Shown: positions 1-64,000 of the stretch, in pieces
Layout: every line of letters begins with the position of its first letter
How positions within the stretch are numbered: position 1 is the stretch's first letter
Origin: an uncultured Pseudomonadota bacterium
GTDB taxonomy: Bacteria; Oederibacteriota; Muellerivitia; Muellerivitales; Muellerivitaceae
DNA: 64,000 nt
Assembly: GCA_963836235.1 (NCBI GenBank)
Contig: CAWIIP010000002.1
Span: 448,001 to 512,000, forward strand
Direction: 5' to 3'
Notes under the pieces: model-generated
Told to the model about the DNA's origin: nothing
Databases searched by the model: none
Seen by the model: the letters and a program-made list of their open reading frames with translations, nothing else
Made by a program: the position numbers and the translations under genes

Positions 1-1266
1 GGTACGTTCCAATACCTTTCGAATAAACTGCCGTTCGAATTGGCACCGGACCCGTTTCAATGATAGCTTCGCTTCTTCCTTGGTTTTAGCCAAATCAATT
101 TGCTTTACCAGAATATCAAGAGGAATATCTTCGATACCAAGGGTATCCTTTCCCGCAAACAAAACCATCATTTCAATACTATTTTCCAGTTCTTTGACAT
201 TCCCAGGCCAATTGTATTGGGTTAAAAACTGGATAGCTTCCTTTTGGATGTTTTTAACATGAATTTTCGCCTTTTGATTTGTCGCCTTGAGGAAATAATT
301 CACTAAACTCGGAATATCCTCGCGCCTTTCTCTTAAAGCGGGTAAAACTAAAGAAAATATGTTCAATAATTGGTACAAATCCTTCCGAAAGTTCCCTTTT
401 TCAACCTCCGCCAATAAATCAATGTCTGTCGAGGCGATGACGCGAAAATCCGTGGGGATCGAAACACGGCTTCCAATTCGAAACATTTTCCTTCCGGAAA
501 ACACTTTGAAGATTTCCTCCTGCATATCCAAAGGCAACCTGTCGACTTGTTCGAGAAAAAAAGTTCCACTATTAGCGAATTCTAACTTTCCAATTTGGGA
601 AGATTGGTTTTTTGCTTCATCACCTTCCTCGCCAAAAAGTTCTTTTTCAAGTTGGCCTTTAGATATGGATCCACAAGATAAAGTAATGAAGGGATTCCGC
701 TTTCTTACGCTTTGAGAATGGATCTCACGCGCGACTTCTTCGAGCCCGCTTCCCATTTCACCTCGGATCAACACCGGCGATTCCAATTTGGAAACATCAT
801 TTATTTGTCGGACCACTTCCTGTATAGCCTTGCTATTTCCAATAAGACTTATTGGTTTTTTCAAAGCCAACTCTTCACGCAAGAAACGGTTCTCTTTTTC
901 CAACGCCTTCTTCGCGAGAATTCGCTTCAGAAGCTCGTATAATTCCGCGATTTTATAAGGCTTCGTTAAATAGTCATACGCACCCAATTTCATCGCATCT
1001 AATGCGGTATCAACGCCGGTGAGGGCTGTCACCATTATGACTTCGATAGACTCATCCTTTCGTTTGATCTGGCGTAATAAGTCCAAACCGGAACCATCGG
1101 GAAGCATAATGTCTAATAAACAAAGATCAAAAGTTTGATTTTTAAGGATTCGAATCGTAGTTTTGGCGTCTTCAGCAAAAACCAACTCATAATGATCCTG
1201 AAGGGCAAGCCTAAAAGATTCCCTGACACTTTCCTCATCATCCACAACTAAAATTAATGGTTTCAC
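1..1266 (-). CDS. NtrC-family response regulator (receiver + AAA-like + start of HTH), runs off the window; degenerate ATPase motifs
   Basis: Not in ORF track; translated by hand from GTG at 1266: MKPLILVVDDEESVR...LLDIMLPDGSG...YDYLTKP (receiver), then VLIRGEMGSGLEEVA, ELFGEEGDE, GTFFLEQVD, YNWPGNVKELEN. Confidence 0.85.
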   Translation of the reverse strand, partial: MKPLILVVDDEESVRESFRLALQDHYELVFAEDAKTTIRILKNQTFDLCLLDIMLPDGSGLDLLRQIKRKDESIEVIMVTALTGVDTALDAMKLGAYDYLTKPYKIAELYELLKRILAKKALEKENRFLREELALKKPISLIGNSKAIQEVVRQINDVSKLESPVLIRGEMGSGLEEVAREIHSQSVRKRNPFITLSCGSISKGQLEKELFGEEGDEAKNQSSQIGKLEFANSGTFFLEQVDRLPLDMQEEIFKVFSGRKMFRIGSRVSIPTDFRVIASTDIDLLAEVEKGNFRKDLYQLLNIFSLVLPALRERREDIPSLVNYFLKATNQKAKIHVKNIQKEAIQFLTQYNWPGNVKELENSIEMMVLFAGKDTLGIEDIPLDILVKQIDLAKTKEEAKLSLKRVRCQFERQFIRKVLERT

Positions 1267-1340
1267 GAAAGATCCTGTTTGACTGATTTTGAAAGGTATC
1301 ACTTTCAAAGACGAACTTATTATATTTTTTTAACCAGACT

Positions 1341-2363
1341 TTATAAAGACTTTCGAGATGGAAATACCTGATTTTTACGAACGACAATTATTGGTTTCTT
1401 GGACTTCTCTAGCTTTAAAAACGGTTCGAGAGTTGAGCAAAATGGAGATAATTCTTCCCGAAGTTTCATGTCTTCAAGCATTCTTAAAAATAAGAAAAGA
1501 TACTCGCTGGCGATTCCACAATTCTCGCCGAAAGCAGTTCTCGCTTTTTGAACGATTTTGACATATTGGGTCCTGGTTGGAGCCTCTTCACCGCTTCCCA
1601 AGAGCTTAATGGAGCGAAAATGCCTTTTCATAGCCCTTAAAACCCATCGGTCGATAGGAAAGGCCGTCTGATGGCCCATGGAAAAAAGAAGGATACAATC
1701 CGCAATCTTTGGTCCAATTCCATCCAAAGACATCAAAGCCTCACGAGCGTCATCGCAAGGTATCGATTTCAAATGATCCAGAGAAACGACCTGGGCTTCG
1801 ACAGCTCGAGCCATACGAATGATTCGATCGGCCCGAGCCCGGTAATTATTGGTAAAAGGCCTCAAGGATTCCGCCGAAAGACGAGCAATATCCGCGGCAT
1901 CTGGAAAAGCACGAACTTCTTTGATGCCTTCAAGAGGCCGCCCATATTCCGCGCAAAACTTTTTTAATGCATGTCGAATGACTTTTACGGAAAGCCCTTG
2001 AGCAAACATGTAGGAAACGGTGCATTCCCAGGATTCTTGTCGAATCAGCCTCAAACCGTTAAGAACTTTAAGCGGAAATTGCATCACCGAATGGGACTCA
2101 AAGGACTCAGCCCATTTATTTAAGTTTTCGTCCAAACTTAAATAAAACGACAGCCAGCTTTCCGCGTTTTTGTTCCGAACAACCGGGGAATTACATTCCC
2201 AAGAAAGCTGATTCTTCTCTTGTTTCAGTCTCCAGAATGCCTGCCCCGCGACACCTGTAAACCAACCATCAGCGTCAGGACCATCCCATCGAAAAGATTG
2301 GCCGCAAAGCAGCGTCAAACCCAGGGAAAATGGTTCGGGTAATTGCCTAACTCCTCGAATCAT
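1341..2363 (-). CDS. 8-oxoguanine DNA glycosylase/AP lyase (OGG1-like, HhH-GPD)
   Basis: N-terminal TLLCGQSFRW, GLRLIRQESWEC, HhH LDGIGPKIADCILLF and FPIDRW. Confidence 0.85.
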   Translation of the reverse strand: MIRGVRQLPEPFSLGLTLLCGQSFRWDGPDADGWFTGVAGQAFWRLKQEKNQLSWECNSPVVRNKNAESWLSFYLSLDENLNKWAESFESHSVMQFPLKVLNGLRLIRQESWECTVSYMFAQGLSVKVIRHALKKFCAEYGRPLEGIKEVRAFPDAADIARLSAESLRPFTNNYRARADRIIRMARAVEAQVVSLDHLKSIPCDDAREALMSLDGIGPKIADCILLFSMGHQTAFPIDRWVLRAMKRHFRSIKLLGSGEEAPTRTQYVKIVQKARTAFGENCGIASEYLFLFLRMLEDMKLREELSPFCSTLEPFLKLEKSKKPIIVVRKNQVFPSRKSL

Positions 2364-2750
2364 TTAATCCATCCGCCGGTAATAAAAAGCCGCTGTAACT
2401 ACAATTGCCAAAAACAAGGCTAAGGCGCTGATATCCCAACGGTTCACTCGCCATTGAATAATCTGGTGCGCGATTAAAAAAACAGCGAAAGCCCAAAAAC
2501 TCCATTTCCTCATTAGTAGAAGATTGTATAAGCAAACAACTATAAAAACCGTGCTCAAGGAGATGTATAGGGGATACCAGGAACTAACGAGGCGAATTTC
2601 TCCAGAAAACACATAGTACATTTTTAAAAAACACCCCAAAAGAGCCAAGGAACAAAGAACAGTCAATACAGAAGGGCTTTCGAACTTCATTCTTTTTCCC
2701 CGCCTAATTTGCGTAAAATTCAAAACTACCATTAACAAATTACAACTCAA
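2364..2750 (-). CDS. small multi-pass membrane protein (start may be MKFES)
   Basis: about four hydrophobic segments; abuts the glycosylase gene. Confidence 0.55.
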   Translation of the reverse strand: MSCNLLMVVLNFTQIRRGKRMKFESPSVLTVLCSLALLGCFLKMYYVFSGEIRLVSSWYPLYISLSTVFIVVCLYNLLLMRKWSFWAFAVFLIAHQIIQWRVNRWDISALALFLAIVVTAAFYYRRMD

Positions 2751-2935
2751 TAAAACCCAAATTTTAAAATTGATGTTTAAGCGAATTTACTGGTTGTTAC
2801 TTTGATGACTTCTCTTTTAACTAAAATTCTTAAATGGAAATATTAAATTTCAAAAACTCTCGTAAGGATCCTCTTGGGACGACAATTCATTTTCTTTCAT
2901 GCGGGATATTCGTTACATGTGCAGGACTATTCAAC

Positions 2936-3127
2936 CTAAACCTTGCGACCCTTTTTTCGTCTCTCTTTTTTTCTGCGAGGATCTTTAGGCGACCTGGGCT
3001 TATCTCCATCTGATCCCTGCCAACGCCTTTCGTCTTTACGACGCTCGGCGAGAGCACGGATTTCCGCTGGGCGTTTAAACATGTAAAACTTTCCCAATAA
3101 CTTTTTAACCCAATGGAACAGGTTCAT
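2936..3127 (-). CDS. small basic hypothetical protein
   Basis: 63-aa ORF starting 5 nt after the upstream stop, same strand; K/R-rich tail. Confidence 0.4.
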   Translation of the reverse strand: MNLFHWVKKLLGKFYMFKRPAEIRALAERRKDERRWQGSDGDKPRSPKDPRRKKERRKKGRKV

Positions 3128-3132
3128 TTAAC

Positions 3133-3840
3133 TTATGACCGCCGGATACTGACAACGCGGTCTCGTTCGTTCGTTGCGGCAGGGTGGCCCATGGTTGCTT
3201 TTTGTTTTTTTATGTCCTGGCCGTTTTTCCAACTCTTCAAAAGGGCGGCGCCCGAAACAACCAAGGCCAACAAAAAGAGAAAATTGGAATGCTGGACTCC
3301 ATTTCCTAAGTCTTTTAGAGTCAAGGAAATCTCCTCTAAGCGTTTATTTGTCGCTTCTTGGGCTCCATTGAGCTCGCGGTATTGGTTAAAAGAATCCCTC
3401 TCCATGAGAAATGCCGTAGTTTGTACCCTCGCTTCCAACTCCGCGAGTTTTTTATCATCGACTCCCTTTGGACGGGCACTCACACCAATGGTTTTCTCTT
3501 GAATAACAGTGACAGGCGCTGGAGCCTCTAGACCTTTAGGGGACTCAACAACAGCTGGCCTCCCACCAATCCAAATAACGGTTTTATTTGCGTTATCTTT
3601 TTCAGAAACAAGAATACTCAATAAAGCTTGGGCTTTTTTATCCTGGGAATTGGCTTGAAGAGCCTTAGAATCCAAAAGAATGGCTTGGTCAAAATCACCT
3701 GAAAGATAGGCTTGAAGAGCCGATTGATAATAATCCGTGGGAGTCGAAGATATATCGACTGTTTGAGCTATCGCTATTGCCGAAGCTAACCAAATCAACA
3801 AAAAACTAATTTCCATTATCTGTTTTTGTCGCATCTCCAC
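3133..3840 (-). CDS. exported TPR-like/coiled-coil protein with C-terminal TM helix
   Basis: signal peptide (ASAIAIAQ), TPR-like YYQSALQAYLSGDFDQAI, coiled coil, TM NFLFLLALVVSGAALL. Confidence 0.65.
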   Translation of the reverse strand: MEMRQKQIMEISFLLIWLASAIAIAQTVDISSTPTDYYQSALQAYLSGDFDQAILLDSKALQANSQDKKAQALLSILVSEKDNANKTVIWIGGRPAVVESPKGLEAPAPVTVIQEKTIGVSARPKGVDDKKLAELEARVQTTAFLMERDSFNQYRELNGAQEATNKRLEEISLTLKDLGNGVQHSNFLFLLALVVSGAALLKSWKNGQDIKKQKATMGHPAATNERDRVVSIRRS

Positions 3841-3869
3841 CCCTTATTAACGACGAATTTTACCATAGG

Positions 3870-4706
3870 TTAACTTTTTAACATGAGAAAAGCACCGAAC
3901 CTTCCGGTTGGTTTTCCGGAACCCGCTTCGGCCCGGTGGGAATAAAACATATCGATGTTTTTAATGGTACAAAGCTCTGATCGAATAAGATTTTCCTCTT
4001 TCATCCCAATTTCAATAAGCTGACGGGCATTGGCCTCAGAAAGGTTCAACTTCCAATGGTCTTTGGAGGATTTTTCAAAAACTTCTTGGCCCCAGGGAAA
4101 AACATTCATGAAGCTCTTTCTCACATCCTCTCCTACTTCATAGCAACAGGCCCCTATACAAGGGCCTAATACCGCCCGAACCTCTTCAGGTTTTGTTCCA
4201 TAAGCATCTCCCATTGCCAGTAACGTTTTCGCAGCCACATGGCTCACCGATCCACGCCAACCGGCATGGGCCAAACCGATGGCCTTATGTATTGGATCAA
4301 AAAAAAGAATCGGAAGACAATCGGCCACTAAAATCATCACGGAAATATCCATTTCATTTGTGATAATTCCGTCTCCTTGGCCTAAGGAACCTCCATTTTG
4401 AGGACGGTTGGCCGCATCCAATTTAACCACATTATCGCTATGTACTTGATCCACCCAAACCGATCTACTCAAATCCATCCCAAATTCACGGGACAAAAGG
4501 ACACGATTCTCGTCAACTCTGACATTATCATCTTCAACTCTATAACTCATATTGAGAGAACGATAAATTCCAGCGCTAACTCCTCCGACCCTCGTAGAAA
4601 CAGCATGTCGCAAGATTTTAGAATCAGCGAACCTAGGAAAAGTAATAGTAATGATGCCGCCCTGTTGCGTTTGGACTGCTTCAGCGGCTAGCTTGCTGGT
4701 TTTCAT
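3870..4706 (-). CDS. pgeF: peptidoglycan editing factor PgeF/YfiH family
   Basis: STRVGGVS, QVHSD, ADCLPI, HAGWRG, GPCIGACCYEVG, FYSHR motifs. Confidence 0.92.
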   Translation of the reverse strand: MKTSKLAAEAVQTQQGGIITITFPRFADSKILRHAVSTRVGGVSAGIYRSLNMSYRVEDDNVRVDENRVLLSREFGMDLSRSVWVDQVHSDNVVKLDAANRPQNGGSLGQGDGIITNEMDISVMILVADCLPILFFDPIHKAIGLAHAGWRGSVSHVAAKTLLAMGDAYGTKPEEVRAVLGPCIGACCYEVGEDVRKSFMNVFPWGQEVFEKSSKDHWKLNLSEANARQLIEIGMKEENLIRSELCTIKNIDMFYSHRAEAGSGKPTGRFGAFLMLKS

Positions 4707-6018
4707 AAATTCCTTCCACCCGATCTTTATAGTCGATAATTCCTTCCGCGATGGCCTTGGCCATCTTGTCCCTCCAATAGGGATCTCTCAGTTTATTTTC
4801 CTCTTCCTGGTTGCTGATGAAAGCTGTCTCAACCAATATCGAAGGCATATCGGCGTGGGCTAAAACATAAAAAGGCGCGTGTTGAATATTTCTAAAATGT
4901 TGTTTCAAATTTTCAACAATTTTCTCCTCGACTCTTTGAGCGAGAAAATTGCTTCGACTTTTATAAAAATTTGTTCGCAGAGATGTCATGGTGTAATCAT
5001 AAGGATCGGTCTCACCATTTTCACGAACCGCCGCAACCTCAGCCAGTTTGTTGGAAGCCCTGGATCCATATTGGTATATTTCAGTTCCGTGGGCTCCAGA
5101 CCTTGGATTGGAGTTGCAGTGAATCGAGACAAAAAGATCGGCGTCGTGGGAATTGGCGAAATCCGTCCTGTACTTTAATTTAATATAATAATCTCCGGTG
5201 CGCGTCATGAGGACCTCAAATTCTCTTTCCCCTTTTTGTTCTTCTTTCAGATATCCGGCGACTCTTTTGGCGATATCCAAGGTCGCTTGTTTTTCAAAGT
5301 ATCTGCGGTCATGACCAGGCGCCCCCGCATCGTTTCCACCATGACCCGCGTCGATCACAATCCTACGTATCCTTTCGATTTGTCCAACAGGCACCTCTTC
5401 CTTTGCTTCCGCTTCCTCCGTAGGAGTCGGCTCCAAGGAGGGTACCGCCGTGGGAATCGCCACTTGCGTGACCCCCACGGCGGTGTTGGTGGGGGGAACG
5501 GCGGACGATTTTTTCAATTGGTCGGCTTGGGCCAGAATTTCACTCCTTAATTCATCTTCGCGGACTCCTCCGGCGACAAGAGCCTGTTGATCCAACAAAA
5601 ATCTCACGTTGACGTTCAGAAGAGTTCCAAAAACGTCTCCGGCGGATTCCGGCGGTATTGCTAATTGGCCCGACACAACTTCTACGGGGTCCATGGGGAA
5701 AGAGGACTCAGGATCAAGGATGAGGAAAACCGGTTGGGACAAAACCATCTTGACCTGATTTTTGCCTTTTTGAAGTGAAACACGGCGGGTTTGGGAATCA
5801 AATTGCAAGTCCACCCCGTAAAATTGCGCCACTTCCCGAAGAGGCAAAAAGACTTTCCCCTTGATATCCTGAAGAATCGTGACCGGGGCTTGATCGGATT
5901 TATACGTATATTTCAGAGAAACGGTCTCATCCGCCTGGCTGGCTATAGGCCAATAAAGTCCCATGGTCAAACCGAAAAAAATCCAAAAAAGCTCTTTAAT
6001 TTTGGGCATTTTCGACAC
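4681..6018 (-). CDS. N-acetylmuramoyl-L-alanine amidase (Amidase_3), exported
   Basis: signal peptide; IDAGHGGNDAGA, EK, SIHCN and PSILVETAFISN zinc/catalytic motifs. Confidence 0.92.
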   Translation of the reverse strand: MSKMPKIKELFWIFFGLTMGLYWPIASQADETVSLKYTYKSDQAPVTILQDIKGKVFLPLREVAQFYGVDLQFDSQTRRVSLQKGKNQVKMVLSQPVFLILDPESSFPMDPVEVVSGQLAIPPESAGDVFGTLLNVNVRFLLDQQALVAGGVREDELRSEILAQADQLKKSSAVPPTNTAVGVTQVAIPTAVPSLEPTPTEEAEAKEEVPVGQIERIRRIVIDAGHGGNDAGAPGHDRRYFEKQATLDIAKRVAGYLKEEQKGEREFEVLMTRTGDYYIKLKYRTDFANSHDADLFVSIHCNSNPRSGAHGTEIYQYGSRASNKLAEVAAVRENGETDPYDYTMTSLRTNFYKSRSNFLAQRVEEKIVENLKQHFRNIQHAPFYVLAHADMPSILVETAFISNQEEENKLRDPYWRDKMAKAIAEGIIDYKDRVEGIYENQQASR

Positions 6019-7324
6019 CTATTCTCTTATCCTTTTCTTCACTTTCATACTTTTTATGCTTAATTCTGAAATACCAGTTGTAAACACGACTAATACCTTT
6101 CAGGTCCGTCGCTTGAAGCGTAAGGATATGTCCACCCTGGGCCAATTCCGCGCCTACTTGATGAGTCAAAAGGTGGGTCTTCGGGTCGTAATGAACCCGC
6201 ATGATATGGTTTCCCAATTTCAGCCGAACCGAATTGGGTACGACATCATCCACGATCTGAGCTTTGATAACCGGCTTCTGGGAGTCAATCACTTCCCCGT
6301 CCGCTGGAAAAAGACCCTTCATGTGAAGAACCTTGTCCGTAAAAAGACTGGCGAATTTCTCGTGGCTAATGGGATATAGAATCAATTCCCTTTTGAGCTT
6401 GAGGGGTTCTATCGTTCGATCATTAGGACCTGGATTGACGGTAAAGGCCAGTTTGTATCCCATTTCGTGGGTAGTCGCAAGAATTGCTGGATCGTAAACC
6501 CCGTAAGGATAGGCTATCAATTCAGACTTGCGTTTAAAGTTAGCTTGGATGAAAGTCAAAGGTTCACTGAGCTCAAATTCAAGAATTTTTTTATACTCCA
6601 TTGGAGGAGTTTTTTCCTCCACCAGTCCCAGGTTTAAATGATTGGCAGTATGGGATTCGACTACCATGCCGAAATTTTGCATGGATAGGATATCCCCTAT
6701 CCCTAGAGGTTCGACCCCCAATTTCACTTTATGTTTTTTCTTGCTATCGATCCTTCGCTTTAAAGCCGCCTCCCCATTTTCGATAAACTTTGTATAAACA
6801 AAAAAAACCGAAGGGTATCCATAGGATTTAAGTATAGGAAATGCGTCGCGATAAATCGTGCGAAACCCATCATCAAAAGTAATGAGGACCGGTTTCGGAG
6901 GGAGGGGTTTCCCCCGAAACCAAAAGTCCATCAATTGACCATCCGAAATGGGGGTGAACCCATTGTCTTTCAGGTACTGCATCTGCCATTTAAATTCTTC
7001 CACTGGCATCTGGTACTCGGCCTGGGCCCAATCATCCTTTTCATCAGGCTTAAGTACAAACCTGTGGTAGCAAAGCACCACAAAGCTTTCATCCTCCGAC
7101 GAATTTGATGGTACTCCCGCCACAGCGGCGGAATTTCCCATCAATACCCTAGGAGTCGACGATTTTAAAGCCGGCAAGGCGGAATGAAGCGGTATATCAT
7201 CACCAAAGCTTCGGCCAACCATGGGTGACGGCCATATCAACAGGACCACCACCCAAAAGAATAACCTTATGGTTTTGACAAACCCTTTCCTCAACATCTT
7301 TTCCATTCCATCCTTTTCATTCAA
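5996..7324 (-). CDS. polysaccharide deacetylase (CE4/NodB), exported, with C-terminal Ig-like domain
   Basis: VLCYHRF, ITFDDG, SHTANH, AYPYG motifs. Confidence 0.88.
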   Translation of the reverse strand: MNEKDGMEKMLRKGFVKTIRLFFWVVVLLIWPSPMVGRSFGDDIPLHSALPALKSSTPRVLMGNSAAVAGVPSNSSEDESFVVLCYHRFVLKPDEKDDWAQAEYQMPVEEFKWQMQYLKDNGFTPISDGQLMDFWFRGKPLPPKPVLITFDDGFRTIYRDAFPILKSYGYPSVFFVYTKFIENGEAALKRRIDSKKKHKVKLGVEPLGIGDILSMQNFGMVVESHTANHLNLGLVEEKTPPMEYKKILEFELSEPLTFIQANFKRKSELIAYPYGVYDPAILATTHEMGYKLAFTVNPGPNDRTIEPLKLKRELILYPISHEKFASLFTDKVLHMKGLFPADGEVIDSQKPVIKAQIVDDVVPNSVRLKLGNHIMRVHYDPKTHLLTHQVGAELAQGGHILTLQATDLKGISRVYNWYFRIKHKKYESEEKDKRIGVENAQN

Positions 7325-7355
7325 TCGAGATTTTTAATTGCTATCTCAGTCCCGA

Positions 7356-8516
7356 TTAGTTTTGAAAAGGCTTGCTGGCCAAACGGCGGCGCAGATAGGC
7401 CGGAATGTCGTACTGCCCATCCGACAACTTCAAGGTCATATCCCCTTCCAGTTCCTCCATTGGAGGCTGGGACGAGCTGGCCTTGGCGGTGTTGAAGTTG
7501 GGCGTCACGAAATTCTTCAGGTCGATCACCGTAGCCATCTGGTCGACACTCTTTTGGGCATCGAAACCGGTGGCGATGATGGTGACTCGCAGGCCGTCCT
7601 TCAGGTTTTCATCGCGCACGATACCCGGGATAATTTCGGCTCCGGGGCGGGCGGCTTTCTGGAGGAACCCGTTGATCTGGTTGAACTCGTTCAGGGTGAA
7701 ATTCGCCCCCGCAGTCACCAAAACCAGCACCGCAGTGGCTCCGGCGATGTCCACATCCTCCAAAAGCGGGCTATTTACGGCCTTTTGCACCGCTTTGAGG
7801 GCCCTATCCTCGCCCGTTCCCGCGCCCATACCCATCAGCACCTTGCCCTTGGCGGTCAGGATGCGTCGTACGTCGGCGAAATCACGGTTGATAATACCTT
7901 CTGAGTGGATAATTACCGAGATACCTTGGATAGCCTGTACCAGTACTTCGTCCACACGAGCAAAAGCGGAAGACAGTTCCACATCCTGCTCGCAAACCAG
8001 GTTGATGCGTTCGTTCGGGATGACAACAATGGCATCCACATGAGGAAGCATCGCGCGAAGCCCGTCCTCGGCTTGGGCCTTGCGCACGGGCCCTTCGTGC
8101 TCAAAAGGTCGGCTAACCACGCCCACTGTCAAGATACCAAGCTTCTTAGCAATCTCGGCTACCACGGGAGCCGCTCCGGTTCCGGTGCCGCCTCCCATAC
8201 CCGCGGCAACCACCACCATGTCGGCGCCTTCCAGGCATTTTTGAATTTCATCGGTGGATTCCAATGCCGCTTCCTTCCCGATAGTGGGATTCCCGCCCGA
8301 GCCCAATCCCTTGGTGAGGGATTTGCCCAGCTGAATTTTCTTGATAGCCTTGCTGCGGCGAAGGGACTTATAGTCCGTATTAGCCGAGATACATTCCACG
8401 CCTTCAATACCGGCTTCGATCATCTTATTAACGGCGTTACATCCGCCACCGCCCACCCCGATGACCTTTAAATGGGCCAAATATTGCGTCACATCGTCTT
8501 CCGCGAACTCGATCAT
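7356..8516 (-). CDS. ftsZ: cell division protein FtsZ
   Basis: [27 protein letters not shown]-terminal DIPAYLRR. Confidence 0.98.
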
Positions 8517-8669
8517 TGTTTTCCCCCTCTTTTTTTAAACCAACTTTTGGCTGCCAGCTCTAAACCGTCAGTTTTAAACCCTTACTAACTACCTTTCATT
8601 TCCCATGCCACCCCCTTAACCATTTCTTTTGGTTTAACTCCCAAACCTCAAACTCCTTATTTCTAACTT

Positions 8670-9923
8670 TTAAATGGAGTCTCCGAACCATTTCTTCATA
8701 CGACCCAGGATATTATTGAAAGCATCCGCTCCCGACGCGATTCGATTGCGTTTGGAACCCTGCGTCTGTTGCGACTGCATACCCATCAGTACCAGTCCCA
8801 CCGCCGTGGAATAACTCGGGTTGGAGACCACATCGGTTAATCCACCGATCCTTTTGGGCGAACCGATCCGAACCGGCAGTTGTAAAATTTTCTCCGCCAG
8901 TTCTGCCGTTCCCTCCATCAGGGCGGCTCCGCCAGTGATGACCGCTCCCGCTGGAATCCGATCCTCGAAACCGTGTTTCTTTAATTCCGATCCTACCAAC
9001 TCGAAAATCTCTTCCATGCGCGCCTCAATAATTTCGGAAAGGACTCGCCGTGGCATGCGCCGGTCCGGCCTCCCTCCCACGCCCGGCACGGTGATTTCCT
9101 CTTCTTCCTTCACCATCGCCGTGTAGGCGCAACCAAATTGAATTTTGATAGCCTCTGCCTCGGTGTTAGGAGTACGGAGCCCCACTGCCACGTCGCTCGT
9201 CACCAGGGTGCCTCCCAAGGTGATAATGCCAGTGTGCCAAAGGGAACCATTGATAAAGACCGCGATATCAGTGGTTCCACCCCCAATGTCGATCAAAGCA
9301 ACACCCAGTTCCTTTTCGTCCGATGAGAGAATGGCTTCCGCCGAAGCCAAGGGTTGAAGAATGATGTCAGCCACTTGGATATCGGCCCTTTCCACACTGC
9401 GGACGATGTTCTGGACGCTGGTTACCGCCCCCGTTACCACATGGACTTCGGCCTCCAGTCTTACTCCCGACATACCCACGGGATTCTTGATACCATCCTG
9501 GTCATCAACGATGTATTCCTGTGGAATCACATGGATAATCTCCCGGTCTAAGGGAATGGCGATGGCTTGGGCGGCTTCGATCACTCTTTCCCTATCTTCC
9601 TCCGTAATTTCCTTGTCTTTACGGGATACCGCGATGACGCCCCGGCTATTCAATCCCTTAATGTGGCCCCCGGCGACACCCGCGAACGCGGAGGAGACCT
9701 CCACACCCGCCATTCGCTCCGCGTCTTGGACGGACTTCTTGATGGAAGCGATGGTTTGTTCGATATTCACCACCGAACCCTTTTTAAGCCCCGTCGAAGG
9801 AGTTGTTCCAACCCCGATGATATGGACCTGCCCCTCATCGTCCTGTTCCCCAATGATGGTGCAGACTTTGGTTGTACCCAGGTCCAGCCCCACCACGATG
9901 TCCTGCTTTTGCTCCTTAGCCAT
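8670..9923 (-). CDS. ftsA: cell division protein FtsA
   Basis: GLDLGTTKV, DIGGGTTD, C-terminal amphipathic helix (MKKWF); SD GGGAGGTGA. Confidence 0.98.
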   Translation of the reverse strand: MAKEQKQDIVVGLDLGTTKVCTIIGEQDDEGQVHIIGVGTTPSTGLKKGSVVNIEQTIASIKKSVQDAERMAGVEVSSAFAGVAGGHIKGLNSRGVIAVSRKDKEITEEDRERVIEAAQAIAIPLDREIIHVIPQEYIVDDQDGIKNPVGMSGVRLEAEVHVVTGAVTSVQNIVRSVERADIQVADIILQPLASAEAILSSDEKELGVALIDIGGGTTDIAVFINGSLWHTGIITLGGTLVTSDVAVGLRTPNTEAEAIKIQFGCAYTAMVKEEEEITVPGVGGRPDRRMPRRVLSEIIEARMEEIFELVGSELKKHGFEDRIPAGAVITGGAALMEGTAELAEKILQLPVRIGSPKRIGGLTDVVSNPSYSTAVGLVLMGMQSQQTQGSKRNRIASGADAFNNILGRMKKWFGDSI

Positions 9924-9943
9924 TCAACTCACCTCCCTGTTAT

Positions 9944-10099
9944 TTATCTTTTAGCCGCCGAGAAACAGCGGCATGGTCCAAAACAAACCTTCAGCATTTT
10001 CAAGTTCAAATGTCTTGCCTTACCGATCACCCTTTGGGTATCCGGCATCATTTTTTTTAACCGGCGCCGGTAATAACACAAAGTCCTGGATGTTTTCAT
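9944..10099 (-). CDS. 51-aa mini-ORF between ftsQ and ftsA
   Basis: ATGA overlap with ftsQ stop; open to TAA just before the ftsA SD (hand-translated MKTSRTLCYY...FSAAKR). Confidence 0.3.
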   Translation of the reverse strand: MKTSRTLCYYRRRLKKMMPDTQRVIGKARHLNLKMLKVCFGPCRCFSAAKR

Positions 10100-11112
10100 T
10101 TTCCATCCCTCGTTTTTACCAACACCATGTCCCGATAACGGAAATCCATGGTTCCCGCACTTTTTCCCTTTTCATTTAAATCGCTGAGTACCAAAGCCAT
10201 GCGCTTAAGCGCGCCTTCACTGACCGGTGGATTAAAGGTCGCTTGGATGCCATCGATAAAAGTCACCACAATCGAATCCGGTTCGGAAAGATTTACTTCC
10301 GAGACGTCCTGGGCCATGACCGGATCTTTCTTTTGGAGAAACGAAAAGAAATCCAAAGCCGGCTTCAGGGATTCCGCCATGGCGGTAGTGCCGACAGCAT
10401 CCACTTTCAAGGGCACACCCGAAACAAGAGGCAAATCTTCCCGAAGCAACGCCGGGGAGGGGGACAACAACATTCCTTCCCGGTCAACTCCGTAAAGGGA
10501 TCCGTCGTCAAACAGAGCCACCGGCTTGCGTTCCCGGACGGAAATCAGAATGGTGCGAGGCAGCCGTCTTTCCACGAAAACCCTCTCGACCCAGTCCATT
10601 TTCCGAACCCTTTCACCCGCTTCGTTTAAATCCAACTTGAACATGCTTTCCCCCAATGGCAGCGCCACGGCTTTCACAATATCGTCTTCTGACAGGTAAT
10701 GGTTTCCTTCCACGGTTACCTTTTCCAGTTTCAAACCCGCCAGATCTTGTAAAAGAGCGGTGGTCTTATTTTTAGACCAAATCACAGCCAGAACTAAAAG
10801 TGTTAATCCCACCAGCTTCAACATCCATGCCGTGCTTTTCAAAGAAGGGCCACGAAGATTCCAAGATCCCCGCTTCTTTGAAAATCCCGGTGTGTCCTCC
10901 ACCGATGTAACCCCGGGCCGGTAAAAGGCATAAGCCTTTTGTTCCTGCCGCACGACCGGTTTTTCCTTCTTTTCAAACAACTTTAGAAAAAAACGGCTTT
11001 CCCCCTTTCCGGTATTACGGGGCGCCCTGAACCTTACGCTCGATGTCACTCCCGCAGTATTGAACCGGGGAGATTTTTCACTTAAAGGAACCCGTGAACC
11101 CCGGTAATACAT
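10096..11112 (-). CDS. ftsQ: cell division protein FtsQ/DivIB with long N-terminal cytoplasmic tail
   Basis: single TM, POTRA (VTVEGNHYLS...WVERVFVERRLPRTILISVRERKPVA), MDFRY; between ddl and ftsA. Confidence 0.9.
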   Translation of the reverse strand: MYYRGSRVPLSEKSPRFNTAGVTSSVRFRAPRNTGKGESRFFLKLFEKKEKPVVRQEQKAYAFYRPGVTSVEDTPGFSKKRGSWNLRGPSLKSTAWMLKLVGLTLLVLAVIWSKNKTTALLQDLAGLKLEKVTVEGNHYLSEDDIVKAVALPLGESMFKLDLNEAGERVRKMDWVERVFVERRLPRTILISVRERKPVALFDDGSLYGVDREGMLLSPSPALLREDLPLVSGVPLKVDAVGTTAMAESLKPALDFFSFLQKKDPVMAQDVSEVNLSEPDSIVVTFIDGIQATFNPPVSEGALKRMALVLSDLNEKGKSAGTMDFRYRDMVLVKTRDGK

Positions 11113-12050
11113 CAGTTTTTATTTCCTTTCCGTTTCAGCGCCATCAGAACCAACTCCTTCAAAAGCTTCGGAAAAGAAATCCCCGCCGCCCGGGCCGCAT
11201 CCGGCACCAAACTGGTAGAGGTCATACCGGGGGCTGTATTCACCTCTAAAATCTGAGGTTCCCCCTTCTTAGGAACAATGAAATCAACCCGGTAATAGTC
11301 CCGGCAACCCATGGCCTTACCGGCTTTGACGGCGTAAGATTTCACTTTTTGGGCGCTTTTGGCTGGAATCCGGGCCGGAATCAAGTGGTCCGAATGGCCC
11401 GGCGTATACTTTGCGTCAAAGTCGTAAAACTCATTTTGTGGCACGATTTCAATGATCGGCAGGGCTTTTTCTCCCAGTACCGTCACGGTCACTTCCGTTC
11501 CAGGAACGAATTTTTCCGCGATGGCCCACTGGCTATAGCGAAAGGCCAGTTGAATAGCTTTGGCCAGTTCTTCTTTTTTCTTAACGATGGTCACCCCAAT
11601 GGCCGAACCCACATCCGCAGGTTTGACAACCAAGGGCAGGCCGATTTTGATCTCTTTCAACCATTTGGACTTTTCCAAGCTCTTATGCAGGGCATGCCAA
11701 GGGGCCGTGGGAATTCGATTGGCCTCAAATACCAGTTTGGAACAGCCCTTGTGCATGGCCAAACCACAAGCGAGGGCTCCTGAACCCGTATAGGCCATCC
11801 CCCATTTGTCCAACAAAGCCTGTAAGGAGCCATCCTCCCCAAACCCGCCATGCAGGGCGATAAAAACCCCGTCGAACTTGGCGGCTTTGAGTTTTTTCAA
11901 AAGCCGCTTTTCATTTTTGTCCATCGTGTTCAGAACCATCGGTAGGGCTTTAATTCCCGCTTGGCCCAACCCTTCCACCACGTTTTTGCCCGACATCATG
12001 GAAATTTTTTTCTCCGGGCTCCAACCACCCATTAGTACGCCAACTTTCAT
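11112..12050 (-). CDS. ddl: D-alanine--D-alanine ligase
   Basis: MGGWSPEKKIS, ALHGGFGEDG, FYDFDAKY, LEVNTAPGMT. Confidence 0.97.
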   Translation of the reverse strand: MKVGVLMGGWSPEKKISMMSGKNVVEGLGQAGIKALPMVLNTMDKNEKRLLKKLKAAKFDGVFIALHGGFGEDGSLQALLDKWGMAYTGSGALACGLAMHKGCSKLVFEANRIPTAPWHALHKSLEKSKWLKEIKIGLPLVVKPADVGSAIGVTIVKKKEELAKAIQLAFRYSQWAIAEKFVPGTEVTVTVLGEKALPIIEIVPQNEFYDFDAKYTPGHSDHLIPARIPAKSAQKVKSYAVKAGKAMGCRDYYRVDFIVPKKGEPQILEVNTAPGMTSTSLVPDAARAAGISFPKLLKELVLMALKRKGNKN

Positions 12051-12121
12051 CTTGTTCTCCGGTTTCTTAAATTTCCCTGCCCTGTTGTTTGAGGCGTCGT
12101 TCGTCTTAAGTTATCAGCCAT
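12047..12121 (-). CDS. 24-aa mini-ORF bridging murB and ddl
   Basis: ATG overlaps murB stop (ATGGCTGA); its TGA overlaps ddl ATG (ATGA); MADNLRRTTPQTTGQGNLRNRRTR. Confidence 0.35.
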   Translation of the reverse strand: MADNLRRTTPQTTGQGNLRNRRTR

Positions 12122-13136
12122 TTTGATAGTTCCACCAAACGTCCTTGATTTCATTCCAGTCCCAATCCCCCAAAGGTAGTATTTCGGGTTCCAACTTTAT
12201 TCGATACTGATCCCGAACCCGTTTCTGGATTTCCCTCATCACCGCTACCACATCGTGGGCGGTGGCGCCGCCTTCGTTGATGATGAAATTGGCGTGGATT
12301 TCGCTAACCCTGGCGCCTCCAATCCGAAATCCCTTCAACCCCACAGATTCAGTCAGCCTTCCCGCGAAGTTCCCTTCCGGATTCTTGAAAACACTGCCCG
12401 CGTTCTTCTCCACCCGGGGCTGCTTACCCCGGCGGACTTTGAAGTATTCCTTCACCTTCTTCTCAATCGTGTCCTTGGCCTCTTTTTTCAGCTTCAACAC
12501 GGCCTCCACTAACACGTTCCCGCTCAATTTCAAGTTCGATTGTCGGTAACCAAAGCTGTAATCAGACTTCTTCCAATGTTTCACTTCCCCATGGGGCGTC
12601 ACGATGGTCAATTCCTCGACTGTAGGCCCGATCCAAGCCTTCTTGGCCCCCGCATTGCCCACAACCGCCCCGCCCAGACTTCCGGGAATGCCCGCAAAAA
12701 ACTCAACACCTCCCAACCCCGCTTCTCGGGTTTTGGCCAGAACCGTCACCAATTTGGTGGCGGCCTTAACCCTCACCCGATCGCCCCCTATGTGAATTCC
12801 CTGGAAACCCCGTCCCAGGCGGATCACCACACCTTTGAAACCTTCATCCGCAAAGAGAACATTGCTACCACCTCCCAGCATGAGGTACGGAACTTCCGCA
12901 TGGGTAAGGCACCGCAAAAGCTCGCCCAAATCCTCATTGGATTGGGGTTCCACAAAAGCCGCCGCCTTGCCACCCAGGTGATATGTGGTGAAGGGAGCGA
13001 TGGAATGGTCAAATTCCACCTTTCCTTTGACCAAGGTTTTAAGTTCTTTAAAATCCACTTCTCCTACCCTTTCATGTCGCCGCACGGCATATTCCGCAAT
13101 CACGCCCTTATCCTTTGTGCTTCTGGACGAGGTCAC
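12114..13136 (-). CDS. murB: UDP-N-acetylmuramate dehydrogenase
   Basis: LGGGSNVL, GIPGSLGGAVVGNAGA, AGSVFKNP, HANFIIN. Confidence 0.97.
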   Translation of the reverse strand: MTSSRSTKDKGVIAEYAVRRHERVGEVDFKELKTLVKGKVEFDHSIAPFTTYHLGGKAAAFVEPQSNEDLGELLRCLTHAEVPYLMLGGGSNVLFADEGFKGVVIRLGRGFQGIHIGGDRVRVKAATKLVTVLAKTREAGLGGVEFFAGIPGSLGGAVVGNAGAKKAWIGPTVEELTIVTPHGEVKHWKKSDYSFGYRQSNLKLSGNVLVEAVLKLKKEAKDTIEKKVKEYFKVRRGKQPRVEKNAGSVFKNPEGNFAGRLTESVGLKGFRIGGARVSEIHANFIINEGGATAHDVVAVMREIQKRVRDQYRIKLEPEILPLGDWDWNEIKDVWWNYQNG

Positions 13137-14511
13137 TTCCCACTTTCCAGATATCCCCCGCCCCCATGGTTAAAAGCACATGTTTGTCGGTCAAATGGGC
13201 CTTCAGGTATTCCAAAAGCAAAGCCCGGTCCTCGATATAGCGCACGTTGGTTTGACGGTTTTCCCTCAAGGCTTCCACCAGGGTCATGCCCGTCACCCCT
13301 GGGATGGGCTTCTCCCGGGAAGGATAAATGGCCGAGATCACCACCTCATCAGCGTCGCCAAAGGACTTTCCAAATTTGTCCCGCAAGAGCTGGGTGCGGG
13401 AGAAGAGATGAGGCTGGAACACCACCAGCAGTTTTTTGGAACCCGCAAAATTTTTGGCCGCCCTGAGCGTTTCGGATACCGCCGTGGGATGGTGGGCGTA
13501 ATCGTCCACCACCGTGGCACCCTTGTAAGAGCCTTTGATTTCAAAACGCCGTTTGGCCCCGTGGAACCGGACCAAACCGGCGGTGATCTTTTTAAAGGGA
13601 ACCTTGAGTTCCAAACCCACCGCTACCGCCGCCAGGGCGTTTTGGATGTTGAATCGACCCGGCACATTGAGCTTCACGGTTCCCAACTTCTTTCCCTGGA
13701 AGGCGACCTCGAAAATCGACCCGGCCTTTTCCAGCCGGACCCTTTGGGCCGAAACTTGGGCCTGCTTGGAAAAACCATAGGTCATCACCCGGCGCTTGAT
13801 GTGGGGAATAATCATCTGGATCTGCGGATCGTCCGCGCCAAGGATCACACATCCATAAAAAGGAACCTTGTTGGCAAATTGAATGAAGGCTTCCCGGACC
13901 TTGTCGATGGAGCCGTAATAATCCAAATGGTCGTCATCAATATTGGTGACAATGGAAATCATGGGCGAAAGCAGGAAAAACTCGCCGAAGGCCTCACAGG
14001 CCTCGGCCACCAGATAATCGCCCTTGCCCAGCTTTGCGTTGGACTTGAACACATCCACCTGGCCCCCGATGACCAGCGTCGGGTCCAGTTTGCCCTCGGT
14101 CATGACCAGCCCGATCATGGAAGTCGTGGTGGTTTTGCCGTGGGTGCCTGAAATAGCGATGCCATATTTCAAGCGCATCAGCTCCGCCAGCATCTCGGTA
14201 CGGGGGATGACCGGCACCGAACGTTTATGGGCCTCCACAATTTCCGGGTTGTCCATGGGAACGGCGGCGGAATAAACCGCCACGTCCGCGCCCACCACAT
14301 GGGAAGCCTTATGGCCAAAGTGAATGTCAGCGCCCATTTCGGTAAGCCGCTCGGTCACATCCGAAGCCTTCAAGTCTGAGCCAGAGACCTTGTAGTGCAA
14401 GCTCAGCAGCACCGCCGCGATACCGCTCATTCCGGCGCCACCAATGCCGATAAAATGCACCCGCTTGACGCTACCGAAAGGCTGGGTTAGTTTTCTAAAG
14501 CTCGATTTCAC
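13108..14511 (-). CDS. murC: UDP-N-acetylmuramate--L-alanine ligase
   Basis: IGIGGAGMSG, GTHGKTTTT, DDYAHHPT, FQPH. Confidence 0.97.
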   Translation of the reverse strand: MKSSFRKLTQPFGSVKRVHFIGIGGAGMSGIAAVLLSLHYKVSGSDLKASDVTERLTEMGADIHFGHKASHVVGADVAVYSAAVPMDNPEIVEAHKRSVPVIPRTEMLAELMRLKYGIAISGTHGKTTTTSMIGLVMTEGKLDPTLVIGGQVDVFKSNAKLGKGDYLVAEACEAFGEFFLLSPMISIVTNIDDDHLDYYGSIDKVREAFIQFANKVPFYGCVILGADDPQIQMIIPHIKRRVMTYGFSKQAQVSAQRVRLEKAGSIFEVAFQGKKLGTVKLNVPGRFNIQNALAAVAVGLELKVPFKKITAGLVRFHGAKRRFEIKGSYKGATVVDDYAHHPTAVSETLRAAKNFAGSKKLLVVFQPHLFSRTQLLRDKFGKSFGDADEVVISAIYPSREKPIPGVTGMTLVEALRENRQTNVRYIEDRALLLEYLKAHLTDKHVLLTMGAGDIWKVGSDLVQKHKG

Positions 14512-15620
14512 GCCGCTTTCCTTTTTTCCGCCATTTTTAAAAGTCCTTCCACGATTTCCGAAGCCGCCTGGAGTTTGGCTAATTCCCCGGATTTAACTCC
14601 CATTTCCGCCAGTTTCTTCTCATCCGACAGCAGGGAGATCAGGGTTTGGGTCAGCTTTTCGTCGTCCAGTTCCTTTTCGGTAATCACGACTGCCGACCCA
14701 GCCCTCTCCATCGCCCTCGCATTCATCTCCTGATGTCCGGAAGCGTGCGGATACGGTATAAAAAGAGCCGGCAAGCCCCGGCTTAGGATTTCGGCGCAAG
14801 TCATGGCTCCGGCCCTCGCCACCACCAGGTCCGCCGCCGCGTAGGCTTCGTGAATGTTGCTGATAAAGGGCCTCAAAACCACCTTGAGAGGGCATTTTTC
14901 CAGGGCGTCCACCGTCTTTCGGTAATCGTCCCATCCCGTCATCATGATGACTTGCACCGCTTGGTCGCCCTGTCCCAAAAACTGGATCACATCCGTCATG
15001 AACTGGTTCAAAGCGTGGGATCCCTGGCTCCCGCCCAGCATCAGCACTGTGGTCGTGCCCAGGTTCAATCCGAAACTCTCTCGTGATTTCGCCTTCTCCG
15101 CCATCACGATTTCTTCTCGTACCGGAATTCCCGTCCATTGGGTTCTCCTTTTGGAAAAGTGTTTTAAAGCGTCCTCAAACCCGACGAAAATCCTCCTTGA
15201 AAACAAAGATAAAAACCTTGCCGCCAGACCCGGAACCACGTTGGGTTCAAAAAGAGCCACCGGAACCCCCCGCAGGGCCGCCGCCACCGAAATCGGAACG
15301 GAGACATAACCGCCCGTGGAAAAAATCGCGTCGGGCCGGAACCTTCCCACGATCCGCCCCGCCTGGATCAGGCTTTGAGCGAACTCGAACCAGAAAGTGA
15401 CAAGCCTCATCGACAGCCCCCGAGGGAAACTGCTGGTTTGGATGCCCTCAAACTGGAAACCTGAATCGGGGACCCATTTCGATTCCCGCCCATCGTTCTT
15501 ACCGACGTAAAGCAATTCGACCTCCGGATGTTTTGAAAGCTCCCGTGCGATGGCGATACCAGGAAAGATATGCCCCCCCGTTCCCCCGCCGGTGATGATG
15601 ATTTTCTTTTTCGAATCCAA
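14508..15620 (-). CDS. murG: lipid II GlcNAc transferase
   Basis: GGGTGGHIFP, GGYVS, GGSQGS, RAGAMTCAE, HQEMNA. Confidence 0.97.
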   Translation of the reverse strand: MDSKKKIIITGGGTGGHIFPGIAIARELSKHPEVELLYVGKNDGRESKWVPDSGFQFEGIQTSSFPRGLSMRLVTFWFEFAQSLIQAGRIVGRFRPDAIFSTGGYVSVPISVAAALRGVPVALFEPNVVPGLAARFLSLFSRRIFVGFEDALKHFSKRRTQWTGIPVREEIVMAEKAKSRESFGLNLGTTTVLMLGGSQGSHALNQFMTDVIQFLGQGDQAVQVIMMTGWDDYRKTVDALEKCPLKVVLRPFISNIHEAYAAADLVVARAGAMTCAEILSRGLPALFIPYPHASGHQEMNARAMERAGSAVVITEKELDDEKLTQTLISLLSDEKKLAEMGVKSGELAKLQAASEIVEGLLKMAEKRKAA

Positions 15621-15658
15621 TCCCCATTCCTTCCTCGCTTTTCTTCAACCCTTAAGCC

Positions 15659-16825
15659 TTAGCTAACCGCCGAAGGCTGCCAGCTACCGGCTGGTGTTAA
15701 GGGCGACGGCAATTTGATTCCCCGTGAAATGTTGAAAAGAATCCCTATCGAAGCCAGCGTGAACACCATGGAAGAGCCGCCATAAGAAATGAGCGGTAGT
15801 GGAATTCCTTTAGTGGGCAAAAGACCCGTGACCACTCCCAAGTTGACCAGGGCCTGGAATCCGATCAGACCCGTAATTCCCGAGGCTAAAAGAGCTTGGA
15901 AAAGGCCACCTTCCCTCTGGCTGACCGCTGAAGCGATCTTGAATCCCCGTAAAATGAAGACCGCGAAAAGAAACACCAGTGTCCCTGCGCCCACCAGACC
16001 TAATTCCTCGGCGATGATGGCGAAAATGAAATCCGTATGGGGGGCCGGAAGGTAAAAGAGCTTTTGCGAGCTATTGGAAAGTCCCACACCCAGGGGCCCC
16101 CCATTTCCTACCGCGATCAAACTTTGAATCAACTGAAAACCCGACCCTTGGGGATCATCCCAGGGATTGAGGAATGCCGTAATTCGTTTCATCCGGTAGC
16201 TGGCGGACTCCACCAAGAAAATAAAGACCGGAATCAAGATAGATAAGGGAATCAAGAAAAAGGTCAATTGCATGCCCGCCAGAAACAACAAAAGGATGGT
16301 GACCAGGGCTAGGAGAACCGCCGTGCCAAAGTCATGCTGTTTTTCCAGGAGCACCATGCAAACACCCAAAATAGCCAGATAGGGGAATAGGCCAGAAAAG
16401 TTCACCAGCGTTTGCTTTCGGCGGTCTAGCGAATCGGCAAGGTAGAAAACTAGGACGATTTTCAGGGTTTCGGAAGGTTGGAAGGAAAAAGGCCCAAGTC
16501 GGAACCATCTTTGGGCGCCACCCACCGTCCTGCCAATGCCCGGAACACAAACCAAAACCATGAGAAATAGAGCTATAAAAAGCCCTGGGATGGCCAGGGC
16601 CCGCAAATTATCCAGATTTACTCGGGAGGTGACCCACATGCCGAAACAGCCCACAACCACCCAGAGAAGCTGGCGTGCGAAAAAATAATAGGAATTGCCA
16701 TAGCGGTCATGGGCCAGGATGGCCGAGGCGCTATAAATCATGATCAGCCCCACCGTCACCAGAATCAGGGTGAGCAGGAACATCAGGAAATCCGGCGAAG
16801 GTTGTTCTTTGGTTCTAAAGCTCAT
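15659..16825 (-). CDS. ftsW: SEDS peptidoglycan polymerase FtsW
   Basis: GAQRW, FQPSE, LPAPHTDFIF, PTKGIPLPLISYGGSS. Confidence 0.96.
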   Translation of the reverse strand: MSFRTKEQPSPDFLMFLLTLILVTVGLIMIYSASAILAHDRYGNSYYFFARQLLWVVVGCFGMWVTSRVNLDNLRALAIPGLFIALFLMVLVCVPGIGRTVGGAQRWFRLGPFSFQPSETLKIVLVFYLADSLDRRKQTLVNFSGLFPYLAILGVCMVLLEKQHDFGTAVLLALVTILLLFLAGMQLTFFLIPLSILIPVFIFLVESASYRMKRITAFLNPWDDPQGSGFQLIQSLIAVGNGGPLGVGLSNSSQKLFYLPAPHTDFIFAIIAEELGLVGAGTLVFLFAVFILRGFKIASAVSQREGGLFQALLASGITGLIGFQALVNLGVVTGLLPTKGIPLPLISYGGSSMVFTLASIGILFNISRGIKLPSPLTPAGSWQPSAVS

Positions 16826-16977
16826 TTTAAATCCTTAGTTTTCATCCCTTCGTTCGGATTCCGAACAGAGTGTCGTAAGGTGTTGAAAAGGCGTTGGTAG
16901 GTGTTGCTGTCAGAATCCGAGCGCAAGAATGAAAACCTCCTTTCGTTTCTGGAATTAAACAATCCCTGTTTAAGCAT
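16822..16977 (-). CDS. 51-aa mini-ORF bridging murD and ftsW
   Basis: ATG overlaps murD stop (ATGCTTAA); TGA overlaps ftsW ATG; no internal stop in 52 codons. Confidence 0.35.
   Translation of the reverse strand: MLKQGLFNSRNERRFSFLRSDSDSNTYQRLFNTLRHSVRNPNEGMKTKDLK
16839..16935. repeat. imperfect inverted repeat (about 29-bp arms, 38-nt loop) in the murD-ftsW spacer
   Basis: ttttcatcccttcgttcggattccgaacag ... ctgtcagaatccgagcgcaagaatgaaaa. Confidence 0.75.
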
Positions 16978-18349
16978 TTACTTTTCCAGCCTTCTGCCGG
17001 GCCATCTTCTGGACTACCGCCTTGAACTGCCTTCCCCGGTCCTCGTAATTCTGGAACATGTCAAAACTGGCGCATCCAGGGGAAAAGAGTACGACTCCAC
17101 CCTTTTCCGAAGCCGCATAGGCGCCGTTGACCGTCTCTTCCAGCGTCCCAGCCTCAACCACCGTCGCGGCAGAAGCCAATTGTTGAACCACTTTCGTCTT
17201 GCATTCACCGAAAGCCACGATTCGGGTTACTTTTTCTTTCACCAAGGAGGCCAGACGCGTGAAATCCCCCGCCTTGTCCCTTCCGCCCAAAATCAAGACG
17301 ATAGGGCGATCGAAACTTTCCAAGGCTTTCAAGACCGAATCCACGTTCGTACCTTTGGAATCGTTCACGAAACGAACTCCATTGATTTCTCCCGCCGCTT
17401 CCAGGCGGTGCTCCACTCCGGTGAATTCCGAGAGGGTCTTGGCTATGACTGCGTCTGAAACTCCACTCAAGGAAGCCATTAAGGCCGCCGCGCAAGCGTT
17501 CTCCAAATTGTGGGGACCCGGGATTTTCAAGTCGGAAGCCGCCATCAAAGTTCTCCCCAAAAGTTCGATCTTCTCCCCTGTCATGAAGCAACCTGGTTTT
17601 GTGGCGCCCTTGGTTCCCGGAAAACCAAAAAGATAAAGCTGGCTTTTCACCAAGCTTGAAAGAATGGGGGTATATTTATCGGACACATTGAGAACGGCGA
17701 CATCTTCGGATTTCTGGTTTTCAAAGATACGGCCTTTCGTTTCCACGTAATTCTGCATTCCTTCGTGCCGGTCCAAATGGTCTGGGGTCACGTTCAGAAC
17801 GGAAGCCAAACGGGGCCGGAATTCCTCTATGGTTTCCAATTGAAAGCTGGAAACCTCCAAAACCGCCCAATCCTCGCTGGAAAGCTCAAAAACCGTTTCG
17901 GCAAAGGCTTTTCCGATATTGCCGCAAGCGACCGCTTTGTGTCCCCCTCCGTTGATCATGGCCGTTAACAAAGTGGTGGTCGTAGTCTTCCCATTAGTTC
18001 CCGTGATGGCCGCCACGGAAGCCGGACAATAGCCAAAAGCCAGCTCCATCTCGCCGATAACCATAATTCCTTTGTCCCGAGCGGCTTCTAAAGTCGGGTG
18101 GTTGAAAGGAACGCCCGGTGAAGTGATGACCAGATCCGAGCTCAGAACGGTGGTAGGATCGATTCCACCCAACATGAGTTGGACGTGTCCAATATCCTTG
18201 GATTTCTCAATCCAGGCTGTAAGTTTTTCGGGGGTTTTATCATCCAGGATCACGACGTGGGCCCCATGGACGGAAAGAAGGCGCGCCGCCGCGAAACCCG
18301 AGCGTCCCAGACCGATAACCGCTACTTGTTTTCCGTGTACGTAATGCAT
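16970..18349 (-). CDS. murD: UDP-MurNAc-L-Ala--D-glutamate ligase
   Basis: GLGRSG, ITGTNGKTTTT, NDSKGTN, SPGCASFDMF; start moved to ATG 18349 after the mraY stop. Confidence 0.97.
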   Translation of the reverse strand: MHYVHGKQVAVIGLGRSGFAAARLLSVHGAHVVILDDKTPEKLTAWIEKSKDIGHVQLMLGGIDPTTVLSSDLVITSPGVPFNHPTLEAARDKGIMVIGEMELAFGYCPASVAAITGTNGKTTTTTLLTAMINGGGHKAVACGNIGKAFAETVFELSSEDWAVLEVSSFQLETIEEFRPRLASVLNVTPDHLDRHEGMQNYVETKGRIFENQKSEDVAVLNVSDKYTPILSSLVKSQLYLFGFPGTKGATKPGCFMTGEKIELLGRTLMAASDLKIPGPHNLENACAAALMASLSGVSDAVIAKTLSEFTGVEHRLEAAGEINGVRFVNDSKGTNVDSVLKALESFDRPIVLILGGRDKAGDFTRLASLVKEKVTRIVAFGECKTKVVQQLASAATVVEAGTLEETVNGAYAASEKGGVVLFSPGCASFDMFQNYEDRGRQFKAVVQKMARQKAGKVNA

Positions 18350-18357
18350 TTTTTTCC

Positions 18358-19446
18358 TTAACGAAGCTTCAAGGTGGACAGCGTGAGTAACGTCAAAATG
18401 ATCGCCACGATCCAAAACCGGACGATGATCTTGGATTCTGGAACACCGGAAAGTTCAAAATGGTGATGAAGAGGCGCCATCTTGAAGACCCGTTTTCCAC
18501 TCATTTTGAAGGAAGTAACTTGGATGATGACCGAGAGGGCTTCCGCCACGAAAATGCCGCCCACAATGATCAGAAGAATTTCCTGTTTCACCATGACCGC
18601 AATGGTGCCCAAAAGCCCCCCCAAAGCCAGGGAACCCGTATCGCCCATGAAGATCTGAGCCGGGGGGGCATTGAACCAAAGGAATCCGAGGCCCGCGCCG
18701 ACGAGGGCAGCGCAAAGAACCGTCAATTCGCCAGCTCCCGGCACCATGATGATTTTGAGGTATTCGCTGAACTTTACGTTTCCCGATACATAAGTCACTA
18801 CCACGAAGGCCATAGCGGCAAAGGTCGTGCAACCAATAGCCAACCCATCTAGGCCGTCGGTCAAGTTTACGGAATTGGAAGCGCTGACGATCACTAAGAC
18901 CGCGAAGAAGGGATAGAGAACATCCAGGTTCATGGGATGTTTAAAAAATGGAAGAGTGATGGATGTTTTTAAGAGGAAATCGTCCGGAAGAACGGAGAGG
19001 TAGCCGCCGACAATGATGATAGCCCCAATGGTCTGGAGAATAAGTTTCCAAGTCCCGGGAATCCCCCGGCTCTTTCCAATGCCTTTGAGTTTGACAAGGT
19101 CGTCCGCGAAACCGATGGATCCATACCAAAGAAGGGAGAAGAATGCCAGCCAGAAGAACTTGGAATCCCAACGAACCCAAAGAAGGGCGCTTAAACCCAG
19201 CGTCAACAAAACCAAAACGCCGCCCATGGAGGGGGTTCCGGCCTTTGCCGAATGGCTGGCGGGACCATCGTGGCGTATCTTCTCGCCCAATTGCAAACCC
19301 CGAATTCGCTCAATGACGCCTTTCCCAAAAAAGAGGCAAAACCCGAAGGCGGTGACGGCAGCGTAGACGCTTCGAAACGTCACATAACGAAAGACGTTAA
19401 AACCGACAAAGTGGTTCGCCAGTGGATAAAGCAAGTGATAAAGCAT
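18358..19446 (-). CDS. mraY: phospho-N-acetylmuramoyl-pentapeptide transferase
   Basis: KAGTPSMGG, NLTDGLDGL, FMGDTGSL, MAPLHHHFEL. Confidence 0.98.
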   Translation of the reverse strand: MLYHLLYPLANHFVGFNVFRYVTFRSVYAAVTAFGFCLFFGKGVIERIRGLQLGEKIRHDGPASHSAKAGTPSMGGVLVLLTLGLSALLWVRWDSKFFWLAFFSLLWYGSIGFADDLVKLKGIGKSRGIPGTWKLILQTIGAIIIVGGYLSVLPDDFLLKTSITLPFFKHPMNLDVLYPFFAVLVIVSASNSVNLTDGLDGLAIGCTTFAAMAFVVVTYVSGNVKFSEYLKIIMVPGAGELTVLCAALVGAGLGFLWFNAPPAQIFMGDTGSLALGGLLGTIAVMVKQEILLIIVGGIFVAEALSVIIQVTSFKMSGKRVFKMAPLHHHFELSGVPESKIIVRFWIVAIILTLLTLSTLKLR

Positions 19447-19455
19447 TTGGGTTCC

Positions 19456-19638
19456 TTAGTTCTTACTCAATCTTGAGAAACGAATCGACAATTGCTTCCC
19501 GTCCATTGTGTTTTCAGATCTCGCTTCGGCAGAAGGTCCCGTCTCGAAATCGGCCTTCACCGGAACCAATCCGTTCCCCTTCGCAAAAGGGTGGTCCTCT
19601 CCAGCCAAATCATCCAAAAACTTCTTTAAAAAAATCAC
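19456..19638 (-). CDS. 60-aa mini-ORF between murF and mraY
   Basis: GTGA overlap with murF stop; ends in TAAGGA, which forms the mraY SD. Confidence 0.4.
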   Translation of the reverse strand: MIFLKKFLDDLAGEDHPFAKGNGLVPVKADFETGPSAEARSENTMDGKQLSIRFSRLSKN

Positions 19639-20981
19639 TTTTCAAATCCTTCCAACATCTTCTCCAGTTTCATACCCCGGGAAGCTTTCAACAAAACTGC
19701 GTCTCCTTTTTGAGCCGAACGGCGGAGGAATGCTCTCGCGTCCATAACTCCGTCAAAAGCCCGAACTTTGGTTTTCTGCGATTCCGCAAGGCTGTTAAAG
19801 GCCTTTTTCATGCGCGTTCCAACCAATAAAACGTTTTCGACAGAACTTTCCGCCGCCCTTTTCACGATGCGGTAATGGGTTTCGGGCGAGAATTCGCCCA
19901 GCTCCAACATATCGCCCAGCACCGCCCATTTGCGTTGGGGACCCTTCATTTGGTCAAAGGTAACTAGGGCCGCTTCCATGGAAGTCGGCGAGGCGTTGTA
20001 GGCGTCATTGACGAATAAGATTCCATTCAAATTCTTGATCTCCATGCGCATAGGCGCCTGGGATACGAAAGAGCGCAGGCGGACCGCCAATGCTTTCAAT
20101 GGGATTCCCAGCACCAGTCCGGCGGAAACCGCCGCCGCTGAATTGCGGACGTTATGGGCCCCCGGCATGGAAAGCCGGGTTTCGGAGGTCTCGCCCTCCG
20201 CTTGCAGTTCAAAACGGGTTCCCAAGCCGTCGGCTTCGAGATGAACGGCCCGCACTTGGCCCAACTTCAATCCAAAGGTCATGACATTCTCGACATTCGT
20301 CCTCAATAAGGTATCGTCCGCGTTCAAGATGTTGGTTCCTCCATTTCTTAAATGTGCCGCGATCTTCTGTTTTTCCGCCGCCAAATGCCGGCGGTTCTTA
20401 AAAAACCCTAAATGCGCTTCCCCGATGGCGGTGACAATGGCCACATCCGGCCTGGCGATCTCGGAGAGCCGTTCCATTTCTCCCGGATGGTTGATCCCCA
20501 GCTCCACCACCGCAACTTCATGCTCTTTCTTCAATTCCAGCAGGGTCAAAGGCAGCCCCCACTGGTTGTTCAAATTGCCCTGGGTCTTCAGGACTCGGAA
20601 AGACCCGGCCATCAGATGGGCGGTCATATCCTTCACCGTGGTCTTCCCCACGCTTCCCGTCACCGCTACCACCGGACCGTTCCATTGAAGCCTTTGGGCC
20701 CTCCCCATTTGGCCCAGGGCTTCCGTCGTGTCCTTCACGAGAATCTGCGGCATTCGACCCGGCACGATCTTGGAAACAACCGCCGCCACCGCCCCTTTTC
20801 GCGCCGCTTTCCCCAAAAAGCGGTGACCGTCCAACCGGGCCCCCACAATGGCCACAAAAAGATCCCCCCGCTTCACGTTCCGGGTGTCGTGGCGAACACC
20901 CGATACTTTCACCTCACCGTCGCCTTTGATGAACCGCCCGTTGACGAGCGCGGCCACCTCCCTCAAACTCCATGGCAACAT
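19635..20981 (-). CDS. murF: UDP-MurNAc-tripeptide--D-Ala-D-Ala ligase
   Basis: VTGSVGKTTVK, NDAYNASP, LGDMLELG, KASRGM; TAATG overlap with murE. Confidence 0.97.
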   Translation of the reverse strand: MLPWSLREVAALVNGRFIKGDGEVKVSGVRHDTRNVKRGDLFVAIVGARLDGHRFLGKAARKGAVAAVVSKIVPGRMPQILVKDTTEALGQMGRAQRLQWNGPVVAVTGSVGKTTVKDMTAHLMAGSFRVLKTQGNLNNQWGLPLTLLELKKEHEVAVVELGINHPGEMERLSEIARPDVAIVTAIGEAHLGFFKNRRHLAAEKQKIAAHLRNGGTNILNADDTLLRTNVENVMTFGLKLGQVRAVHLEADGLGTRFELQAEGETSETRLSMPGAHNVRNSAAAVSAGLVLGIPLKALAVRLRSFVSQAPMRMEIKNLNGILFVNDAYNASPTSMEAALVTFDQMKGPQRKWAVLGDMLELGEFSPETHYRIVKRAAESSVENVLLVGTRMKKAFNSLAESQKTKVRAFDGVMDARAFLRRSAQKGDAVLLKASRGMKLEKMLEGFEK

Positions 20982-22462
20982 TAATTCGTCTTCTTCATCT
21001 TCTTCAAAAGATCCCGGCTCACTTCCCGGTCGTCGAAATGCTGTTTCTCTTCCCCGATCACTTGGTAAGTCTCGTGCCCCTTGCCCGCAATTAAAACCAG
21101 ATCCCCCTTTTTCGCCATGGAAAGGGCCAACTTGATGGCCTCGGCCCTTTCTTCTTCCACCCATACCCGCCGGTGGCCGTTTTGCGTCAAGGGATGAGGA
21201 ATACCCCTCAGGATGTCTTCCAAAATGATCGCCGGTTTTTCAGTGCGGGGGTTATCCGAGGTCACGACCGTCATATCGGCCAATTGGGATGAGATTTTGC
21301 CCATCAGGGGCCGCTTGGTTCGGTCCCTGTCTCCGCCACAGCCGAAAACCGAAATCAACTTGTGAAAGCTTTTTTTGCCGAGGATTTCCCGGGAAGCGAT
21401 CAAGGCCTGTTTCAAGGCGTCCGGGGTATGGGCGTAATCCACCAACACCGTGAAATCCTGCCCCGCCGCCACCTCCTCGAATCGACCCGGAACCGCCGGC
21501 GCGTGCTTGAGTCCGTCTCGAAGGGTTTGCCACGAAAGGCCCAATTCCCTCAAAACCGAGATGGCCGCCAGCGAATTGTAGATATTGAAAATCCCGGTCA
21601 ACGGAGCCTCGAAAGCGTGGCCTTGGACTTCAAACCCGATAAAGCCAGGCCGATGTTGGACCTTCAGGGCTTGATAAGCGCATTTGGCCTTCAGGCCGTA
21701 ACCCACGGCCTTGGATTTGAACTCGCTCAATAGTTTTTGGCCGTAAGTGTCGTCAGCGTTGACGGCTCGCGCTTCGACGCTTTTGAATTCGGTGAACAAA
21801 CGGCGCTTGGCGTGAAAGTAATGGGTGAAATTCTTGTGATAATCCAAATGGTCGCGGCCCAAGTTGGTAAAAACCACGCCTTTGAAATCGATTCCCAAGA
21901 CCCTTTTCATTTCCAAAGCGTGGGAAGATACTTCCATGACACCCCACTTGCATTTTTGGCGGCGCATTTCATCTAGTAATTTCACAATGACCAGTGAGGA
22001 TGGCGTGGTGTTGTTGGCCTCGTATATTTTCTTTCCGATCTGGTAGGCGATCGTGCCGATAAGTCCCGCCGGCTGCCCTGCCCTTTCCAGGATGGACCGG
22101 ATAAGGTAGGTGGTCGTGGTTTTGCCCTTAGTGCCGGTCACCCCAATCACCTTCACTTTTTTGGAAGGGTCACCGTAATAAAAATGCGCCAATCGGGCCA
22201 AGGCTTCCCGGCTGTCCTTGACCACCAGTTGGGGCACTGACAGGCCGTTCAATGGCTTTTCCTGAACCACCACCGCCGGGGCGCCTAATTCCAAAGCCTC
22301 CTGGGCGTAAACCCGGCCATCTACTTTTGCTCCGGGGACACAAACAAAAAGGTCCCCCGAATGGGTCTGTTTTGAATTCTCGGCGATGCCGGTCAATTTC
22401 GGATTGCCTTTTCCGACGACTTTTAAACCTTTCAATTTTTGGGCCAGGGACAGGAATCTCAT
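20981..22462 (-). CDS. murE: UDP-MurNAc-dipeptide--meso-DAP ligase
   Basis: VTGTKGKTTT, MEVSSH, DYAHTPD, DNPR (DAP-type), AGKGHE; ATGA overlap with ftsI. Confidence 0.97.
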   Translation of the reverse strand: MRFLSLAQKLKGLKVVGKGNPKLTGIAENSKQTHSGDLFVCVPGAKVDGRVYAQEALELGAPAVVVQEKPLNGLSVPQLVVKDSREALARLAHFYYGDPSKKVKVIGVTGTKGKTTTTYLIRSILERAGQPAGLIGTIAYQIGKKIYEANNTTPSSLVIVKLLDEMRRQKCKWGVMEVSSHALEMKRVLGIDFKGVVFTNLGRDHLDYHKNFTHYFHAKRRLFTEFKSVEARAVNADDTYGQKLLSEFKSKAVGYGLKAKCAYQALKVQHRPGFIGFEVQGHAFEAPLTGIFNIYNSLAAISVLRELGLSWQTLRDGLKHAPAVPGRFEEVAAGQDFTVLVDYAHTPDALKQALIASREILGKKSFHKLISVFGCGGDRDRTKRPLMGKISSQLADMTVVTSDNPRTEKPAIILEDILRGIPHPLTQNGHRRVWVEEERAEAIKLALSMAKKGDLVLIAGKGHETYQVIGEEKQHFDDREVSRDLLKKMKKTN

Positions 22463-24600
22463 GAGTTTCCTTCCAAGCCCGTTGAATTGGTTTTGGCCAC
22501 CGGAACTTCGCAATTCAAGTCGCAAGGGGTATCGTTCGCGATGGACCGTCCCGCGGAGGGAAACTGCGACTTCACCACACCCTCACCTTTAAAGTTCACG
22601 TGAACGCCCAAGGGCGCCAAAAGGGCCAATGCCTGACGCTTCGTCTTGCCCCTAAGATCCGGCATCAAACCCGCGACAGGACTAGATTCGGGCTCGCCTA
22701 AAGTCAGCGTGATATAGGTTTGTTGTTCAAGGTCCGTCGAAAGCGTCGTCCCCGACGATTGGGACTGGGATACGACCCTTTGTCCCTTTCCGTTAAACTT
22801 GACCTTGAGATGGTCGTTTTGCGCCAGCCATTCGCACTGGGAAGGCGTGAGCCCAACAAAAGAGGGAGCTAAGCGTTGTTCTCCAGTCTGGGCAAATAAG
22901 GTGGTCGGGCCGTTTCCGGGAACCATGTCATAAACCAGAGCCCTTTTGGCCACTTCCTTGAATACCGGTCCCGCCGTGTAGCCGCCCCAATAAATTCCCC
23001 TCGGGTCATCCAGTGAGACATAAATGACAAATTTTGGATTTTGGGCTGGGACAAACCCAATAAACGAAGAAACGTAGTTATATTTCGAGTAATGGCCGTT
23101 CATGAATTTATAAGCCGTGCCCGTCTTACCCGCGATATCGTAAGAAGGCAGAGCCACCGCCGTTCCAGTGCCTTTTTCCACCACCCACTTCATTAATTCC
23201 GTCATCCGCTTGGAGGTTTTGACCGAACAAACTCGGCGAATTTTTTTTGGCCCAAATTCTTTAACCGCCCTTCCATCGGTGGTCTCCAACGCTTTCACAA
23301 CATAAGGCCTCATCATGACACCCTTATTTGCGATCGCGGCATAAGCGTCTAGCATCTGAATGGGCGTAGTGGAAACTTCATAACCATAGGGAATAGAAGT
23401 GAGGGAAAGCCCGCTCCATTTGTCCAGGGGCCTCAATTTGCCCGGGGATTCCCCCGGAAGATCAATGCCGGTCAAATCCCCGATGCCAAATTGTTTGGCA
23501 TAATGATAAAGATTTTCTTTCCCCAGTTTCATACTGACCTTCACCATTCCAATATTGCTGGAGTAACCGAAAACTTCCCGAAAAGTGAGCCAACCATGCT
23601 TTTCGTGGTCCGTCACCACACGTCCATAATCGGTATGGTATGCGCCGTTTTCACAAAAAAACTTGTCGTCCTCATTGACAACACCCTCTTCCAACGCGCC
23701 CACAGCCGCGATCAATTTGAAGGTACTTCCAGGCTCAAACTCGTCGTTGACGACGCGATCCCGCCAAAATTCCTTGGGAGAATCGGAAAAATGATTGGGA
23801 TCGTAATTGGGGTAGTTGGCCAAGGCTAATATTTCGCCCGTATGGGGATCCATCACCACGATGGAAGCGGCTTTGCACCGGTACTTTTCAAAAGCTTTCT
23901 CTAACTCCACCTGGGAGATGTGCTGAATAGTCTTATCGAGAGTCGTCACCACGTTGAGCCCGTCCACATTGGCTTTCACCGACTTGTTGTCGGCCAAAAC
24001 CACTCGGCCTCGCGCATCCCGCTCCGTGAGAACTAATCCCTTTTTTCCTGCGAGAACGTCTTCGTAATAACGTTCCAGCCCATCCAAACCCTGGTCGTCG
24101 ATTCCGGTGAACCCCAAAACATGGGCCGCCATTTCGTGGTCGGGATAAAAACGGCGCTGCTCCCGGGTAGCTTCAACGCCTTCCAGTTTCAGGTTTTCCA
24201 CCGCGTCCGAACGCTCATAGGGCACCTGACGAGCCACCCAAACAAAAGGCTGGTTGCCTGAAATTTTGCAGAGCATTTCCCCATAAGACAAACCCAATGC
24301 ATGCGAAAGGGCCGCGGCCGTATTGTCTTTGTCTGTGATTTGATCGGGATGGGCGCAGACATTGAAAAGCCCAATGTTCATCGCCAGCGCCTCTCCGGAT
24401 CTATCTTCAATCATTCCACGGGAGGGACTCGTTTCCTTGGACGTATATTGCTGGTGATAGGCCAATTGACGGAACTCGGAATGTTTGAAAACTTGCAAGT
24501 AAACCAATCTCCCTTCCACGAAGAGGATCGAAAGGAATAAAACCGACTCCAGCAAGAGGAGCCGCTTTTGCATTTGGGTGTAATGACGAAGTGCGCTCAA
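22459..24600 (-). CDS. ftsI: class B PBP FtsI with two C-terminal PASTA-like domains
   Basis: TM, RGMIEDR, EPGSTFK, SSN, KTGT; PSFVGLT and MPDLRGKT PASTA starts. Confidence 0.93.
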   Translation of the reverse strand: MSALRHYTQMQKRLLLLESVLFLSILFVEGRLVYLQVFKHSEFRQLAYHQQYTSKETSPSRGMIEDRSGEALAMNIGLFNVCAHPDQITDKDNTAAALSHALGLSYGEMLCKISGNQPFVWVARQVPYERSDAVENLKLEGVEATREQRRFYPDHEMAAHVLGFTGIDDQGLDGLERYYEDVLAGKKGLVLTERDARGRVVLADNKSVKANVDGLNVVTTLDKTIQHISQVELEKAFEKYRCKAASIVVMDPHTGEILALANYPNYDPNHFSDSPKEFWRDRVVNDEFEPGSTFKLIAAVGALEEGVVNEDDKFFCENGAYHTDYGRVVTDHEKHGWLTFREVFGYSSNIGMVKVSMKLGKENLYHYAKQFGIGDLTGIDLPGESPGKLRPLDKWSGLSLTSIPYGYEVSTTPIQMLDAYAAIANKGVMMRPYVVKALETTDGRAVKEFGPKKIRRVCSVKTSKRMTELMKWVVEKGTGTAVALPSYDIAGKTGTAYKFMNGHYSKYNYVSSFIGFVPAQNPKFVIYVSLDDPRGIYWGGYTAGPVFKEVAKRALVYDMVPGNGPTTLFAQTGEQRLAPSFVGLTPSQCEWLAQNDHLKVKFNGKGQRVVSQSQSSGTTLSTDLEQQTYITLTLGEPESSPVAGLMPDLRGKTKRQALALLAPLGVHVNFKGEGVVKSQFPSAGRSIANDTPCDLNCEVPVAKTNSTGLEGNS

Positions 24601-25037
24601 GGTTTATCCACCTTCTTCATGGCGGCAGTCCAAAAAGAAAACCATTTGGGGTAATAATCCGGCCCCTCGTCTAAGATCACAATTTGATCCGATTTCGGCG
24701 TCACCATTCCCAATTGTTCCCGAGCCACTTTTTCAATACGGGAGAGGCTGTTCACTTCGTGCATCTGATACTTCAAATAGTAATATTGGTTGGTCAATTG
24801 CTGTTTCTGGGTTTTCAGGCTTTGAACCTCGTAGCTCAACTTGACGACCTGCATGTGCTGCCAAACATAGAAGAAAAGGAAAAGACTCAAAACCAAAACA
24901 CCCCAAAAGGTTCCCTTGAAATCCTTCCGTTGGACGGCTTTGGCCAGATTGCCCCGCCAGAAAAGGTCCGCGTTGAGAGCCTCACCGGCCGTCGAAAAAA
25001 AATGTTCTTTCATGGAAACGGCTTCGGGGGTTCTCAA
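24597..25037 (-). CDS. ftsL: cell division protein FtsL
   Basis: single TM, leucine zipper, RIEKVAREQLGMVTP. Confidence 0.9.
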   Translation of the reverse strand: MRTPEAVSMKEHFFSTAGEALNADLFWRGNLAKAVQRKDFKGTFWGVLVLSLFLFFYVWQHMQVVKLSYEVQSLKTQKQQLTNQYYYLKYQMHEVNSLSRIEKVAREQLGMVTPKSDQIVILDEGPDYYPKWFSFWTAAMKKVDKP

Positions 25038-25996
25038 GTCGCTCCCTCCACGCGGAGTTTCTCCGCGACGCGCAGCTTGGCGCTACGAGACCGTGGATTT
25101 TGAGTCAATTCTTCTTCTGAAGCGCTCACGGGTTTGCCGGTAAGAATACGGAGGGAGGCCTTGTGCCCACAAACGCATTGAAGTATTTCAGGGGGACAAA
25201 GACAGTTGGTGGCTTCCATTTTGAAGAATTGCTTAACGATACGGTCTTCCAGGGAATGGAAGGTAATGACTGCGATACGTCCACCTGGTTTGAGCACTCT
25301 CAGGGACGTCCGCAGGCCTTTTTTCAGCATTTCCAACTCACGGTTCACTTCGATGCGTATCGCTTGGAAAAGCCGGGTAGCGGGATGTTTTGAATGGTGT
25401 CCTTTCTTTGACCGCGGCCTGCCACAAACCCGCAGGGCTAAGTCAGCCAACTCGCCGGTTCTTTCAAAAGGCTTTTGTTCCCGGGCCCTCAGGATGGCGC
25501 GGGCCAAAGCACGGGCTTTAGGCTCTTCACCATATTCGAAAATGATTTTGGAGAGTTTTTCTTCCGGATAGGTATTCAAAACCCAAGCGGCCGTATGGCC
25601 GCTGGTCGTGTCCATGCGCATATCCAAAGGCCCTTCCTGATTGAAGGAAAAGCCGCGGTGCGCCGTGTCCAACTGAAGTGAGGATACGCCGATATCCATC
25701 AACACGCTGTCAACCTCGCTGATCGAGAGATCTTTCAGCACCCACAGGAGGTCGGCGAAGTTGGCCTTGAACAGGGAGACCCTAGGGTCTTTCCTGAGTG
25801 CTCGGCCGGCGTGTTGAAGGGCATCGACATCCTGGTCCAACCCAACCAAGCGGCCTTTCGGCAGGAGCTTTAACAATTCCTGCGAGTGGCCGCCCATCCC
25901 GACCGTGAGATCCAAGACAACCCCGTCGGGAGGGGGGGACAACAACTCCACCGCTTCTTTTAAAAGAACCGGTAAATGGACTTGATCAGCTGTCAA
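25034..25996 (-). CDS. rsmH: 16S rRNA m4C1402 methyltransferase
   Basis: HLPVLL, GMGGHS, DIGVSSLQLD, LDMRMD, FHSLEDR, NPRSRSAKLR; probable TTG start at 25996. Confidence 0.97.
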   Translation of the reverse strand: MTADQVHLPVLLKEAVELLSPPPDGVVLDLTVGMGGHSQELLKLLPKGRLVGLDQDVDALQHAGRALRKDPRVSLFKANFADLLWVLKDLSISEVDSVLMDIGVSSLQLDTAHRGFSFNQEGPLDMRMDTTSGHTAAWVLNTYPEEKLSKIIFEYGEEPKARALARAILRAREQKPFERTGELADLALRVCGRPRSKKGHHSKHPATRLFQAIRIEVNRELEMLKKGLRTSLRVLKPGGRIAVITFHSLEDRIVKQFFKMEATNCLCPPEILQCVCGHKASLRILTGKPVSASEEELTQNPRSRSAKLRVAEKLRVEGAT

Positions 25997-26321
25997 AACG
26001 GGCGACGGCTTCATCCTCATCAAAAACCACGTCAAAGTTGGAATAAGCGCCAACCAACTTGAAAAGGTTCTCGACGTAAGGAATGAGACCGACCAACTTG
26101 ATTTCCCCGCCCAGGGCTTTAAAGCGTTGATTTCTTTCGGCTAACTTTGAAATGGCGTTGAGTGAAACATGTTTCACTTGGCGGAAATTTAAAACAACCT
26201 TATTTTTGTTCTCCAAAACCAGGTCCGTCATGGAACGAAGTAAAGCCTCCATATCACTCATGCCGATATCACCGGCCAAGCGCAGGACTGTCACGGTTTC
26301 AGTTGATGTCGAAACTGCCAT
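25986..26321 (-). CDS. STAS-domain protein
   Basis: VLRLAGDI...VVLNFRQVKHV...GGEIKLVGL...LFKLVG pattern. Confidence 0.8.
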   Translation of the reverse strand: MAVSTSTETVTVLRLAGDIGMSDMEALLRSMTDLVLENKNKVVLNFRQVKHVSLNAISKLAERNQRFKALGGEIKLVGLIPYVENLFKLVGAYSNFDVVFDEDEAVARFDS

Positions 26322-26374
26322 TTTTTCCCCTAAACATTCATCTTTTGTCCGCAAAAAGCCAACCGTCAATCGTG

Positions 26375-26728
26375 TTAAGCGATGGCCACGTTGCGTCCTG
26401 TTTTTTCCATCATTTCGGTTACGTTCTGATATGTATCGAAGAGTGTGTCCACGCCCATGGTTCGAAAAAGATGCATGAGACGGCTATTCAACCCCACAAT
26501 CTTCAAATCCCCCCTCTTGAAGCGCACGTGGTTCCAGTGATTGACCAGGGCCCCCAACCCTTTTGCGTTCATAAACGAAACGTCAGTCAAATCCAAAACC
26601 ACACGCATGTAACCTTTTTTCATCAGCGTCTCAATGGCATTCCCCAGTTTCCCCAGGTCGTCCTCGCTCATATCGCCATTGACGTGAACTAGCGAGAACT
26701 TTTCTCTTATTTCGATTCCGATTTCCAT
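26375..26728 (-). CDS. STAS-domain protein
   Basis: VHVNGDM...VVLDLTDVSFMNAKGLGALV...GDLKIVGLN...LFRTMG. Confidence 0.85.
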   Translation of the reverse strand: MEIGIEIREKFSLVHVNGDMSEDDLGKLGNAIETLMKKGYMRVVLDLTDVSFMNAKGLGALVNHWNHVRFKRGDLKIVGLNSRLMHLFRTMGVDTLFDTYQNVTEMMEKTGRNVAIA

Positions 26729-26746
26729 TTAAGTTCCCCTACCCAA

Positions 26747-27217
26747 TTAAAGGTTTAAGGACTGAATGCCTTTATCCGATAACTTTTGGCCCAAAAGCTC
26801 CAAGGATTGCGACGTCTGCGCATGGTAGTTTTCGTACTTCGCCTTATCCCAAATCTCCACACGGTGAAGCATTCCAACGATCACCACGCTTTTTCCCAAA
26901 CCCGCTTCCTTGCGCAATACGGGCGAAATTACGATGCGTCCCTGTTGGTCAATCTCCACTTCGTCCGTAGCCCGAAGAACCGTTCTTTGAAACTGCCGAA
27001 CCTCCGCGTTTAAGGTGTCGAGCGAAGAGAGCTTTTCCTCTATCTTTTTCCAAGCGTCCATCGGGTATAAGAAAAGACATTGGTCGAATCCCAAGGTCAA
27101 AACCAAGGGCGTCTCGTGATCGCTTTTAATCTGTTCACGAAACCGGGCCGGTATGTTCAGGCGGCCCTTATCGTCAACGGTGTTATGAAAAATCCCTCGG
27201 AACACTTTTTTCTCCAC
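26747..27217 (-). CDS. mraZ: dcw transcriptional regulator MraZ
   Basis: two DxxGR motifs (DDKGRLNIPARFR, DQQGRIVI), VEIW. Confidence 0.97.
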   Translation of the reverse strand: MEKKVFRGIFHNTVDDKGRLNIPARFREQIKSDHETPLVLTLGFDQCLFLYPMDAWKKIEEKLSSLDTLNAEVRQFQRTVLRATDEVEIDQQGRIVISPVLRKEAGLGKSVVIVGMLHRVEIWDKAKYENYHAQTSQSLELLGQKLSDKGIQSLNL

Positions 27218-27298
27218 TTTCCAAAGAACATTTCCAGGGCTGAACCCCAGGATGGAAAAACAGTTTTTGTTGAAAAATAAGGAGTTTCGTGAGTTTTA

Positions 27299-27334
27299 TA
27301 CCACTTTACCCCACTATTCCCCACTTCGAGCCAT
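27299..27334 (-). promoter_or_regulatory. MraZ-binding repeats (GTGG with 10-bp period)
   Basis: plus strand ccactttacc ccactattcc ccacttcgag ccat; matches the known GTGG(G) direct-repeat operator upstream of mraZ. Confidence 0.85.
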
Positions 27335-27360
27335 TATGCTCTACTTTTTGACTCCGTCAA
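27333..27360 (-). promoter_or_regulatory. sigma70-type dcw promoter
   Basis: TTGACG-N16-CATAAT directly upstream of the MraZ repeats. Confidence 0.65.
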
Positions 27361-27469
27361 GCGATTTTTCTTTAAAAATGGGGGATTTTACATAGGGTAA
27401 AAGTGGGGCAAGGGGGTTAAACTGACGTCGTTTTTACGAACTTTAAAACCTGGGGAGCATGTTAGAGGA

Positions 27470-28033
27470 ATGTGTCAAAAGGCTGGAATTTCATCAAAAA
27501 ATGGGCCATTTTTACTGATTTTAGGGCTATTAGCCCTAACCGGCTGTTACCAACCAACCGTTAAAACCCACCCACTCTCCCACCCCCTTTCTACTCAAAT
27601 GGTATTTAAAGCCTCGGTTTTCAAAGTACAGAAAACCATCAGCGAAATTTTCAAATCCAATCCCAAAGATCTTTTTCAACTCCCCTCTGATTCCCCGCCG
27701 ACTTTTTCTTTGTATTGGAAAGGAGGCCGTCACCCGGAAGAAGTAACGATTTTTAAAAATCCCGTGGATGAAAATGATGTGTATGTCAGTTGTAATGAAA
27801 TGCCCATCTGCAGATCAAAGGTTTATACCGATTGGAGGGCAAGACCACTGGAGTACCTGGCGGACTTTCAACTTCATATTATTCCCCAAGGCGCGAAGGA
27901 AACGCTAGTGAAGGTAATTACCGTTAATCCAAGAGTAATGGCGAGGGAAACTTATTTGGATGTCCAGCCAACGACCGTCGAGGAAGACGAAATACTTAAC
28001 TGCATAGAAAAAAAAATAAAGAACGGAGTTTGA
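27470..28033 (+). CDS. lipoprotein of unknown function
   Basis: hydrophobic N-terminus with LALTGC lipobox. Confidence 0.65.
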   Translation: MCQKAGISSKNGPFLLILGLLALTGCYQPTVKTHPLSHPLSTQMVFKASVFKVQKTISEIFKSNPKDLFQLPSDSPPTFSLYWKGGRHPEEVTIFKNPVDENDVYVSCNEMPICRSKVYTDWRARPLEYLADFQLHIIPQGAKETLVKVITVNPRVMARETYLDVQPTTVEEDEILNCIEKKIKNGV

Positions 28034-28045
28034 CCATCTTCGGTT

Positions 28046-28291
28046 TTATTTTGAGTTGTTGATAGAAGTATTGTTTTGGTTACTATCCGATTGGCTTATC
28101 AGATTACCCATAACCATGAGAAAGAAACTAAAAGCTAAAGCCATGACAACCAGAATAATAATATTTTTAAGGGGCATTTTCGTCAGGTCGCGCGTAGTTT
28201 TCTTCCGGGGTTTGGCCTTGAAATCATGCCAGCAGTTATCGCAAATTTTATCTGATTGACTTGCCTTTTGACATTGGGGACAAATGACCAT
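28046..28291 (-). CDS. zinc-ribbon single-TM protein
   Basis: CPQC...CDNC followed by one TM helix. Confidence 0.65.
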   Translation of the reverse strand: MVICPQCQKASQSDKICDNCWHDFKAKPRKKTTRDLTKMPLKNIIILVVMALAFSFFLMVMGNLISQSDSNQNNTSINNSK

Positions 28292-28307
28292 CTCAGACGC
28301 CTTTCCC

Positions 28308-29795
28308 TTACTTGGTTAGGACTTGTTGGATGGACTTTTTCCAGCCGTCCCACAGCGACTTGCGTTTATTTTTTTTCATTCGGGGAAAAAACACTTTATC
28401 TACCCGCCGGATTTTTTGGATTTCGGCGCTGTTTTTCCAATATCCCACCTGCAACCCAGCCAGGAAGGCGGCTCCCATGTTGGTGGTCTCCGTCACTTTT
28501 GGGCGGTTGATTTTAATTTTAAGAAGATCGGATTGGAATTGCATCAAAAGATTGTTCTGACAAGCCCCACCGTCCACCCGCAGTTCTTTAAGTTTTAGAT
28601 GGGAGTCTTTTAACATGGCATCTACCAGGTCCTTCGATTGGTACGCCAAAGATTCCAAAGCGGCCCGAACCACATGCTCTCTTTTGGTTCCGCGGGTAAT
28701 TCCCAACAAGGCCCCACGGGCGTGGGCATCCCAATAGGGGGCTCCCAACCCCACAAAAGCCGGAACTAGGTAAACTCCCCCCGTATCCGGCACTTTACTT
28801 GAAACGGCTTCCGACTCCGGTGCGGTCTTAATGAGTTGCAAGCCATCCCTCAGCCATTGGACTGCCGCCCCACCGATAAAGACCGACCCTTCTAGGGCGT
28901 AAACCGGCTGTCCTTTTCCGTCACAGGCCAGGGTGGTTAAAAGTTTATTTTTGGAAAGGATGTGCTTTTTTCCTAAGTTCAAAAGCAAGAAACAGCCTGT
29001 TCCATAAGTGTTTTTCAAAGTTCCAGGCTCATGACATCCCTGGCCGAAAAGAGCGGCTTGTTGGTCCCCGGCGATTCCCGTGATGGGAATTCCCTCTCCC
29101 AAATAACTTTGAGTTGAGGTGGTTCCAAAGTGACTGGAGGAAGCCTGGACCTTTGCCAAAAGCGGAGCGGGTAAGTGAAAAATCTCTAATAACGCCGGGT
29201 CCCATTGCTTTTGACGGATATTAAAAAGAAGCGTCCGAGAGGCGTTGGAATAATCCGTTGCGTGTGAGCGGCCGCCAGTGAAGTTCCATAAAAGCCAGGA
29301 ATCGATGGTTCCAAAAGCCAGTTCTCCCCGGGCCGCTTTGGAGGCCGCACCCGGCACGTTTCGAAGCAGCCATTCCACCTTGGTTCCAGAGAAATAAGCG
29401 TCAATGACCAGGCCGGTCTTGTTCAGGAACAACTTTTCTTTACCTTGAGCTTTTAATTGGTCGCATCGATGGGCTGTCCGGCGGCATTGCCAAACAATGG
29501 CGCGATGAATAGGTTTGCCGGTCTTTTGGTCCCAAATGACCGTGGTTTCGCGCTGATTGGTAATGCCAATAGCGGCTATTTGGGAAGGCTTGATCCCCGC
29601 TGCTTTGAGGGCTTTCTTCCCCGTCTCCTCCACTGTCCGCCATATTTCATTGGCATCATGCTCAACCCAGCCAGGCTTTGGGAAATATTGAGTGAACTCT
29701 TGATAGGCGCTACCCACCACCTTGCCCGAATGGTCGAAAAGGTGGGTTCGGGTGCCGGTTGTTCCTTGGTCGATGGCCAGGATTAACTTGGACAT
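28308..29795 (-). CDS. glpK: glycerol kinase
   Basis: AIDQGTT, GITNQRETT, GDQQAALFGQ, KNTYGTGCF. Confidence 0.97.
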   Translation of the reverse strand: MSKLILAIDQGTTGTRTHLFDHSGKVVGSAYQEFTQYFPKPGWVEHDANEIWRTVEETGKKALKAAGIKPSQIAAIGITNQRETTVIWDQKTGKPIHRAIVWQCRRTAHRCDQLKAQGKEKLFLNKTGLVIDAYFSGTKVEWLLRNVPGAASKAARGELAFGTIDSWLLWNFTGGRSHATDYSNASRTLLFNIRQKQWDPALLEIFHLPAPLLAKVQASSSHFGTTSTQSYLGEGIPITGIAGDQQAALFGQGCHEPGTLKNTYGTGCFLLLNLGKKHILSKNKLLTTLACDGKGQPVYALEGSVFIGGAAVQWLRDGLQLIKTAPESEAVSSKVPDTGGVYLVPAFVGLGAPYWDAHARGALLGITRGTKREHVVRAALESLAYQSKDLVDAMLKDSHLKLKELRVDGGACQNNLLMQFQSDLLKIKINRPKVTETTNMGAAFLAGLQVGYWKNSAEIQKIRRVDKVFFPRMKKNKRKSLWDGWKKSIQQVLTK

Positions 29796-29818
29796 AAAGC
29801 CTCCCGTCAAATGAAACG

Positions 29819-30568
29819 CTAAGTTTTTTTATCGAAGGCAAAAAGATCCGAAACAAAGCCCATCTTGCTTAACCGAAACTGCAAAGCGGTCCAAAGGCAC
29901 CCCAAGCCGTACTTGCTACTCCGGATAAAGTTAATGGAAGAGGCCTCGGCGAAATATTTCGCCGGACAGGTCACCTCGGCGATTTTGAAATCTAAATAGT
30001 GGATTTGGGAAAGCATCTGGTTGTCAAAAATGAAATCGTCTGAATTTTTCTCAAGGGGTATCGCCTCCAGGACTTTTCGGGTAAAGGCACGGTAACCCGT
30101 GTGATATTCGGAAAGCTTGGCCCCCATTAGGACGTTTTGCGTGAAGGTTAAAAACCGGTTGCTGATGTACTTATAAAGAGGCATTCCCCCTTTGAGCGCT
30201 TGGCCTCCCAAAATGCGGGACCCTAGCGCCACGTCATATTCTCCGCTAGCCAATAGATAAGCCATCGAAGGAATAAGCTTGGGCGTGTATTGGTAATCGG
30301 GGTGGAGCATGATGATGATATCCGCTTTGCTCTTAAGCGCCGCGGCGTAACAGGTTTTCTGGTTGCCGCCGTAACCCCGGTTCCGGGGATGAATGAAGGT
30401 CTTTATTTTCATTTTTTTGGCGAGCATGGCCGTTTCATCACTGCTCGCGTCATCCACCAGAATGACCTCATCCACGATATCCCGTGGCACCTCGTCGTAA
30501 GTTTTTTTCAACGTCTTAGCCGCGTTATAAGCCGGCATAACCACCACGACTTTCTTTTTGTGGATCAT
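29819..30568 (-). CDS. glycosyltransferase family 2 (DPM1-like)
   Basis: VMPAYN, VDDASSD, NRGYGGNQK, HPDYQY. Confidence 0.9.
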   Translation of the reverse strand: MIHKKKVVVVMPAYNAAKTLKKTYDEVPRDIVDEVILVDDASSDETAMLAKKMKIKTFIHPRNRGYGGNQKTCYAAALKSKADIIIMLHPDYQYTPKLIPSMAYLLASGEYDVALGSRILGGQALKGGMPLYKYISNRFLTFTQNVLMGAKLSEYHTGYRAFTRKVLEAIPLEKNSDDFIFDNQMLSQIHYLDFKIAEVTCPAKYFAEASSINFIRSSKYGLGCLWTALQFRLSKMGFVSDLFAFDKKT

Positions 30569-31182
30569 TTCATTTCTTCCTTCATGAGTTTCGCGACTTC
30601 TCTCGAGTTATACCCGCCTTGTTCCAGGGCTCGGACAACTTTTTCTCTTTTTTCAGCCGTATGATTTTGGCTTAACTTCCACTTTCCTTCCAATCGGCTT
30701 ATCTCTATGCGAAAACCCACTATCATTTTTAAGAGTTTTAGGAAGTACTCCTCCGTAAGTATTCCCATATCCCAAGGTTGCGGCAGGAAACCTTCATAAA
30801 AACCGACCATCTTCTTTAAGATTCCGCTGATTTCCCTTTCATCCGCAATCGGAACAAACCGGCCATAAACATGAACCGAAACGTAATTCCAGGTTGGAAC
30901 CGATTCCAATGTTCCATACCAAGAAGGCGAAATATAGGCGTGTGGACCCTGGAAGATCATCATGACTTCTTGTCCCGCAAGGGCGGTCCACTGGGGATTG
31001 GCTTTGGCCATATGGCTCAGGAGGCTCCCCCCTGGGCCCATGTCCGGTTGAACCAAAACCGGAAGGTGGCTCGCTTCCAGTTTTCCCTCCTTTTGGGAAA
31101 CCAGTATCCCGAAATTATTCTTCTCGATGAAATCAAAAAGCCTAGAAGCGTCTTCTTTCTTAAAAACATCCGAGTTATACAT
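30565..31182 (-). CDS. FMN-binding negative transcriptional regulator (PaiB family)
   Basis: SHLP, HMAKANPQW, GPHAYISPSWY, VPTWNY, KWKLSQN. Confidence 0.92.
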   Translation of the reverse strand: MYNSDVFKKEDASRLFDFIEKNNFGILVSQKEGKLEASHLPVLVQPDMGPGGSLLSHMAKANPQWTALAGQEVMMIFQGPHAYISPSWYGTLESVPTWNYVSVHVYGRFVPIADEREISGILKKMVGFYEGFLPQPWDMGILTEEYFLKLLKMIVGFRIEISRLEGKWKLSQNHTAEKREKVVRALEQGGYNSREVAKLMKEEMK

Positions 31183-31200
31183 AAAAAACTTTCGATCGCG

Positions 31201-31467
31201 TCAGTTGGAAGGCTTCAATAGCCGAATGCCAACCAAAAGAACCACAGACCCCAGAACGTACATTCCGAAAGTCTCCAGCCAGCCCTGAACGGGAAGATGG
31301 AAGAAATCGCCTAGAAAGCCACCCAAAAGAGCTCCCAAAATACCAACCACCATATCGGGAATAATGCCCATTCCCTTGCCATGAACAAGCTTACTGGCCA
31401 ACCATCCCGTTAAAATCCCAACCACGATAATCCCGATAAGACTATGAGCATCATGCCAGTTACCCAT
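31201..31467 (-). CDS. GlsB/YeaQ/YmgE-family stress membrane protein
   Basis: GILTGWLAS...VVGILGALLGG three-TM pattern. Confidence 0.85.
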   Translation of the reverse strand: MGNWHDAHSLIGIIVVGILTGWLASKLVHGKGMGIIPDMVVGILGALLGGFLGDFFHLPVQGWLETFGMYVLGSVVLLVGIRLLKPSN

Positions 31468-31506
31468 GGACGGCCTCCTTAAATGATGAGGATGACTTTT
31501 ATTATC

Positions 31507-32289
31507 TTAGTTGATGGCTCTTAATATTTGGGAATGAACCAGGCTGTTACTGGAAAGGGAGTTCCCGCTATAGATGGTCTTCTTCCCCGAAAGGTCGGTA
31601 AACTTGCCGCCCGCCTCTTCCAAGCAAATCTTGATAGCGGCGACGTCATAGGGTTTCACCACCGGCTCCAGCATGGCTTCCGTCATTCCTTGGATGACCA
31701 GGGATTGGCCAAAACAATCGCCGAAACCACGGTCGTCATAACAGATGGCGATCAGGTCGGTCAGCTTCTTGCGGTAGGATTTGGGAGTCAGCCGAATTCC
31801 CCCATAAGTCAATGTGCCGCCTTTGAGGTTTTGAATTCTGGAAACATATGCCCTTTTTCCGTTGGCATAACAGCCAAGCCCCTTGCCCGCCCAAAGGGTC
31901 ATCGAGATGGCTGGATGATGAATAACCCCCACCACCACCTCCCCCCGGTATTCCAACCCAATCAAGGTCCCCCAAAAAGGTATCCCCCGGATAAATTGCC
32001 GGGTTCCGTCTACCGGATCGATCCACCACTTGAAGTCGGATTTATGGTTTTTATCCCAACCAAATTCTTCCCCGCAAAGCTGGTGGCCCGGGAAAGCCTT
32101 CCCCAGAATTACCCGAATGACCTGCTCGGCTTCCCGGTCGGCCCGAGTAACCGGCGATCGGTCGACTTTCTTGATAACGGAAACGTTCTTACGGAAGTAT
32201 TTCAGGGCCCTTTGTCCGCCTTTTTGGGCGGCGATTTTGGCAACCGCAAGGAAACGCTGCAATTGTTTGCGGCTTAAGGAGTTGGACAT
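31507..32289 (-). CDS. inositol monophosphatase family (HisN-like histidinol-phosphatase)
   Basis: SPVTRAD, GEEFG, WIDPVDGT, YDVAA...EAGG. Confidence 0.88.
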   Translation of the reverse strand: MSNSLSRKQLQRFLAVAKIAAQKGGQRALKYFRKNVSVIKKVDRSPVTRADREAEQVIRVILGKAFPGHQLCGEEFGWDKNHKSDFKWWIDPVDGTRQFIRGIPFWGTLIGLEYRGEVVVGVIHHPAISMTLWAGKGLGCYANGKRAYVSRIQNLKGGTLTYGGIRLTPKSYRKKLTDLIAICYDDRGFGDCFGQSLVIQGMTEAMLEPVVKPYDVAAIKICLEEAGGKFTDLSGKKTIYSGNSLSSNSLVHSQILRAIN

Positions 32290-32326
32290 GGCAGCATTTT
32301 ACAGGCGGAACGGAATGGACGGAAAT

Positions 32327-32362
32327 AAAAAACGCCCCAAGGTCAATCCCTGGTGCGTTTTT
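32327..32362. terminator. probable intrinsic terminator
   Basis: aaaaaacgc-ccca...tggtgcgttttt hairpin with A/T tracts on both sides. Confidence 0.5.
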
Positions 32363-32405
32363 AGTGTTTTAGACATCAACGGCGAATGACCACATTAGAT
32401 TATTG

Positions 32406-32807
32406 TTACATCATTGCCTTGCCCTTGATGCTGATGGCCTTTTTCGATCCGTCACTGTTCACTTGAGAGGCCTTTTTAGGAATTAAATTCGTACCATACT
32501 CATCCCCGGTAATCTCGACTTTCTTTCCTGCATAATTAGCGAAAGCACTGGAGGGAAAGGCCAATATATACAAAGTTTTATCCACGAGAAGGCCCGCCGG
32601 GCTTCCGCCTTTCAGGCATTCCGTGCCACAGTTTTTCATGTCCATGTGATCATTGCCCGTTTCGCCATCGTCCAAATAACAGGCCACATCGACCAGGATG
32701 CCGGTCATCGTTACGGTTTTAGACTTTTGACCCATATCTTCCGCCCGGCAAATTGAATAGGACACAGCCAAGCCCAACACTAAAACCAACATCGATAATT
32801 TTTTCAC
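32406..32807 (-). CDS. exported Cys/His-containing hypothetical protein
   Basis: signal peptide; DVACY...HMDMKNCGTECLKGG. Confidence 0.7.
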   Translation of the reverse strand: MKKLSMLVLVLGLAVSYSICRAEDMGQKSKTVTMTGILVDVACYLDDGETGNDHMDMKNCGTECLKGGSPAGLLVDKTLYILAFPSSAFANYAGKKVEITGDEYGTNLIPKKASQVNSDGSKKAISIKGKAMM

Positions 32808-32869
32808 CCCATCCTCCTTAAAATTTTAAAATCTGTTCCAAATACTATCGTTTTAAAGGTTTAAAAGTT

Positions 32870-33346
32870 TCAAGTTAACCGCTGAATTTCCTCTGCCGCA
32901 TGAGGAAAAAGTCGTAAAAGCTTCTCCCGGTCACCCAAAACAAAGTCTTCAAACTCAAAACCCGGTGCCACAGTGGTTCCCATCAAGGCGAAATTCCCGC
33001 CTTCGTTTAAATAGCCTCCAAACCAAGTACCCGCAGGAATCAACAGTTGTACTTGTTGCCCCTGTTCCATGCCCTGTCCCAGGACGATTTTTTGGAAATC
33101 CCCATTGGAGCCTAATAGCACCCAGGTCACCGAATCGCCCAGATAAAAGTGAACCATCTCGTCCGAGACAATACGGTGCATCTTGGAAACCGAACCCGGA
33201 ACGAGCAGGTAATAAATGGCGGTAGAGAAAACCCGTTGCGGTTTGAACCCTGGAATGGGTGACGGTCCCCGATAGGTTTCCCGGTAAAAGCCTCCCTCTG
33301 GATGGGGTTTCAGGTTTAGTGATTGAATTATTTTATCCGCTGTCAT
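32870..33346 (-). CDS. cupin (DUF985/Cupin_5)
   Basis: PHPEGGFYRET, TAIYYLL, VAPGFEFEDF. Confidence 0.92.
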   Translation of the reverse strand: MTADKIIQSLNLKPHPEGGFYRETYRGPSPIPGFKPQRVFSTAIYYLLVPGSVSKMHRIVSDEMVHFYLGDSVTWVLLGSNGDFQKIVLGQGMEQGQQVQLLIPAGTWFGGYLNEGGNFALMGTTVAPGFEFEDFVLGDREKLLRLFPHAAEEIQRLT

Positions 33347-33397
33347 CCAAAAACCTTTTTAACCGCAGATTTACGCCTTTATACCTTTACAGCGGCT

Positions 33398-34495
33398 TTA
33401 AACGCCAAAAGAAACACCAATACTCCGGGCGGCCTTGATGAGTTCGTGATTTGTAGGAACTTTGCGGGTTTTGCCACCCACCTCGGACAAGGGAACGGAA
33501 GCCAGTTGACCGTTCTTGAGGGCCACCATGCGGCCAAATTTGCCCTTCAAAATCAGGTCCATCGCGCGGACGCCGAAAAGGGTGGCTAGGTTGCGGTCAA
33601 AAGCCGTCGGCGTTCCACCACGGACCAGATGGCCCAGGATAATCGACCTGTTCTCGATACCGGACTGGGCTTCCAAATGATGGGCCAATTGGCGGCTGAT
33701 GCCGCCGAGCCGGATCCTTTCCGTGGACATGGGATTAATCCGGTCAACCACCATCTTTCCGCCCTTGGGGTGCGCCCCTTCGGCGATGACCACGATACTG
33801 CTCTTCTTACCCCGGCGGCGGCGGCTCCAAATGGCTTCCACTACCTTCTTTTCGTCATAAGGAATTTCGGGAATGAGGATGATATCCCCTCCCCCCGCGA
33901 TACCGGAACGAAGCGCCAGCCAGCCCGCGTAGCGCCCCATGATTTCAACGATGATGACTCGATGGTGGGAATCGGCCACCGTATGCAAGCGGTCGATGGC
34001 CTCAGTGGCGATGGAAACAGCCGTGTCATGGCCGAAAGTCTGGTCCGTACCCATCAAATCGTTGTCGATGGTCTTGGGTACGCCGATGATCCGCACGCCC
34101 ATTTTGGAAAGCTTGTTGGCGACCGTCATACTGCCGTCGCCGCCCAAGACGACCAGGGCTTCGATGCCAAGGCTCGTCAGGTTTCGGGGGATGTCCTTGC
34201 TGCGGTCGTGGTAAATGATCTTGCCCGACTTGTTCTTTTCAATGAGGTGGAAAGGATTGTCTTTGTTGGACGAACCCAGGATGGTGCCGCCCCGGGTAAG
34301 GATATTGGAAACATCGTCTGAACCCAGAATCTTCGTGGATTTCTCGACCAGCCCCAAGAAGCCATCCAGGATACCAACCACTTCGATGCCGTTTTGGACC
34401 GCCGTCTTAACGACCGCGCGGATAACGGCATTCAAACCGGGGCAATCACCGCCGGCGGTTAGAATGCCGATACATTTAACGCGCGAAGAAGACAT
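33398..34495 (-). CDS. pfkA: 6-phosphofructokinase (group III type)
   Basis: GGDCPGLNA, GGDGS, PKTIDND, MGR, RGGTPTAFDR. Confidence 0.93.
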   Translation of the reverse strand: MSSSRVKCIGILTAGGDCPGLNAVIRAVVKTAVQNGIEVVGILDGFLGLVEKSTKILGSDDVSNILTRGGTILGSSNKDNPFHLIEKNKSGKIIYHDRSKDIPRNLTSLGIEALVVLGGDGSMTVANKLSKMGVRIIGVPKTIDNDLMGTDQTFGHDTAVSIATEAIDRLHTVADSHHRVIIVEIMGRYAGWLALRSGIAGGGDIILIPEIPYDEKKVVEAIWSRRRRGKKSSIVVIAEGAHPKGGKMVVDRINPMSTERIRLGGISRQLAHHLEAQSGIENRSIILGHLVRGGTPTAFDRNLATLFGVRAMDLILKGKFGRMVALKNGQLASVPLSEVGGKTRKVPTNHELIKAARSIGVSFGV

Positions 34496-34505
34496 GAAAT
34501 CCTTC

Positions 34506-35021
34506 TTATTGGACCCCGAGTAACTCAACGTCGAATACCAGCGTGGCGTTCGGAGGAATCACCCCGCCCGCGCCCCTCTCGCCGTAACCCAAGTCGGAAG
34601 GAATGGTTAATTTACGTTTCTCGCCAACCCTCATCCCGGCCACACCCTCATCCCAGCCCTTAATGACTTGGCCGGCTCCCAATGTGAATTGGAAAGGCTG
34701 GCCCCGGTCCACCGAACTGTCAAACTTGGTTCCGTCGGTCAACCAGCCGGTGTAATGCACGCTGACCGTTTGGCCCGCCACGGCAAAAGCTCCATGACCG
34801 ACCTTCAAAACTTGGTATTTAAGGCCCGAAGCCGTGGTAATAGTTTTATGGCCGGCCTTTACATGTTTCGCCGCGGGAGTCGGGCTGACGGCGGCGGAAG
34901 CATCGGTGCCGGTGGTAGTGGAACTGGAAGCCGTTGAGTCCTGCGCCTTCACGTAATTCGCCACCAATAAAACCACTCCGATTAAAACTGCCAGACCTAA
35001 AGCCTCATAGCGGTAAATCAT
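34506..35021 (-). CDS. FKBP-type peptidyl-prolyl isomerase, exported
   Basis: [34 protein letters not shown]. Confidence 0.96.
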
Positions 35022-35131
35022 GCCGATTCCTCCCCTTTGGATGTGAATGAAACGGCGAAAGTATACCTTATCGGCGGGCTAGTTTCAGCAGAAGTCGAAG
35101 GGAAAGGCTTAAAGACTACAGCAAAAACCGA

Positions 35132-35332
35132 TTGAACCACGAAGGCACTAAGGGCACCATGCCGACCTTCCATAAATCTTTTAAAGAGGTCGGTATAGTA
35201 CCGATTTCAATGTTTTGTCTATTCATTGAAAATCGGCACAAGCAAGACTAAAAGCAAAGGTATTTAAAAAATATTCTAAATTCAATCTTTGTTTTAGCTT
35301 TTCTTGGTGCCCTTCCTGCCTTCGTGGTTCAA
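35132..35332. repeat. 201-bp MITE/REP-like element with 28-bp terminal inverted repeats and internal hairpins
   Basis: ttgaaccacgaaggcactaagggcacca (35132-59) vs tggtgcccttcctgccttcgtggttcaa (35305-32), 26/28 complementary. Confidence 0.75.
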
Positions 35333-35345
35333 ATTTCTTTGACTC

Positions 35346-35588
35346 TTAGTCTGCAACCCGGGCGACGCGGATAGTGTTGACAATGTCGTGGACACCGCTG
35401 ACGCCATGGACGATGGAGGAAATATCCCGCTTGGTTTCAAAATCATCCACGACTCCCGTCAGGGTCACATGGCCCCCTCGGGCGCTGACATGGATTCCAT
35501 CCCCCATACTACGAACGGCCCGGCTAATGGCCGCTTCCAGCTCGACATCCTTCGGATCGGAAATATTGTTGTTGAATGGATCTGTCAT
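35346..35588 (-). CDS. single BON-domain protein, no signal peptide
   Basis: IHVSARGGHVTLTGVV...GVSGVHDIVNTIRV. Confidence 0.85.
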   Translation of the reverse strand: MTDPFNNNISDPKDVELEAAISRAVRSMGDGIHVSARGGHVTLTGVVDDFETKRDISSIVHGVSGVHDIVNTIRVARVAD

Positions 35589-35683
35589 AGGTCCCCCTTT
35601 TTTAACCAGCGACTTCTTAATAAATGGTACGCCGGATATTCAAGGCTTTCAACGGAGCTCGGTTACCTCCACTTTTAAAGGGT

Positions 35684-35944
35684 CTAAAAATGGTTGAGAT
35701 TCCTTTTTTCCTCCCAGGGTTTTACGTGGATATGGTTGGTCACGATCCGCACCCCCGGAATGGCTTCTACCATTGGAGTGATATCCCTTTTTTCTTGTGC
35801 CTTATCAACCCAACCCAGGAGATTGACATATCCATCCCTTACAACCACTTGAACCGCTCCTGATTTTCCCCGGGAACCTATAGCCCTTTCGATTGTCTCT
35901 TCCAATTCGACATCCTTCAGATTAAGAAACGGCAGAGTTTCCAT
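35684..35944 (-). CDS. single BON-domain protein, no signal peptide
   Basis: VQVVVRDGYVNLLGWV...IPGVRIVTNHIHV. Confidence 0.85.
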   Translation of the reverse strand: METLPFLNLKDVELEETIERAIGSRGKSGAVQVVVRDGYVNLLGWVDKAQEKRDITPMVEAIPGVRIVTNHIHVKPWEEKRNLNHF

Positions 35945-36064
35945 ATCAAACCTCCTAATTTCAAAAGGAAATTTTAACTTTGAACTCTCCTAAGCTTCAT
36001 TGTTTCTCCCTCACCTGATTTCCAATATGACCTATTTCATACTCCCGATGGATTTGTTGGTGCG

Positions 36065-36093
36065 TTGACAGGGCTCTTCCCGGTAAATAAGAT
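36065..36093 (+). promoter_or_regulatory. sigma70 promoter of the ABC operon
   Basis: TTGACA-N17-TAAGAT upstream of ATG 36140. Confidence 0.7.
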
Positions 36094-36139
36094 GCTGGCC
36101 TTATCAAAATAACCTTTTAATTCAGCCTTAGGACATCTT

Positions 36140-37156
36140 ATGGAAAAAGCCCTTCACATCGAAAACCTCTCCAAAAGCTATAAACGCCGCCTGCGTCAGC
36201 CGGGGCTTTGGGGCGCTTTGAAGGGATTGCTTTCCAGCCAATTTGAGGATGTGGAGGCCGTCAAGAAGATCTCTTTTTCCATTAACCGGGGGGAAAAAGT
36301 TGGCCTGATCGGTGAAAACGGCGCGGGCAAATCGACCACCCTCAAAATGCTCACCGGCATCATCGCGCCCACAAGCGGCAGCCTGGAAGTTTTAGGGCAA
36401 CTGCCTTGGAAAGAACGCCGCCAATTAGCCATGAATATCGGGGTGGTCTTTGGCCAGCGGCCCCAATTGCTTTGGGACATTCCGGTACGGGAAACTTTCC
36501 GGCTCTTGAAAACCATGTACCGCATTCCCGAAGAAGTTTACAACGTGACTTATAACGAAGCGGTCCGACGGCTGGGGCTGGAACCCCTGCTGGGGACTCC
36601 CGTCCGCCAACTGTCCCTCGGCCAGCGCATGCGTTGCGACTTGGCGGCGGCCCTATTGCACGCGCCGGCTATCGCTTTTTTGGACGAACCGACCATCGGC
36701 CTGGACCTGTCGGTGAAGGAGCAGGTACGGGAATATATCGCGGATATACAGGAAAAATTCGGCACCACTCTTCTCATTACCACTCACGACCTGAAGGACA
36801 TTACCGAGACCTGCGACCGTTTGCTGTTATTGGATAAAGGAGCGCTTCTTTTCGATGGTTCCATAAAAGCCTTCGAAAAGAAATTTGCCAACGAATCCAG
36901 GATCGTTGCCGAATTGCACCGGCCTGTTGCCCCGTCAGCTTTTAAAAAATTAACCGCCGAAATGAAACGGCACGGTGGAAAGATCATCGTTTCCGAGGGG
37001 CACCGGTTAATCGTGGAATACCGTAAATCCGGAGCCGCCCCGGCCTTGACCCAGATTCTCCTCAAACGGCAAAAAGTAGTGGATCTAGCCCTGGAAAAAA
37101 CCGACATCGAAACCATCGTAACCCGAATTTACCGAAAACCCATCGAAACAAAATAG
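36140..37156 (+). CDS. ABC exporter ATP-binding protein
   Basis: GENGAGKST, LSLGQRMR, FLDEPTIGLD, TTH. Confidence 0.95.
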   Translation: MEKALHIENLSKSYKRRLRQPGLWGALKGLLSSQFEDVEAVKKISFSINRGEKVGLIGENGAGKSTTLKMLTGIIAPTSGSLEVLGQLPWKERRQLAMNIGVVFGQRPQLLWDIPVRETFRLLKTMYRIPEEVYNVTYNEAVRRLGLEPLLGTPVRQLSLGQRMRCDLAAALLHAPAIAFLDEPTIGLDLSVKEQVREYIADIQEKFGTTLLITTHDLKDITETCDRLLLLDKGALLFDGSIKAFEKKFANESRIVAELHRPVAPSAFKKLTAEMKRHGGKIIVSEGHRLIVEYRKSGAAPALTQILLKRQKVVDLALEKTDIETIVTRIYRKPIETK

Positions 37157-37163
37157 GAGCTTC

Positions 37164-37997
37164 TTGATGCGTCCTCTTCAGCCTGCTCTTACTACCCTGG
37201 AGTTCACGAAGGGTTATGCCTCCCTTTTTATTCGCTCCCTTAAGGCCAGTTTTGCCTACCGGGCCACCACTTTTACTTCCCTTCTCACAGCCACCGTGGC
37301 CTATGCCATTCCCATGTTGGTCTGGCGCCAGGTTTACGCCCAAAACCCATTAGGGCCTTCCATATCCCAGGCCAAAATGTTTCCCTACCTGCTTCTCGCT
37401 TGTTGCGTGAACTATTCGCTGGGAATGAGTGTGGAATTCAGGATTAGCCAACGCATCCGCATGGGCCTCATCGCTACCGACCTTTTGAAACCCCTGGATT
37501 TCCAGGTGGCGCAGGGCGTCCAATCCGTCAGCGACGGTCTTTTCAATGGCTTCTTGGGAATGACGGTTTTCTTTTGCGGTTTTCTTTTTCTTGGCCCGGA
37601 GGTTTTCCCCGCCGGCTGGGAGGCATTTGGCCTCTTTATCCTCAGCTATTTGCTGGCTTTCCTGGTGATGTACGGCATTTGTTTTATCTTTGTCCAGGGC
37701 GCCTTTTACACTTACAGCGGATATGGCATCCTGACGGCCCGAATGGCCTTGCAATATACCTTTTCAGGCATGTCGGCCCCCCTGTCCCTTTACCCGGCTT
37801 TTCTTGGAGCCATCGGCCATTGGCTGCCTTTCCAACACACCATCTTCACGCCTGTTTCTATTTATATGGGATGGGTTCAAGGCGAACAAGCTTGGAGCCT
37901 TATTGGAGAACAAGCTCTTTGGGTCCTTGCCCTTTTTGTGGTTGGAAAACTCTTAATGAATCAGGCATTAAAACAATTGGAAATCCAGGGAGGCTGA
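37164..37997 (+). CDS. ABC-2 family permease (DUF990-like)
   Basis: six TM segments; DLLKPLD, LPFQ. Confidence 0.85.
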   Translation: MMRPLQPALTTLEFTKGYASLFIRSLKASFAYRATTFTSLLTATVAYAIPMLVWRQVYAQNPLGPSISQAKMFPYLLLACCVNYSLGMSVEFRISQRIRMGLIATDLLKPLDFQVAQGVQSVSDGLFNGFLGMTVFFCGFLFLGPEVFPAGWEAFGLFILSYLLAFLVMYGICFIFVQGAFYTYSGYGILTARMALQYTFSGMSAPLSLYPAFLGAIGHWLPFQHTIFTPVSIYMGWVQGEQAWSLIGEQALWVLALFVVGKLLMNQALKQLEIQGG

Positions 37998-38004
37998 TAC
38001 CGCA

Positions 38005-38787
38005 ATGGATATGTTGAAACTATATTGGATGGCTTTCAACACGGCCCTCCAAGCTAAATTTGAGTACCGGGTGGATTTCGTTCTCGGGGTTCTGACCTCC
38101 TGCATGATGCAGATGGCGAACCTCGCTTTTCTATTGGTGATCTTCCACCAAACGCCAGGCCTGAACGGCTGGGGTCCGGACGAAGTGGTTCTTCTTTTCG
38201 GACTGACGGCGGCGGCATTGGGGACCTCCGAACTCTTCTTCAATCATATCTGGATGGTTCCCTATTACATCGTCATGGGTGAATTGGACAGGCTTTTGAC
38301 CTACCCGGTCAACTCCCTCTACTTCCTATTAATCACGCGGCCCGAACTTCACGCCTTCGGTAATTTGGCTACCGGATTCGCTCTTGCCTCCATCGCGCTG
38401 GTCCATCTTCACGCGCCTTGGATCGCCTGGCTTTTGCTCCCCTTCGCTGCCTTTTTCGGCTGTCTGGTTTACACCGCAGCCCTGGTCATCGCGGCTAGTC
38501 TTTCCTTTGTCTTCATCAGTGCCACTTCCATGCACCTGATGATTCCCCACACGCTTCTTCAATCCACCCGCTGGCCTCTTAGCATTTATCCTTTCGCGCT
38601 CCAATACATCCTTTTATTATTGATTCCCTACGGAGCCTTCAATTACCTTCCGGCGGGTTTTATCTTGGGAAAGGGCTTGGCGCCCTGGCTTTTAGGGGCG
38701 ACACCCTTGGCCTGTTTGGCCTTTATGACCGTCTCGGGCCGGATGTGGCGATGGGGTATCGGCAAATACGAAAGCACGGGATCTTAA
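38005..38787 (+). CDS. ABC-2 family permease (DUF990-like)
   Basis: EYRVDF, GELDRLLTYP, WPLSIY, YESTGS C-terminus. Confidence 0.88.
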   Translation: MDMLKLYWMAFNTALQAKFEYRVDFVLGVLTSCMMQMANLAFLLVIFHQTPGLNGWGPDEVVLLFGLTAAALGTSELFFNHIWMVPYYIVMGELDRLLTYPVNSLYFLLITRPELHAFGNLATGFALASIALVHLHAPWIAWLLLPFAAFFGCLVYTAALVIAASLSFVFISATSMHLMIPHTLLQSTRWPLSIYPFALQYILLLLIPYGAFNYLPAGFILGKGLAPWLLGATPLACLAFMTVSGRMWRWGIGKYESTGS

Positions 38788-38823
38788 CAGGTTGCTGAAA
38801 AATAGGGGTTCAGCAATCTGTTA
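38785..38823. repeat. 15-bp inverted repeat at the ABC operon end (terminator or IS-end scar)
   Basis: taacaggttgctgaa-N9-ttcagcaatctgtta. Confidence 0.6.
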
Positions 38824-38826
38824 AAT

Positions 38827-38865
38827 AAAAAAGCCCTGCGGCGTTCTTACCTTGCCACAGGGCTT
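38827..38865 (-). terminator. intrinsic terminator
   Basis: AAGCCCTGTGGC-N11-GCCGCAGGGCTT followed by a T tract. Confidence 0.8.
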
Positions 38866-38965
38866 GCCCAATGCGATACGACAACCAATAGGTCCCACTT
38901 ATAAATAAAACTCACTTATACCGTGAAGGAAAGCCTCTCATCCCGATCGGTCTTTAACCCTTCAC
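38827..38965 (-). ncRNA. candidate 139-nt sRNA
   Basis: begins 6 nt after an ECF-type -10; 5' hairpin GTGAAGG...CCTTCAC, AU-rich middle, ends in AAGCCCTGTGGC...GCCGCAGGGCTTTTTT terminator; no ORF of note. Confidence 0.5.
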
Positions 38966-38971
38966 ATGCTC

Positions 38972-38998
38972 TAGACGGCCCTTTTATCCTTTAGTTCA
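38972..38998 (-). promoter_or_regulatory. ECF sigma-type promoter
   Basis: TGAAC-N16-CGTCTA (AAC/CGTC spacing typical of ECF promoters). Confidence 0.55.
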
Positions 38999-39056
38999 AA
39001 ATTTTTAAACTTTTTATTCATTAAAAATAAACCGTTTTCAAGTTAAACCAAATTCA

Positions 39057-40370
39057 TTACTGGTACTGCTGGAGCCACTGCCTTAATCGATCATTGGCCG
39101 GATCCAATTCCAAAACCTTACGATAAGACTCTAAAGACTTATCGAAATAAAGCCTTCCTAATCGGCTCCATGCTTTTTCAAAATTAGGATCCTTTTCCAC
39201 GGCTTTGATGTAAAGATCCAAGGCCTCTTGTTTAAGACCCATTCGGAGTTTTTCTTCCGCCTGATCAAACAATTGCTGCGGAGTCAATTCATCCTGGGAG
39301 GTAACCTGGAATTTCAACATCACAGGCTTATTACCCGCGGCTGGCGGTGGAAGAGCGGGATTCGAACTGATTCCCGGTAAAATACTCATCGGAGGAGGAT
39401 TAACCCCGGTTTTGGGGGCTTTCACCGGGGGCTCAAAAAACACGGAAAGGCCGAAACGTTGGATATTGCCTAAATTTCCCTCGAAAGAAAAGGAATAGTC
39501 GAATTGAAACTGCCCTACCCTCGCGCCCGCCCCGAAATCCAGCCCCTGCATTCCCCCCAATTGGTTATCCTGCAAATCATAGGAATATCCCGCCCTTAAA
39601 AAATAGCTCTTTTGATAAGAGTACTCAAAACCCGAATTAAGATGGCTGTTTCCTTGAAAAGCCAAGTCCCCTCCCGCGCTGACCAACAAGGAATGCAATT
39701 CTCTTTTAGCTAGGCTAAACCGGTAAGCGGCTCCCCAATAAAAATCTGCCGGTAAATTATATCCTCCGGTTTCCACTCCTAAATTTTTCATGTTGAACCC
39801 AATTGAAAAACGCTCGACGGGTTTGGCCCAAAAACCCAGGTCCCATAGCAAACCGGTGTGAACAACACCGGCAATGTCCTGGCGAATCCATTGGCTGGCG
39901 AATCCCAAGGAAACGTCCTTATCGATCAGGAAACCGAAACCTCCCTCCGCGCTAATGTCAAAAGGAGTGTAAGTACCAATCAAATTCCCAAAGTTGTCCC
40001 GCTGGTCAATGCTTCCATAATTGAGGTAATTGATGCCCAAGGCTAAGGTTCCCGCCGGACCCATGGGGTAAAGGCCGGCCACGTTGTCATAAAACCCATC
40101 GGCTAGGTAGGTATTATGGGTTAACACCATCTCGGGCTGTTGGATCTGGGCCAATCCCGCCGAGTTGTAGTGAAGCGCCGAAAGATCATCCGCAACCGCG
40201 GTGAAGCTTTCTCCCATCCCCACCGCCCGGGCCCCCATCCCGAAAGAAAGTATGGGAAAAGCGGTAGAGCTATTGGAAGAAACGGTCTGGGAGAAAAGCC
40301 GGTCCGCGCAGGCGACTATTCCCAAACCTATCAAAACAATGAGTAACCTCTTGTTCAAAATAGGCCTCAA
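39057..40370 (-). CDS. PorV/PorQ-like (UPF0164) outer-membrane beta-barrel with C-terminal TPRs
   Basis: signal peptide; GARAVGMGESFTAVADDLSALHYNSAGL; alternating beta strands (FLRAGY, FDYSF); Pro linker then TPRs. Confidence 0.85.
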   Translation of the reverse strand: MRPILNKRLLIVLIGLGIVACADRLFSQTVSSNSSTAFPILSFGMGARAVGMGESFTAVADDLSALHYNSAGLAQIQQPEMVLTHNTYLADGFYDNVAGLYPMGPAGTLALGINYLNYGSIDQRDNFGNLIGTYTPFDISAEGGFGFLIDKDVSLGFASQWIRQDIAGVVHTGLLWDLGFWAKPVERFSIGFNMKNLGVETGGYNLPADFYWGAAYRFSLAKRELHSLLVSAGGDLAFQGNSHLNSGFEYSYQKSYFLRAGYSYDLQDNQLGGMQGLDFGAGARVGQFQFDYSFSFEGNLGNIQRFGLSVFFEPPVKAPKTGVNPPPMSILPGISSNPALPPPAAGNKPVMLKFQVTSQDELTPQQLFDQAEEKLRMGLKQEALDLYIKAVEKDPNFEKAWSRLGRLYFDKSLESYRKVLELDPANDRLRQWLQQYQ

Positions 40371-40549
40371 AAAAGATTCAATTAATAAAACGGATTGACT
40401 ACTCCAAAAGACTTTTCTCTATTCCCATAAGACCACTCTCGTCTGACCCACGCATTATAGTCGGGAAAAACAGATATTATTCAGAGGATAAAACACCTTA
40501 AAGGACCACTATCCAAAAGTTATTTCGAAGAAAAACGATAGGCTTTTCG

Positions 40550-41338
40550 TCACGGTGTTCGAACAACCGCGAATTTAGTCGGTTTTGATTTTCGGGCTCC
40601 GGAGATTCCTTGCGTCTGAACAAAATAGTAATAAATCCCATGGGAATATCGGGTGATATCAGCGGGGTAAATATTAGGCCCCGGAACGCCACTGGTGTTA
40701 TAGGTCGCCGCCAACCCTACCGTCGAATTATAAACCGAAATTTTCACCTGGCTTGCCTCACAAAGAACAAACAGAAAGTTCATCGTGTTTCCCATGGCTG
40801 GATTTGGATAAGAATAGGTTTCGATCGTGCTGCAGTCACTGGCTGTGAAAGGGGGCGTAGGAGTTGATGAAACCACCGGAGTGGCCGTCACCGTAAATGT
40901 AACAGTGCCCGTGAAGGTTGTGGTTGAAGTAAAGGTCTGAGTTGGGGAAAGCGTAGGTGTGGCAGTGCTGGTTGGTGTAAACGTAAAGGTTAAAGTGAAA
41001 GTGTTTGTTTCCGTATTCGTCGAGGTGGAAGTGCTGGTCACAATTGCGGTTGAAGTTGGCGTATTGGTCGGGGTGTTCGTAAGGGTATTGACGGCGGTCA
41101 TTGTGGGTGTGCTTGTCGCGGTGCCAATAGGCGTATTGGTGGCCGTGTTGGAAGCCGTGGAAGTCGGGGTATTGGTGACTAGAATCGTCGGACTAGGCGT
41201 TGGGCTCATGGTGAGTGTGCAAGGACTACAAAAAGTTGCCGTATTCGTGGGGGTACTGGTGAAAGCCTGGCAAAAGCCCCTGGAATGGACTTCAAATAGG
41301 ATGAACCACAAGCCCAAAAAGCACAGGAATTTTTTCAT
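40550..41338 (-). CDS. exported Thr/Pro-linker protein with T9SS-type-A-like C-terminal domain
   Basis: signal peptide MKKFLCFL, about 140 aa of T-x-T repeats, then YSYPNP...ISVYN...GIYYY...TKFAVVR. Confidence 0.82.
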
Positions 41339-41391
41339 CCGAGAGATTCTAACTTTATGATGAATTTGGGAGGTAGATAACATGTTGTGAT

Positions 41392-42369
41392 TTATTTAGG
41401 AAGAATCTTTAAGATGCCCGACATCTTTTTATTCCCCAGATCGAGTACGACCGTATAGTCGCCCGGAAGAACCGCGTTCCCTAGTTCGTCCTTCCCATCC
41501 CAATCAACATAATGGTCACCCGTTTCCAGGACACCCTGATAAAGATGCCGAATCAAGAGTGTGTTGGAATCGTAAACCGTCACGATGACATTTTGCGTCT
41601 TTGGCATATCAATAGTAACTCGGAGGGAATCCCCCTCCGCCGTGGAAGATGATCCGGAATTCACCGCAGGAATCCCTGGAGGCGCGGTATTTGTAACTGA
41701 GGACGGGATCGGGCTGGTTAGATTTTGCGCGTTTACGGATGAGAAACTACCTGGATTCGAGATTGAAGGAACGGTTGCGCCAAATCCACTTTCACGGGTC
41801 GCGGGACCCAAAGATGACACGGAAGGATTCTTCCCATTGGAATCGGCATGGGACGCCACATCAACTTCTGTTCCTTTCAAACGAGAAGACTGAGGTTCTG
41901 AGGCCAATTGGGGCGAAGGGGAACTCATCTTTTTCTCCGATTTGACTGTTAAGGTTAGACCTTTTGTTGGCTGATTTCCCGGGACTGGTTGAGACTCCGG
42001 TAAGGCAAGCATGGCGGATGGCTGGCTGTTGATCGATGATTGAATCATTGGCCAAATTCGGCGAACTCCAAAATAAAGGACTCCTGCCGAGGCAAGGACT
42101 AAGACGATTTTGTTTGTAAGCTTAAGGAAACGCAAAATGGGTGAGGGTTTGTATTGGCTCCAAATGGCGCCTATCTTGCCGTCTAAACGGCCCGCCATTT
42201 CATCAATTTGAGCCTCCGATACCGGCCCCAGTCTTTGGGCAACAGCTTGAGTCACCTGTTCAGCGAAAAGGGGATTCTTACGAATGAGCGCGTCGAATTC
42301 GGCTTGGGCTTCTTCGGTAAAAGACCCATCCAAATAGATTTGTAATAAGGTTTCAGGAGTGAATTTCAT
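41392..42369 (-). CDS. putative anti-sigma factor: N-terminal helical domain, TM, Ser/Pro linker, FlgD-Ig-like C-terminal domain
   Basis: ATGA overlap with ECF stop; [10 protein letters not shown] anti-sigma-like start; VTVYDS...LIRHL...[16 protein letters not shown]. Confidence 0.75.
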
Positions 42370-42923
42370 GAGCTTCTCTCTTCCCATCCTGGGAGTTTTT
42401 CCCGAACTTTTTCAATCAACTTTTGCCTTGCCCGAAATAACCCTGATGTGACACTACCTACCGGTATCTTCAAGCGGTTCGCGATGGATTCGTAAGAGAG
42501 TCCTTTGATTTCCCGCAGGGTGATCAGTTCCTTGTCCCTTCCCTCCAGTTTTTGGATTTCTTCCCGGAGCATCAGAAGGGCTTCTTCAGGATAAGGCGTT
42601 GTTTGTTCTCTAGACGGGTGACTGGCAAAAAAATCCACTGAAAAGGGCATTGTTTTTTTCTTCTTTTCCAAAAAATCCCGGCAAAGATTAACCGCGATAT
42701 GGTTCAACCAAGTGGCCAAGGAACACTCAAATCGGAAGTTTTCAAGGTTTTTAAGGGCTTTTATGAATGTTTCCTGAACCATATCCTCGACTTCGCTGTC
42801 GCTTCCCAGGAAATACCAACAGGCACGGATAAGGGGTTTTTTATGGGTGTTGTAGAGTTCTTGGAAAGCGGCGGCATGACCTTTGAGAATGCGCTTAACA
42901 AGTTCCTTTTCGTTTGGATTCAA
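42366..42923 (-). CDS. ECF sigma-70 factor
   Basis: EDMVQETFIKA, TWLNHIAVNLCRD, LSYESIA...GSVTSGLFRAR. Confidence 0.93.
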   Translation of the reverse strand: MNPNEKELVKRILKGHAAAFQELYNTHKKPLIRACWYFLGSDSEVEDMVQETFIKALKNLENFRFECSLATWLNHIAVNLCRDFLEKKKKTMPFSVDFFASHPSREQTTPYPEEALLMLREEIQKLEGRDKELITLREIKGLSYESIANRLKIPVGSVTSGLFRARQKLIEKVREKLPGWEERSS

Positions 42924-43039
42924 GGAAATTCCTCAAATATGGACTATAGGCATATAGATCCCGTTGGAAGACGATAAAATTATACAAAATAAAAGGCAAT
43001 TAGGGCATGAGAAGGAAGGTAAAAGGCAAAGTAAGATTT

Positions 43040-44944
43040 TTATTGTCCCAAATGGTCAATAGTATCCATCATCTGATTAACGATGGCCATCATACGAGAA
43101 TTGGTGTCAAAACCTCTCTGAGCGACGATCATATTGCTAAGTTCGGTTGTTAAATCCACATTGGATCCTTCCAAAGAATCATCCTGTACCGCTCCAAAAT
43201 TTCCCTGCCCCGCTATCCCTATGTGGGAAGTACCCGTATTGGAAGACAAGGTGAAATCATTGTTTCCAGCTTGGCTCAAGCCCTCGGGATTTTGAACTTG
43301 CTCTAAGGCTACTTGGGCCAGGCCCAAGGTTTGACCATTGGAAAAAGCTCCTTCAATCACCCCTGTCGGATCGAAGGAAAGACCCTGCAATTGCCCTTCT
43401 GCATATCCGTCTTGCGAAGCCGCATAAACCGTGTTGTTGGGCACATAGTTGTTCACTCCGTTGACCATCTTATAGCTTCCGTCCGCGTCGCTATAAAGAC
43501 CGTTCCTTTCACCCGTACCCAACAACCCAAAGTCCCCAAAATTAAGGGAAATAACCGTAATCTCGGCTCCCTGGGTGGGAATGGCGGAAACAGGAGGATT
43601 CGAATTTTCGGGCGGAAGATAAATGCGGGGAATGGACATGTAGTTAAAATTCAACCCGGCAACCCCCTGAACCCCTCCGACCCCTCCACTGGAAGCTAGC
43701 GAACCATCCGTGTTGAACCATAAAAAGTCACCGAAAAAACCTTGGCCAAAAAGGCCCCGGTCATAGGTAAATATCTGTCCTGGTACGGAAAAATCTCCTT
43801 CCCCGATTCCTGTTCCACCGACTAGGTCGGCCGTGCTGACGGACTGGCCACCGGTCGTGTCAAAGGCGTACCAAGCATAGCAGACCTGATTAGGGCCACT
43901 GGGATTGTTGATGCCATCGGCCCCCAAGTCATTGACCTGATAAAACTGGACGGTGATTTGACGGGCATTCCCGTTGGAATCGTAAACGGTCTCGTTCATC
44001 TGATCGGCTGGCGGAATAGGCGGCTGTTGGTCCCACAAGTAACTTCCCGCATAAGCTTGGGCGGTTCCTAAATTAATGTATCCATTTTCCAAAGGGGCTG
44101 GAGGAGGATTGATGCCTGGAATAAAAGTATCAAGATTTTGGACCTGTTGCAGGGTAAAACCACCCGTGGCTGTCGGCTGAAGCGTCATGCGGTTCGTATC
44201 AATCCCATTGTTGAGGGGCGGAATATTCAGGGCAAGGGCAAGGCCGATGGGGAGAGTGGGTTTCCAAGTGGGAGGAGGGCCCAAAAAATAGTTGGGGACC
44301 AAATCCAAAACATTCGGCTGTTGAAGGGCATCTAAGTTGCCCTTAAAAGAGACTTCTGTGGTGGCTTTGGGCGCCAAGGTCATCTGAGGATCAATTTGAA
44401 TGCTTTGGGTACTGGAAATTTCGGCGGAGTTCAAATTCAATTCCGCATTGGTAACTTGCGCGAATCCTCCATTCCTAGCGGAGTTGATGATGGTGGGGGC
44501 ATACTGCAAAGTGGCATTGATGCCTTGGATTCGGTCCCCATTGGCGTTGACCAGATAACCCTGACTATCGAAAGTCAGGTTTCCCGCTCGGGTCAAATAG
44601 CTCTGGTTACCTTGTTTGGCGACTAGAAACCCATTCCCTTGAATAGAGATATCCGTGGTGATCCCGGTGTTGATCGTCGTTCCCTGGGTAAAGATCGTTT
44701 CAATTGAAGCTAATCTTGTTCCCAATCCAACCTGCCGCGGGTCAACACCTCCCTGCCCAGTGGATGGATTATCTCCTGAACCGCTTAATAAGGTTTGACT
44801 GAACTGATTAGCAAATTCAGCTCGGCTGGCCTTATAAGCCACCGTGTTGACGTTGGAAATATTGTTTCCAATCACATCCAGCCATTGGCTGTCGGATTGC
44901 AACCCAGAAATAGAGCTAAACATGGCCTGAAGGCCCATGAACAT
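43040..44944 (-). CDS. flgE: flagellar hook protein FlgE (long, no flagellar neighbours)
   Basis: SGL...LDVIGNNISNVNT.AYK N-terminus; TRAGNL; VYDSNG; LEGSNVDL..EL..MIVAQRGF..N C-terminus. Confidence 0.9.
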   Translation of the reverse strand: MFMGLQAMFSSISGLQSDSQWLDVIGNNISNVNTVAYKASRAEFANQFSQTLLSGSGDNPSTGQGGVDPRQVGLGTRLASIETIFTQGTTINTGITTDISIQGNGFLVAKQGNQSYLTRAGNLTFDSQGYLVNANGDRIQGINATLQYAPTIINSARNGGFAQVTNAELNLNSAEISSTQSIQIDPQMTLAPKATTEVSFKGNLDALQQPNVLDLVPNYFLGPPPTWKPTLPIGLALALNIPPLNNGIDTNRMTLQPTATGGFTLQQVQNLDTFIPGINPPPAPLENGYINLGTAQAYAGSYLWDQQPPIPPADQMNETVYDSNGNARQITVQFYQVNDLGADGINNPSGPNQVCYAWYAFDTTGGQSVSTADLVGGTGIGEGDFSVPGQIFTYDRGLFGQGFFGDFLWFNTDGSLASSGGVGGVQGVAGLNFNYMSIPRIYLPPENSNPPVSAIPTQGAEITVISLNFGDFGLLGTGERNGLYSDADGSYKMVNGVNNYVPNNTVYAASQDGYAEGQLQGLSFDPTGVIEGAFSNGQTLGLAQVALEQVQNPEGLSQAGNNDFTLSSNTGTSHIGIAGQGNFGAVQDDSLEGSNVDLTTELSNMIVAQRGFDTNSRMMAIVNQMMDTIDHLGQ

Positions 44945-45177
44945 TCCGCCAAATCGGATTTTTTAGGATCGAGGGTCGTTTAGACGAAGTAATCCAACTG
45001 TTTCTAACGGTTTTTTTCTTTAAAACATGAGCTTATTAAGGGATTGAATCAAAAAAATTCACGGTTGTGGATAACTTTTTCAGTCGGAATGTCCTGAAAA
45101 AACCATTAAAAAGCAGGAATTAAGAACTAATGTCCCTGTTCGGAAGGTTAATGGCCCCTCCGTTCCATTTCTAAATT

Positions 45178-45213
45178 AAAAAAGCCGATCCCCCTTAAGG
45201 AAGAACCGGCTTT
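45178..45213 (-). terminator. intrinsic terminator after the SET gene
   Basis: minus strand AAAGCCGGTTCTTCC-TTAA-GGGGGATCGGCTTT plus T tract. Confidence 0.7.
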
Positions 45214-45238
45214 ATTCAAAAAAAACAGCAGCAATCCA

Positions 45239-45742
45239 TTAATTGGAAGCAGCTGTCATCTTTTTACGGTATTGAGGCCCGACTTGAACCATTCCTGAAC
45301 AATTTGCCGACCCACATTGACACTTGAACTCATAACTCCAATTACCCACATTATCGGTATAGCGATAATCCCAGCTGATCTCCTCTCCCGCTGGAATATC
45401 TCGGGTAGAGATCAACACGATTCCGTTGACCACTTTGGCGCTCGGGTCACAGGCATGGTTAACGAAACAAAGGGGATCACAACCATTCTCATAATCGTGA
45501 AGCATGATGAACCCAGGATAAATGTACATCGCGTGGTCAATGTTCAACCTATCCGCGGGAATCGTACGAGTCAGCGTTTCGATTTCGTCTTCTGGAACCA
45601 CAATCCCACCGAATACACCGACAACCTCATTCTCTTTGATATCACGTATGGCATAAACGCCCTTACCTTCCATACCGCTTTGCTTAACCTCCACTGCGTC
45701 GCTAACCCAAGGCTTAATTTTCATTGGATTTTGTTCAACCAT
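45239..45742 (-). CDS. SET-domain lysine methyltransferase with post-SET Cys cluster
   Basis: GKGVYA, VNHACDP, GEEISWDY, CQCGSANC. Confidence 0.92.
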   Translation of the reverse strand: MVEQNPMKIKPWVSDAVEVKQSGMEGKGVYAIRDIKENEVVGVFGGIVVPEDEIETLTRTIPADRLNIDHAMYIYPGFIMLHDYENGCDPLCFVNHACDPSAKVVNGIVLISTRDIPAGEEISWDYRYTDNVGNWSYEFKCQCGSANCSGMVQVGPQYRKKMTAASN

Positions 45743-45937
45743 CCTTTTTACAGTTTGGCCGGTCCCCAAACCCGGTCCTTAATGGGGGAGATTCTAGCTC
45801 AAACCCCCTGGAGGGTTCATCGGTTCTTTAGGATTTTTTAGGCCGGTTTTAAAGGGTTTTTGAAAGGACTACTAGGCCACCAGAGACCCGTCTCCGAGCC
45901 TAGAAGTCCGGGTTTCTCCGGTCCCTCGATCTTTTCG

Positions 45938-46405
45938 TCAAATATGGCAGGAACCCAGGCCTCGTTTGGCAAGATATTGCTGGTGATAATCCTCGGCTTT
46001 CCAAAAAATGGCAGCCGGAACGATTTGGGTCACGATTGGACTCTTATAACCGGTCTTCTGAAGTTTTTCCTTCGATTCCTTAGCGGCCTTTTCTTGTTTT
46101 GAATCATGAAAAAAAATAACTGACCGGTATTGGGAACCAATATCCGGGCCCTGCCGATTCAAAGAAGTCGGATTATGGCTATGCCAAAACACATCCAATA
46201 ATTGTTCGAAGGAAACCTGTTTAGGATCATATTCGACCTGAACCACCTCAGCATGGCCAGTCCGATCGGTGCATACGTCTTTATAGGTGGGAGAATTCGT
46301 GATGCCGCCTTCATAACCAACAGCGGTTGAAACAACTCCTTGCATCTGCCGAAAAGTCTCTTCAACCCCCCAAAAACATCCCGCTCCAAATGTGGCTTTT
46401 TCCAT
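45938..46405 (-). CDS. msrA: peptide-methionine (S)-S-oxide reductase
   Basis: [29 protein letters not shown]. Confidence 0.97.
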
Positions 46406-46493
46406 GAAAATTCCTCTCTCACTTTTTGACATAAATGAATTCTAATAAAAGTGTTCTTTTTAATTAATACTCCCCAGAAATTAAGGAGGTTAC

Positions 46494-49034
46494 TTATTTT
46501 AGGATTAAGAGTTTAGAAATCCAGTGGTTGGAGGGAGTTGTGACAAGAACGTAATAAATGCCATTTGCCCCTGAAGACCCAATGAAATTATCCGGATCGA
46601 GGCTGAAATAGAAATTTCCGGCCGGCACAAAATGGCTTGTATTCTCATAAACCCTTCGGAATGCCGTGGTGAAAACCTTCACGGTCACAAAATCGTGGGG
46701 ATTGCTAAAAGAAATGGACAAAGTGACTGTACCAGACCCTTTCAAGGGATTCGGATAGAGAATTGGGGTTGCCATTATAGAAGCCGGTATCGTTTCTGTT
46801 GCGGTGGGTGTCAACGTACCTGCGGCTGTAACCGTCGGAGTAAGGGTGGGTGTCCAACTCACGGTCGAGGACACTAAGGGTGTCTCTGAAAGAGTCGGAG
46901 AGGTTGTATAGCTTGAAGTGGGAGTGATACTGGGTGTCATAGTTGAATTTTCCGTAACCGTACTTGAAGGTGAAGCCGTTGGCGTTGAGGTGAAGCTTAA
47001 TGTTGGAGTTCTGGTCGGGCTATTACTGGGCGTCGTTGAAGCCGTATCAGTAGAGGAAAAAGTCGGTGTCAAAGTAGGTGAATTCGTGACACTGGATGTA
47101 GGAGTGACAGTTACTGTAAAAGTAGAAGTCCATGTCAGGTTAGGCGTATCAGTCACTGTTGAGGTTGAAGTCAGGGTGGGTGTGGAGGTAGGTGTTCCCG
47201 TCAATGTCGGCGTGGAAGAAGGGCTATCGGAGGGGGTCAAACTGGGGGTAAAGGTTGGTGTCGGACTGTTCGTGGGAGTAGCGCTGAAGGTGAACGTGGA
47301 CGTAAGGGTGCTGGTGGATGTCACAGTGAAAGTAGGCGTTAAAGTCGGGGTTCCGGTTTGGGTGGGTGTCTCGGTGATGGTCTGGGTAGGCGTCAAGGTG
47401 AAAGTGCTGGTAGGCGTTCCCGAATCGGTGGCGGTGGCTGTTAATGTAGGCGTTCCGGTTATGGAATTGGTAGGACTGTTCGTTGGCGTGGAGGTAATGG
47501 TCGGAGTTCCGGAAGCTGTCCAAGATGGAGTTGTTATTGGGGAATAAGTGGGAGTAGCCGTACTCCCGAGGGGACAATAACTGGCATATATCGGGTCATA
47601 AATGTCGATTCCCACGTTGTAAGAAACGGGATAACTGGAAGCCTTTGCGTCGAAACCATAAGAATTCACTAGGCTCTGGGGAGCGTAGGCTAACGAGTTG
47701 GTAACGGGAGACGAGGCGGTCTGGTAATTCAAGACATAACTCGTGGGCGCGGAAAAGATATAAGCGAGCCAATAGTTTCCGGGAGATAAAACGGTGGCTG
47801 GAATACTAAAACTGTTCCATCCCGAAACCATCGTTTGCGGATTGGCAGGATCGGATTGACCAATGAGGGAACCCATCAAGGAAACGGACTGTGAAGTATA
47901 AATCCCAACCACTGCCTTTGTTCCAGAGCTTTGAGGAAGGCAATAAAGCGAAATGGTTTCCACATTGCCTGTGACCGGCAGGTTATAAACACAGGCCCGT
48001 AAACCGTAAAGGTAACTGGTGGCAGGTCCACTGGAGGCCATAGTAACCGCGTTGCCGAAAAGCATGGCCAAGGCGCCACAATCGGGTGTCAAGCTTGGAT
48101 TGGGCGTGAATGAAATAGTAAAAGTTGCCGTAGGAGTCCAGGTCGTGGTGGCTGAAGGGGTATTGGTAGGGCTAGGAGTACTGGTGAATATAGTTCCAGT
48201 ATTGGTAGGGGTAAAAGTGGGGGTCAAGGTTGGGCTGAGGGTGGGTGTATTCGAAAGAGTAGGCGTATTCGAGGGAGTGGGCGTAATGGTAGGTGCGTCG
48301 CAATAAACCGCATAGATGGTATCAGAGATATAAGGGCTTGCCGAATCGTAAGAAATGGTGGCCGGCATATTGGTCGGCATGGTTCCAAACGTTACTGAAC
48401 CAGAGGTATAAGCCAAAGCGTTGGCGGTTGTGGAAGTATTCCAGTAAACCGCGTGACTGACGGTCGTATTGTAACAATAGGCCAACCAATAATTTCCAGG
48501 GCCAAGATAAGTTGGTGTAATGGAAATCCCATTCCATCCCACAATTGTAGTTTGGGCCGCCGATGAAACGACCAGGCCCCCGATATTACTCGCCGGACCG
48601 CTATATATTCCCGCCATGACCTGGATACCGGAAGTGGGGCACTCTAACCATAAACTGTAAACCGTGGCTGGGGCGTTCAAATTGAACATGCTGGCTCTCA
48701 TCGTATTCGAGGAAAGCCCGTTGCTTGAAAAACTTGTGATCCCCAGAATATTAGCCGAAGCTCCACAGGGGGGCGTCAAAGTAGGATTGGGGGTGAAAGA
48801 AAATGTAGGTGTACCGGTATCAGTTGGGGTGCCGCTTGGAGTCCGGGTAAGGGTGAGGGTGGGAGTATTCGTAATGGTGTGTGTCGCCGTAATCGTCGGG
48901 CTGTCCGTCGGCGTACGAGTGGGAGTCTTGGTCGCCTGCGCCAAAATTATGGCTGGCAATCCCCAATAAATGAGACATAGTAAGGTAGGTATATATAAGC
49001 GTTGAACCAAAACCATTCTCATTATCCCTTTCAA
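46494..49034 (-). CDS. large exported Thr/Pro-rich protein with two repeated beta domains and T9SS-type-A-like CTD
   Basis: signal peptide; duplicated ~155-aa domain (GWN..I..T.L.PGNYWLAY...IYA.YC); C-terminal ILYPNP...VKVFT...GIYYV...KLLILK. Confidence 0.85.
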   Translation of the reverse strand: MKGIMRMVLVQRLYIPTLLCLIYWGLPAIILAQATKTPTRTPTDSPTITATHTITNTPTLTLTRTPSGTPTDTGTPTFSFTPNPTLTPPCGASANILGITSFSSNGLSSNTMRASMFNLNAPATVYSLWLECPTSGIQVMAGIYSGPASNIGGLVVSSAAQTTIVGWNGISITPTYLGPGNYWLAYCYNTTVSHAVYWNTSTTANALAYTSGSVTFGTMPTNMPATISYDSASPYISDTIYAVYCDAPTITPTPSNTPTLSNTPTLSPTLTPTFTPTNTGTIFTSTPSPTNTPSATTTWTPTATFTISFTPNPSLTPDCGALAMLFGNAVTMASSGPATSYLYGLRACVYNLPVTGNVETISLYCLPQSSGTKAVVGIYTSQSVSLMGSLIGQSDPANPQTMVSGWNSFSIPATVLSPGNYWLAYIFSAPTSYVLNYQTASSPVTNSLAYAPQSLVNSYGFDAKASSYPVSYNVGIDIYDPIYASYCPLGSTATPTYSPITTPSWTASGTPTITSTPTNSPTNSITGTPTLTATATDSGTPTSTFTLTPTQTITETPTQTGTPTLTPTFTVTSTSTLTSTFTFSATPTNSPTPTFTPSLTPSDSPSSTPTLTGTPTSTPTLTSTSTVTDTPNLTWTSTFTVTVTPTSSVTNSPTLTPTFSSTDTASTTPSNSPTRTPTLSFTSTPTASPSSTVTENSTMTPSITPTSSYTTSPTLSETPLVSSTVSWTPTLTPTVTAAGTLTPTATETIPASIMATPILYPNPLKGSGTVTLSISFSNPHDFVTVKVFTTAFRRVYENTSHFVPAGNFYFSLDPDNFIGSSGANGIYYVLVTTPSNHWISKLLILK

Positions 49035-49170
49035 AGCGTGGTTATTCTAACGGCTTTTAAAGGGAAAACTTGATAAAACCAGCTATTAGTTAGGTATTTA
49101 CCCTTATCAACAAGTTCTATTACCAGCAAAACATTCATCTTTCATGAGCCTTAACCCCTGAAAGAAATTT

Positions 49171-49881
49171 CTACTCATTCGCCCAATAAACCACCAAATC
49201 GCCGACAAAAACCCCTGGTCCATTTTCTTTAATCGTCTCGATCCCAAGATCCAACTCGATTCTTTGTTTCAATTGACTGTTATTCAGTCGAAAATCCGCC
49301 TTGAGGTTCAATGTGGTTCGAACCTCGAAATCGATTTTAATTTTAGGGAAATTAGGTTTAGGCGGATAAGAAAAAAATGCCCTCATTTCCCGTTTTTCCT
49401 CTGATTTAGGAGGCTTATTGGATTTGGACGCATCGGTAGCCGCCACAATCCGGTACACACTGACAGCGTTCGGGTCTTTTAGATTAACTTGGATCGCCTT
49501 AAACCAGCCAGGATATTGCTCCGAATCCACTGGAGAATAAATCATATCAAGGGGATGGACCGCGGCTTTTCCACCTTGCGAGTCATCGTTCACCATCACG
49601 CCGCTGATGTAAACGGACTTGCTTTGCATGTTCTGCACAGACTGAAAAAAAACCTGCCGCCCCGAGGTCTCTAACCTCACCTTAAGTTCCAGATGGCCGC
49701 TGGTATTCGCAACTTTGTTTCGATTCAAAAGGTACTGCTTGTCATCGGGAACAAACCTCGCGGTGAATTCACCTTCTGGGTTTACACCGGGAACTCCGGT
49801 TAATTTGCCCGCAACATTTGAGAGATACACATTACAATCCACAAGTGGGTTTTTCTTGCCAAACATGTCCATAAAGCCCAT
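49171..49881 (-). CDS. hypothetical cytoplasmic protein
   Basis: long ORF; SD GAGGAG before MGFMDMFGKK; no recognised motif. Confidence 0.7.
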   Translation of the reverse strand: MGFMDMFGKKNPLVDCNVYLSNVAGKLTGVPGVNPEGEFTARFVPDDKQYLLNRNKVANTSGHLELKVRLETSGRQVFFQSVQNMQSKSVYISGVMVNDDSQGGKAAVHPLDMIYSPVDSEQYPGWFKAIQVNLKDPNAVSVYRIVAATDASKSNKPPKSEEKREMRAFFSYPPKPNFPKIKIDFEVRTTLNLKADFRLNNSQLKQRIELDLGIETIKENGPGVFVGDLVVYWANE

Positions 49882-50103
49882 AAGTCCTCCTCGATAAAAA
49901 AACATTCGACAACTATGATACCTCCATTTTCTTGAAATTTCGGACGCTTTCACAACAACTTAAAAACAAAAAGTGGTCGTATTTTAAACACTATTTTTTG
50001 GGCGCCACATTCATTATTGACTTCACAAAATCACCGCACTAAACCAGTGTTAGATTCGTATTTGTTTTAATGACATTACATCCAACTCATACGGCGGGAA
50101 ACT

Positions 50104-50433
50104 TTGGGCTCCGAAAAACGATCAACCAAGAGAAAAGAGTTTCATGGACTGGTTCAAATGGATGATCCAGGGGGCTCTCAGATAAAAAATTCCTCTGAAA
50201 ATGAAAGCCATCCCCTTCATCTAACGGCCATCAATATCAGCAAGGATGGCATTTGCCTGAGAACTGAGTATTTCTTTATCCCTGATCACTTATTTCAGCT
50301 GGATTTCAGTTTTATGGATAAAAACATTCATACTCTAGCCCGGGTGGTATGGTCGGAAAAAACCGCCTGCGGCCTCCAATTTTTGAATCCAAATGAACTT
50401 GCTGAAATCTTCGAAAAAGTGCCGAATGATTAG
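50104..50433 (+). CDS. stand-alone PilZ-domain protein
   Basis: RSTKR (RxxxR), NISKDG (D/NxSxxG), ARVVW, GLQF. Confidence 0.85.
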   Translation: MGSEKRSTKRKEFHGLVQMDDPGGSQIKNSSENESHPLHLTAINISKDGICLRTEYFFIPDHLFQLDFSFMDKNIHTLARVVWSEKTACGLQFLNPNELAEIFEKVPND

Positions 50434-50563
50434 AGATAATATCCACTAATACGGCGAACCCATTTTTTTCCCCGTTCGAATCCCTTTCCCACTTAATCCC
50501 TTGAATATTGGTCAGGATTGCTTCTATTGTTGGCTTGAACCATCCAATACGCAGGAGGCTTTT

Positions 50564-51550
<987 letters not shown>

Positions 51551-51564
51551 GAATCGTTCAGAAG

Positions 51565-52344
51565 CTAAGAATTTTTAGGCGCCGGCTCGGATGCGCCGCC
51601 GAATTGCGTCGCGGCATTTCCATAAAAGGTCATCGTGCCCGTATGGGACAATCGGCTTTGAAGGTCAATCCAAATTTCCCCGCCTAAATCGGTCCATCGG
51701 CGGCAAAAACTGTAGTCCTCGCTCAAATAAACGCCGGTTTTCTTTTCAATAAAACAATTAAAAAGTCCGGATCGCCACTTGCTGCCACGAAGGGGGTCCT
51801 CGGCCTGATGTTCCCGAGTGTAATGAAGTTCCGGATAAGCCTCGATCATCTTGATCAATGCCTCTCTTTTAATCATCATGAAACCTGTACCGGCATAACG
51901 AACCTTGGCAAATCCATTTTTGGATTCAATCTTGGCGGGATCTTGAAACTCCATGACATAAGACAAGGAAGCCGATTCCAGGTTCCCCATTCCCGCCTTT
52001 GCCATAAGTTCCACCTTCTCCCAATCAACGCGCTTCGTGGGATAAACCCCAGCCGCCAAATCGGCATTGAAATCCAAAAGCCGGAAAACTTGCTCTGGGC
52101 CAAAGGAAATGTCGGCATCCACAAACAATAAATGGGTACCGGAACTTTCAAGAAAATGGGCCACGACATTTTGCCGGGCCCTCGTAATCAAGGCGTCCCC
52201 TGATAGCAGGTTAACACTTAAGTCGGTATTTCCCCTCTGGATACAAGCATGCTGAAGCCGCATAAGGGAAGTGGCAAAAAGGCTGGTCACAAGGCCCCCG
52301 TAACAGGGCGTTCCGATGACCAGATGGGTACGGGGTTGGGACAT
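51565..52344 (-). CDS. GT-A-fold glycosyltransferase-like protein
   Basis: IGTPCY, LITRARQ, LLFVDAD (DxD), GTGFMMI, SEDYSFC. Confidence 0.7.
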   Translation of the reverse strand: MSQPRTHLVIGTPCYGGLVTSLFATSLMRLQHACIQRGNTDLSVNLLSGDALITRARQNVVAHFLESSGTHLLFVDADISFGPEQVFRLLDFNADLAAGVYPTKRVDWEKVELMAKAGMGNLESASLSYVMEFQDPAKIESKNGFAKVRYAGTGFMMIKREALIKMIEAYPELHYTREHQAEDPLRGSKWRSGLFNCFIEKKTGVYLSEDYSFCRRWTDLGGEIWIDLQSRLSHTGTMTFYGNAATQFGGASEPAPKNS

Positions 52345-52678
52345 ACGCTTATATTACTTGAAGTTCTAGGCCTTTGCAGGCGGAAAAATCGTCGATTTTC
52401 TTGTGTGAAGAAATTTTATTTTCTTCGTGATGAATTCTCTCCAACAGAACCTGAAAGCCAAAAAGTCTAAGGCGAAAATAAATTCGCCCATTCTTTAATC
52501 CGCATAGAGAAAAACCATCGAAACTTTATCCTAAATTGGGGCCTACACTACATCCCATGGTAGTTCCACGCCATTGAAACCGGGCCTAGCATTATTTTCC
52601 CTCTATTAACCATATTTTCGGGGCGCAAGGGCTATACTTAAGGAGATAAAAATTTAGAGCGTGAAGGGATAAGTCAAA

Positions 52679-52939
52679 ATGGAAATTAATGAAAAAGATT
52701 TGGGGAAAATCGTTCAACTACCCGTCAAGCCCGAATGGGGTTTGGGTATCATTAGCAAGATCGAGAACCGCTTCGCTTTTATAATCTTCCGAAGCACCGA
52801 AGAAAAAACAGCCAAAAAATACTATCGGGTCGAAAACCCTTTGAAATTGGCTTCTGACCAGGTCCAGCCGGATCTCACCAAAAGAGCCCGCGCGAAAAAC
52901 AAAAAGGTAAAAGTGCTCGCCATCCAGCCTACCGAATAA
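52679..52939 (+). CDS. DUF3553-like small SH3-type protein
   Basis: VQLPVKPEWGLGII motif. Confidence 0.6.
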   Translation: MEINEKDLGKIVQLPVKPEWGLGIISKIENRFAFIIFRSTEEKTAKKYYRVENPLKLASDQVQPDLTKRARAKNKKVKVLAIQPTE

Positions 52940-52993
52940 TCGGCATCCAGTTACCAGTCTTTTTCTTCAAAATGGATCTGATTCATGAAAAAA

Positions 52994-53040
52994 ATGGCGG
53001 GGTTGACGGGGCTCGAACCCGCGACCTCCTGCGTGACAGG
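52994..53040 (-). repeat. att site: duplicated 3' part of tRNA-Asp (anticodon loop to CCA)
   Basis: atggcggggttgacggggctcgaacccgcgacctcctgcgtgacagg, identical to 61673-61719. Confidence 0.95.
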
Positions 53041-53261
53041 AACTCGGAAGCTTTCGCCGACCTCGCCGGTTGAGTTAGTAATAAAATTCAGTCCCCAGCA
53101 CAATTTCAAAGGCCTTTGCCTGTAAGGGTTTTATGACCCAAGCAAGCTGAGGCCTTTTTTTGTACGCGACGGTCAAGGACACGTTGCGACGGTCAAAACC
53201 CGATTTTGACGGTCGAGTTTGACACGTATATGACGCGAGCCGTCCCCCTCAACGAAATAAA

Positions 53262-53292
53262 TCGACCTCCTGTTTTCCATGGAGGAGGTCAA
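53262..53292 (-). terminator. probable terminator after the WG-repeat gene
   Basis: GACCTCCT...AGGAGGTC hairpin followed by ATTTATTT on the minus strand. Confidence 0.5.
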
Positions 53293-53362
53293 GAATTCCT
53301 GCGATTTCCTCTACCCTTTGTCATATTCGTGTCAAATCATAGGTCCAAAAAGTCGACTTTAT

Positions 53363-55663
53363 TCATCGGTTATAATAGTAATAATCAAACGGCATAAAAT
53401 ATTCAAAAATAGTTTCACCTTGTTTGTTTAAATAGTAAACACTTGTTCCAATATTGACTGAAGCTATTCCTTCTTCAAAATCAGTACCGCCTTCGTAAAT
53501 GGGTTGGACGATGAAATTCCCCTTTTTGTCAATGTAACCAAGGTTACCCTGTTGATCGCCTTTTCCGGGGACTCGAACAACCGCTAAACCATCATGAAAA
53601 CCCCCGACATCTAGGAACTCGGGTTTAATAACGATATTCCCATTTTTATCGATGAAACCCCATTTGCTATTGGTAACAGTTTTTCCGATTTTGACTGCGG
53701 CGTATCCTTCGGAAAAAGGTTTGGAAGTAATAAAAGCTATTTTAATTTTTAAATTACCTTTAGTGTCGATGAACCCAGACACGTCATTATCGAAATATTT
53801 GACGGCTGCGAGGCCCTCTGAAAAAGGCAAGGCAGCCTCAAAAGCGGGTTGTATAGCGAAATTTCCAGTTTTATCAATGTAACCATATTTGCAGTAACCA
53901 ACTTTGTGTTTTTCCTGCCTATCTTGAGCCGCAGCGGCCAATCCTTCGGAAAAGGAATCGGCACAGCAAAACTTCAACGGGGTAACTAATTTGCCGGAGG
54001 AATTCATATATCCTGTCTTTTCGTCTTCAACCCTGACCTGTATCAATTCTTCAGAAAATTGAGATCCGCCATCCACTTCATATTGGGGCTCGACAACAAC
54101 TTTCCCGGTCTGATCTGTAAAACCCATCTTGTTACCCTGGTAATACTTGACCAAGGTTTGACCTTTTAAAGCACATTTGGCTTTATAAGTATCTTCGTAT
54201 TGGCTCAAAGTGTTTCCGTTGGCATCTATGGAATATATATCTTTTCCAATGAAGGCCAGCCCGATACCATCAGTAGGAACATGGATTCCGAAATCATACT
54301 TTCCGGGCGAAATCAAAATTTTTCCGGTTTGGTCGACGAATCCACATTTCAAACCAGTACTCACCCTGGCCAACCCATTGTGAAATGGCCGAATATCGCT
54401 GAACCACCCCGAGATCATCTTTCCTTCGGTGTCGAAAAATCCAACTTTCTTCGATTGTAAAATCACCCCCACCACAACTTTTGCCAATTTCAGCGAGTTG
54501 TCATTAGAAGGAGGCAGGCTTTTCCAATTACCTCGATCGCAAACATAAGCATGACCTTCAAGGAAAAGGCCATAGAAGTCCGTTGTTGAAATTCCGTTCA
54601 ATTGGGTAATCTTTTTAATTGTCCTATTTAAAGCGTTTCTATCAACGTGTTGGGTTTCTAAGAGAGGTTTTCTTTTTATCACCGATGAGGATGTCCGCTT
54701 ATCTGGGGTTAAAGTGGTTATATCGTCCTGGCAGTTTTGGCAATCATCAGGCGGAGTTTGGTCGATTTCCGCAAAAACAGTTTCCCCTTTTTTATCGATT
54801 ACCGTGGTTTGAAACGCAGGTGGTGCCCCGGACCGCCTCCTGAATTCTGCATATCCATTCATAAAACTAGGTGGATAGTCCGAAAGGATGTCGGATGAAT
54901 CAATAACAACCTTCCCTGTTTTATCAATAAATTCATATCCACTGAAGTCTTCACCCTTTTCTTGTACGCAAGCCAGTCCCTCGCTAAATGATGCGGCCAG
55001 CGCGTAATCCGTTTTTATAATTTCTTTTCCACTGGCATCAATGTAGGACCAAACACCGTCTTTGTTAACGCTGGCAAGGCCTTCAGAAAAGGGGTTAACG
55101 GCTTCATAAACAACAGGTGTCACTAATTCGTTATGGGTGTTAATATAGCCGAATTTTCCATCCAGTTTGACCCAAGCCAAACCTTCTGCGAAATCCCCAA
55201 GATCATCATATTTTATATCTATAACTTCCTTTCCAATTGAATCGACGTAACCAAGTTTAGAATTTAATTTTACTTTGTAAAAGCCGTCGGAATACCCGGC
55301 GCATGTGTCATATTTGGGTGGAAGTACGATTTCACCGTTCTTGCTAACAAGTCCTATTTTCCCGCCTTTTTTAAACCACGTGACATCGCTTAAAAAGTCG
55401 CCTGCATCCTCGAATTGGGGTTGGATCGCGAGTTTCCCAGTCGTATCGACAAACCCGACCCCACCCTGAAGAAACGGAAAAAGTCTTATAGTTTTTTCAT
55501 TATTCGAATTGGAAGTGGTAGGCACTAAAAAAAACAAACTGAAAGGGATTAAAAAAAAGGGTACTTTCGATGAATTCATTTTCAGCATTCTTACTGTCTC
55601 TAAAACTCCATTAACCAGGAAGGAAAACTTCACAATTGCCATAAATGGGTTTCGCATATTCAT
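53363..55663 (-). CDS. exported WG-repeat (KWG-type) protein
   Basis: many F(S)EGLA.V...GYID..G..VI repeats; signal-like segment after Met at 55579. Confidence 0.9.
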   Translation of the reverse strand: MNMRNPFMAIVKFSFLVNGVLETVRMLKMNSSKVPFFLIPFSLFFLVPTTSNSNNEKTIRLFPFLQGGVGFVDTTGKLAIQPQFEDAGDFLSDVTWFKKGGKIGLVSKNGEIVLPPKYDTCAGYSDGFYKVKLNSKLGYVDSIGKEVIDIKYDDLGDFAEGLAWVKLDGKFGYINTHNELVTPVVYEAVNPFSEGLASVNKDGVWSYIDASGKEIIKTDYALAASFSEGLACVQEKGEDFSGYEFIDKTGKVVIDSSDILSDYPPSFMNGYAEFRRRSGAPPAFQTTVIDKKGETVFAEIDQTPPDDCQNCQDDITTLTPDKRTSSSVIKRKPLLETQHVDRNALNRTIKKITQLNGISTTDFYGLFLEGHAYVCDRGNWKSLPPSNDNSLKLAKVVVGVILQSKKVGFFDTEGKMISGWFSDIRPFHNGLARVSTGLKCGFVDQTGKILISPGKYDFGIHVPTDGIGLAFIGKDIYSIDANGNTLSQYEDTYKAKCALKGQTLVKYYQGNKMGFTDQTGKVVVEPQYEVDGGSQFSEELIQVRVEDEKTGYMNSSGKLVTPLKFCCADSFSEGLAAAAQDRQEKHKVGYCKYGYIDKTGNFAIQPAFEAALPFSEGLAAVKYFDNDVSGFIDTKGNLKIKIAFITSKPFSEGYAAVKIGKTVTNSKWGFIDKNGNIVIKPEFLDVGGFHDGLAVVRVPGKGDQQGNLGYIDKKGNFIVQPIYEGGTDFEEGIASVNIGTSVYYLNKQGETIFEYFMPFDYYYYNR

Positions 55664-56082
55664 GACATTGGATGACTTTCTTTCGGAAGCCGCAACTTTA
55701 CCGCATCGAACACCTGACGGGCCATGGCCATTGCCTCATCCGCTTCTTTCGTTTCAATTTCCTCAACGTCACCCGGATAACGAAATTTCCACGCATATTC
55801 GGTTAAGACTGCGGCTTTTCGGAGGATTGGTTCCAAGGTCCCATCCACCTTAGAACAAGCCTCTCCGAGTTCGACTAAGTTATGAGTTTTGCGGAAAGGT
55901 TGGTCATGCCAGCATAAAAACGCCTTTAAGGATTTTTCGGCTGATTGTTGGGAGTGAAACAAAACGTCTTCCAAAAAGGGAGGATCGGCTTGACGATCAA
56001 TGGTTCCGCCCCTCAAGTCCTTGGAGGCTTTTTCAAGCCAAGCCCTGGTCTCAGCAGCGCGGTCTGCCTCAAGCGGCCCCAT
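55660..56082 (-). CDS. HEPN-domain protein (HEPN-MNT pair)
   Basis: FHSQQSAEKSLKA, KTHNL, FRYPG. Confidence 0.9.
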   Translation of the reverse strand: MGPLEADRAAETRAWLEKASKDLRGGTIDRQADPPFLEDVLFHSQQSAEKSLKAFLCWHDQPFRKTHNLVELGEACSKVDGTLEPILRKAAVLTEYAWKFRYPGDVEEIETKEADEAMAMARQVFDAVKLRLPKESHPMS

Positions 56083-56392
56083 AAAGCAGACGGCCTTCCC
56101 TGAGAATAGTAGCGGGCAAGGAAGCTATCACGGCTTTTCGGCTTTCAAAGGCGGTATGGGTCCAAACCAAAACATCTGCCGCAGTTCCCGTACCCCAAAG
56201 CTTTTCATAAGCCAAACGGCTTCGGCGCAGGGGGGAGGGTGCGTTATCGGGGACTACGACCATCAAATCGAAATCGCTGTCAGGGCCTTGATCGCCCCTG
56301 GCGGTGGAGCCAAAAAGATAAATCCGCTCGGGGTGGTAAGCCTCCGCCAAACGGTTCACGATTTCAGTCAATTTTGAATCTGTTCCCTGCAT
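56069..56392 (-). CDS. minimal nucleotidyltransferase (MNT)
   Basis: LFGSTARGDQGPDSDFDL (GSx10DxD); overlaps the HEPN gene. Confidence 0.92.
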   Translation of the reverse strand: MQGTDSKLTEIVNRLAEAYHPERIYLFGSTARGDQGPDSDFDLMVVVPDNAPSPLRRSRLAYEKLWGTGTAADVLVWTHTAFESRKAVIASLPATILREGRLLYGAA

Positions 56393-56724
56393 TTGGTTGC
56401 CCCTTTGAAAAACCATTATACCCACATGAACCTTAATTTGTCGTTTCCTAGATTAACACCCCTTAAAACCAAAACCACGCTATCAGGAAGGATTAACCCC
56501 TGTTTAAACCGGCTATAACCAACAACCTACCAATTACCCCAAACTACCATTTCCCTTACCCTGTCTTTGTCTTACCCACCTACCACGCTAACCTACACCC
56601 ACCACTCCAATCCCAACCTACCACCTCTGAATACAGCTCCGGTTTGCTTTGCCTTGTCTTTGAATTTGATCTTGAATTTGAATTTTCCTTAATCTTGTTT
56701 TTAAAAATAACGTCTCCTGGTTTT

Positions 56725-58804
56725 GTAGAGTAGAACGCAGGCGCGGTAATGTGCAGTTCGGCCCTTGATCCGTGTCCACCGTTTCCGGCTTCGTGCCCCA
56801 ACGAGGGCTTCCCATCATCCCGTCTCCAGCATCCCCTCATCAAACCGTACGTGAGGTTTTCCCTCATACGGCTTTCCGACAACCTTCATCCGGCGGCGTG
56901 CGAGTAGAGCGTTGTTATCTGATACAGTCCAAGGCGTTTCAGTTCTTTCGCCGATTCCTTCCATTCCCTACGTATACCCTTCCTCCTTCGGAACAGGCGG
57001 AACCTCTTAAGAACATAAAACTGTAGTTTGGTAAAGTGTTTTCGGGTGTCCCCGATTTTGAAGTAATTGGACCATCCCCTGATTACCGGGTTTACAGTCC
57101 GAATTAAATCCACCATCGGGTACCGAAGTCGCCATGGTTCGGTCATCACCTGTTTCAAATTCTCGGTGATTTTCCTCATGGCCTTGCGGTTCGGCCAACT
57201 CAGACAGCGGGGAATTCCCCGCCCTCCGGGTGGCTTGCCATAGCAGAAATGGAATCCCAGGAAATCAAAACCTACTTTCCCAGACCACATCTCTACCAAC
57301 TGCGTCTTTTCCGGATGCAGTTCCAGCCCCAGGCGCTTCATCAAATCCTTCAAAATCCCAAGGCTTTCTTCCGCATGGCTTTGACTGGTGCACAAGACCA
57401 CAAAATCATCGGCGTAGCGCACCAGCCTTCCCAGTTTTCCGTGACGCTTGTTCCACACTTTATCCAGCACATGAAGGTAGACGTTCGAGAGCAGTGGAGA
57501 TATCACTCCTCCTTGCGGCGTGCCTTGGATAGCCGGTTCCAGCCGACCATCCACCAGCACCCCCGCTTTCAGCCATCCCCAGATCAGCTTCAACACATTC
57601 CTGTCGCTGATCCTTTGGCAGACTAGAACCATCAGCTTGTCATGGTCTATGGAGTCAAAATACTTCCGAATGTCCCCATCTACCACGAACCGATACCCAT
57701 GGTTTATCAGCTTCTTGATTTCCCCATGGGCCTGCCTGGCTCCCCGCTTTGGCCGAAAACCAAAAGAGCATTCCAAGAAATCCGCTTCAAAGACGGGCTC
57801 CACCACCTTCCGACAGGCGGCTTGGACTACCCGATCCCGGATGACCGGAATCCCCAACGGCCTCTTGCTTCCATCGGGTTTGGGTATTTCCACCCGTCTG
57901 ACCGGCTTAGGGCGGTATTCCCCATTTTGAAGTTTATATTGGAGCGCTTTCAGGAAAGGAATGACTCCTATTTCCTTCTCGATCTTTTCCAACGTCTCTC
58001 CGTCCACCCCTCCTTGGCCTTTGTTCGCCCTTACCTGTTGCCATGCCGCCACCAAGACATCCCATCGGGTCATCTTGTCGTACAGCGCATGAAACCGCCG
58101 GTTCGGGCTCCTCTTGGCCGCTCGGTATAGCTCCCTTTGAAGAGTTCGCACTTTGTCATCAGAGTTGTTAGTCTTCTCAGACATTCTCTAGCGCCTCCCT
58201 TGTCAGGTTGCTTGATTGAAGCAGGGGTCCTTCCCTCTGGATGGTTTTGTTGTCCATCCTTCATCGGTACTGTGACCCCCTCCGACTTCCTTCCGCCACG
58301 GCTCCCTTTCAGTGCCACTTTATAGGAGCCGCTCTTATGGCGGGTAGGACCTCCCAGGTTGCTTGTAAAGCCTTTCCAGCATTCCGTTCCCTATACGCCG
58401 GGGGACTCGCCCCGCTTGCTCCAGACTCTTCAGCGGGATTGTAGCCTTCACCTGCATGAACGAGGTTCGGCATCCCCTTTCACCTTTCGGTGCCTCTCTC
58501 TCGGCGCGGCAAGATTCACTTGATGTTACGGACTGCTGAATTGTTCCTCCCCTAAAGAGAGTTTATGACCTCGTTTCAAAGCACCAATTCTCACTGGTAC
58601 TTTGGAGGCTGACTTCCAGGCTCTCTGGTGATTACCTGGTCAGGACTTGGCTACCATTCACCAAATAACCCCAAATGGCATCTTCACCTAATTCACTCAT
58701 CACAACCTTTAGGATTCGACTACCACCTGAGTTTCTACCACCTACCATTACTGGTAACCTCACCTGCTGGCTCTACAAACCTTCATCTTCACTTCCTGGC
58801 ACAC
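56725..58804 (-). mobile_element. group II intron, 2080 nt, IIB-like domain V
   Basis: 5' GTGTG at 58804; DV GAAAGCCGTATGAGGGAAAACCTCACGTACGGTTT (56876-56842); 3' end CTACTCTAC at 56725; removal restores a 12-bp inverted repeat. Confidence 0.9.
56886..58184 (-). CDS. ltrA: group II intron reverse transcriptase/maturase without endonuclease domain
   Basis: RPLGIPVIRDR, GFRPKR, GTPQGGVISPLLSN, RYADD, FDFLGF, thumb IRGWSNYF. Confidence 0.96.
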   Translation of the reverse strand: MSEKTNNSDDKVRTLQRELYRAAKRSPNRRFHALYDKMTRWDVLVAAWQQVRANKGQGGVDGETLEKIEKEIGVIPFLKALQYKLQNGEYRPKPVRRVEIPKPDGSKRPLGIPVIRDRVVQAACRKVVEPVFEADFLECSFGFRPKRGARQAHGEIKKLINHGYRFVVDGDIRKYFDSIDHDKLMVLVCQRISDRNVLKLIWGWLKAGVLVDGRLEPAIQGTPQGGVISPLLSNVYLHVLDKVWNKRHGKLGRLVRYADDFVVLCTSQSHAEESLGILKDLMKRLGLELHPEKTQLVEMWSGKVGFDFLGFHFCYGKPPGGRGIPRCLSWPNRKAMRKITENLKQVMTEPWRLRYPMVDLIRTVNPVIRGWSNYFKIGDTRKHFTKLQFYVLKRFRLFRRRKGIRREWKESAKELKRLGLYQITTLYSHAAG

Positions 58805-58894
58805 CCCATGCGGAGAGGGCGAGCCCCCCTATCGTTTCTCGCATCCGTACTTGATGCAGAGATAGGGGGGCTCGCCATCGGAGCATGGGAAAAC
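58805..58894. repeat. long imperfect hairpin at the intron insertion site
   Basis: cccatgc/gcatggg, ggcgagccccc/gggggctcgcc, ctatc/gatag and gcatc/gatgc nested arms. Confidence 0.85.
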
Positions 58895-58979
58895 ACCCCT
58901 AAAAAAGCCGAAAGATTGAAATTTGGACTTCCGTCCGAATGAAAGACCGTAGGACATTTTTTCCAGAGCCAACAGGGTG

Positions 58980-59816
58980 TTATTCCGGCAGGGGGTTGCT
59001 GATTCGGAACCAGACTTTCTCGAATGGCTTGGTCGTTACCCTGCCAAAGTCGCTGACCAACCACTGGGACCTGTCCCTTTCCATGACCCAGGCCTGGAGG
59101 TTGCGGATCATCCGCCGGGCGTGGGGGTAGGTTTCCGAGACGACCAGCCGCCAGGCGTGGGGAAAGGCATCGTCCAGGTTATAGACCATCCGTTTGACCA
59201 TGTTCCAGTTATAGGCCGTCCGCTCGAATTCCAGGACAAAGGCCCGCCTGTCCCCCTGGAAGTCGGCCTCAAAGTACCCGTCCGGCGTCCTTCGGACCAA
59301 GGACTTGGCCCTTTCGTAGGCCCTAACCCGCCAGTTGCTTTCCAGCTCCCCATTGAGGAATTCGGCCTTGGTTCGCGGGGTGATACCGGCCCGCATTTCG
59401 AAGTCGCTCACCCAAAAGATGTCTTCCAGCGTGGGGGTGGCCTCCAAAGTGATTCTAAGTTCCTGAACCATAAGGTCGTGTTGTCGCTCGTAGGGGTTGA
59501 TTCGGATGGTGTGCTTCCGGCCCATGACGATCATCCGCCCTGTCTCGTCTAGGGTGCGGATGGCCGGCAGGGTCAGGAAATAAAAGTTATGCGCGAATAT
59601 ATTTTCCTTGTCGAAAAGCAAGAAACCTTTTCGAACGTATTTGCTGAGGACGTAACAGGCGTTTCGGTAGGTGCCTTGGGGATAAAACTTCTTGTGGAAA
59701 AGGTCCGGGATGGTGAACTTGTTGGAGTGAATCCAGGCAATGTGCTGGGCTTCGGTGTCGTTGATTTCCAGGTATTGGCTCACGGGCTGCCTCCTTGCAG
59801 GGAAGATTGCCTTCAT
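58980..59816 (-). CDS. replication-relaxation (Replic_Relax)-like protein: N-terminal wHTH + PD-(D/E)xK-like domain
   Basis: HDL motif, RRTPDGYF...FVLEFER; divergent from xis-int. Confidence 0.6.
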   Translation of the reverse strand: MKAIFPARRQPVSQYLEINDTEAQHIAWIHSNKFTIPDLFHKKFYPQGTYRNACYVLSKYVRKGFLLFDKENIFAHNFYFLTLPAIRTLDETGRMIVMGRKHTIRINPYERQHDLMVQELRITLEATPTLEDIFWVSDFEMRAGITPRTKAEFLNGELESNWRVRAYERAKSLVRRTPDGYFEADFQGDRRAFVLEFERTAYNWNMVKRMVYNLDDAFPHAWRLVVSETYPHARRMIRNLQAWVMERDRSQWLVSDFGRVTTKPFEKVWFRISNPLPE

Positions 59817-59884
59817 GCCTTTTGGACGATTCGTTTCTCATTTCGCTCCCAAAAATTTTAAGTGTCATAAAAATCTATTGCGTC

Positions 59885-59987
59885 AATCCATGGTCATCCA
59901 TGGTTAACGATGGTTACGGAGAACGCTCACAAAAGATCACTATCGATCACAAGTGGCAGTTAGCGGCAGCAAGTGACGGTCAGTGAC
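59885..59987. promoter_or_regulatory. 10-bp-phased repeat array between the divergent relax-like and xis genes
   Basis: ATGGT at 59890/59900/59910; TCAC at 59927/37/47; G(T/C)G at 59953/63/73/83. Confidence 0.65.
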
Positions 59988-60291
59988 ATTTCATAAAATT
60001 ATTTCGTCACGATGAAACGTTTAGGCGCTTAAGACAGTCAAAAGAAATATCACAAAATACGGCGGTGACGGATGACCCCCAAAAACGAATTTCAGATTTT
60101 GCATTTAAAGGGCGATTACTGCCCCGAAGATTTCGCCCTCGCAAGTTGTTCCCCTTCGACAACCGAAAACAAAATTCCAAGTCAATCAGCCCGGAGAATC
60201 CCCCAAACCTTGAACGCTTCACAACCCAATTTTCGATCTACAAAAAAGAACCCCTTGGGGGTTTTAAAAAAAATTAAAAGGGAGGTAGACC

Positions 60292-60546
60292 ATGGTGGAT
60301 CGTAGGAAGAATGTCGAACGGCGGAATTACTTAATGTCGGACAAAGACATTGCCGAAAAAGCCGGGGTTTCCCCCAATACCGTCCGCTATTGGCGGCAGA
60401 CCGGTGCCCTTCCCTTTGTGAAGGTTGGCAAGTATCCGAGGGTTTGGTATTCGGTGTTTCTTCAAGTTTTTAAAAAACCCCTTCCATCTTGGGCGGACTC
60501 TGATTATAAAATGCCAAGTGCTGGGGACATTAGGAGGGACGCATGA
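60292..60546 (+). CDS. HTH excisionase/recombination directionality factor-like protein
   Basis: DIAEKAGVSPNTVRYWRQTGALPFVKVG; SD GGAGG; ATGA overlap with the integrase. Confidence 0.8.
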   Translation: MVDRRKNVERRNYLMSDKDIAEKAGVSPNTVRYWRQTGALPFVKVGKYPRVWYSVFLQVFKKPLPSWADSDYKMPSAGDIRRDA

Positions 60547-61658
60547 GTAGACCTAATGTTCATGGATTGCCCCAATTTCTCCGCAAGGACGAAAAGGGGT
60601 ATTTCCTGGATTACTTTGTTGATGAAGGGGGAATCAGGAAGCGCAAGAGGGTAAGGCTGGGCCAAATACCCGTGGCCCAAGCCAAGAAGGTGCTGGCCCA
60701 ACACATGCAAGAAATGGTGGAGGGAAAGTACCTGGCTCCCGAAAAACCGGAGGTCACCTTTTCCGAGGCGGCGGATTCGTTCCTGGCCTATTCCGAGGCA
60801 AGAAGGAAAAGCCATGAGAACGACATCCAAATGGTCAAGAGGCTCAAGGACTATTTCGGCGACAGGCCTTTGAGAAGCTTGACACCGGACATCGTCGAAG
60901 GGTTTTTAACCCACCGGCGAAAGGTGGGCAACCAAGCCCCCGGCGATAGTAGGACAGGAAAGCCTCTGTCCAATAGCACGCTTAACCGGGACCTCGGCGT
61001 TCTCAAGTCAATCGTGAACCGGGCGGTCTTCAACGGCTTGTTGGAGAAAAACTCGATTCAGCGGGTGCGGGCCTTCAAGGAAGAATCCCGCGACCGCACT
61101 TTGACGAACGAGGAATACCAAGCGCTTTTGGGTTATTGCTCCCCGCGCCTTTCCGCCATCGTCCAGCTGGCTTATTGGACGGGCATGAGGAAGGGGGAGA
61201 TTTTGGGTTTGCGGTGGGAACAGGTGGACTTTCAAAACAAAGTCATCACCCTGGAAGCCGCGGACACCAAGACCCAGGAGAAACGGGAGGTTCCCTTGAC
61301 GGAGGCGCTTTTAGGCCTCCTGAAACGGATACCCAAAACCCTTGGATGCCCTCAAGTTTTCACCGAGAGGGGAAAACGCATCATGGACATCAAGACCGCT
61401 TTTCTCAAGGCCGTCCGCGCGGCGGGGATCAAGAACTTTCGGTTCCACGACCTCCGGCATTGCGCGGTGACCAACTTGAGGAAGGCGGGGGTGAACGACT
61501 CGGTCATCATGTCCATATCAGGCCATAAGACCTACGCGATGTTCAAACGGTATAACCGGATCGACCGGCAAGACCGGGTGAACGCGCTGAAACAGGTTGA
61601 GAGGGAGTTTGACACGGATATGACACGGAGCGAGTCGGGGCATTTGGTGAAGTCGTAG
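60543..61658 (+). CDS. tyrosine recombinase (integrase)
   Basis: TGMRKGEI, FHDLRH, SGHK...Y catalytic residues; N-terminal arm-binding-like region. Confidence 0.95.
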   Translation: MSRPNVHGLPQFLRKDEKGYFLDYFVDEGGIRKRKRVRLGQIPVAQAKKVLAQHMQEMVEGKYLAPEKPEVTFSEAADSFLAYSEARRKSHENDIQMVKRLKDYFGDRPLRSLTPDIVEGFLTHRRKVGNQAPGDSRTGKPLSNSTLNRDLGVLKSIVNRAVFNGLLEKNSIQRVRAFKEESRDRTLTNEEYQALLGYCSPRLSAIVQLAYWTGMRKGEILGLRWEQVDFQNKVITLEAADTKTQEKREVPLTEALLGLLKRIPKTLGCPQVFTERGKRIMDIKTAFLKAVRAAGIKNFRFHDLRHCAVTNLRKAGVNDSVIMSISGHKTYAMFKRYNRIDRQDRVNALKQVEREFDTDMTRSESGHLVKS

Positions 61659-61673
61659 AATCGTTGAAAAATA

Positions 61674-61751
61674 TGGCGGGGTTGACGGGGCTCGAACCCG
61701 CGACCTCCTGCGTGACAGGCAGGCGCTCTAACCAAGCTGAGCTACAACCCC
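61674..61751 (-). tRNA. tRNA-Asp (GUC), CCA encoded
   Basis: GGGGTTG/CAACCCC acceptor stem, CCTGC-CTGTCAC-GCAGG anticodon arm, GGTTCGAG T-loop. Confidence 0.97.
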
Positions 61752-61842
61752 TCGCAGAAGGAAGATAAAGCGGAAGGAACATCATCGCTTTGTCACGACG
61801 GCCCAAAGGCCATTCCCCTCAAGGGAAGCGAAACGAGGTCGT

Positions 61843-61871
61843 ATAGTAACGGGGAGACTCTCTTTAGTCAA
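61843..61871 (-). promoter_or_regulatory. sigma70 promoter of tRNA-Asp
   Basis: TTGACT-N17-TACTAT. Confidence 0.7.
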
Positions 61872-61968
61872 GCAAACCAAATCCCTACGCAAAGGTTCAA
61901 GACACAAAGAAACACTGGGATTTTGTAATACCAGAAAAAGTCTTATTTTGATCTTGGTGGTAGAATTT

Positions 61969-64000
61969 TCACGAAACGGGTTGGGGGGTTAATTCCTTGA
62001 CGGGTTTTTGAATCCTGAACTTCTTCACTGAAAACCGCGACATAGAGTTCTTCGTGATGCTCTTGGCCGAAAGTTTGTAAAGATATTCACCCTCTGGTTT
62101 TCCCGCCGCGTCCCAAATGGTCACGGCATAAGCTCCCCCTTCCCGTCTCTCCTCGACCTTCCCCACCAGGCCGCCGGTGGAATCGAAAACTTCCAAGGTC
62201 ACATTACAGTCCTCTTTGAGGAAATAGAAGAACCGCAAGGGGCCCGGCTTGGGAGGCTGAGGGAAAATTCCCAAGTCTTCGGTAAAGACCGCGTCTTCCA
62301 ATCCTTCTTCCGAAGAAATCGTAATGTCCTTCAAGCGCAAAACTGGAAACTGGTCGCTGTGAAGGCGTATCTCATATTTTCCCTCGGGAAGACCCGAGAA
62401 ATTAAACCGACCTTTGGGATCAGTCATCACCGTAGCCGCCACTTTATCACCCTTCACCATCTCCAGTTTGGTTCCGGAAATAGGAGTGACACCATCCTTC
62501 CGAAGAAAAGTACCGTGAACCTTACCCAATCGTTGGATCTTCACCCGCCTGCGTGAAGACAGAAGCCCCGGCTTGCCCTTTTTGCCGACCGCCGCGACAT
62601 GGAAATACCAGGTCCCCTCTTGAATACCCTTTAATTGGATTGAGCGTTCAGTAGTGAACTGATCCTCGGAAGTGAGCGTTTCGATTTCGTTCGGGCTGAA
62701 CTTGTAAACATATCCCATGGGTTTATAACTGCCGTCATGCCGGTCATCCCAAGTGAAAAGGGGTTCGGTGTGGTTGACCGCCTCATCCTCCGCCGGATGG
62801 GTGGGGCTGGCCACCACCGGGGGAGGCATTTCCGCCGCCGCGACGAGGACCATAAAATGAGTGGGTTCGGAAAGGTTACCCGCCTTGTCTTTGACCACTG
62901 CGTGAAAATACCATACCCCGGGCTCGGAAGACTTCAAACTCACCATATTTTCCGTCGTCCTTTGGGCCTCGTTGGGCAGGGGCCGGGTGTCCGCCTTGCG
63001 GTCAAAAACATAATAAAAACTCTCAACACCGGATAATTTAGGGGCAGAGGCCATGTTGAATTCCATCTTGTTGGCGGCGTACCACCGCTGGGAATCGGGA
63101 TGGGTAGTCGAGGTCACTTGGGGTGCGGAAGGCTTGGAAAGGTCGATCTTGAGCCGGTAATGGGCCGCTTGTTCGCTGACGTTCCCCGCCCGGTCCTTGG
63201 CGACCAAGTGGAAATACCAGATGCCGCCTTCCAGGTTGGATAATTCCATCCGTCGGCCATCCACGAAGTTAGAGGGTTCCGCCGCTGGTTTGGCGTTTGG
63301 ACTTTGATCGAGCAAGTAATAATAACCAGCGATACCGGTCGCGTCCGCCGGGGCGTCCCAAACAAGGACGGGGGAATTTTGCGAACTCCAGTCATCGCTG
63401 GAATGGGTGGGACTGGTGACGGTTGGAACCCCCACGCCATGATCCGACAAGGAAGCGGCGGTGGTATTTCCTTCATGTTGTTCATTGCCTATTCGGTCCA
63501 CGGCCTGGATGCAATAGTAGTAAACGGTGTTTTCCTTAAGACCATCGCCCTTGTCCGTGAAAACCGTATCCTTCACTTCCCCATCGGTTGAAATTTTCTC
63601 TTTCTTGCCGCCTTCCATCCACCTGTAGACTCGGTAATAGTCGGTTCCGGAAACCTTATCCGCGACCGGGTTCCATTTGAGTTCAATATCGCCACCCGCT
63701 TTAGGCGTGGCCTTTAATTGGGTGACCGCCGCCGGGGGCGAGATATCCGGAGTGGTAGCGGCCATTTCACCCTCGGGATAGGCCTCCACGTTGCCGGCGT
63801 TGTCCTTGGCCCGGCAGCGAAAGGCATGGCGCTTGCCGTCCTGGCCTTGGTATACACCGTTGTATTCGGTCACATTGGTCAGCCAGTCGGTCCAAGGACC
63901 GTTATCAATCTTGACCTGGACATCAGTGGAGGCGATACCGCTGTGGGCGTCAGTGGAGCTCCATTCCACATAAATTTGTGTCTTATCCAACATGGCGGTC
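61969..64000 (-). CDS. large Fn3/Ig-repeat protein with carboxypeptidase-regulatory-like domain and CTD-like end (5' part outside the window)
   Basis: Fn3 motifs, three SPTH/STTHP...WYFH repeats, TDPKGRFNFSGLPEGKYEI, terminal IFPQP...LEVFD...WD...GEYLY. Confidence 0.82.
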   Translation of the reverse strand, partial: TAMLDKTQIYVEWSSTDAHSGIASTDVQVKIDNGPWTDWLTNVTEYNGVYQGQDGKRHAFRCRAKDNAGNVEAYPEGEMAATTPDISPPAAVTQLKATPKAGGDIELKWNPVADKVSGTDYYRVYRWMEGGKKEKISTDGEVKDTVFTDKGDGLKENTVYYYCIQAVDRIGNEQHEGNTTAASLSDHGVGVPTVTSPTHSSDDWSSQNSPVLVWDAPADATGIAGYYYLLDQSPNAKPAAEPSNFVDGRRMELSNLEGGIWYFHLVAKDRAGNVSEQAAHYRLKIDLSKPSAPQVTSTTHPDSQRWYAANKMEFNMASAPKLSGVESFYYVFDRKADTRPLPNEAQRTTENMVSLKSSEPGVWYFHAVVKDKAGNLSEPTHFMVLVAAAEMPPPVVASPTHPAEDEAVNHTEPLFTWDDRHDGSYKPMGYVYKFSPNEIETLTSEDQFTTERSIQLKGIQEGTWYFHVAAVGKKGKPGLLSSRRRVKIQRLGKVHGTFLRKDGVTPISGTKLEMVKGDKVAATVMTDPKGRFNFSGLPEGKYEIRLHSDQFPVLRLKDITISSEEGLEDAVFTEDLGIFPQPPKPGPLRFFYFLKEDCNVTLEVFDSTGGLVGKVEERREGGAYAVTIWDAAGKPEGEYLYKLSAKSITKNSMSRFSVKKFRIQKPVKELTPQPVS

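Follow-up and report, generated by a model that had tools for sequence, protein, structure and literature searches.

In FecI-FecR-FecA and the SusC-linked ECF pairs, a sigma factor, a single-pass anti-sigma factor and an outer-membrane barrel are encoded together, and in Fec-type systems the periplasmic domain of the anti-sigma factor is thought to contact the periplasmic extension of the barrel. RpoE-RseA and SigW-RsiW are envelope-stress systems, and the small RNAs MicA and RybB are dependent on sigma-E. The locus described here lies in a window of 64 kb (the whole stretch of DNA that was analysed), from a poorly known, uncultured bacterial lineage outside the Bacteroidota. It also encodes a sigma factor, a single-pass anti-sigma factor and an outer-membrane barrel together. 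Unlike in Fec-type systems, however, the barrel belongs to the PorV/PorQ family (FadL-like) and has a TPR tail, rather than being a TonB-dependent transducer with an N-terminal signalling domain, and no Pfam match to a FecR domain is found in the anti-sigma factor of the window. The locus shares with the envelope-stress systems a sigma factor closest to sigma-E, SigW and the sigma-H-labelled chain of 6in7, a single-pass anti-sigma factor, a GAAC...CGT-class promoter and a terminator-ended small RNA, with an adjoining outer-membrane protein gene. In comparison, no RseA or RsiW homology is detected in its anti-sigma factor, its sigma gene has no ECF promoter of its own, and its RNA has no Rfam match.

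In the T9SS of P. gingivalis, PorA-PorXY-SigP forms a circuit from a CTD protein to an ECF sigma factor, and a section heading of the same paper states that the PorA CTD interacts with PorV (PMC7712824). The resemblance to the present locus lies in a small T9SS-CTD protein, tied to PorV, that influences an ECF sigma factor for envelope and secretion genes. In P. gingivalis, however, the signal passes through the two-component proteins PorY and PorX, and the available text of that paper describes no anti-sigma factor bearing such a domain. In the window it is a classical single-pass anti-sigma factor that carries the Ig domain, and the output would include a small RNA. The first-pass annotation knew of no such circuit. 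Because PorA-PorXY-SigP has been published, the idea of a CTD protein acting on an ECF sigma factor is not unprecedented; for an anti-sigma factor carrying such a C-terminal domain, our literature search found no published description.

Two further systems resemble parts of the locus. For type B CTDs and PorP/SprF, the available text describes a sorting-domain cargo gene that adjoins the gene of its dedicated outer-membrane partner (PMC12618676), as here, whereas the CTD of the window is type-A-like (Por_Secre_tail) and the partner is of the PorV/PorQ family. The FadL-like proteins of Treponema pallidum have a UPF0164/FadL barrel followed by a helical TPR tail, presumably periplasmic, but in the available text they are discussed as small-molecule importers, with no sigma or CTD context described (PMC8407342).

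Organization and conservation of the locus

All the genes considered here, encoding FlgE, the ECF sigma factor, the anti-sigma factor, the linker-plus-CTD protein and the barrel, are on the minus strand. The first-pass annotation had listed flgE, an ECF sigma factor, a coupled single-TM protein, a linker-plus-CTD protein, a barrel with TPRs and a promoter, and every one of these features is present, at the coordinates given below. The comparison set consists of five loci, the window and four relatives (L001-L004).

The sigma factor (185 aa; 42366..42923, minus strand) is of the RpoE/SigW type, with Pfam domains Sigma70_r2 and r4_2 and a TIGR02937 score of 87.7 against 42.9. The solved chains nearest to it are labelled sigma-H (6in7), sigma-E (1or7) and SigW (5wuq), and it shares 78-82% identity with its orthologues in the relatives. 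The family alignment places the true start of the anti-sigma factor at MKF (ATG at 42369), and it overlaps the stop codon of the sigma gene, as ATGA, at all five loci. An extended -10 element of a housekeeping-type promoter, TGTATAAT (42979..42986, minus strand), is located upstream of the sigma gene, in the spacer between it and flgE. It is identical at all five loci and occurs only once in the window. No copy of the ECF motif is found upstream of the sigma gene itself.

The flagellar hook protein gene flgE (634 aa; 43040..44944, minus strand; TIGR03506 FlgEFG, 234 bits, cutoff 70) immediately precedes the sigma gene, both in the window and in the three relatives whose contigs extend that far, and a search between the two genes found no terminator. 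A separate motif, CCGTTAGAA, is located ahead of flgE at 45002-45010, and the gene is probably a neighbour of the module rather than a functional part of it. A second ECF-like motif, CGTTAG, is located upstream of flgE and of an 846-aa CTD protein; it could equally be a target of the sigma factor of the window.

The genes for the sigma factor, the anti-sigma factor, the CTD protein and the barrel form a conserved, tightly packed four-gene unit. The CTD-protein and barrel genes are 9-10 nt apart or overlap at four of the five loci, the gap in the window being 179 nt, and the spacers ahead of these two genes range from 8 to 259 nt. Both are probably co-transcribed with the sigma/anti-sigma pair. 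Gene order is kept in all four relatives (one of them named candidate division FCPU426). However, the whole 16-kb neighbourhood is collinear in these relatives, housekeeping genes included, and the five loci represent one lineage. For this reason, little can be concluded about function from the shared gene order.

The barrel, the CTD protein and the anti-sigma factor

The barrel protein (437 aa; 39057..40370, minus strand) is assigned to the PorV/PorQ family by NF033709 (153.6 bits, cutoff 90). C-terminal to the barrel are a linker rich in proline and a TPR tail in the periplasm, with TPR matches at residues 368-426. In a Foldseek search with its AF2 model (pLDDT 85), the best matches are Flavobacterium PorV (8gl6_F, E 1e-14; 6h3i_F, E 1.8e-12), and those to FadL/TodX are weaker, at about 1e-8. 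The PorV-like character proposed by the first-pass annotation is thus borne out, the barrel grouping with PorV over FadL-type transporters. The TM-score to the PorV chains is 0.64-0.66 on the target, with an identity of only 18%. In comparison to the PorV shuttle of the Flavobacterium johnsoniae T9SS and to PorQ, the protein has an additional C-terminal TPR tail and falls below both equivalog cutoffs (75 against 250 for PorV and 103 against 220 for PorQ). It also passes Pfam UPF0164 (27.0 against 21.4). No SprA or PorKLMN genes are found within the 64-kb window.

The CTD protein (277 aa; 40550..41383, minus strand) has a signal-peptide-like N-terminus, about 150 T/P-rich residues, and a C-terminal sorting-like domain with a YPNPA motif. 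Its Por_Secre_tail score in the window, 17.5 bits, is below the cutoff of 27, and all four orthologues reach 27.6-32.9 bits. It had been described as lacking a passenger, which is correct for the window and L004, but the orthologues in L001-L003 carry an NHL beta-propeller.

The anti-sigma factor (41392..42369, minus strand), identified from the ATGA coupling, the AF2 model and Pfam, is a single-pass protein with an N-terminal helical domain, a TM helix, a linker and a C-terminal FlgD_ig domain. In the AF2 model, four N-terminal helices and one long helix (residues 83-119) are followed by a disordered region (residues 120-250) and a beta-sandwich (residues 255-328, pLDDT above 90). The N-terminal domain has no match among curated anti-sigma models. 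The nearest named Atlas cluster for residues 1-112 is 'Anti-sigma factor' (0.93, a lead only), and this domain would bind the sigma factor. The low-complexity linker has 133 residues in the window and 72-154 among the 44 aligned family members, with about 67% S/T/P/G/A/N/Q.

The FlgD_ig domain (PF13860; residues 252-315, 36.4 bits against a cutoff of 27) is found in 51 of the 53 proteins of the anti-sigma family, and it stops 8-11 residues short of the C-terminus in all 44 aligned members. The N-terminal domain and FlgD_ig occur together in 44 of 48 matches. The closest solved structure to the Ig domain is a FlgD hook-cap protein (3osv, E 4e-5, 28% identity). In a PDB sequence search, FlgD chains reach E 1.7e-10 (7bhq), and no T9SS CTD chain is present among the matches at E <= 10. 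Neither Por_Secre_tail nor TIGR04183 matches the domain at E <= 0.1, and it has no PNP motif. By sequence comparison it is unrelated to the YPNP-type CTDs of its own locus (hhalign probability 7.6%). FlgD_ig is a generic module, present in 23,402 representative proteins at E <= 0.001, and its best matches are giant proteins with 5-17 tandem copies.

The downstream promoter and the candidate small RNA

A motif search of the 64 kb located a single match to the ECF-type promoter TGAAC-N16-CGTCTA (TGAACTAAAGGATAAAAGGGCCGTCTA; 38972..38998, minus strand), compared to 0.09 matches expected by chance. This promoter is also conserved in L001-L004, and in L002, L003 and L004 its motif is found ahead of T/P-rich ORFs as well. 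Sigma-H (6in7), sigma-E and SigW recognize promoters of the GAAC...CGT/TC class, and the sigma factor of the window would read the TGAAC-N16-CGTCTA promoter, an assignment made by proximity and promoter class only. The first-pass annotation was right that such a promoter lies downstream of the barrel gene, and it serves a conserved RNA gene located there.

This candidate small RNA of ~140 nt (38826..38965, minus strand), defined by alignments A3 and A5 and a covariance model, has a 5' stem-loop whose loop is conserved; a variable middle follows, then the conserved stretch GCATTGGGC and, at the end, an intrinsic terminator. In the alignment 87.7% of cells are paired, versus 41-53% once the structure is slid, and both sides have changed in 12 of the 26 pairs. 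The covariance model matches at all five loci, including L004 (41 bits), which was excluded from model building. No Rfam match was found for the RNA. The RNA gene and its promoter stay 3' of the barrel gene, or of its inserted neighbour, at all five loci.

A possible trans-envelope signalling module

The Ig domain of the anti-sigma factor has relatives within the barrel family. Six of the 120 barrel homologues listed have FlgD_ig after the barrel, five of them as barrel-FlgD_ig-OmpA-TPR, where the Ig domain, being internal, must be periplasmic. All four of the six that were scanned pass NF033709, at 119-129 bits. Both of the FlgD_ig-bearing homologues that were compared with the window protein align with its barrel region (E 9e-23 and 2e-21) and with its TPR tail (E 1e-12 and 2e-9), the WLxQY at the end of the tail included. 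Between the Ig profile of the anti-sigma factor and the Ig domain inserted in barrel homologues, the hhalign probability is 97.3% (E 2.5e-11). These fusion proteins are distant from the barrel of the window (25-28% identity).

We tentatively favor a trans-envelope signalling module specific to this lineage, with the tethered Ig domain reporting from the periplasmic side on the barrel and its CTD client. The genes present, their coupling and conservation, the protein folds, the promoter motif and the structure of the RNA are observed; the binding of the sigma factor, the docking partner of the Ig domain, the proteolytic release and the reading of that promoter by this sigma factor are what we infer. 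The constitutive extended -10 promoter would give a transcript for the ECF sigma factor and its ATGA-coupled single-pass anti-sigma factor, and the next two genes would supply a YPNP-type CTD surface protein and its presumed carrier or anchor, the PorV/PorQ-family barrel. The four-helix N-terminal domain would keep the sigma factor at the inner membrane, and the disordered tether of 72-154 residues would hang the FlgD-type Ig domain in the periplasm. Since distant homologues carry the same kind of Ig domain within the barrel tail, this domain may dock to the barrel system from within the periplasm, at the TPR tail or a waiting client. Loss or gain of this contact could open the tether to proteolysis, as in RseA and RsiW. 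The freed sigma factor would then fire TTGRAY-N16-CGTCTA promoters, the single one in the window producing the structured RNA of ~140 nt that is encoded immediately 3' of the barrel gene. Genes for T/P-rich envelope proteins are also preceded by this motif in relatives.

The first-pass annotation had instead taken the Ig domain for a pseudo-substrate, recognized like a T9SS CTD by the translocon or the PorV-like shuttle; this engagement would pull on the anti-sigma factor or expose it, with the sigma factor reporting secretion capacity. The extreme C-terminal position of the domain in all 44 members and the PorV-like fold of the barrel agree with this idea, as does the published precedent of a CTD protein, PorA, feeding an ECF sigma pathway (PMC7712824). 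Moreover, the Ig HMM matches C-terminal domains of cargo-like proteins (L022, L018, L069), some of which pass Por_Secre_tail. One cargo-like protein, in the same MAG as L001 (E 1.8e-12), combines a signal peptide and two CIA30/CBM11-like domains with a T/P linker and an Ig domain at its C-terminus; in other phyla (L018, L069, L071) the matched domains pass Por_Secre_tail or TIGR04183, and at two Elusimicrobia loci a protein with such a domain is encoded directly before a PorV-like barrel gene. Against this idea, the domain lacks a Por_Secre_tail match and a PNP motif, differs from the CTDs of its own locus, has FlgD as its nearest solved structure and is homologous to the internal periplasmic Ig domain of the barrel fusions. 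Substrates bind the extracellular loops of PorV inside the SprA pore, according to a structural study (PMC10994853). An inner-membrane-anchored protein would therefore need to be threaded through that pore. The linker was claimed to be long enough to cross the periplasm, but the shortest ones, with 72 residues (about 25 nm at an assumed 0.35 nm per residue), would struggle to reach those loops. With no SprA or PorKLMN genes in the window either, we regard the pseudo-substrate as unlikely.

An ordinary envelope-stress ECF pair is a possible but doubtful account, in which the Ig domain senses a cue unrelated to the barrel (peptidoglycan, polysaccharide or misfolded envelope proteins) and the CTD protein and barrel are mere syntenic neighbours or ordinary regulon members. 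It is consistent with the collinearity of the entire neighbourhood, the 179-nt gap in the window, the widespread Ig module and the RpoE/SigW-like sigma factor, and the ECF-type promoter with a small RNA parallels sigma-E with MicA and RybB, where no link to secretion is needed. The tight gene packing in the four relatives, the Ig-in-barrel fusions homologous across both barrel and TPR tail, and the constant position of the RNA gene and promoter argue against it. The hook-cap resemblance of the Ig domain, the upstream flgE and the lack of a terminator behind it would also suit a flagellar checkpoint, with the FlgD-like domain recognizing the hook protein and hook assembly controlling the sigma factor. 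We consider this highly improbable. Apart from the Ig domain, nothing of FlgD is present in the anti-sigma factor (NF005176, 35 bits, cutoff 230), which is membrane-anchored with its Ig domain in the periplasm, whereas in bacteria with external flagella the hook is built outside the cell. The sigma gene has its own conserved promoter, the promoter motif of flgE is different and is common to flgE and a non-flagellar protein, and there is no other flagellar gene within the window.

Read as a trans-envelope signalling module with a tethered Ig domain, the locus looks like a new linkage of outer-membrane status to gene control, by the putative mechanism proposed here.

The sigma and anti-sigma pair and its neighborhood

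Five co-oriented genes are found in the region, all on the minus strand. They are flgE (43040–44944), whose product passes the FlgE/F/G subfamily model, the ECF sigma gene (42366–42923), the anti-sigma gene (start ATG at 42369), a gene for a 277-aa protein with a C-terminal sorting-like domain (CTD; 40550–41383), and a gene for a 437-aa PorV/PorQ-family barrel with TPR repeats at its end (39057–40370). Family models and gene calls confirm the genes and features where the first-pass annotation had placed them.

The sigma factor consists of regions 2 and 4 only and belongs to the ECF (group 4) sigma-70 proteins, with 58.7 bits for Sigma70_r2, 45.8 bits for r4_2, and 87.7 for TIGR02937 against a cutoff of 42.9. 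It reaches no specific equivalog cutoff (101.6 versus 236 for RpoE). Among solved structures, it is closest to chains labelled sigma-H (6in7), sigma-E, and SigW.

In 5/5 loci, the window and four related loci (L001–L004), the sigma stop codon and the anti-sigma start codon overlap in an ATGA. The protein has the layout of a class I single-pass anti-sigma factor, being encoded by a coupled gene directly downstream of sigma and having an N-terminal helical domain followed by one transmembrane helix. The AlphaFold2 (AF2) model, based on a 44-sequence alignment, contains four helices (residues 11–78), a long helix (83–119), a disordered segment (120–250), and a confident β-sandwich (255–328). The N-terminus has no match in Pfam or NCBIfam and no sequence match in the PDB. 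Its Atlas features are nearest to an 'Anti-sigma factor' cluster (0.93), and 39% of another near cluster (0.90) carries zf-HC2; both serve as leads only.

Among the candidates scored, 53 are homologues of the anti-sigma factor, and the FlgD_ig domain (PF13860, referred to here as the Ig domain) is present in 51 of them. The family alignment contains 44 sequences, after exclusion of nine members with partial coverage (P0011, P0024, P0025, P0027, P0033, P0034, P0039, P0050, and P0053). Conservation covers about 60 N-terminal residues and the Ig domain, while the linker between them is variable (72–154 aa, median 115.5). The Ig domain always ends 8–11 residues before the C-terminus in the aligned family. 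With the N-terminal domain alone as the query, only the same family is found (48 matches, 44 of them with PF13860).

A scan of genome contigs matched 604 stretches, 158 of which encode a relative, and 80 of these 158 were retained. Among the 80, full-length anti-sigma relatives are present only in L001–L004, one of which is from candidate division FCPU426; the other 76 retained loci match the Ig domain alone. As far as each contig extends, L001–L004 have the same gene order: hyp260, an 846-aa CTD protein, msrA, SET, flgE, sigma, anti-sigma, CTD protein, barrel, and a convergent ABC transporter. The synteny across related genomes to which the first-pass annotation had looked is thus found, but it is weak evidence, because housekeeping neighbors are collinear as well and all five genomes belong to a single lineage. 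Gene packing is more telling than gene order. The CTD-protein and barrel genes are separated by 179 nt in the window, whereas in each of the four relatives they overlap or have 9–10 nt between them.

Several other features are located in the window. The SET-domain (lysine methyltransferase-like) protein between msrA and flgE (45239–45769, minus strand) is conserved in L001–L003; SET-domain proteins are uncommon in bacteria. The 846-aa protein (46494–49034, minus strand), also conserved in L001–L003, has several Thr/Pro-rich linkers, two internal repeats of one domain, and a YPNP-type CTD, with scores under the cutoffs for both TIGR04183 (16.6 bits) and FlgD_ig (17.5 bits). A complete dcw cluster (7356–27217, minus strand; mraZ/rsmH, ftsL, PBP, murE/F, mraY, murD, ftsW, murG, murC, murB, ddl, ftsQ, ftsA, ftsZ) indicates a peptidoglycan-bearing cell. 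Further features are a 766-aa protein with at least nine WG-containing β repeats (PF14903, 355 bits; 53363–55663, minus strand), a group II intron-type reverse transcriptase/maturase (RVT_1, GIIM) adjoining a HEPN-domain protein (55660–58184, minus strand), and a phage-type integrase (60543–61658, plus strand). In the available sections of the FCPU426 literature, including PMC10434106, flagella and secretion are not mentioned.

The Ig domain, the CTD protein and the barrel

The C-terminal domain of the anti-sigma factor is a member of the FlgD_ig family (36.4 bits versus a cutoff of 27) with a β-sandwich fold. Searches of solved structures with this domain return FlgD hook-cap proteins first (3osv, E 4e-5, rmsd 2.5–2.8 Å; 7bhq, E 1.7e-10) and PorZ at rank 16. 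The anti-sigma factor itself is not a FlgD hook-cap protein, as it scores 35.2 versus 230 for NF005176 and the alignment is confined to the Ig part. The FlgD_ig class is generic, with 23,402 representative proteins at E ≤ 0.001. The top scorers in this search are giant proteins with 5–17 tandem copies, which swamp the result such that the nearest single-domain relatives are not distinguishable from it.

The first-pass annotation had described this domain as a secretion-signal-like CTD, and the evidence on this point is divided. On one side, the domain is terminal, and its profile picks up C-terminal domains of two kinds: that of a cargo-like protein encoded in the L001 genome (E 1.8e-12), and ones from other phyla that pass Por_Secre_tail or TIGR04183. 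On the other side, terminal position is the only trait that the domain itself shares with type A sorting domains. In Pfam and NCBIfam it has no match to Por_Secre_tail (PF18962) or TIGR04183 at E ≤ 0.1, and the PNP motif is absent. The YPNP-type CTDs in the families of the 277-aa and 846-aa proteins are missed by its profile (E > 1; hhalign probability 7.6%), BLASTP yields no significant match to either CTD protein in the window, and no T9SS CTD chain is found with its sequence in the PDB at E ≤ 10.

The 277-aa protein has a Thr/Pro-rich stretch of about 150 aa between a signal-peptide-like start and a CTD with a YPNPA motif. The type A CTD score (PF18962) is 17.5 for the window copy, below the cutoff of 27, and 27.6–32.9 for the orthologues, all four of which pass. 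The orthologues in L001–L003 are 505–538 aa long and carry an NHL β-propeller ahead of the Thr/Pro-rich linker. The protein had been regarded as passenger-less; by comparison with these orthologues, the lack of a passenger is derived, in the window and in L004, and is not the conserved condition. The linker, the CTD, and the adjoining barrel gene are conserved. This gene pair resembles those of type B substrates, where cargo genes are paired with cognate shuttle genes (PMC12618676, in excerpt).

The barrel scores 153.6 bits for the PorV/PorQ family NF033709 (cutoff 90). Its AF2 model (pLDDT 85) is nearest, in Foldseek, to Flavobacterium johnsoniae PorV in the T9SS translocon (8gl6_F, E 1e-14; 6h3i_F, E 1.8e-12), with TM-scores of 0.64–0.66 on the target. 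FadL and TodX come next, at about 1e-8 and TM-scores of 0.4–0.5. The PorV-like identity proposed earlier is therefore upheld at the level of the broad family. The barrel is below the equivalog cutoffs for PorV (NF033710, 75 versus 250) and PorQ (NF033711, 102.9 versus 220), and below that of Pfam PorV (13.5 versus 27), and is thus a member of the broad family and not a demonstrated orthologue of either. The combination of barrel and TPR tail has a precedent in Treponema pallidum, where a barrel of the UPF0164/FadL kind has a periplasmic TPR-containing tail (PMC8407342, in excerpt). SprA/Sov and PorK/L/M/N are not encoded within the 64-kb window, and NCBIfam finds no T9SS component among 13 further window proteins, six of which have no Pfam match. 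T9SS is ascribed to Bacteroidota in the sections of PMC10994853 and PMC12618676 that were available.

Among 120 listed barrel homologues, five have the architecture barrel/FlgD_ig/OmpA/TPR and one is barrel/FlgD_ig (P0112, P0117, P0121, P0125, P0135, and P0172). No description of the former architecture was found. Four of the six fusions were scanned with NCBIfam, and all four score above the PorV/PorQ family cutoff. In the two that were compared, the alignment with the window protein covers the barrel as well as the TPR tail, to the terminal WLxQY. Their scaffold is that of the window protein, with FlgD_ig and OmpA domains inserted. The Ig domain of the fusions must be periplasmic, as it is located between the barrel C-terminus and the peptidoglycan-binding OmpA domain.

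The anti-sigma Ig profile matches the fusion Ig domain with 97.3% probability (E 2.5e-11, hhalign), and this is the main reason for placing any contact between the anti-sigma factor and the barrel in the periplasm. This placement agrees with two other observations. The substrate-binding site of PorV is formed by its extracellular loops within the SprA pore (PMC10994853, in excerpt), and an estimate from length alone suggests that linkers of 72 aa, the shortest in the family, would not let a protein anchored in the inner membrane thread as far as these loops. A complex prediction for the barrel (residues 23–437) and the anti-sigma Ig domain (245–331), both as alignments, has a score of 0.16 against a mark of 0.32, which is evidence neither way.

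FlgD_ig domains are paired with PorV-like barrels outside the lineage as well, in two Elusimicrobia loci among the 76 retained Ig-only loci (L018, 6741–9574; L011, 210–3829). In both, the gene for a secreted multidomain protein ending in a FlgD_ig/type-A-sorting-like domain is followed directly by one whose product joins a PorV-like barrel to a periplasmic CsgG/LpoB/TolB_N-like domain, the two genes overlapping by 4 nt in L018. We know of no report crediting Elusimicrobia with a T9SS.

Promoters and a candidate small RNA

The flgE-sigma spacer contains an extended -10 element, TGTATAAT, identical in 5/5 loci. The sigma gene is therefore apparently transcribed by the housekeeping sigma factor, with no visible autoregulation. 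An ECF-type promoter, TGAAC-N16-CGTCTA, is located downstream of the barrel gene (38972–38998, minus strand). This promoter, already noted in the first-pass annotation, is real, being conserved and the single match in the window (0.09 expected). RpoE/SigW-like sigma factors are expected to read promoters of the GAAC...CGT class, and assignment to the locus sigma is made on two grounds only, proximity and promoter class. L002, L003, and L004 also have this promoter motif in front of Thr/Pro-rich ORFs for secreted or lipoprotein-like proteins.

On the 3′ side of the promoter is a conserved element of about 140 nt with an intrinsic terminator at its end. The consensus structure of this element has 26 pairs, with 87.7% of cells paired compared to 41–53% with the structure slid; 12 of the 26 pairs have changed on both sides, and 0/500 shuffles reach these values, in an alignment that was fitted to the model and is biased toward structure. 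A covariance model finds the element in 5/5 loci, including L004, which was outside model building (41 bits), and nowhere else in the window. Two tandem copies are present in L001 (12077–12230 and 12265–12409), the second without an obvious CGTCTA promoter. In Rfam, the RNA regions of the window and L001 have only chance-level matches at permissive E-values. A duplex search of translation start regions in the window and loci points to no target consistently, and with partners of this length the energies carry no meaning. For this candidate ECF-dependent small RNA, the promoter, structure, and terminator are supported in silico.

A second motif, (A/C)TCA(A/T)G-N16-CGTTAG(A/G), is found upstream of flgE (45002–45010, minus strand) and of the 846-aa CTD protein gene (49045–49053, minus strand), with equivalents in L001 and L003. 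These two sites are the only CCGTTAGRR matches in the 64 kb. The flagellar hook gene and the surface protein gene may share an alternative sigma factor, and the TCAWG-N16-CGTTAG motif could be an alternative target of the locus sigma.

A weaker ECF-type motif, GTGGAT-N16-CGTCTAGA (42608–42640, minus strand), is inside the sigma gene, in the coding sequence of the linker between regions 2 and 4. Its PWM score is 17.3 bits, compared to 31–39 for the intergenic sites. Synonymous sites are conserved in 4/8 codons, compared to 24/119 overall. The motif is kept in L002–L004, where an Arg/Ile swap leaves it intact at the DNA level, and is CGTCCA in L001. As a weak idea, with little support at the codon level, it might serve the anti-sigma gene and those that follow as an internal promoter.

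Possible functions of the locus

In the reading we put forward tentatively, as a serious possibility, the anti-sigma Ig domain would contact the barrel system on the periplasmic side, and the barrel would thereby be coupled to the anti-sigma factor. The match to the fusion Ig domain points in this direction. The first-pass annotation had proposed that the Ig domain is recognized as a T9SS-type CTD; its terminal position and the cargo-like profile matches fit such a pseudo-substrate, the type A models and the FlgD-first structure matches do not, and we consider it unlikely. An envelope-stress sigma pair unrelated to the barrel is a somewhat doubtful explanation that still deserves weight: the sigma-E and SigW chains among the solved relatives are in line with it, and the fusions of Ig domain and barrel are not. 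A flagellar role of the pair, for which the neighboring flgE and the FlgD-type fold might speak, is highly improbable given the score for the FlgD model.

In layout, the locus is like FecIRA-type cell-surface signaling and like RpoE/RseA with its sigma-E-dependent small RNAs. With FecR/FecA signaling it has only the sigma, anti-sigma, and barrel layout in common, however; it falls outside that family, there is no Pfam match to FecR or a TonB-dependent transducer, and the barrel is PorV-like. No RseA homology is detected at the locus. We found no paper in which an anti-sigma factor carrying a FlgD_ig or CTD-like domain is tied to a PorV-like barrel, and the available main text of the ECF reclassification paper (PMC7826278) mentions neither FlgD nor PorV. 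The closest published circuit is PorA-PorXY-SigP of Porphyromonas gingivalis, where a small PorV-interacting CTD protein influences an ECF sigma factor through a two-component system (PMC7712824, in excerpt).

More speculatively, and with rather low confidence, PorV/PorQ-family barrels with periplasmic tails (TPR, OmpA, or CsgG/LpoB-like) and FlgD-type Ig partners may form an undescribed outer-membrane module across non-Bacteroidota phyla, possibly without a canonical T9SS. The Ig domain would be supplied in cis in the tail, at the end of a neighboring cargo protein, or on an anti-sigma factor. The last arrangement, in the FCPU426-like lineage, would be a direct barrel-to-sigma switch across the envelope, with the new small RNA in its output.

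Should there be no such coupling, the sigma pair is an ordinary envelope-stress one that adjoins surface-protein genes. If the coupling is real, it would be the first example of a PorV/PorQ-family shuttle- or anchor-type barrel with a direct line to transcription by way of an anti-sigma factor, and a case outside Bacteroidota, in a phylum without a cultured member. It would offer a simple model of how cells keep watch on the export or anchoring of surface proteins, and the small RNA with its ECF-type promoter would join the short list of envelope-stress riboregulators. Moreover, it would make regular partners of FlgD-type Ig domains and PorV-like barrels seem likely, which bears on CTD recognition.
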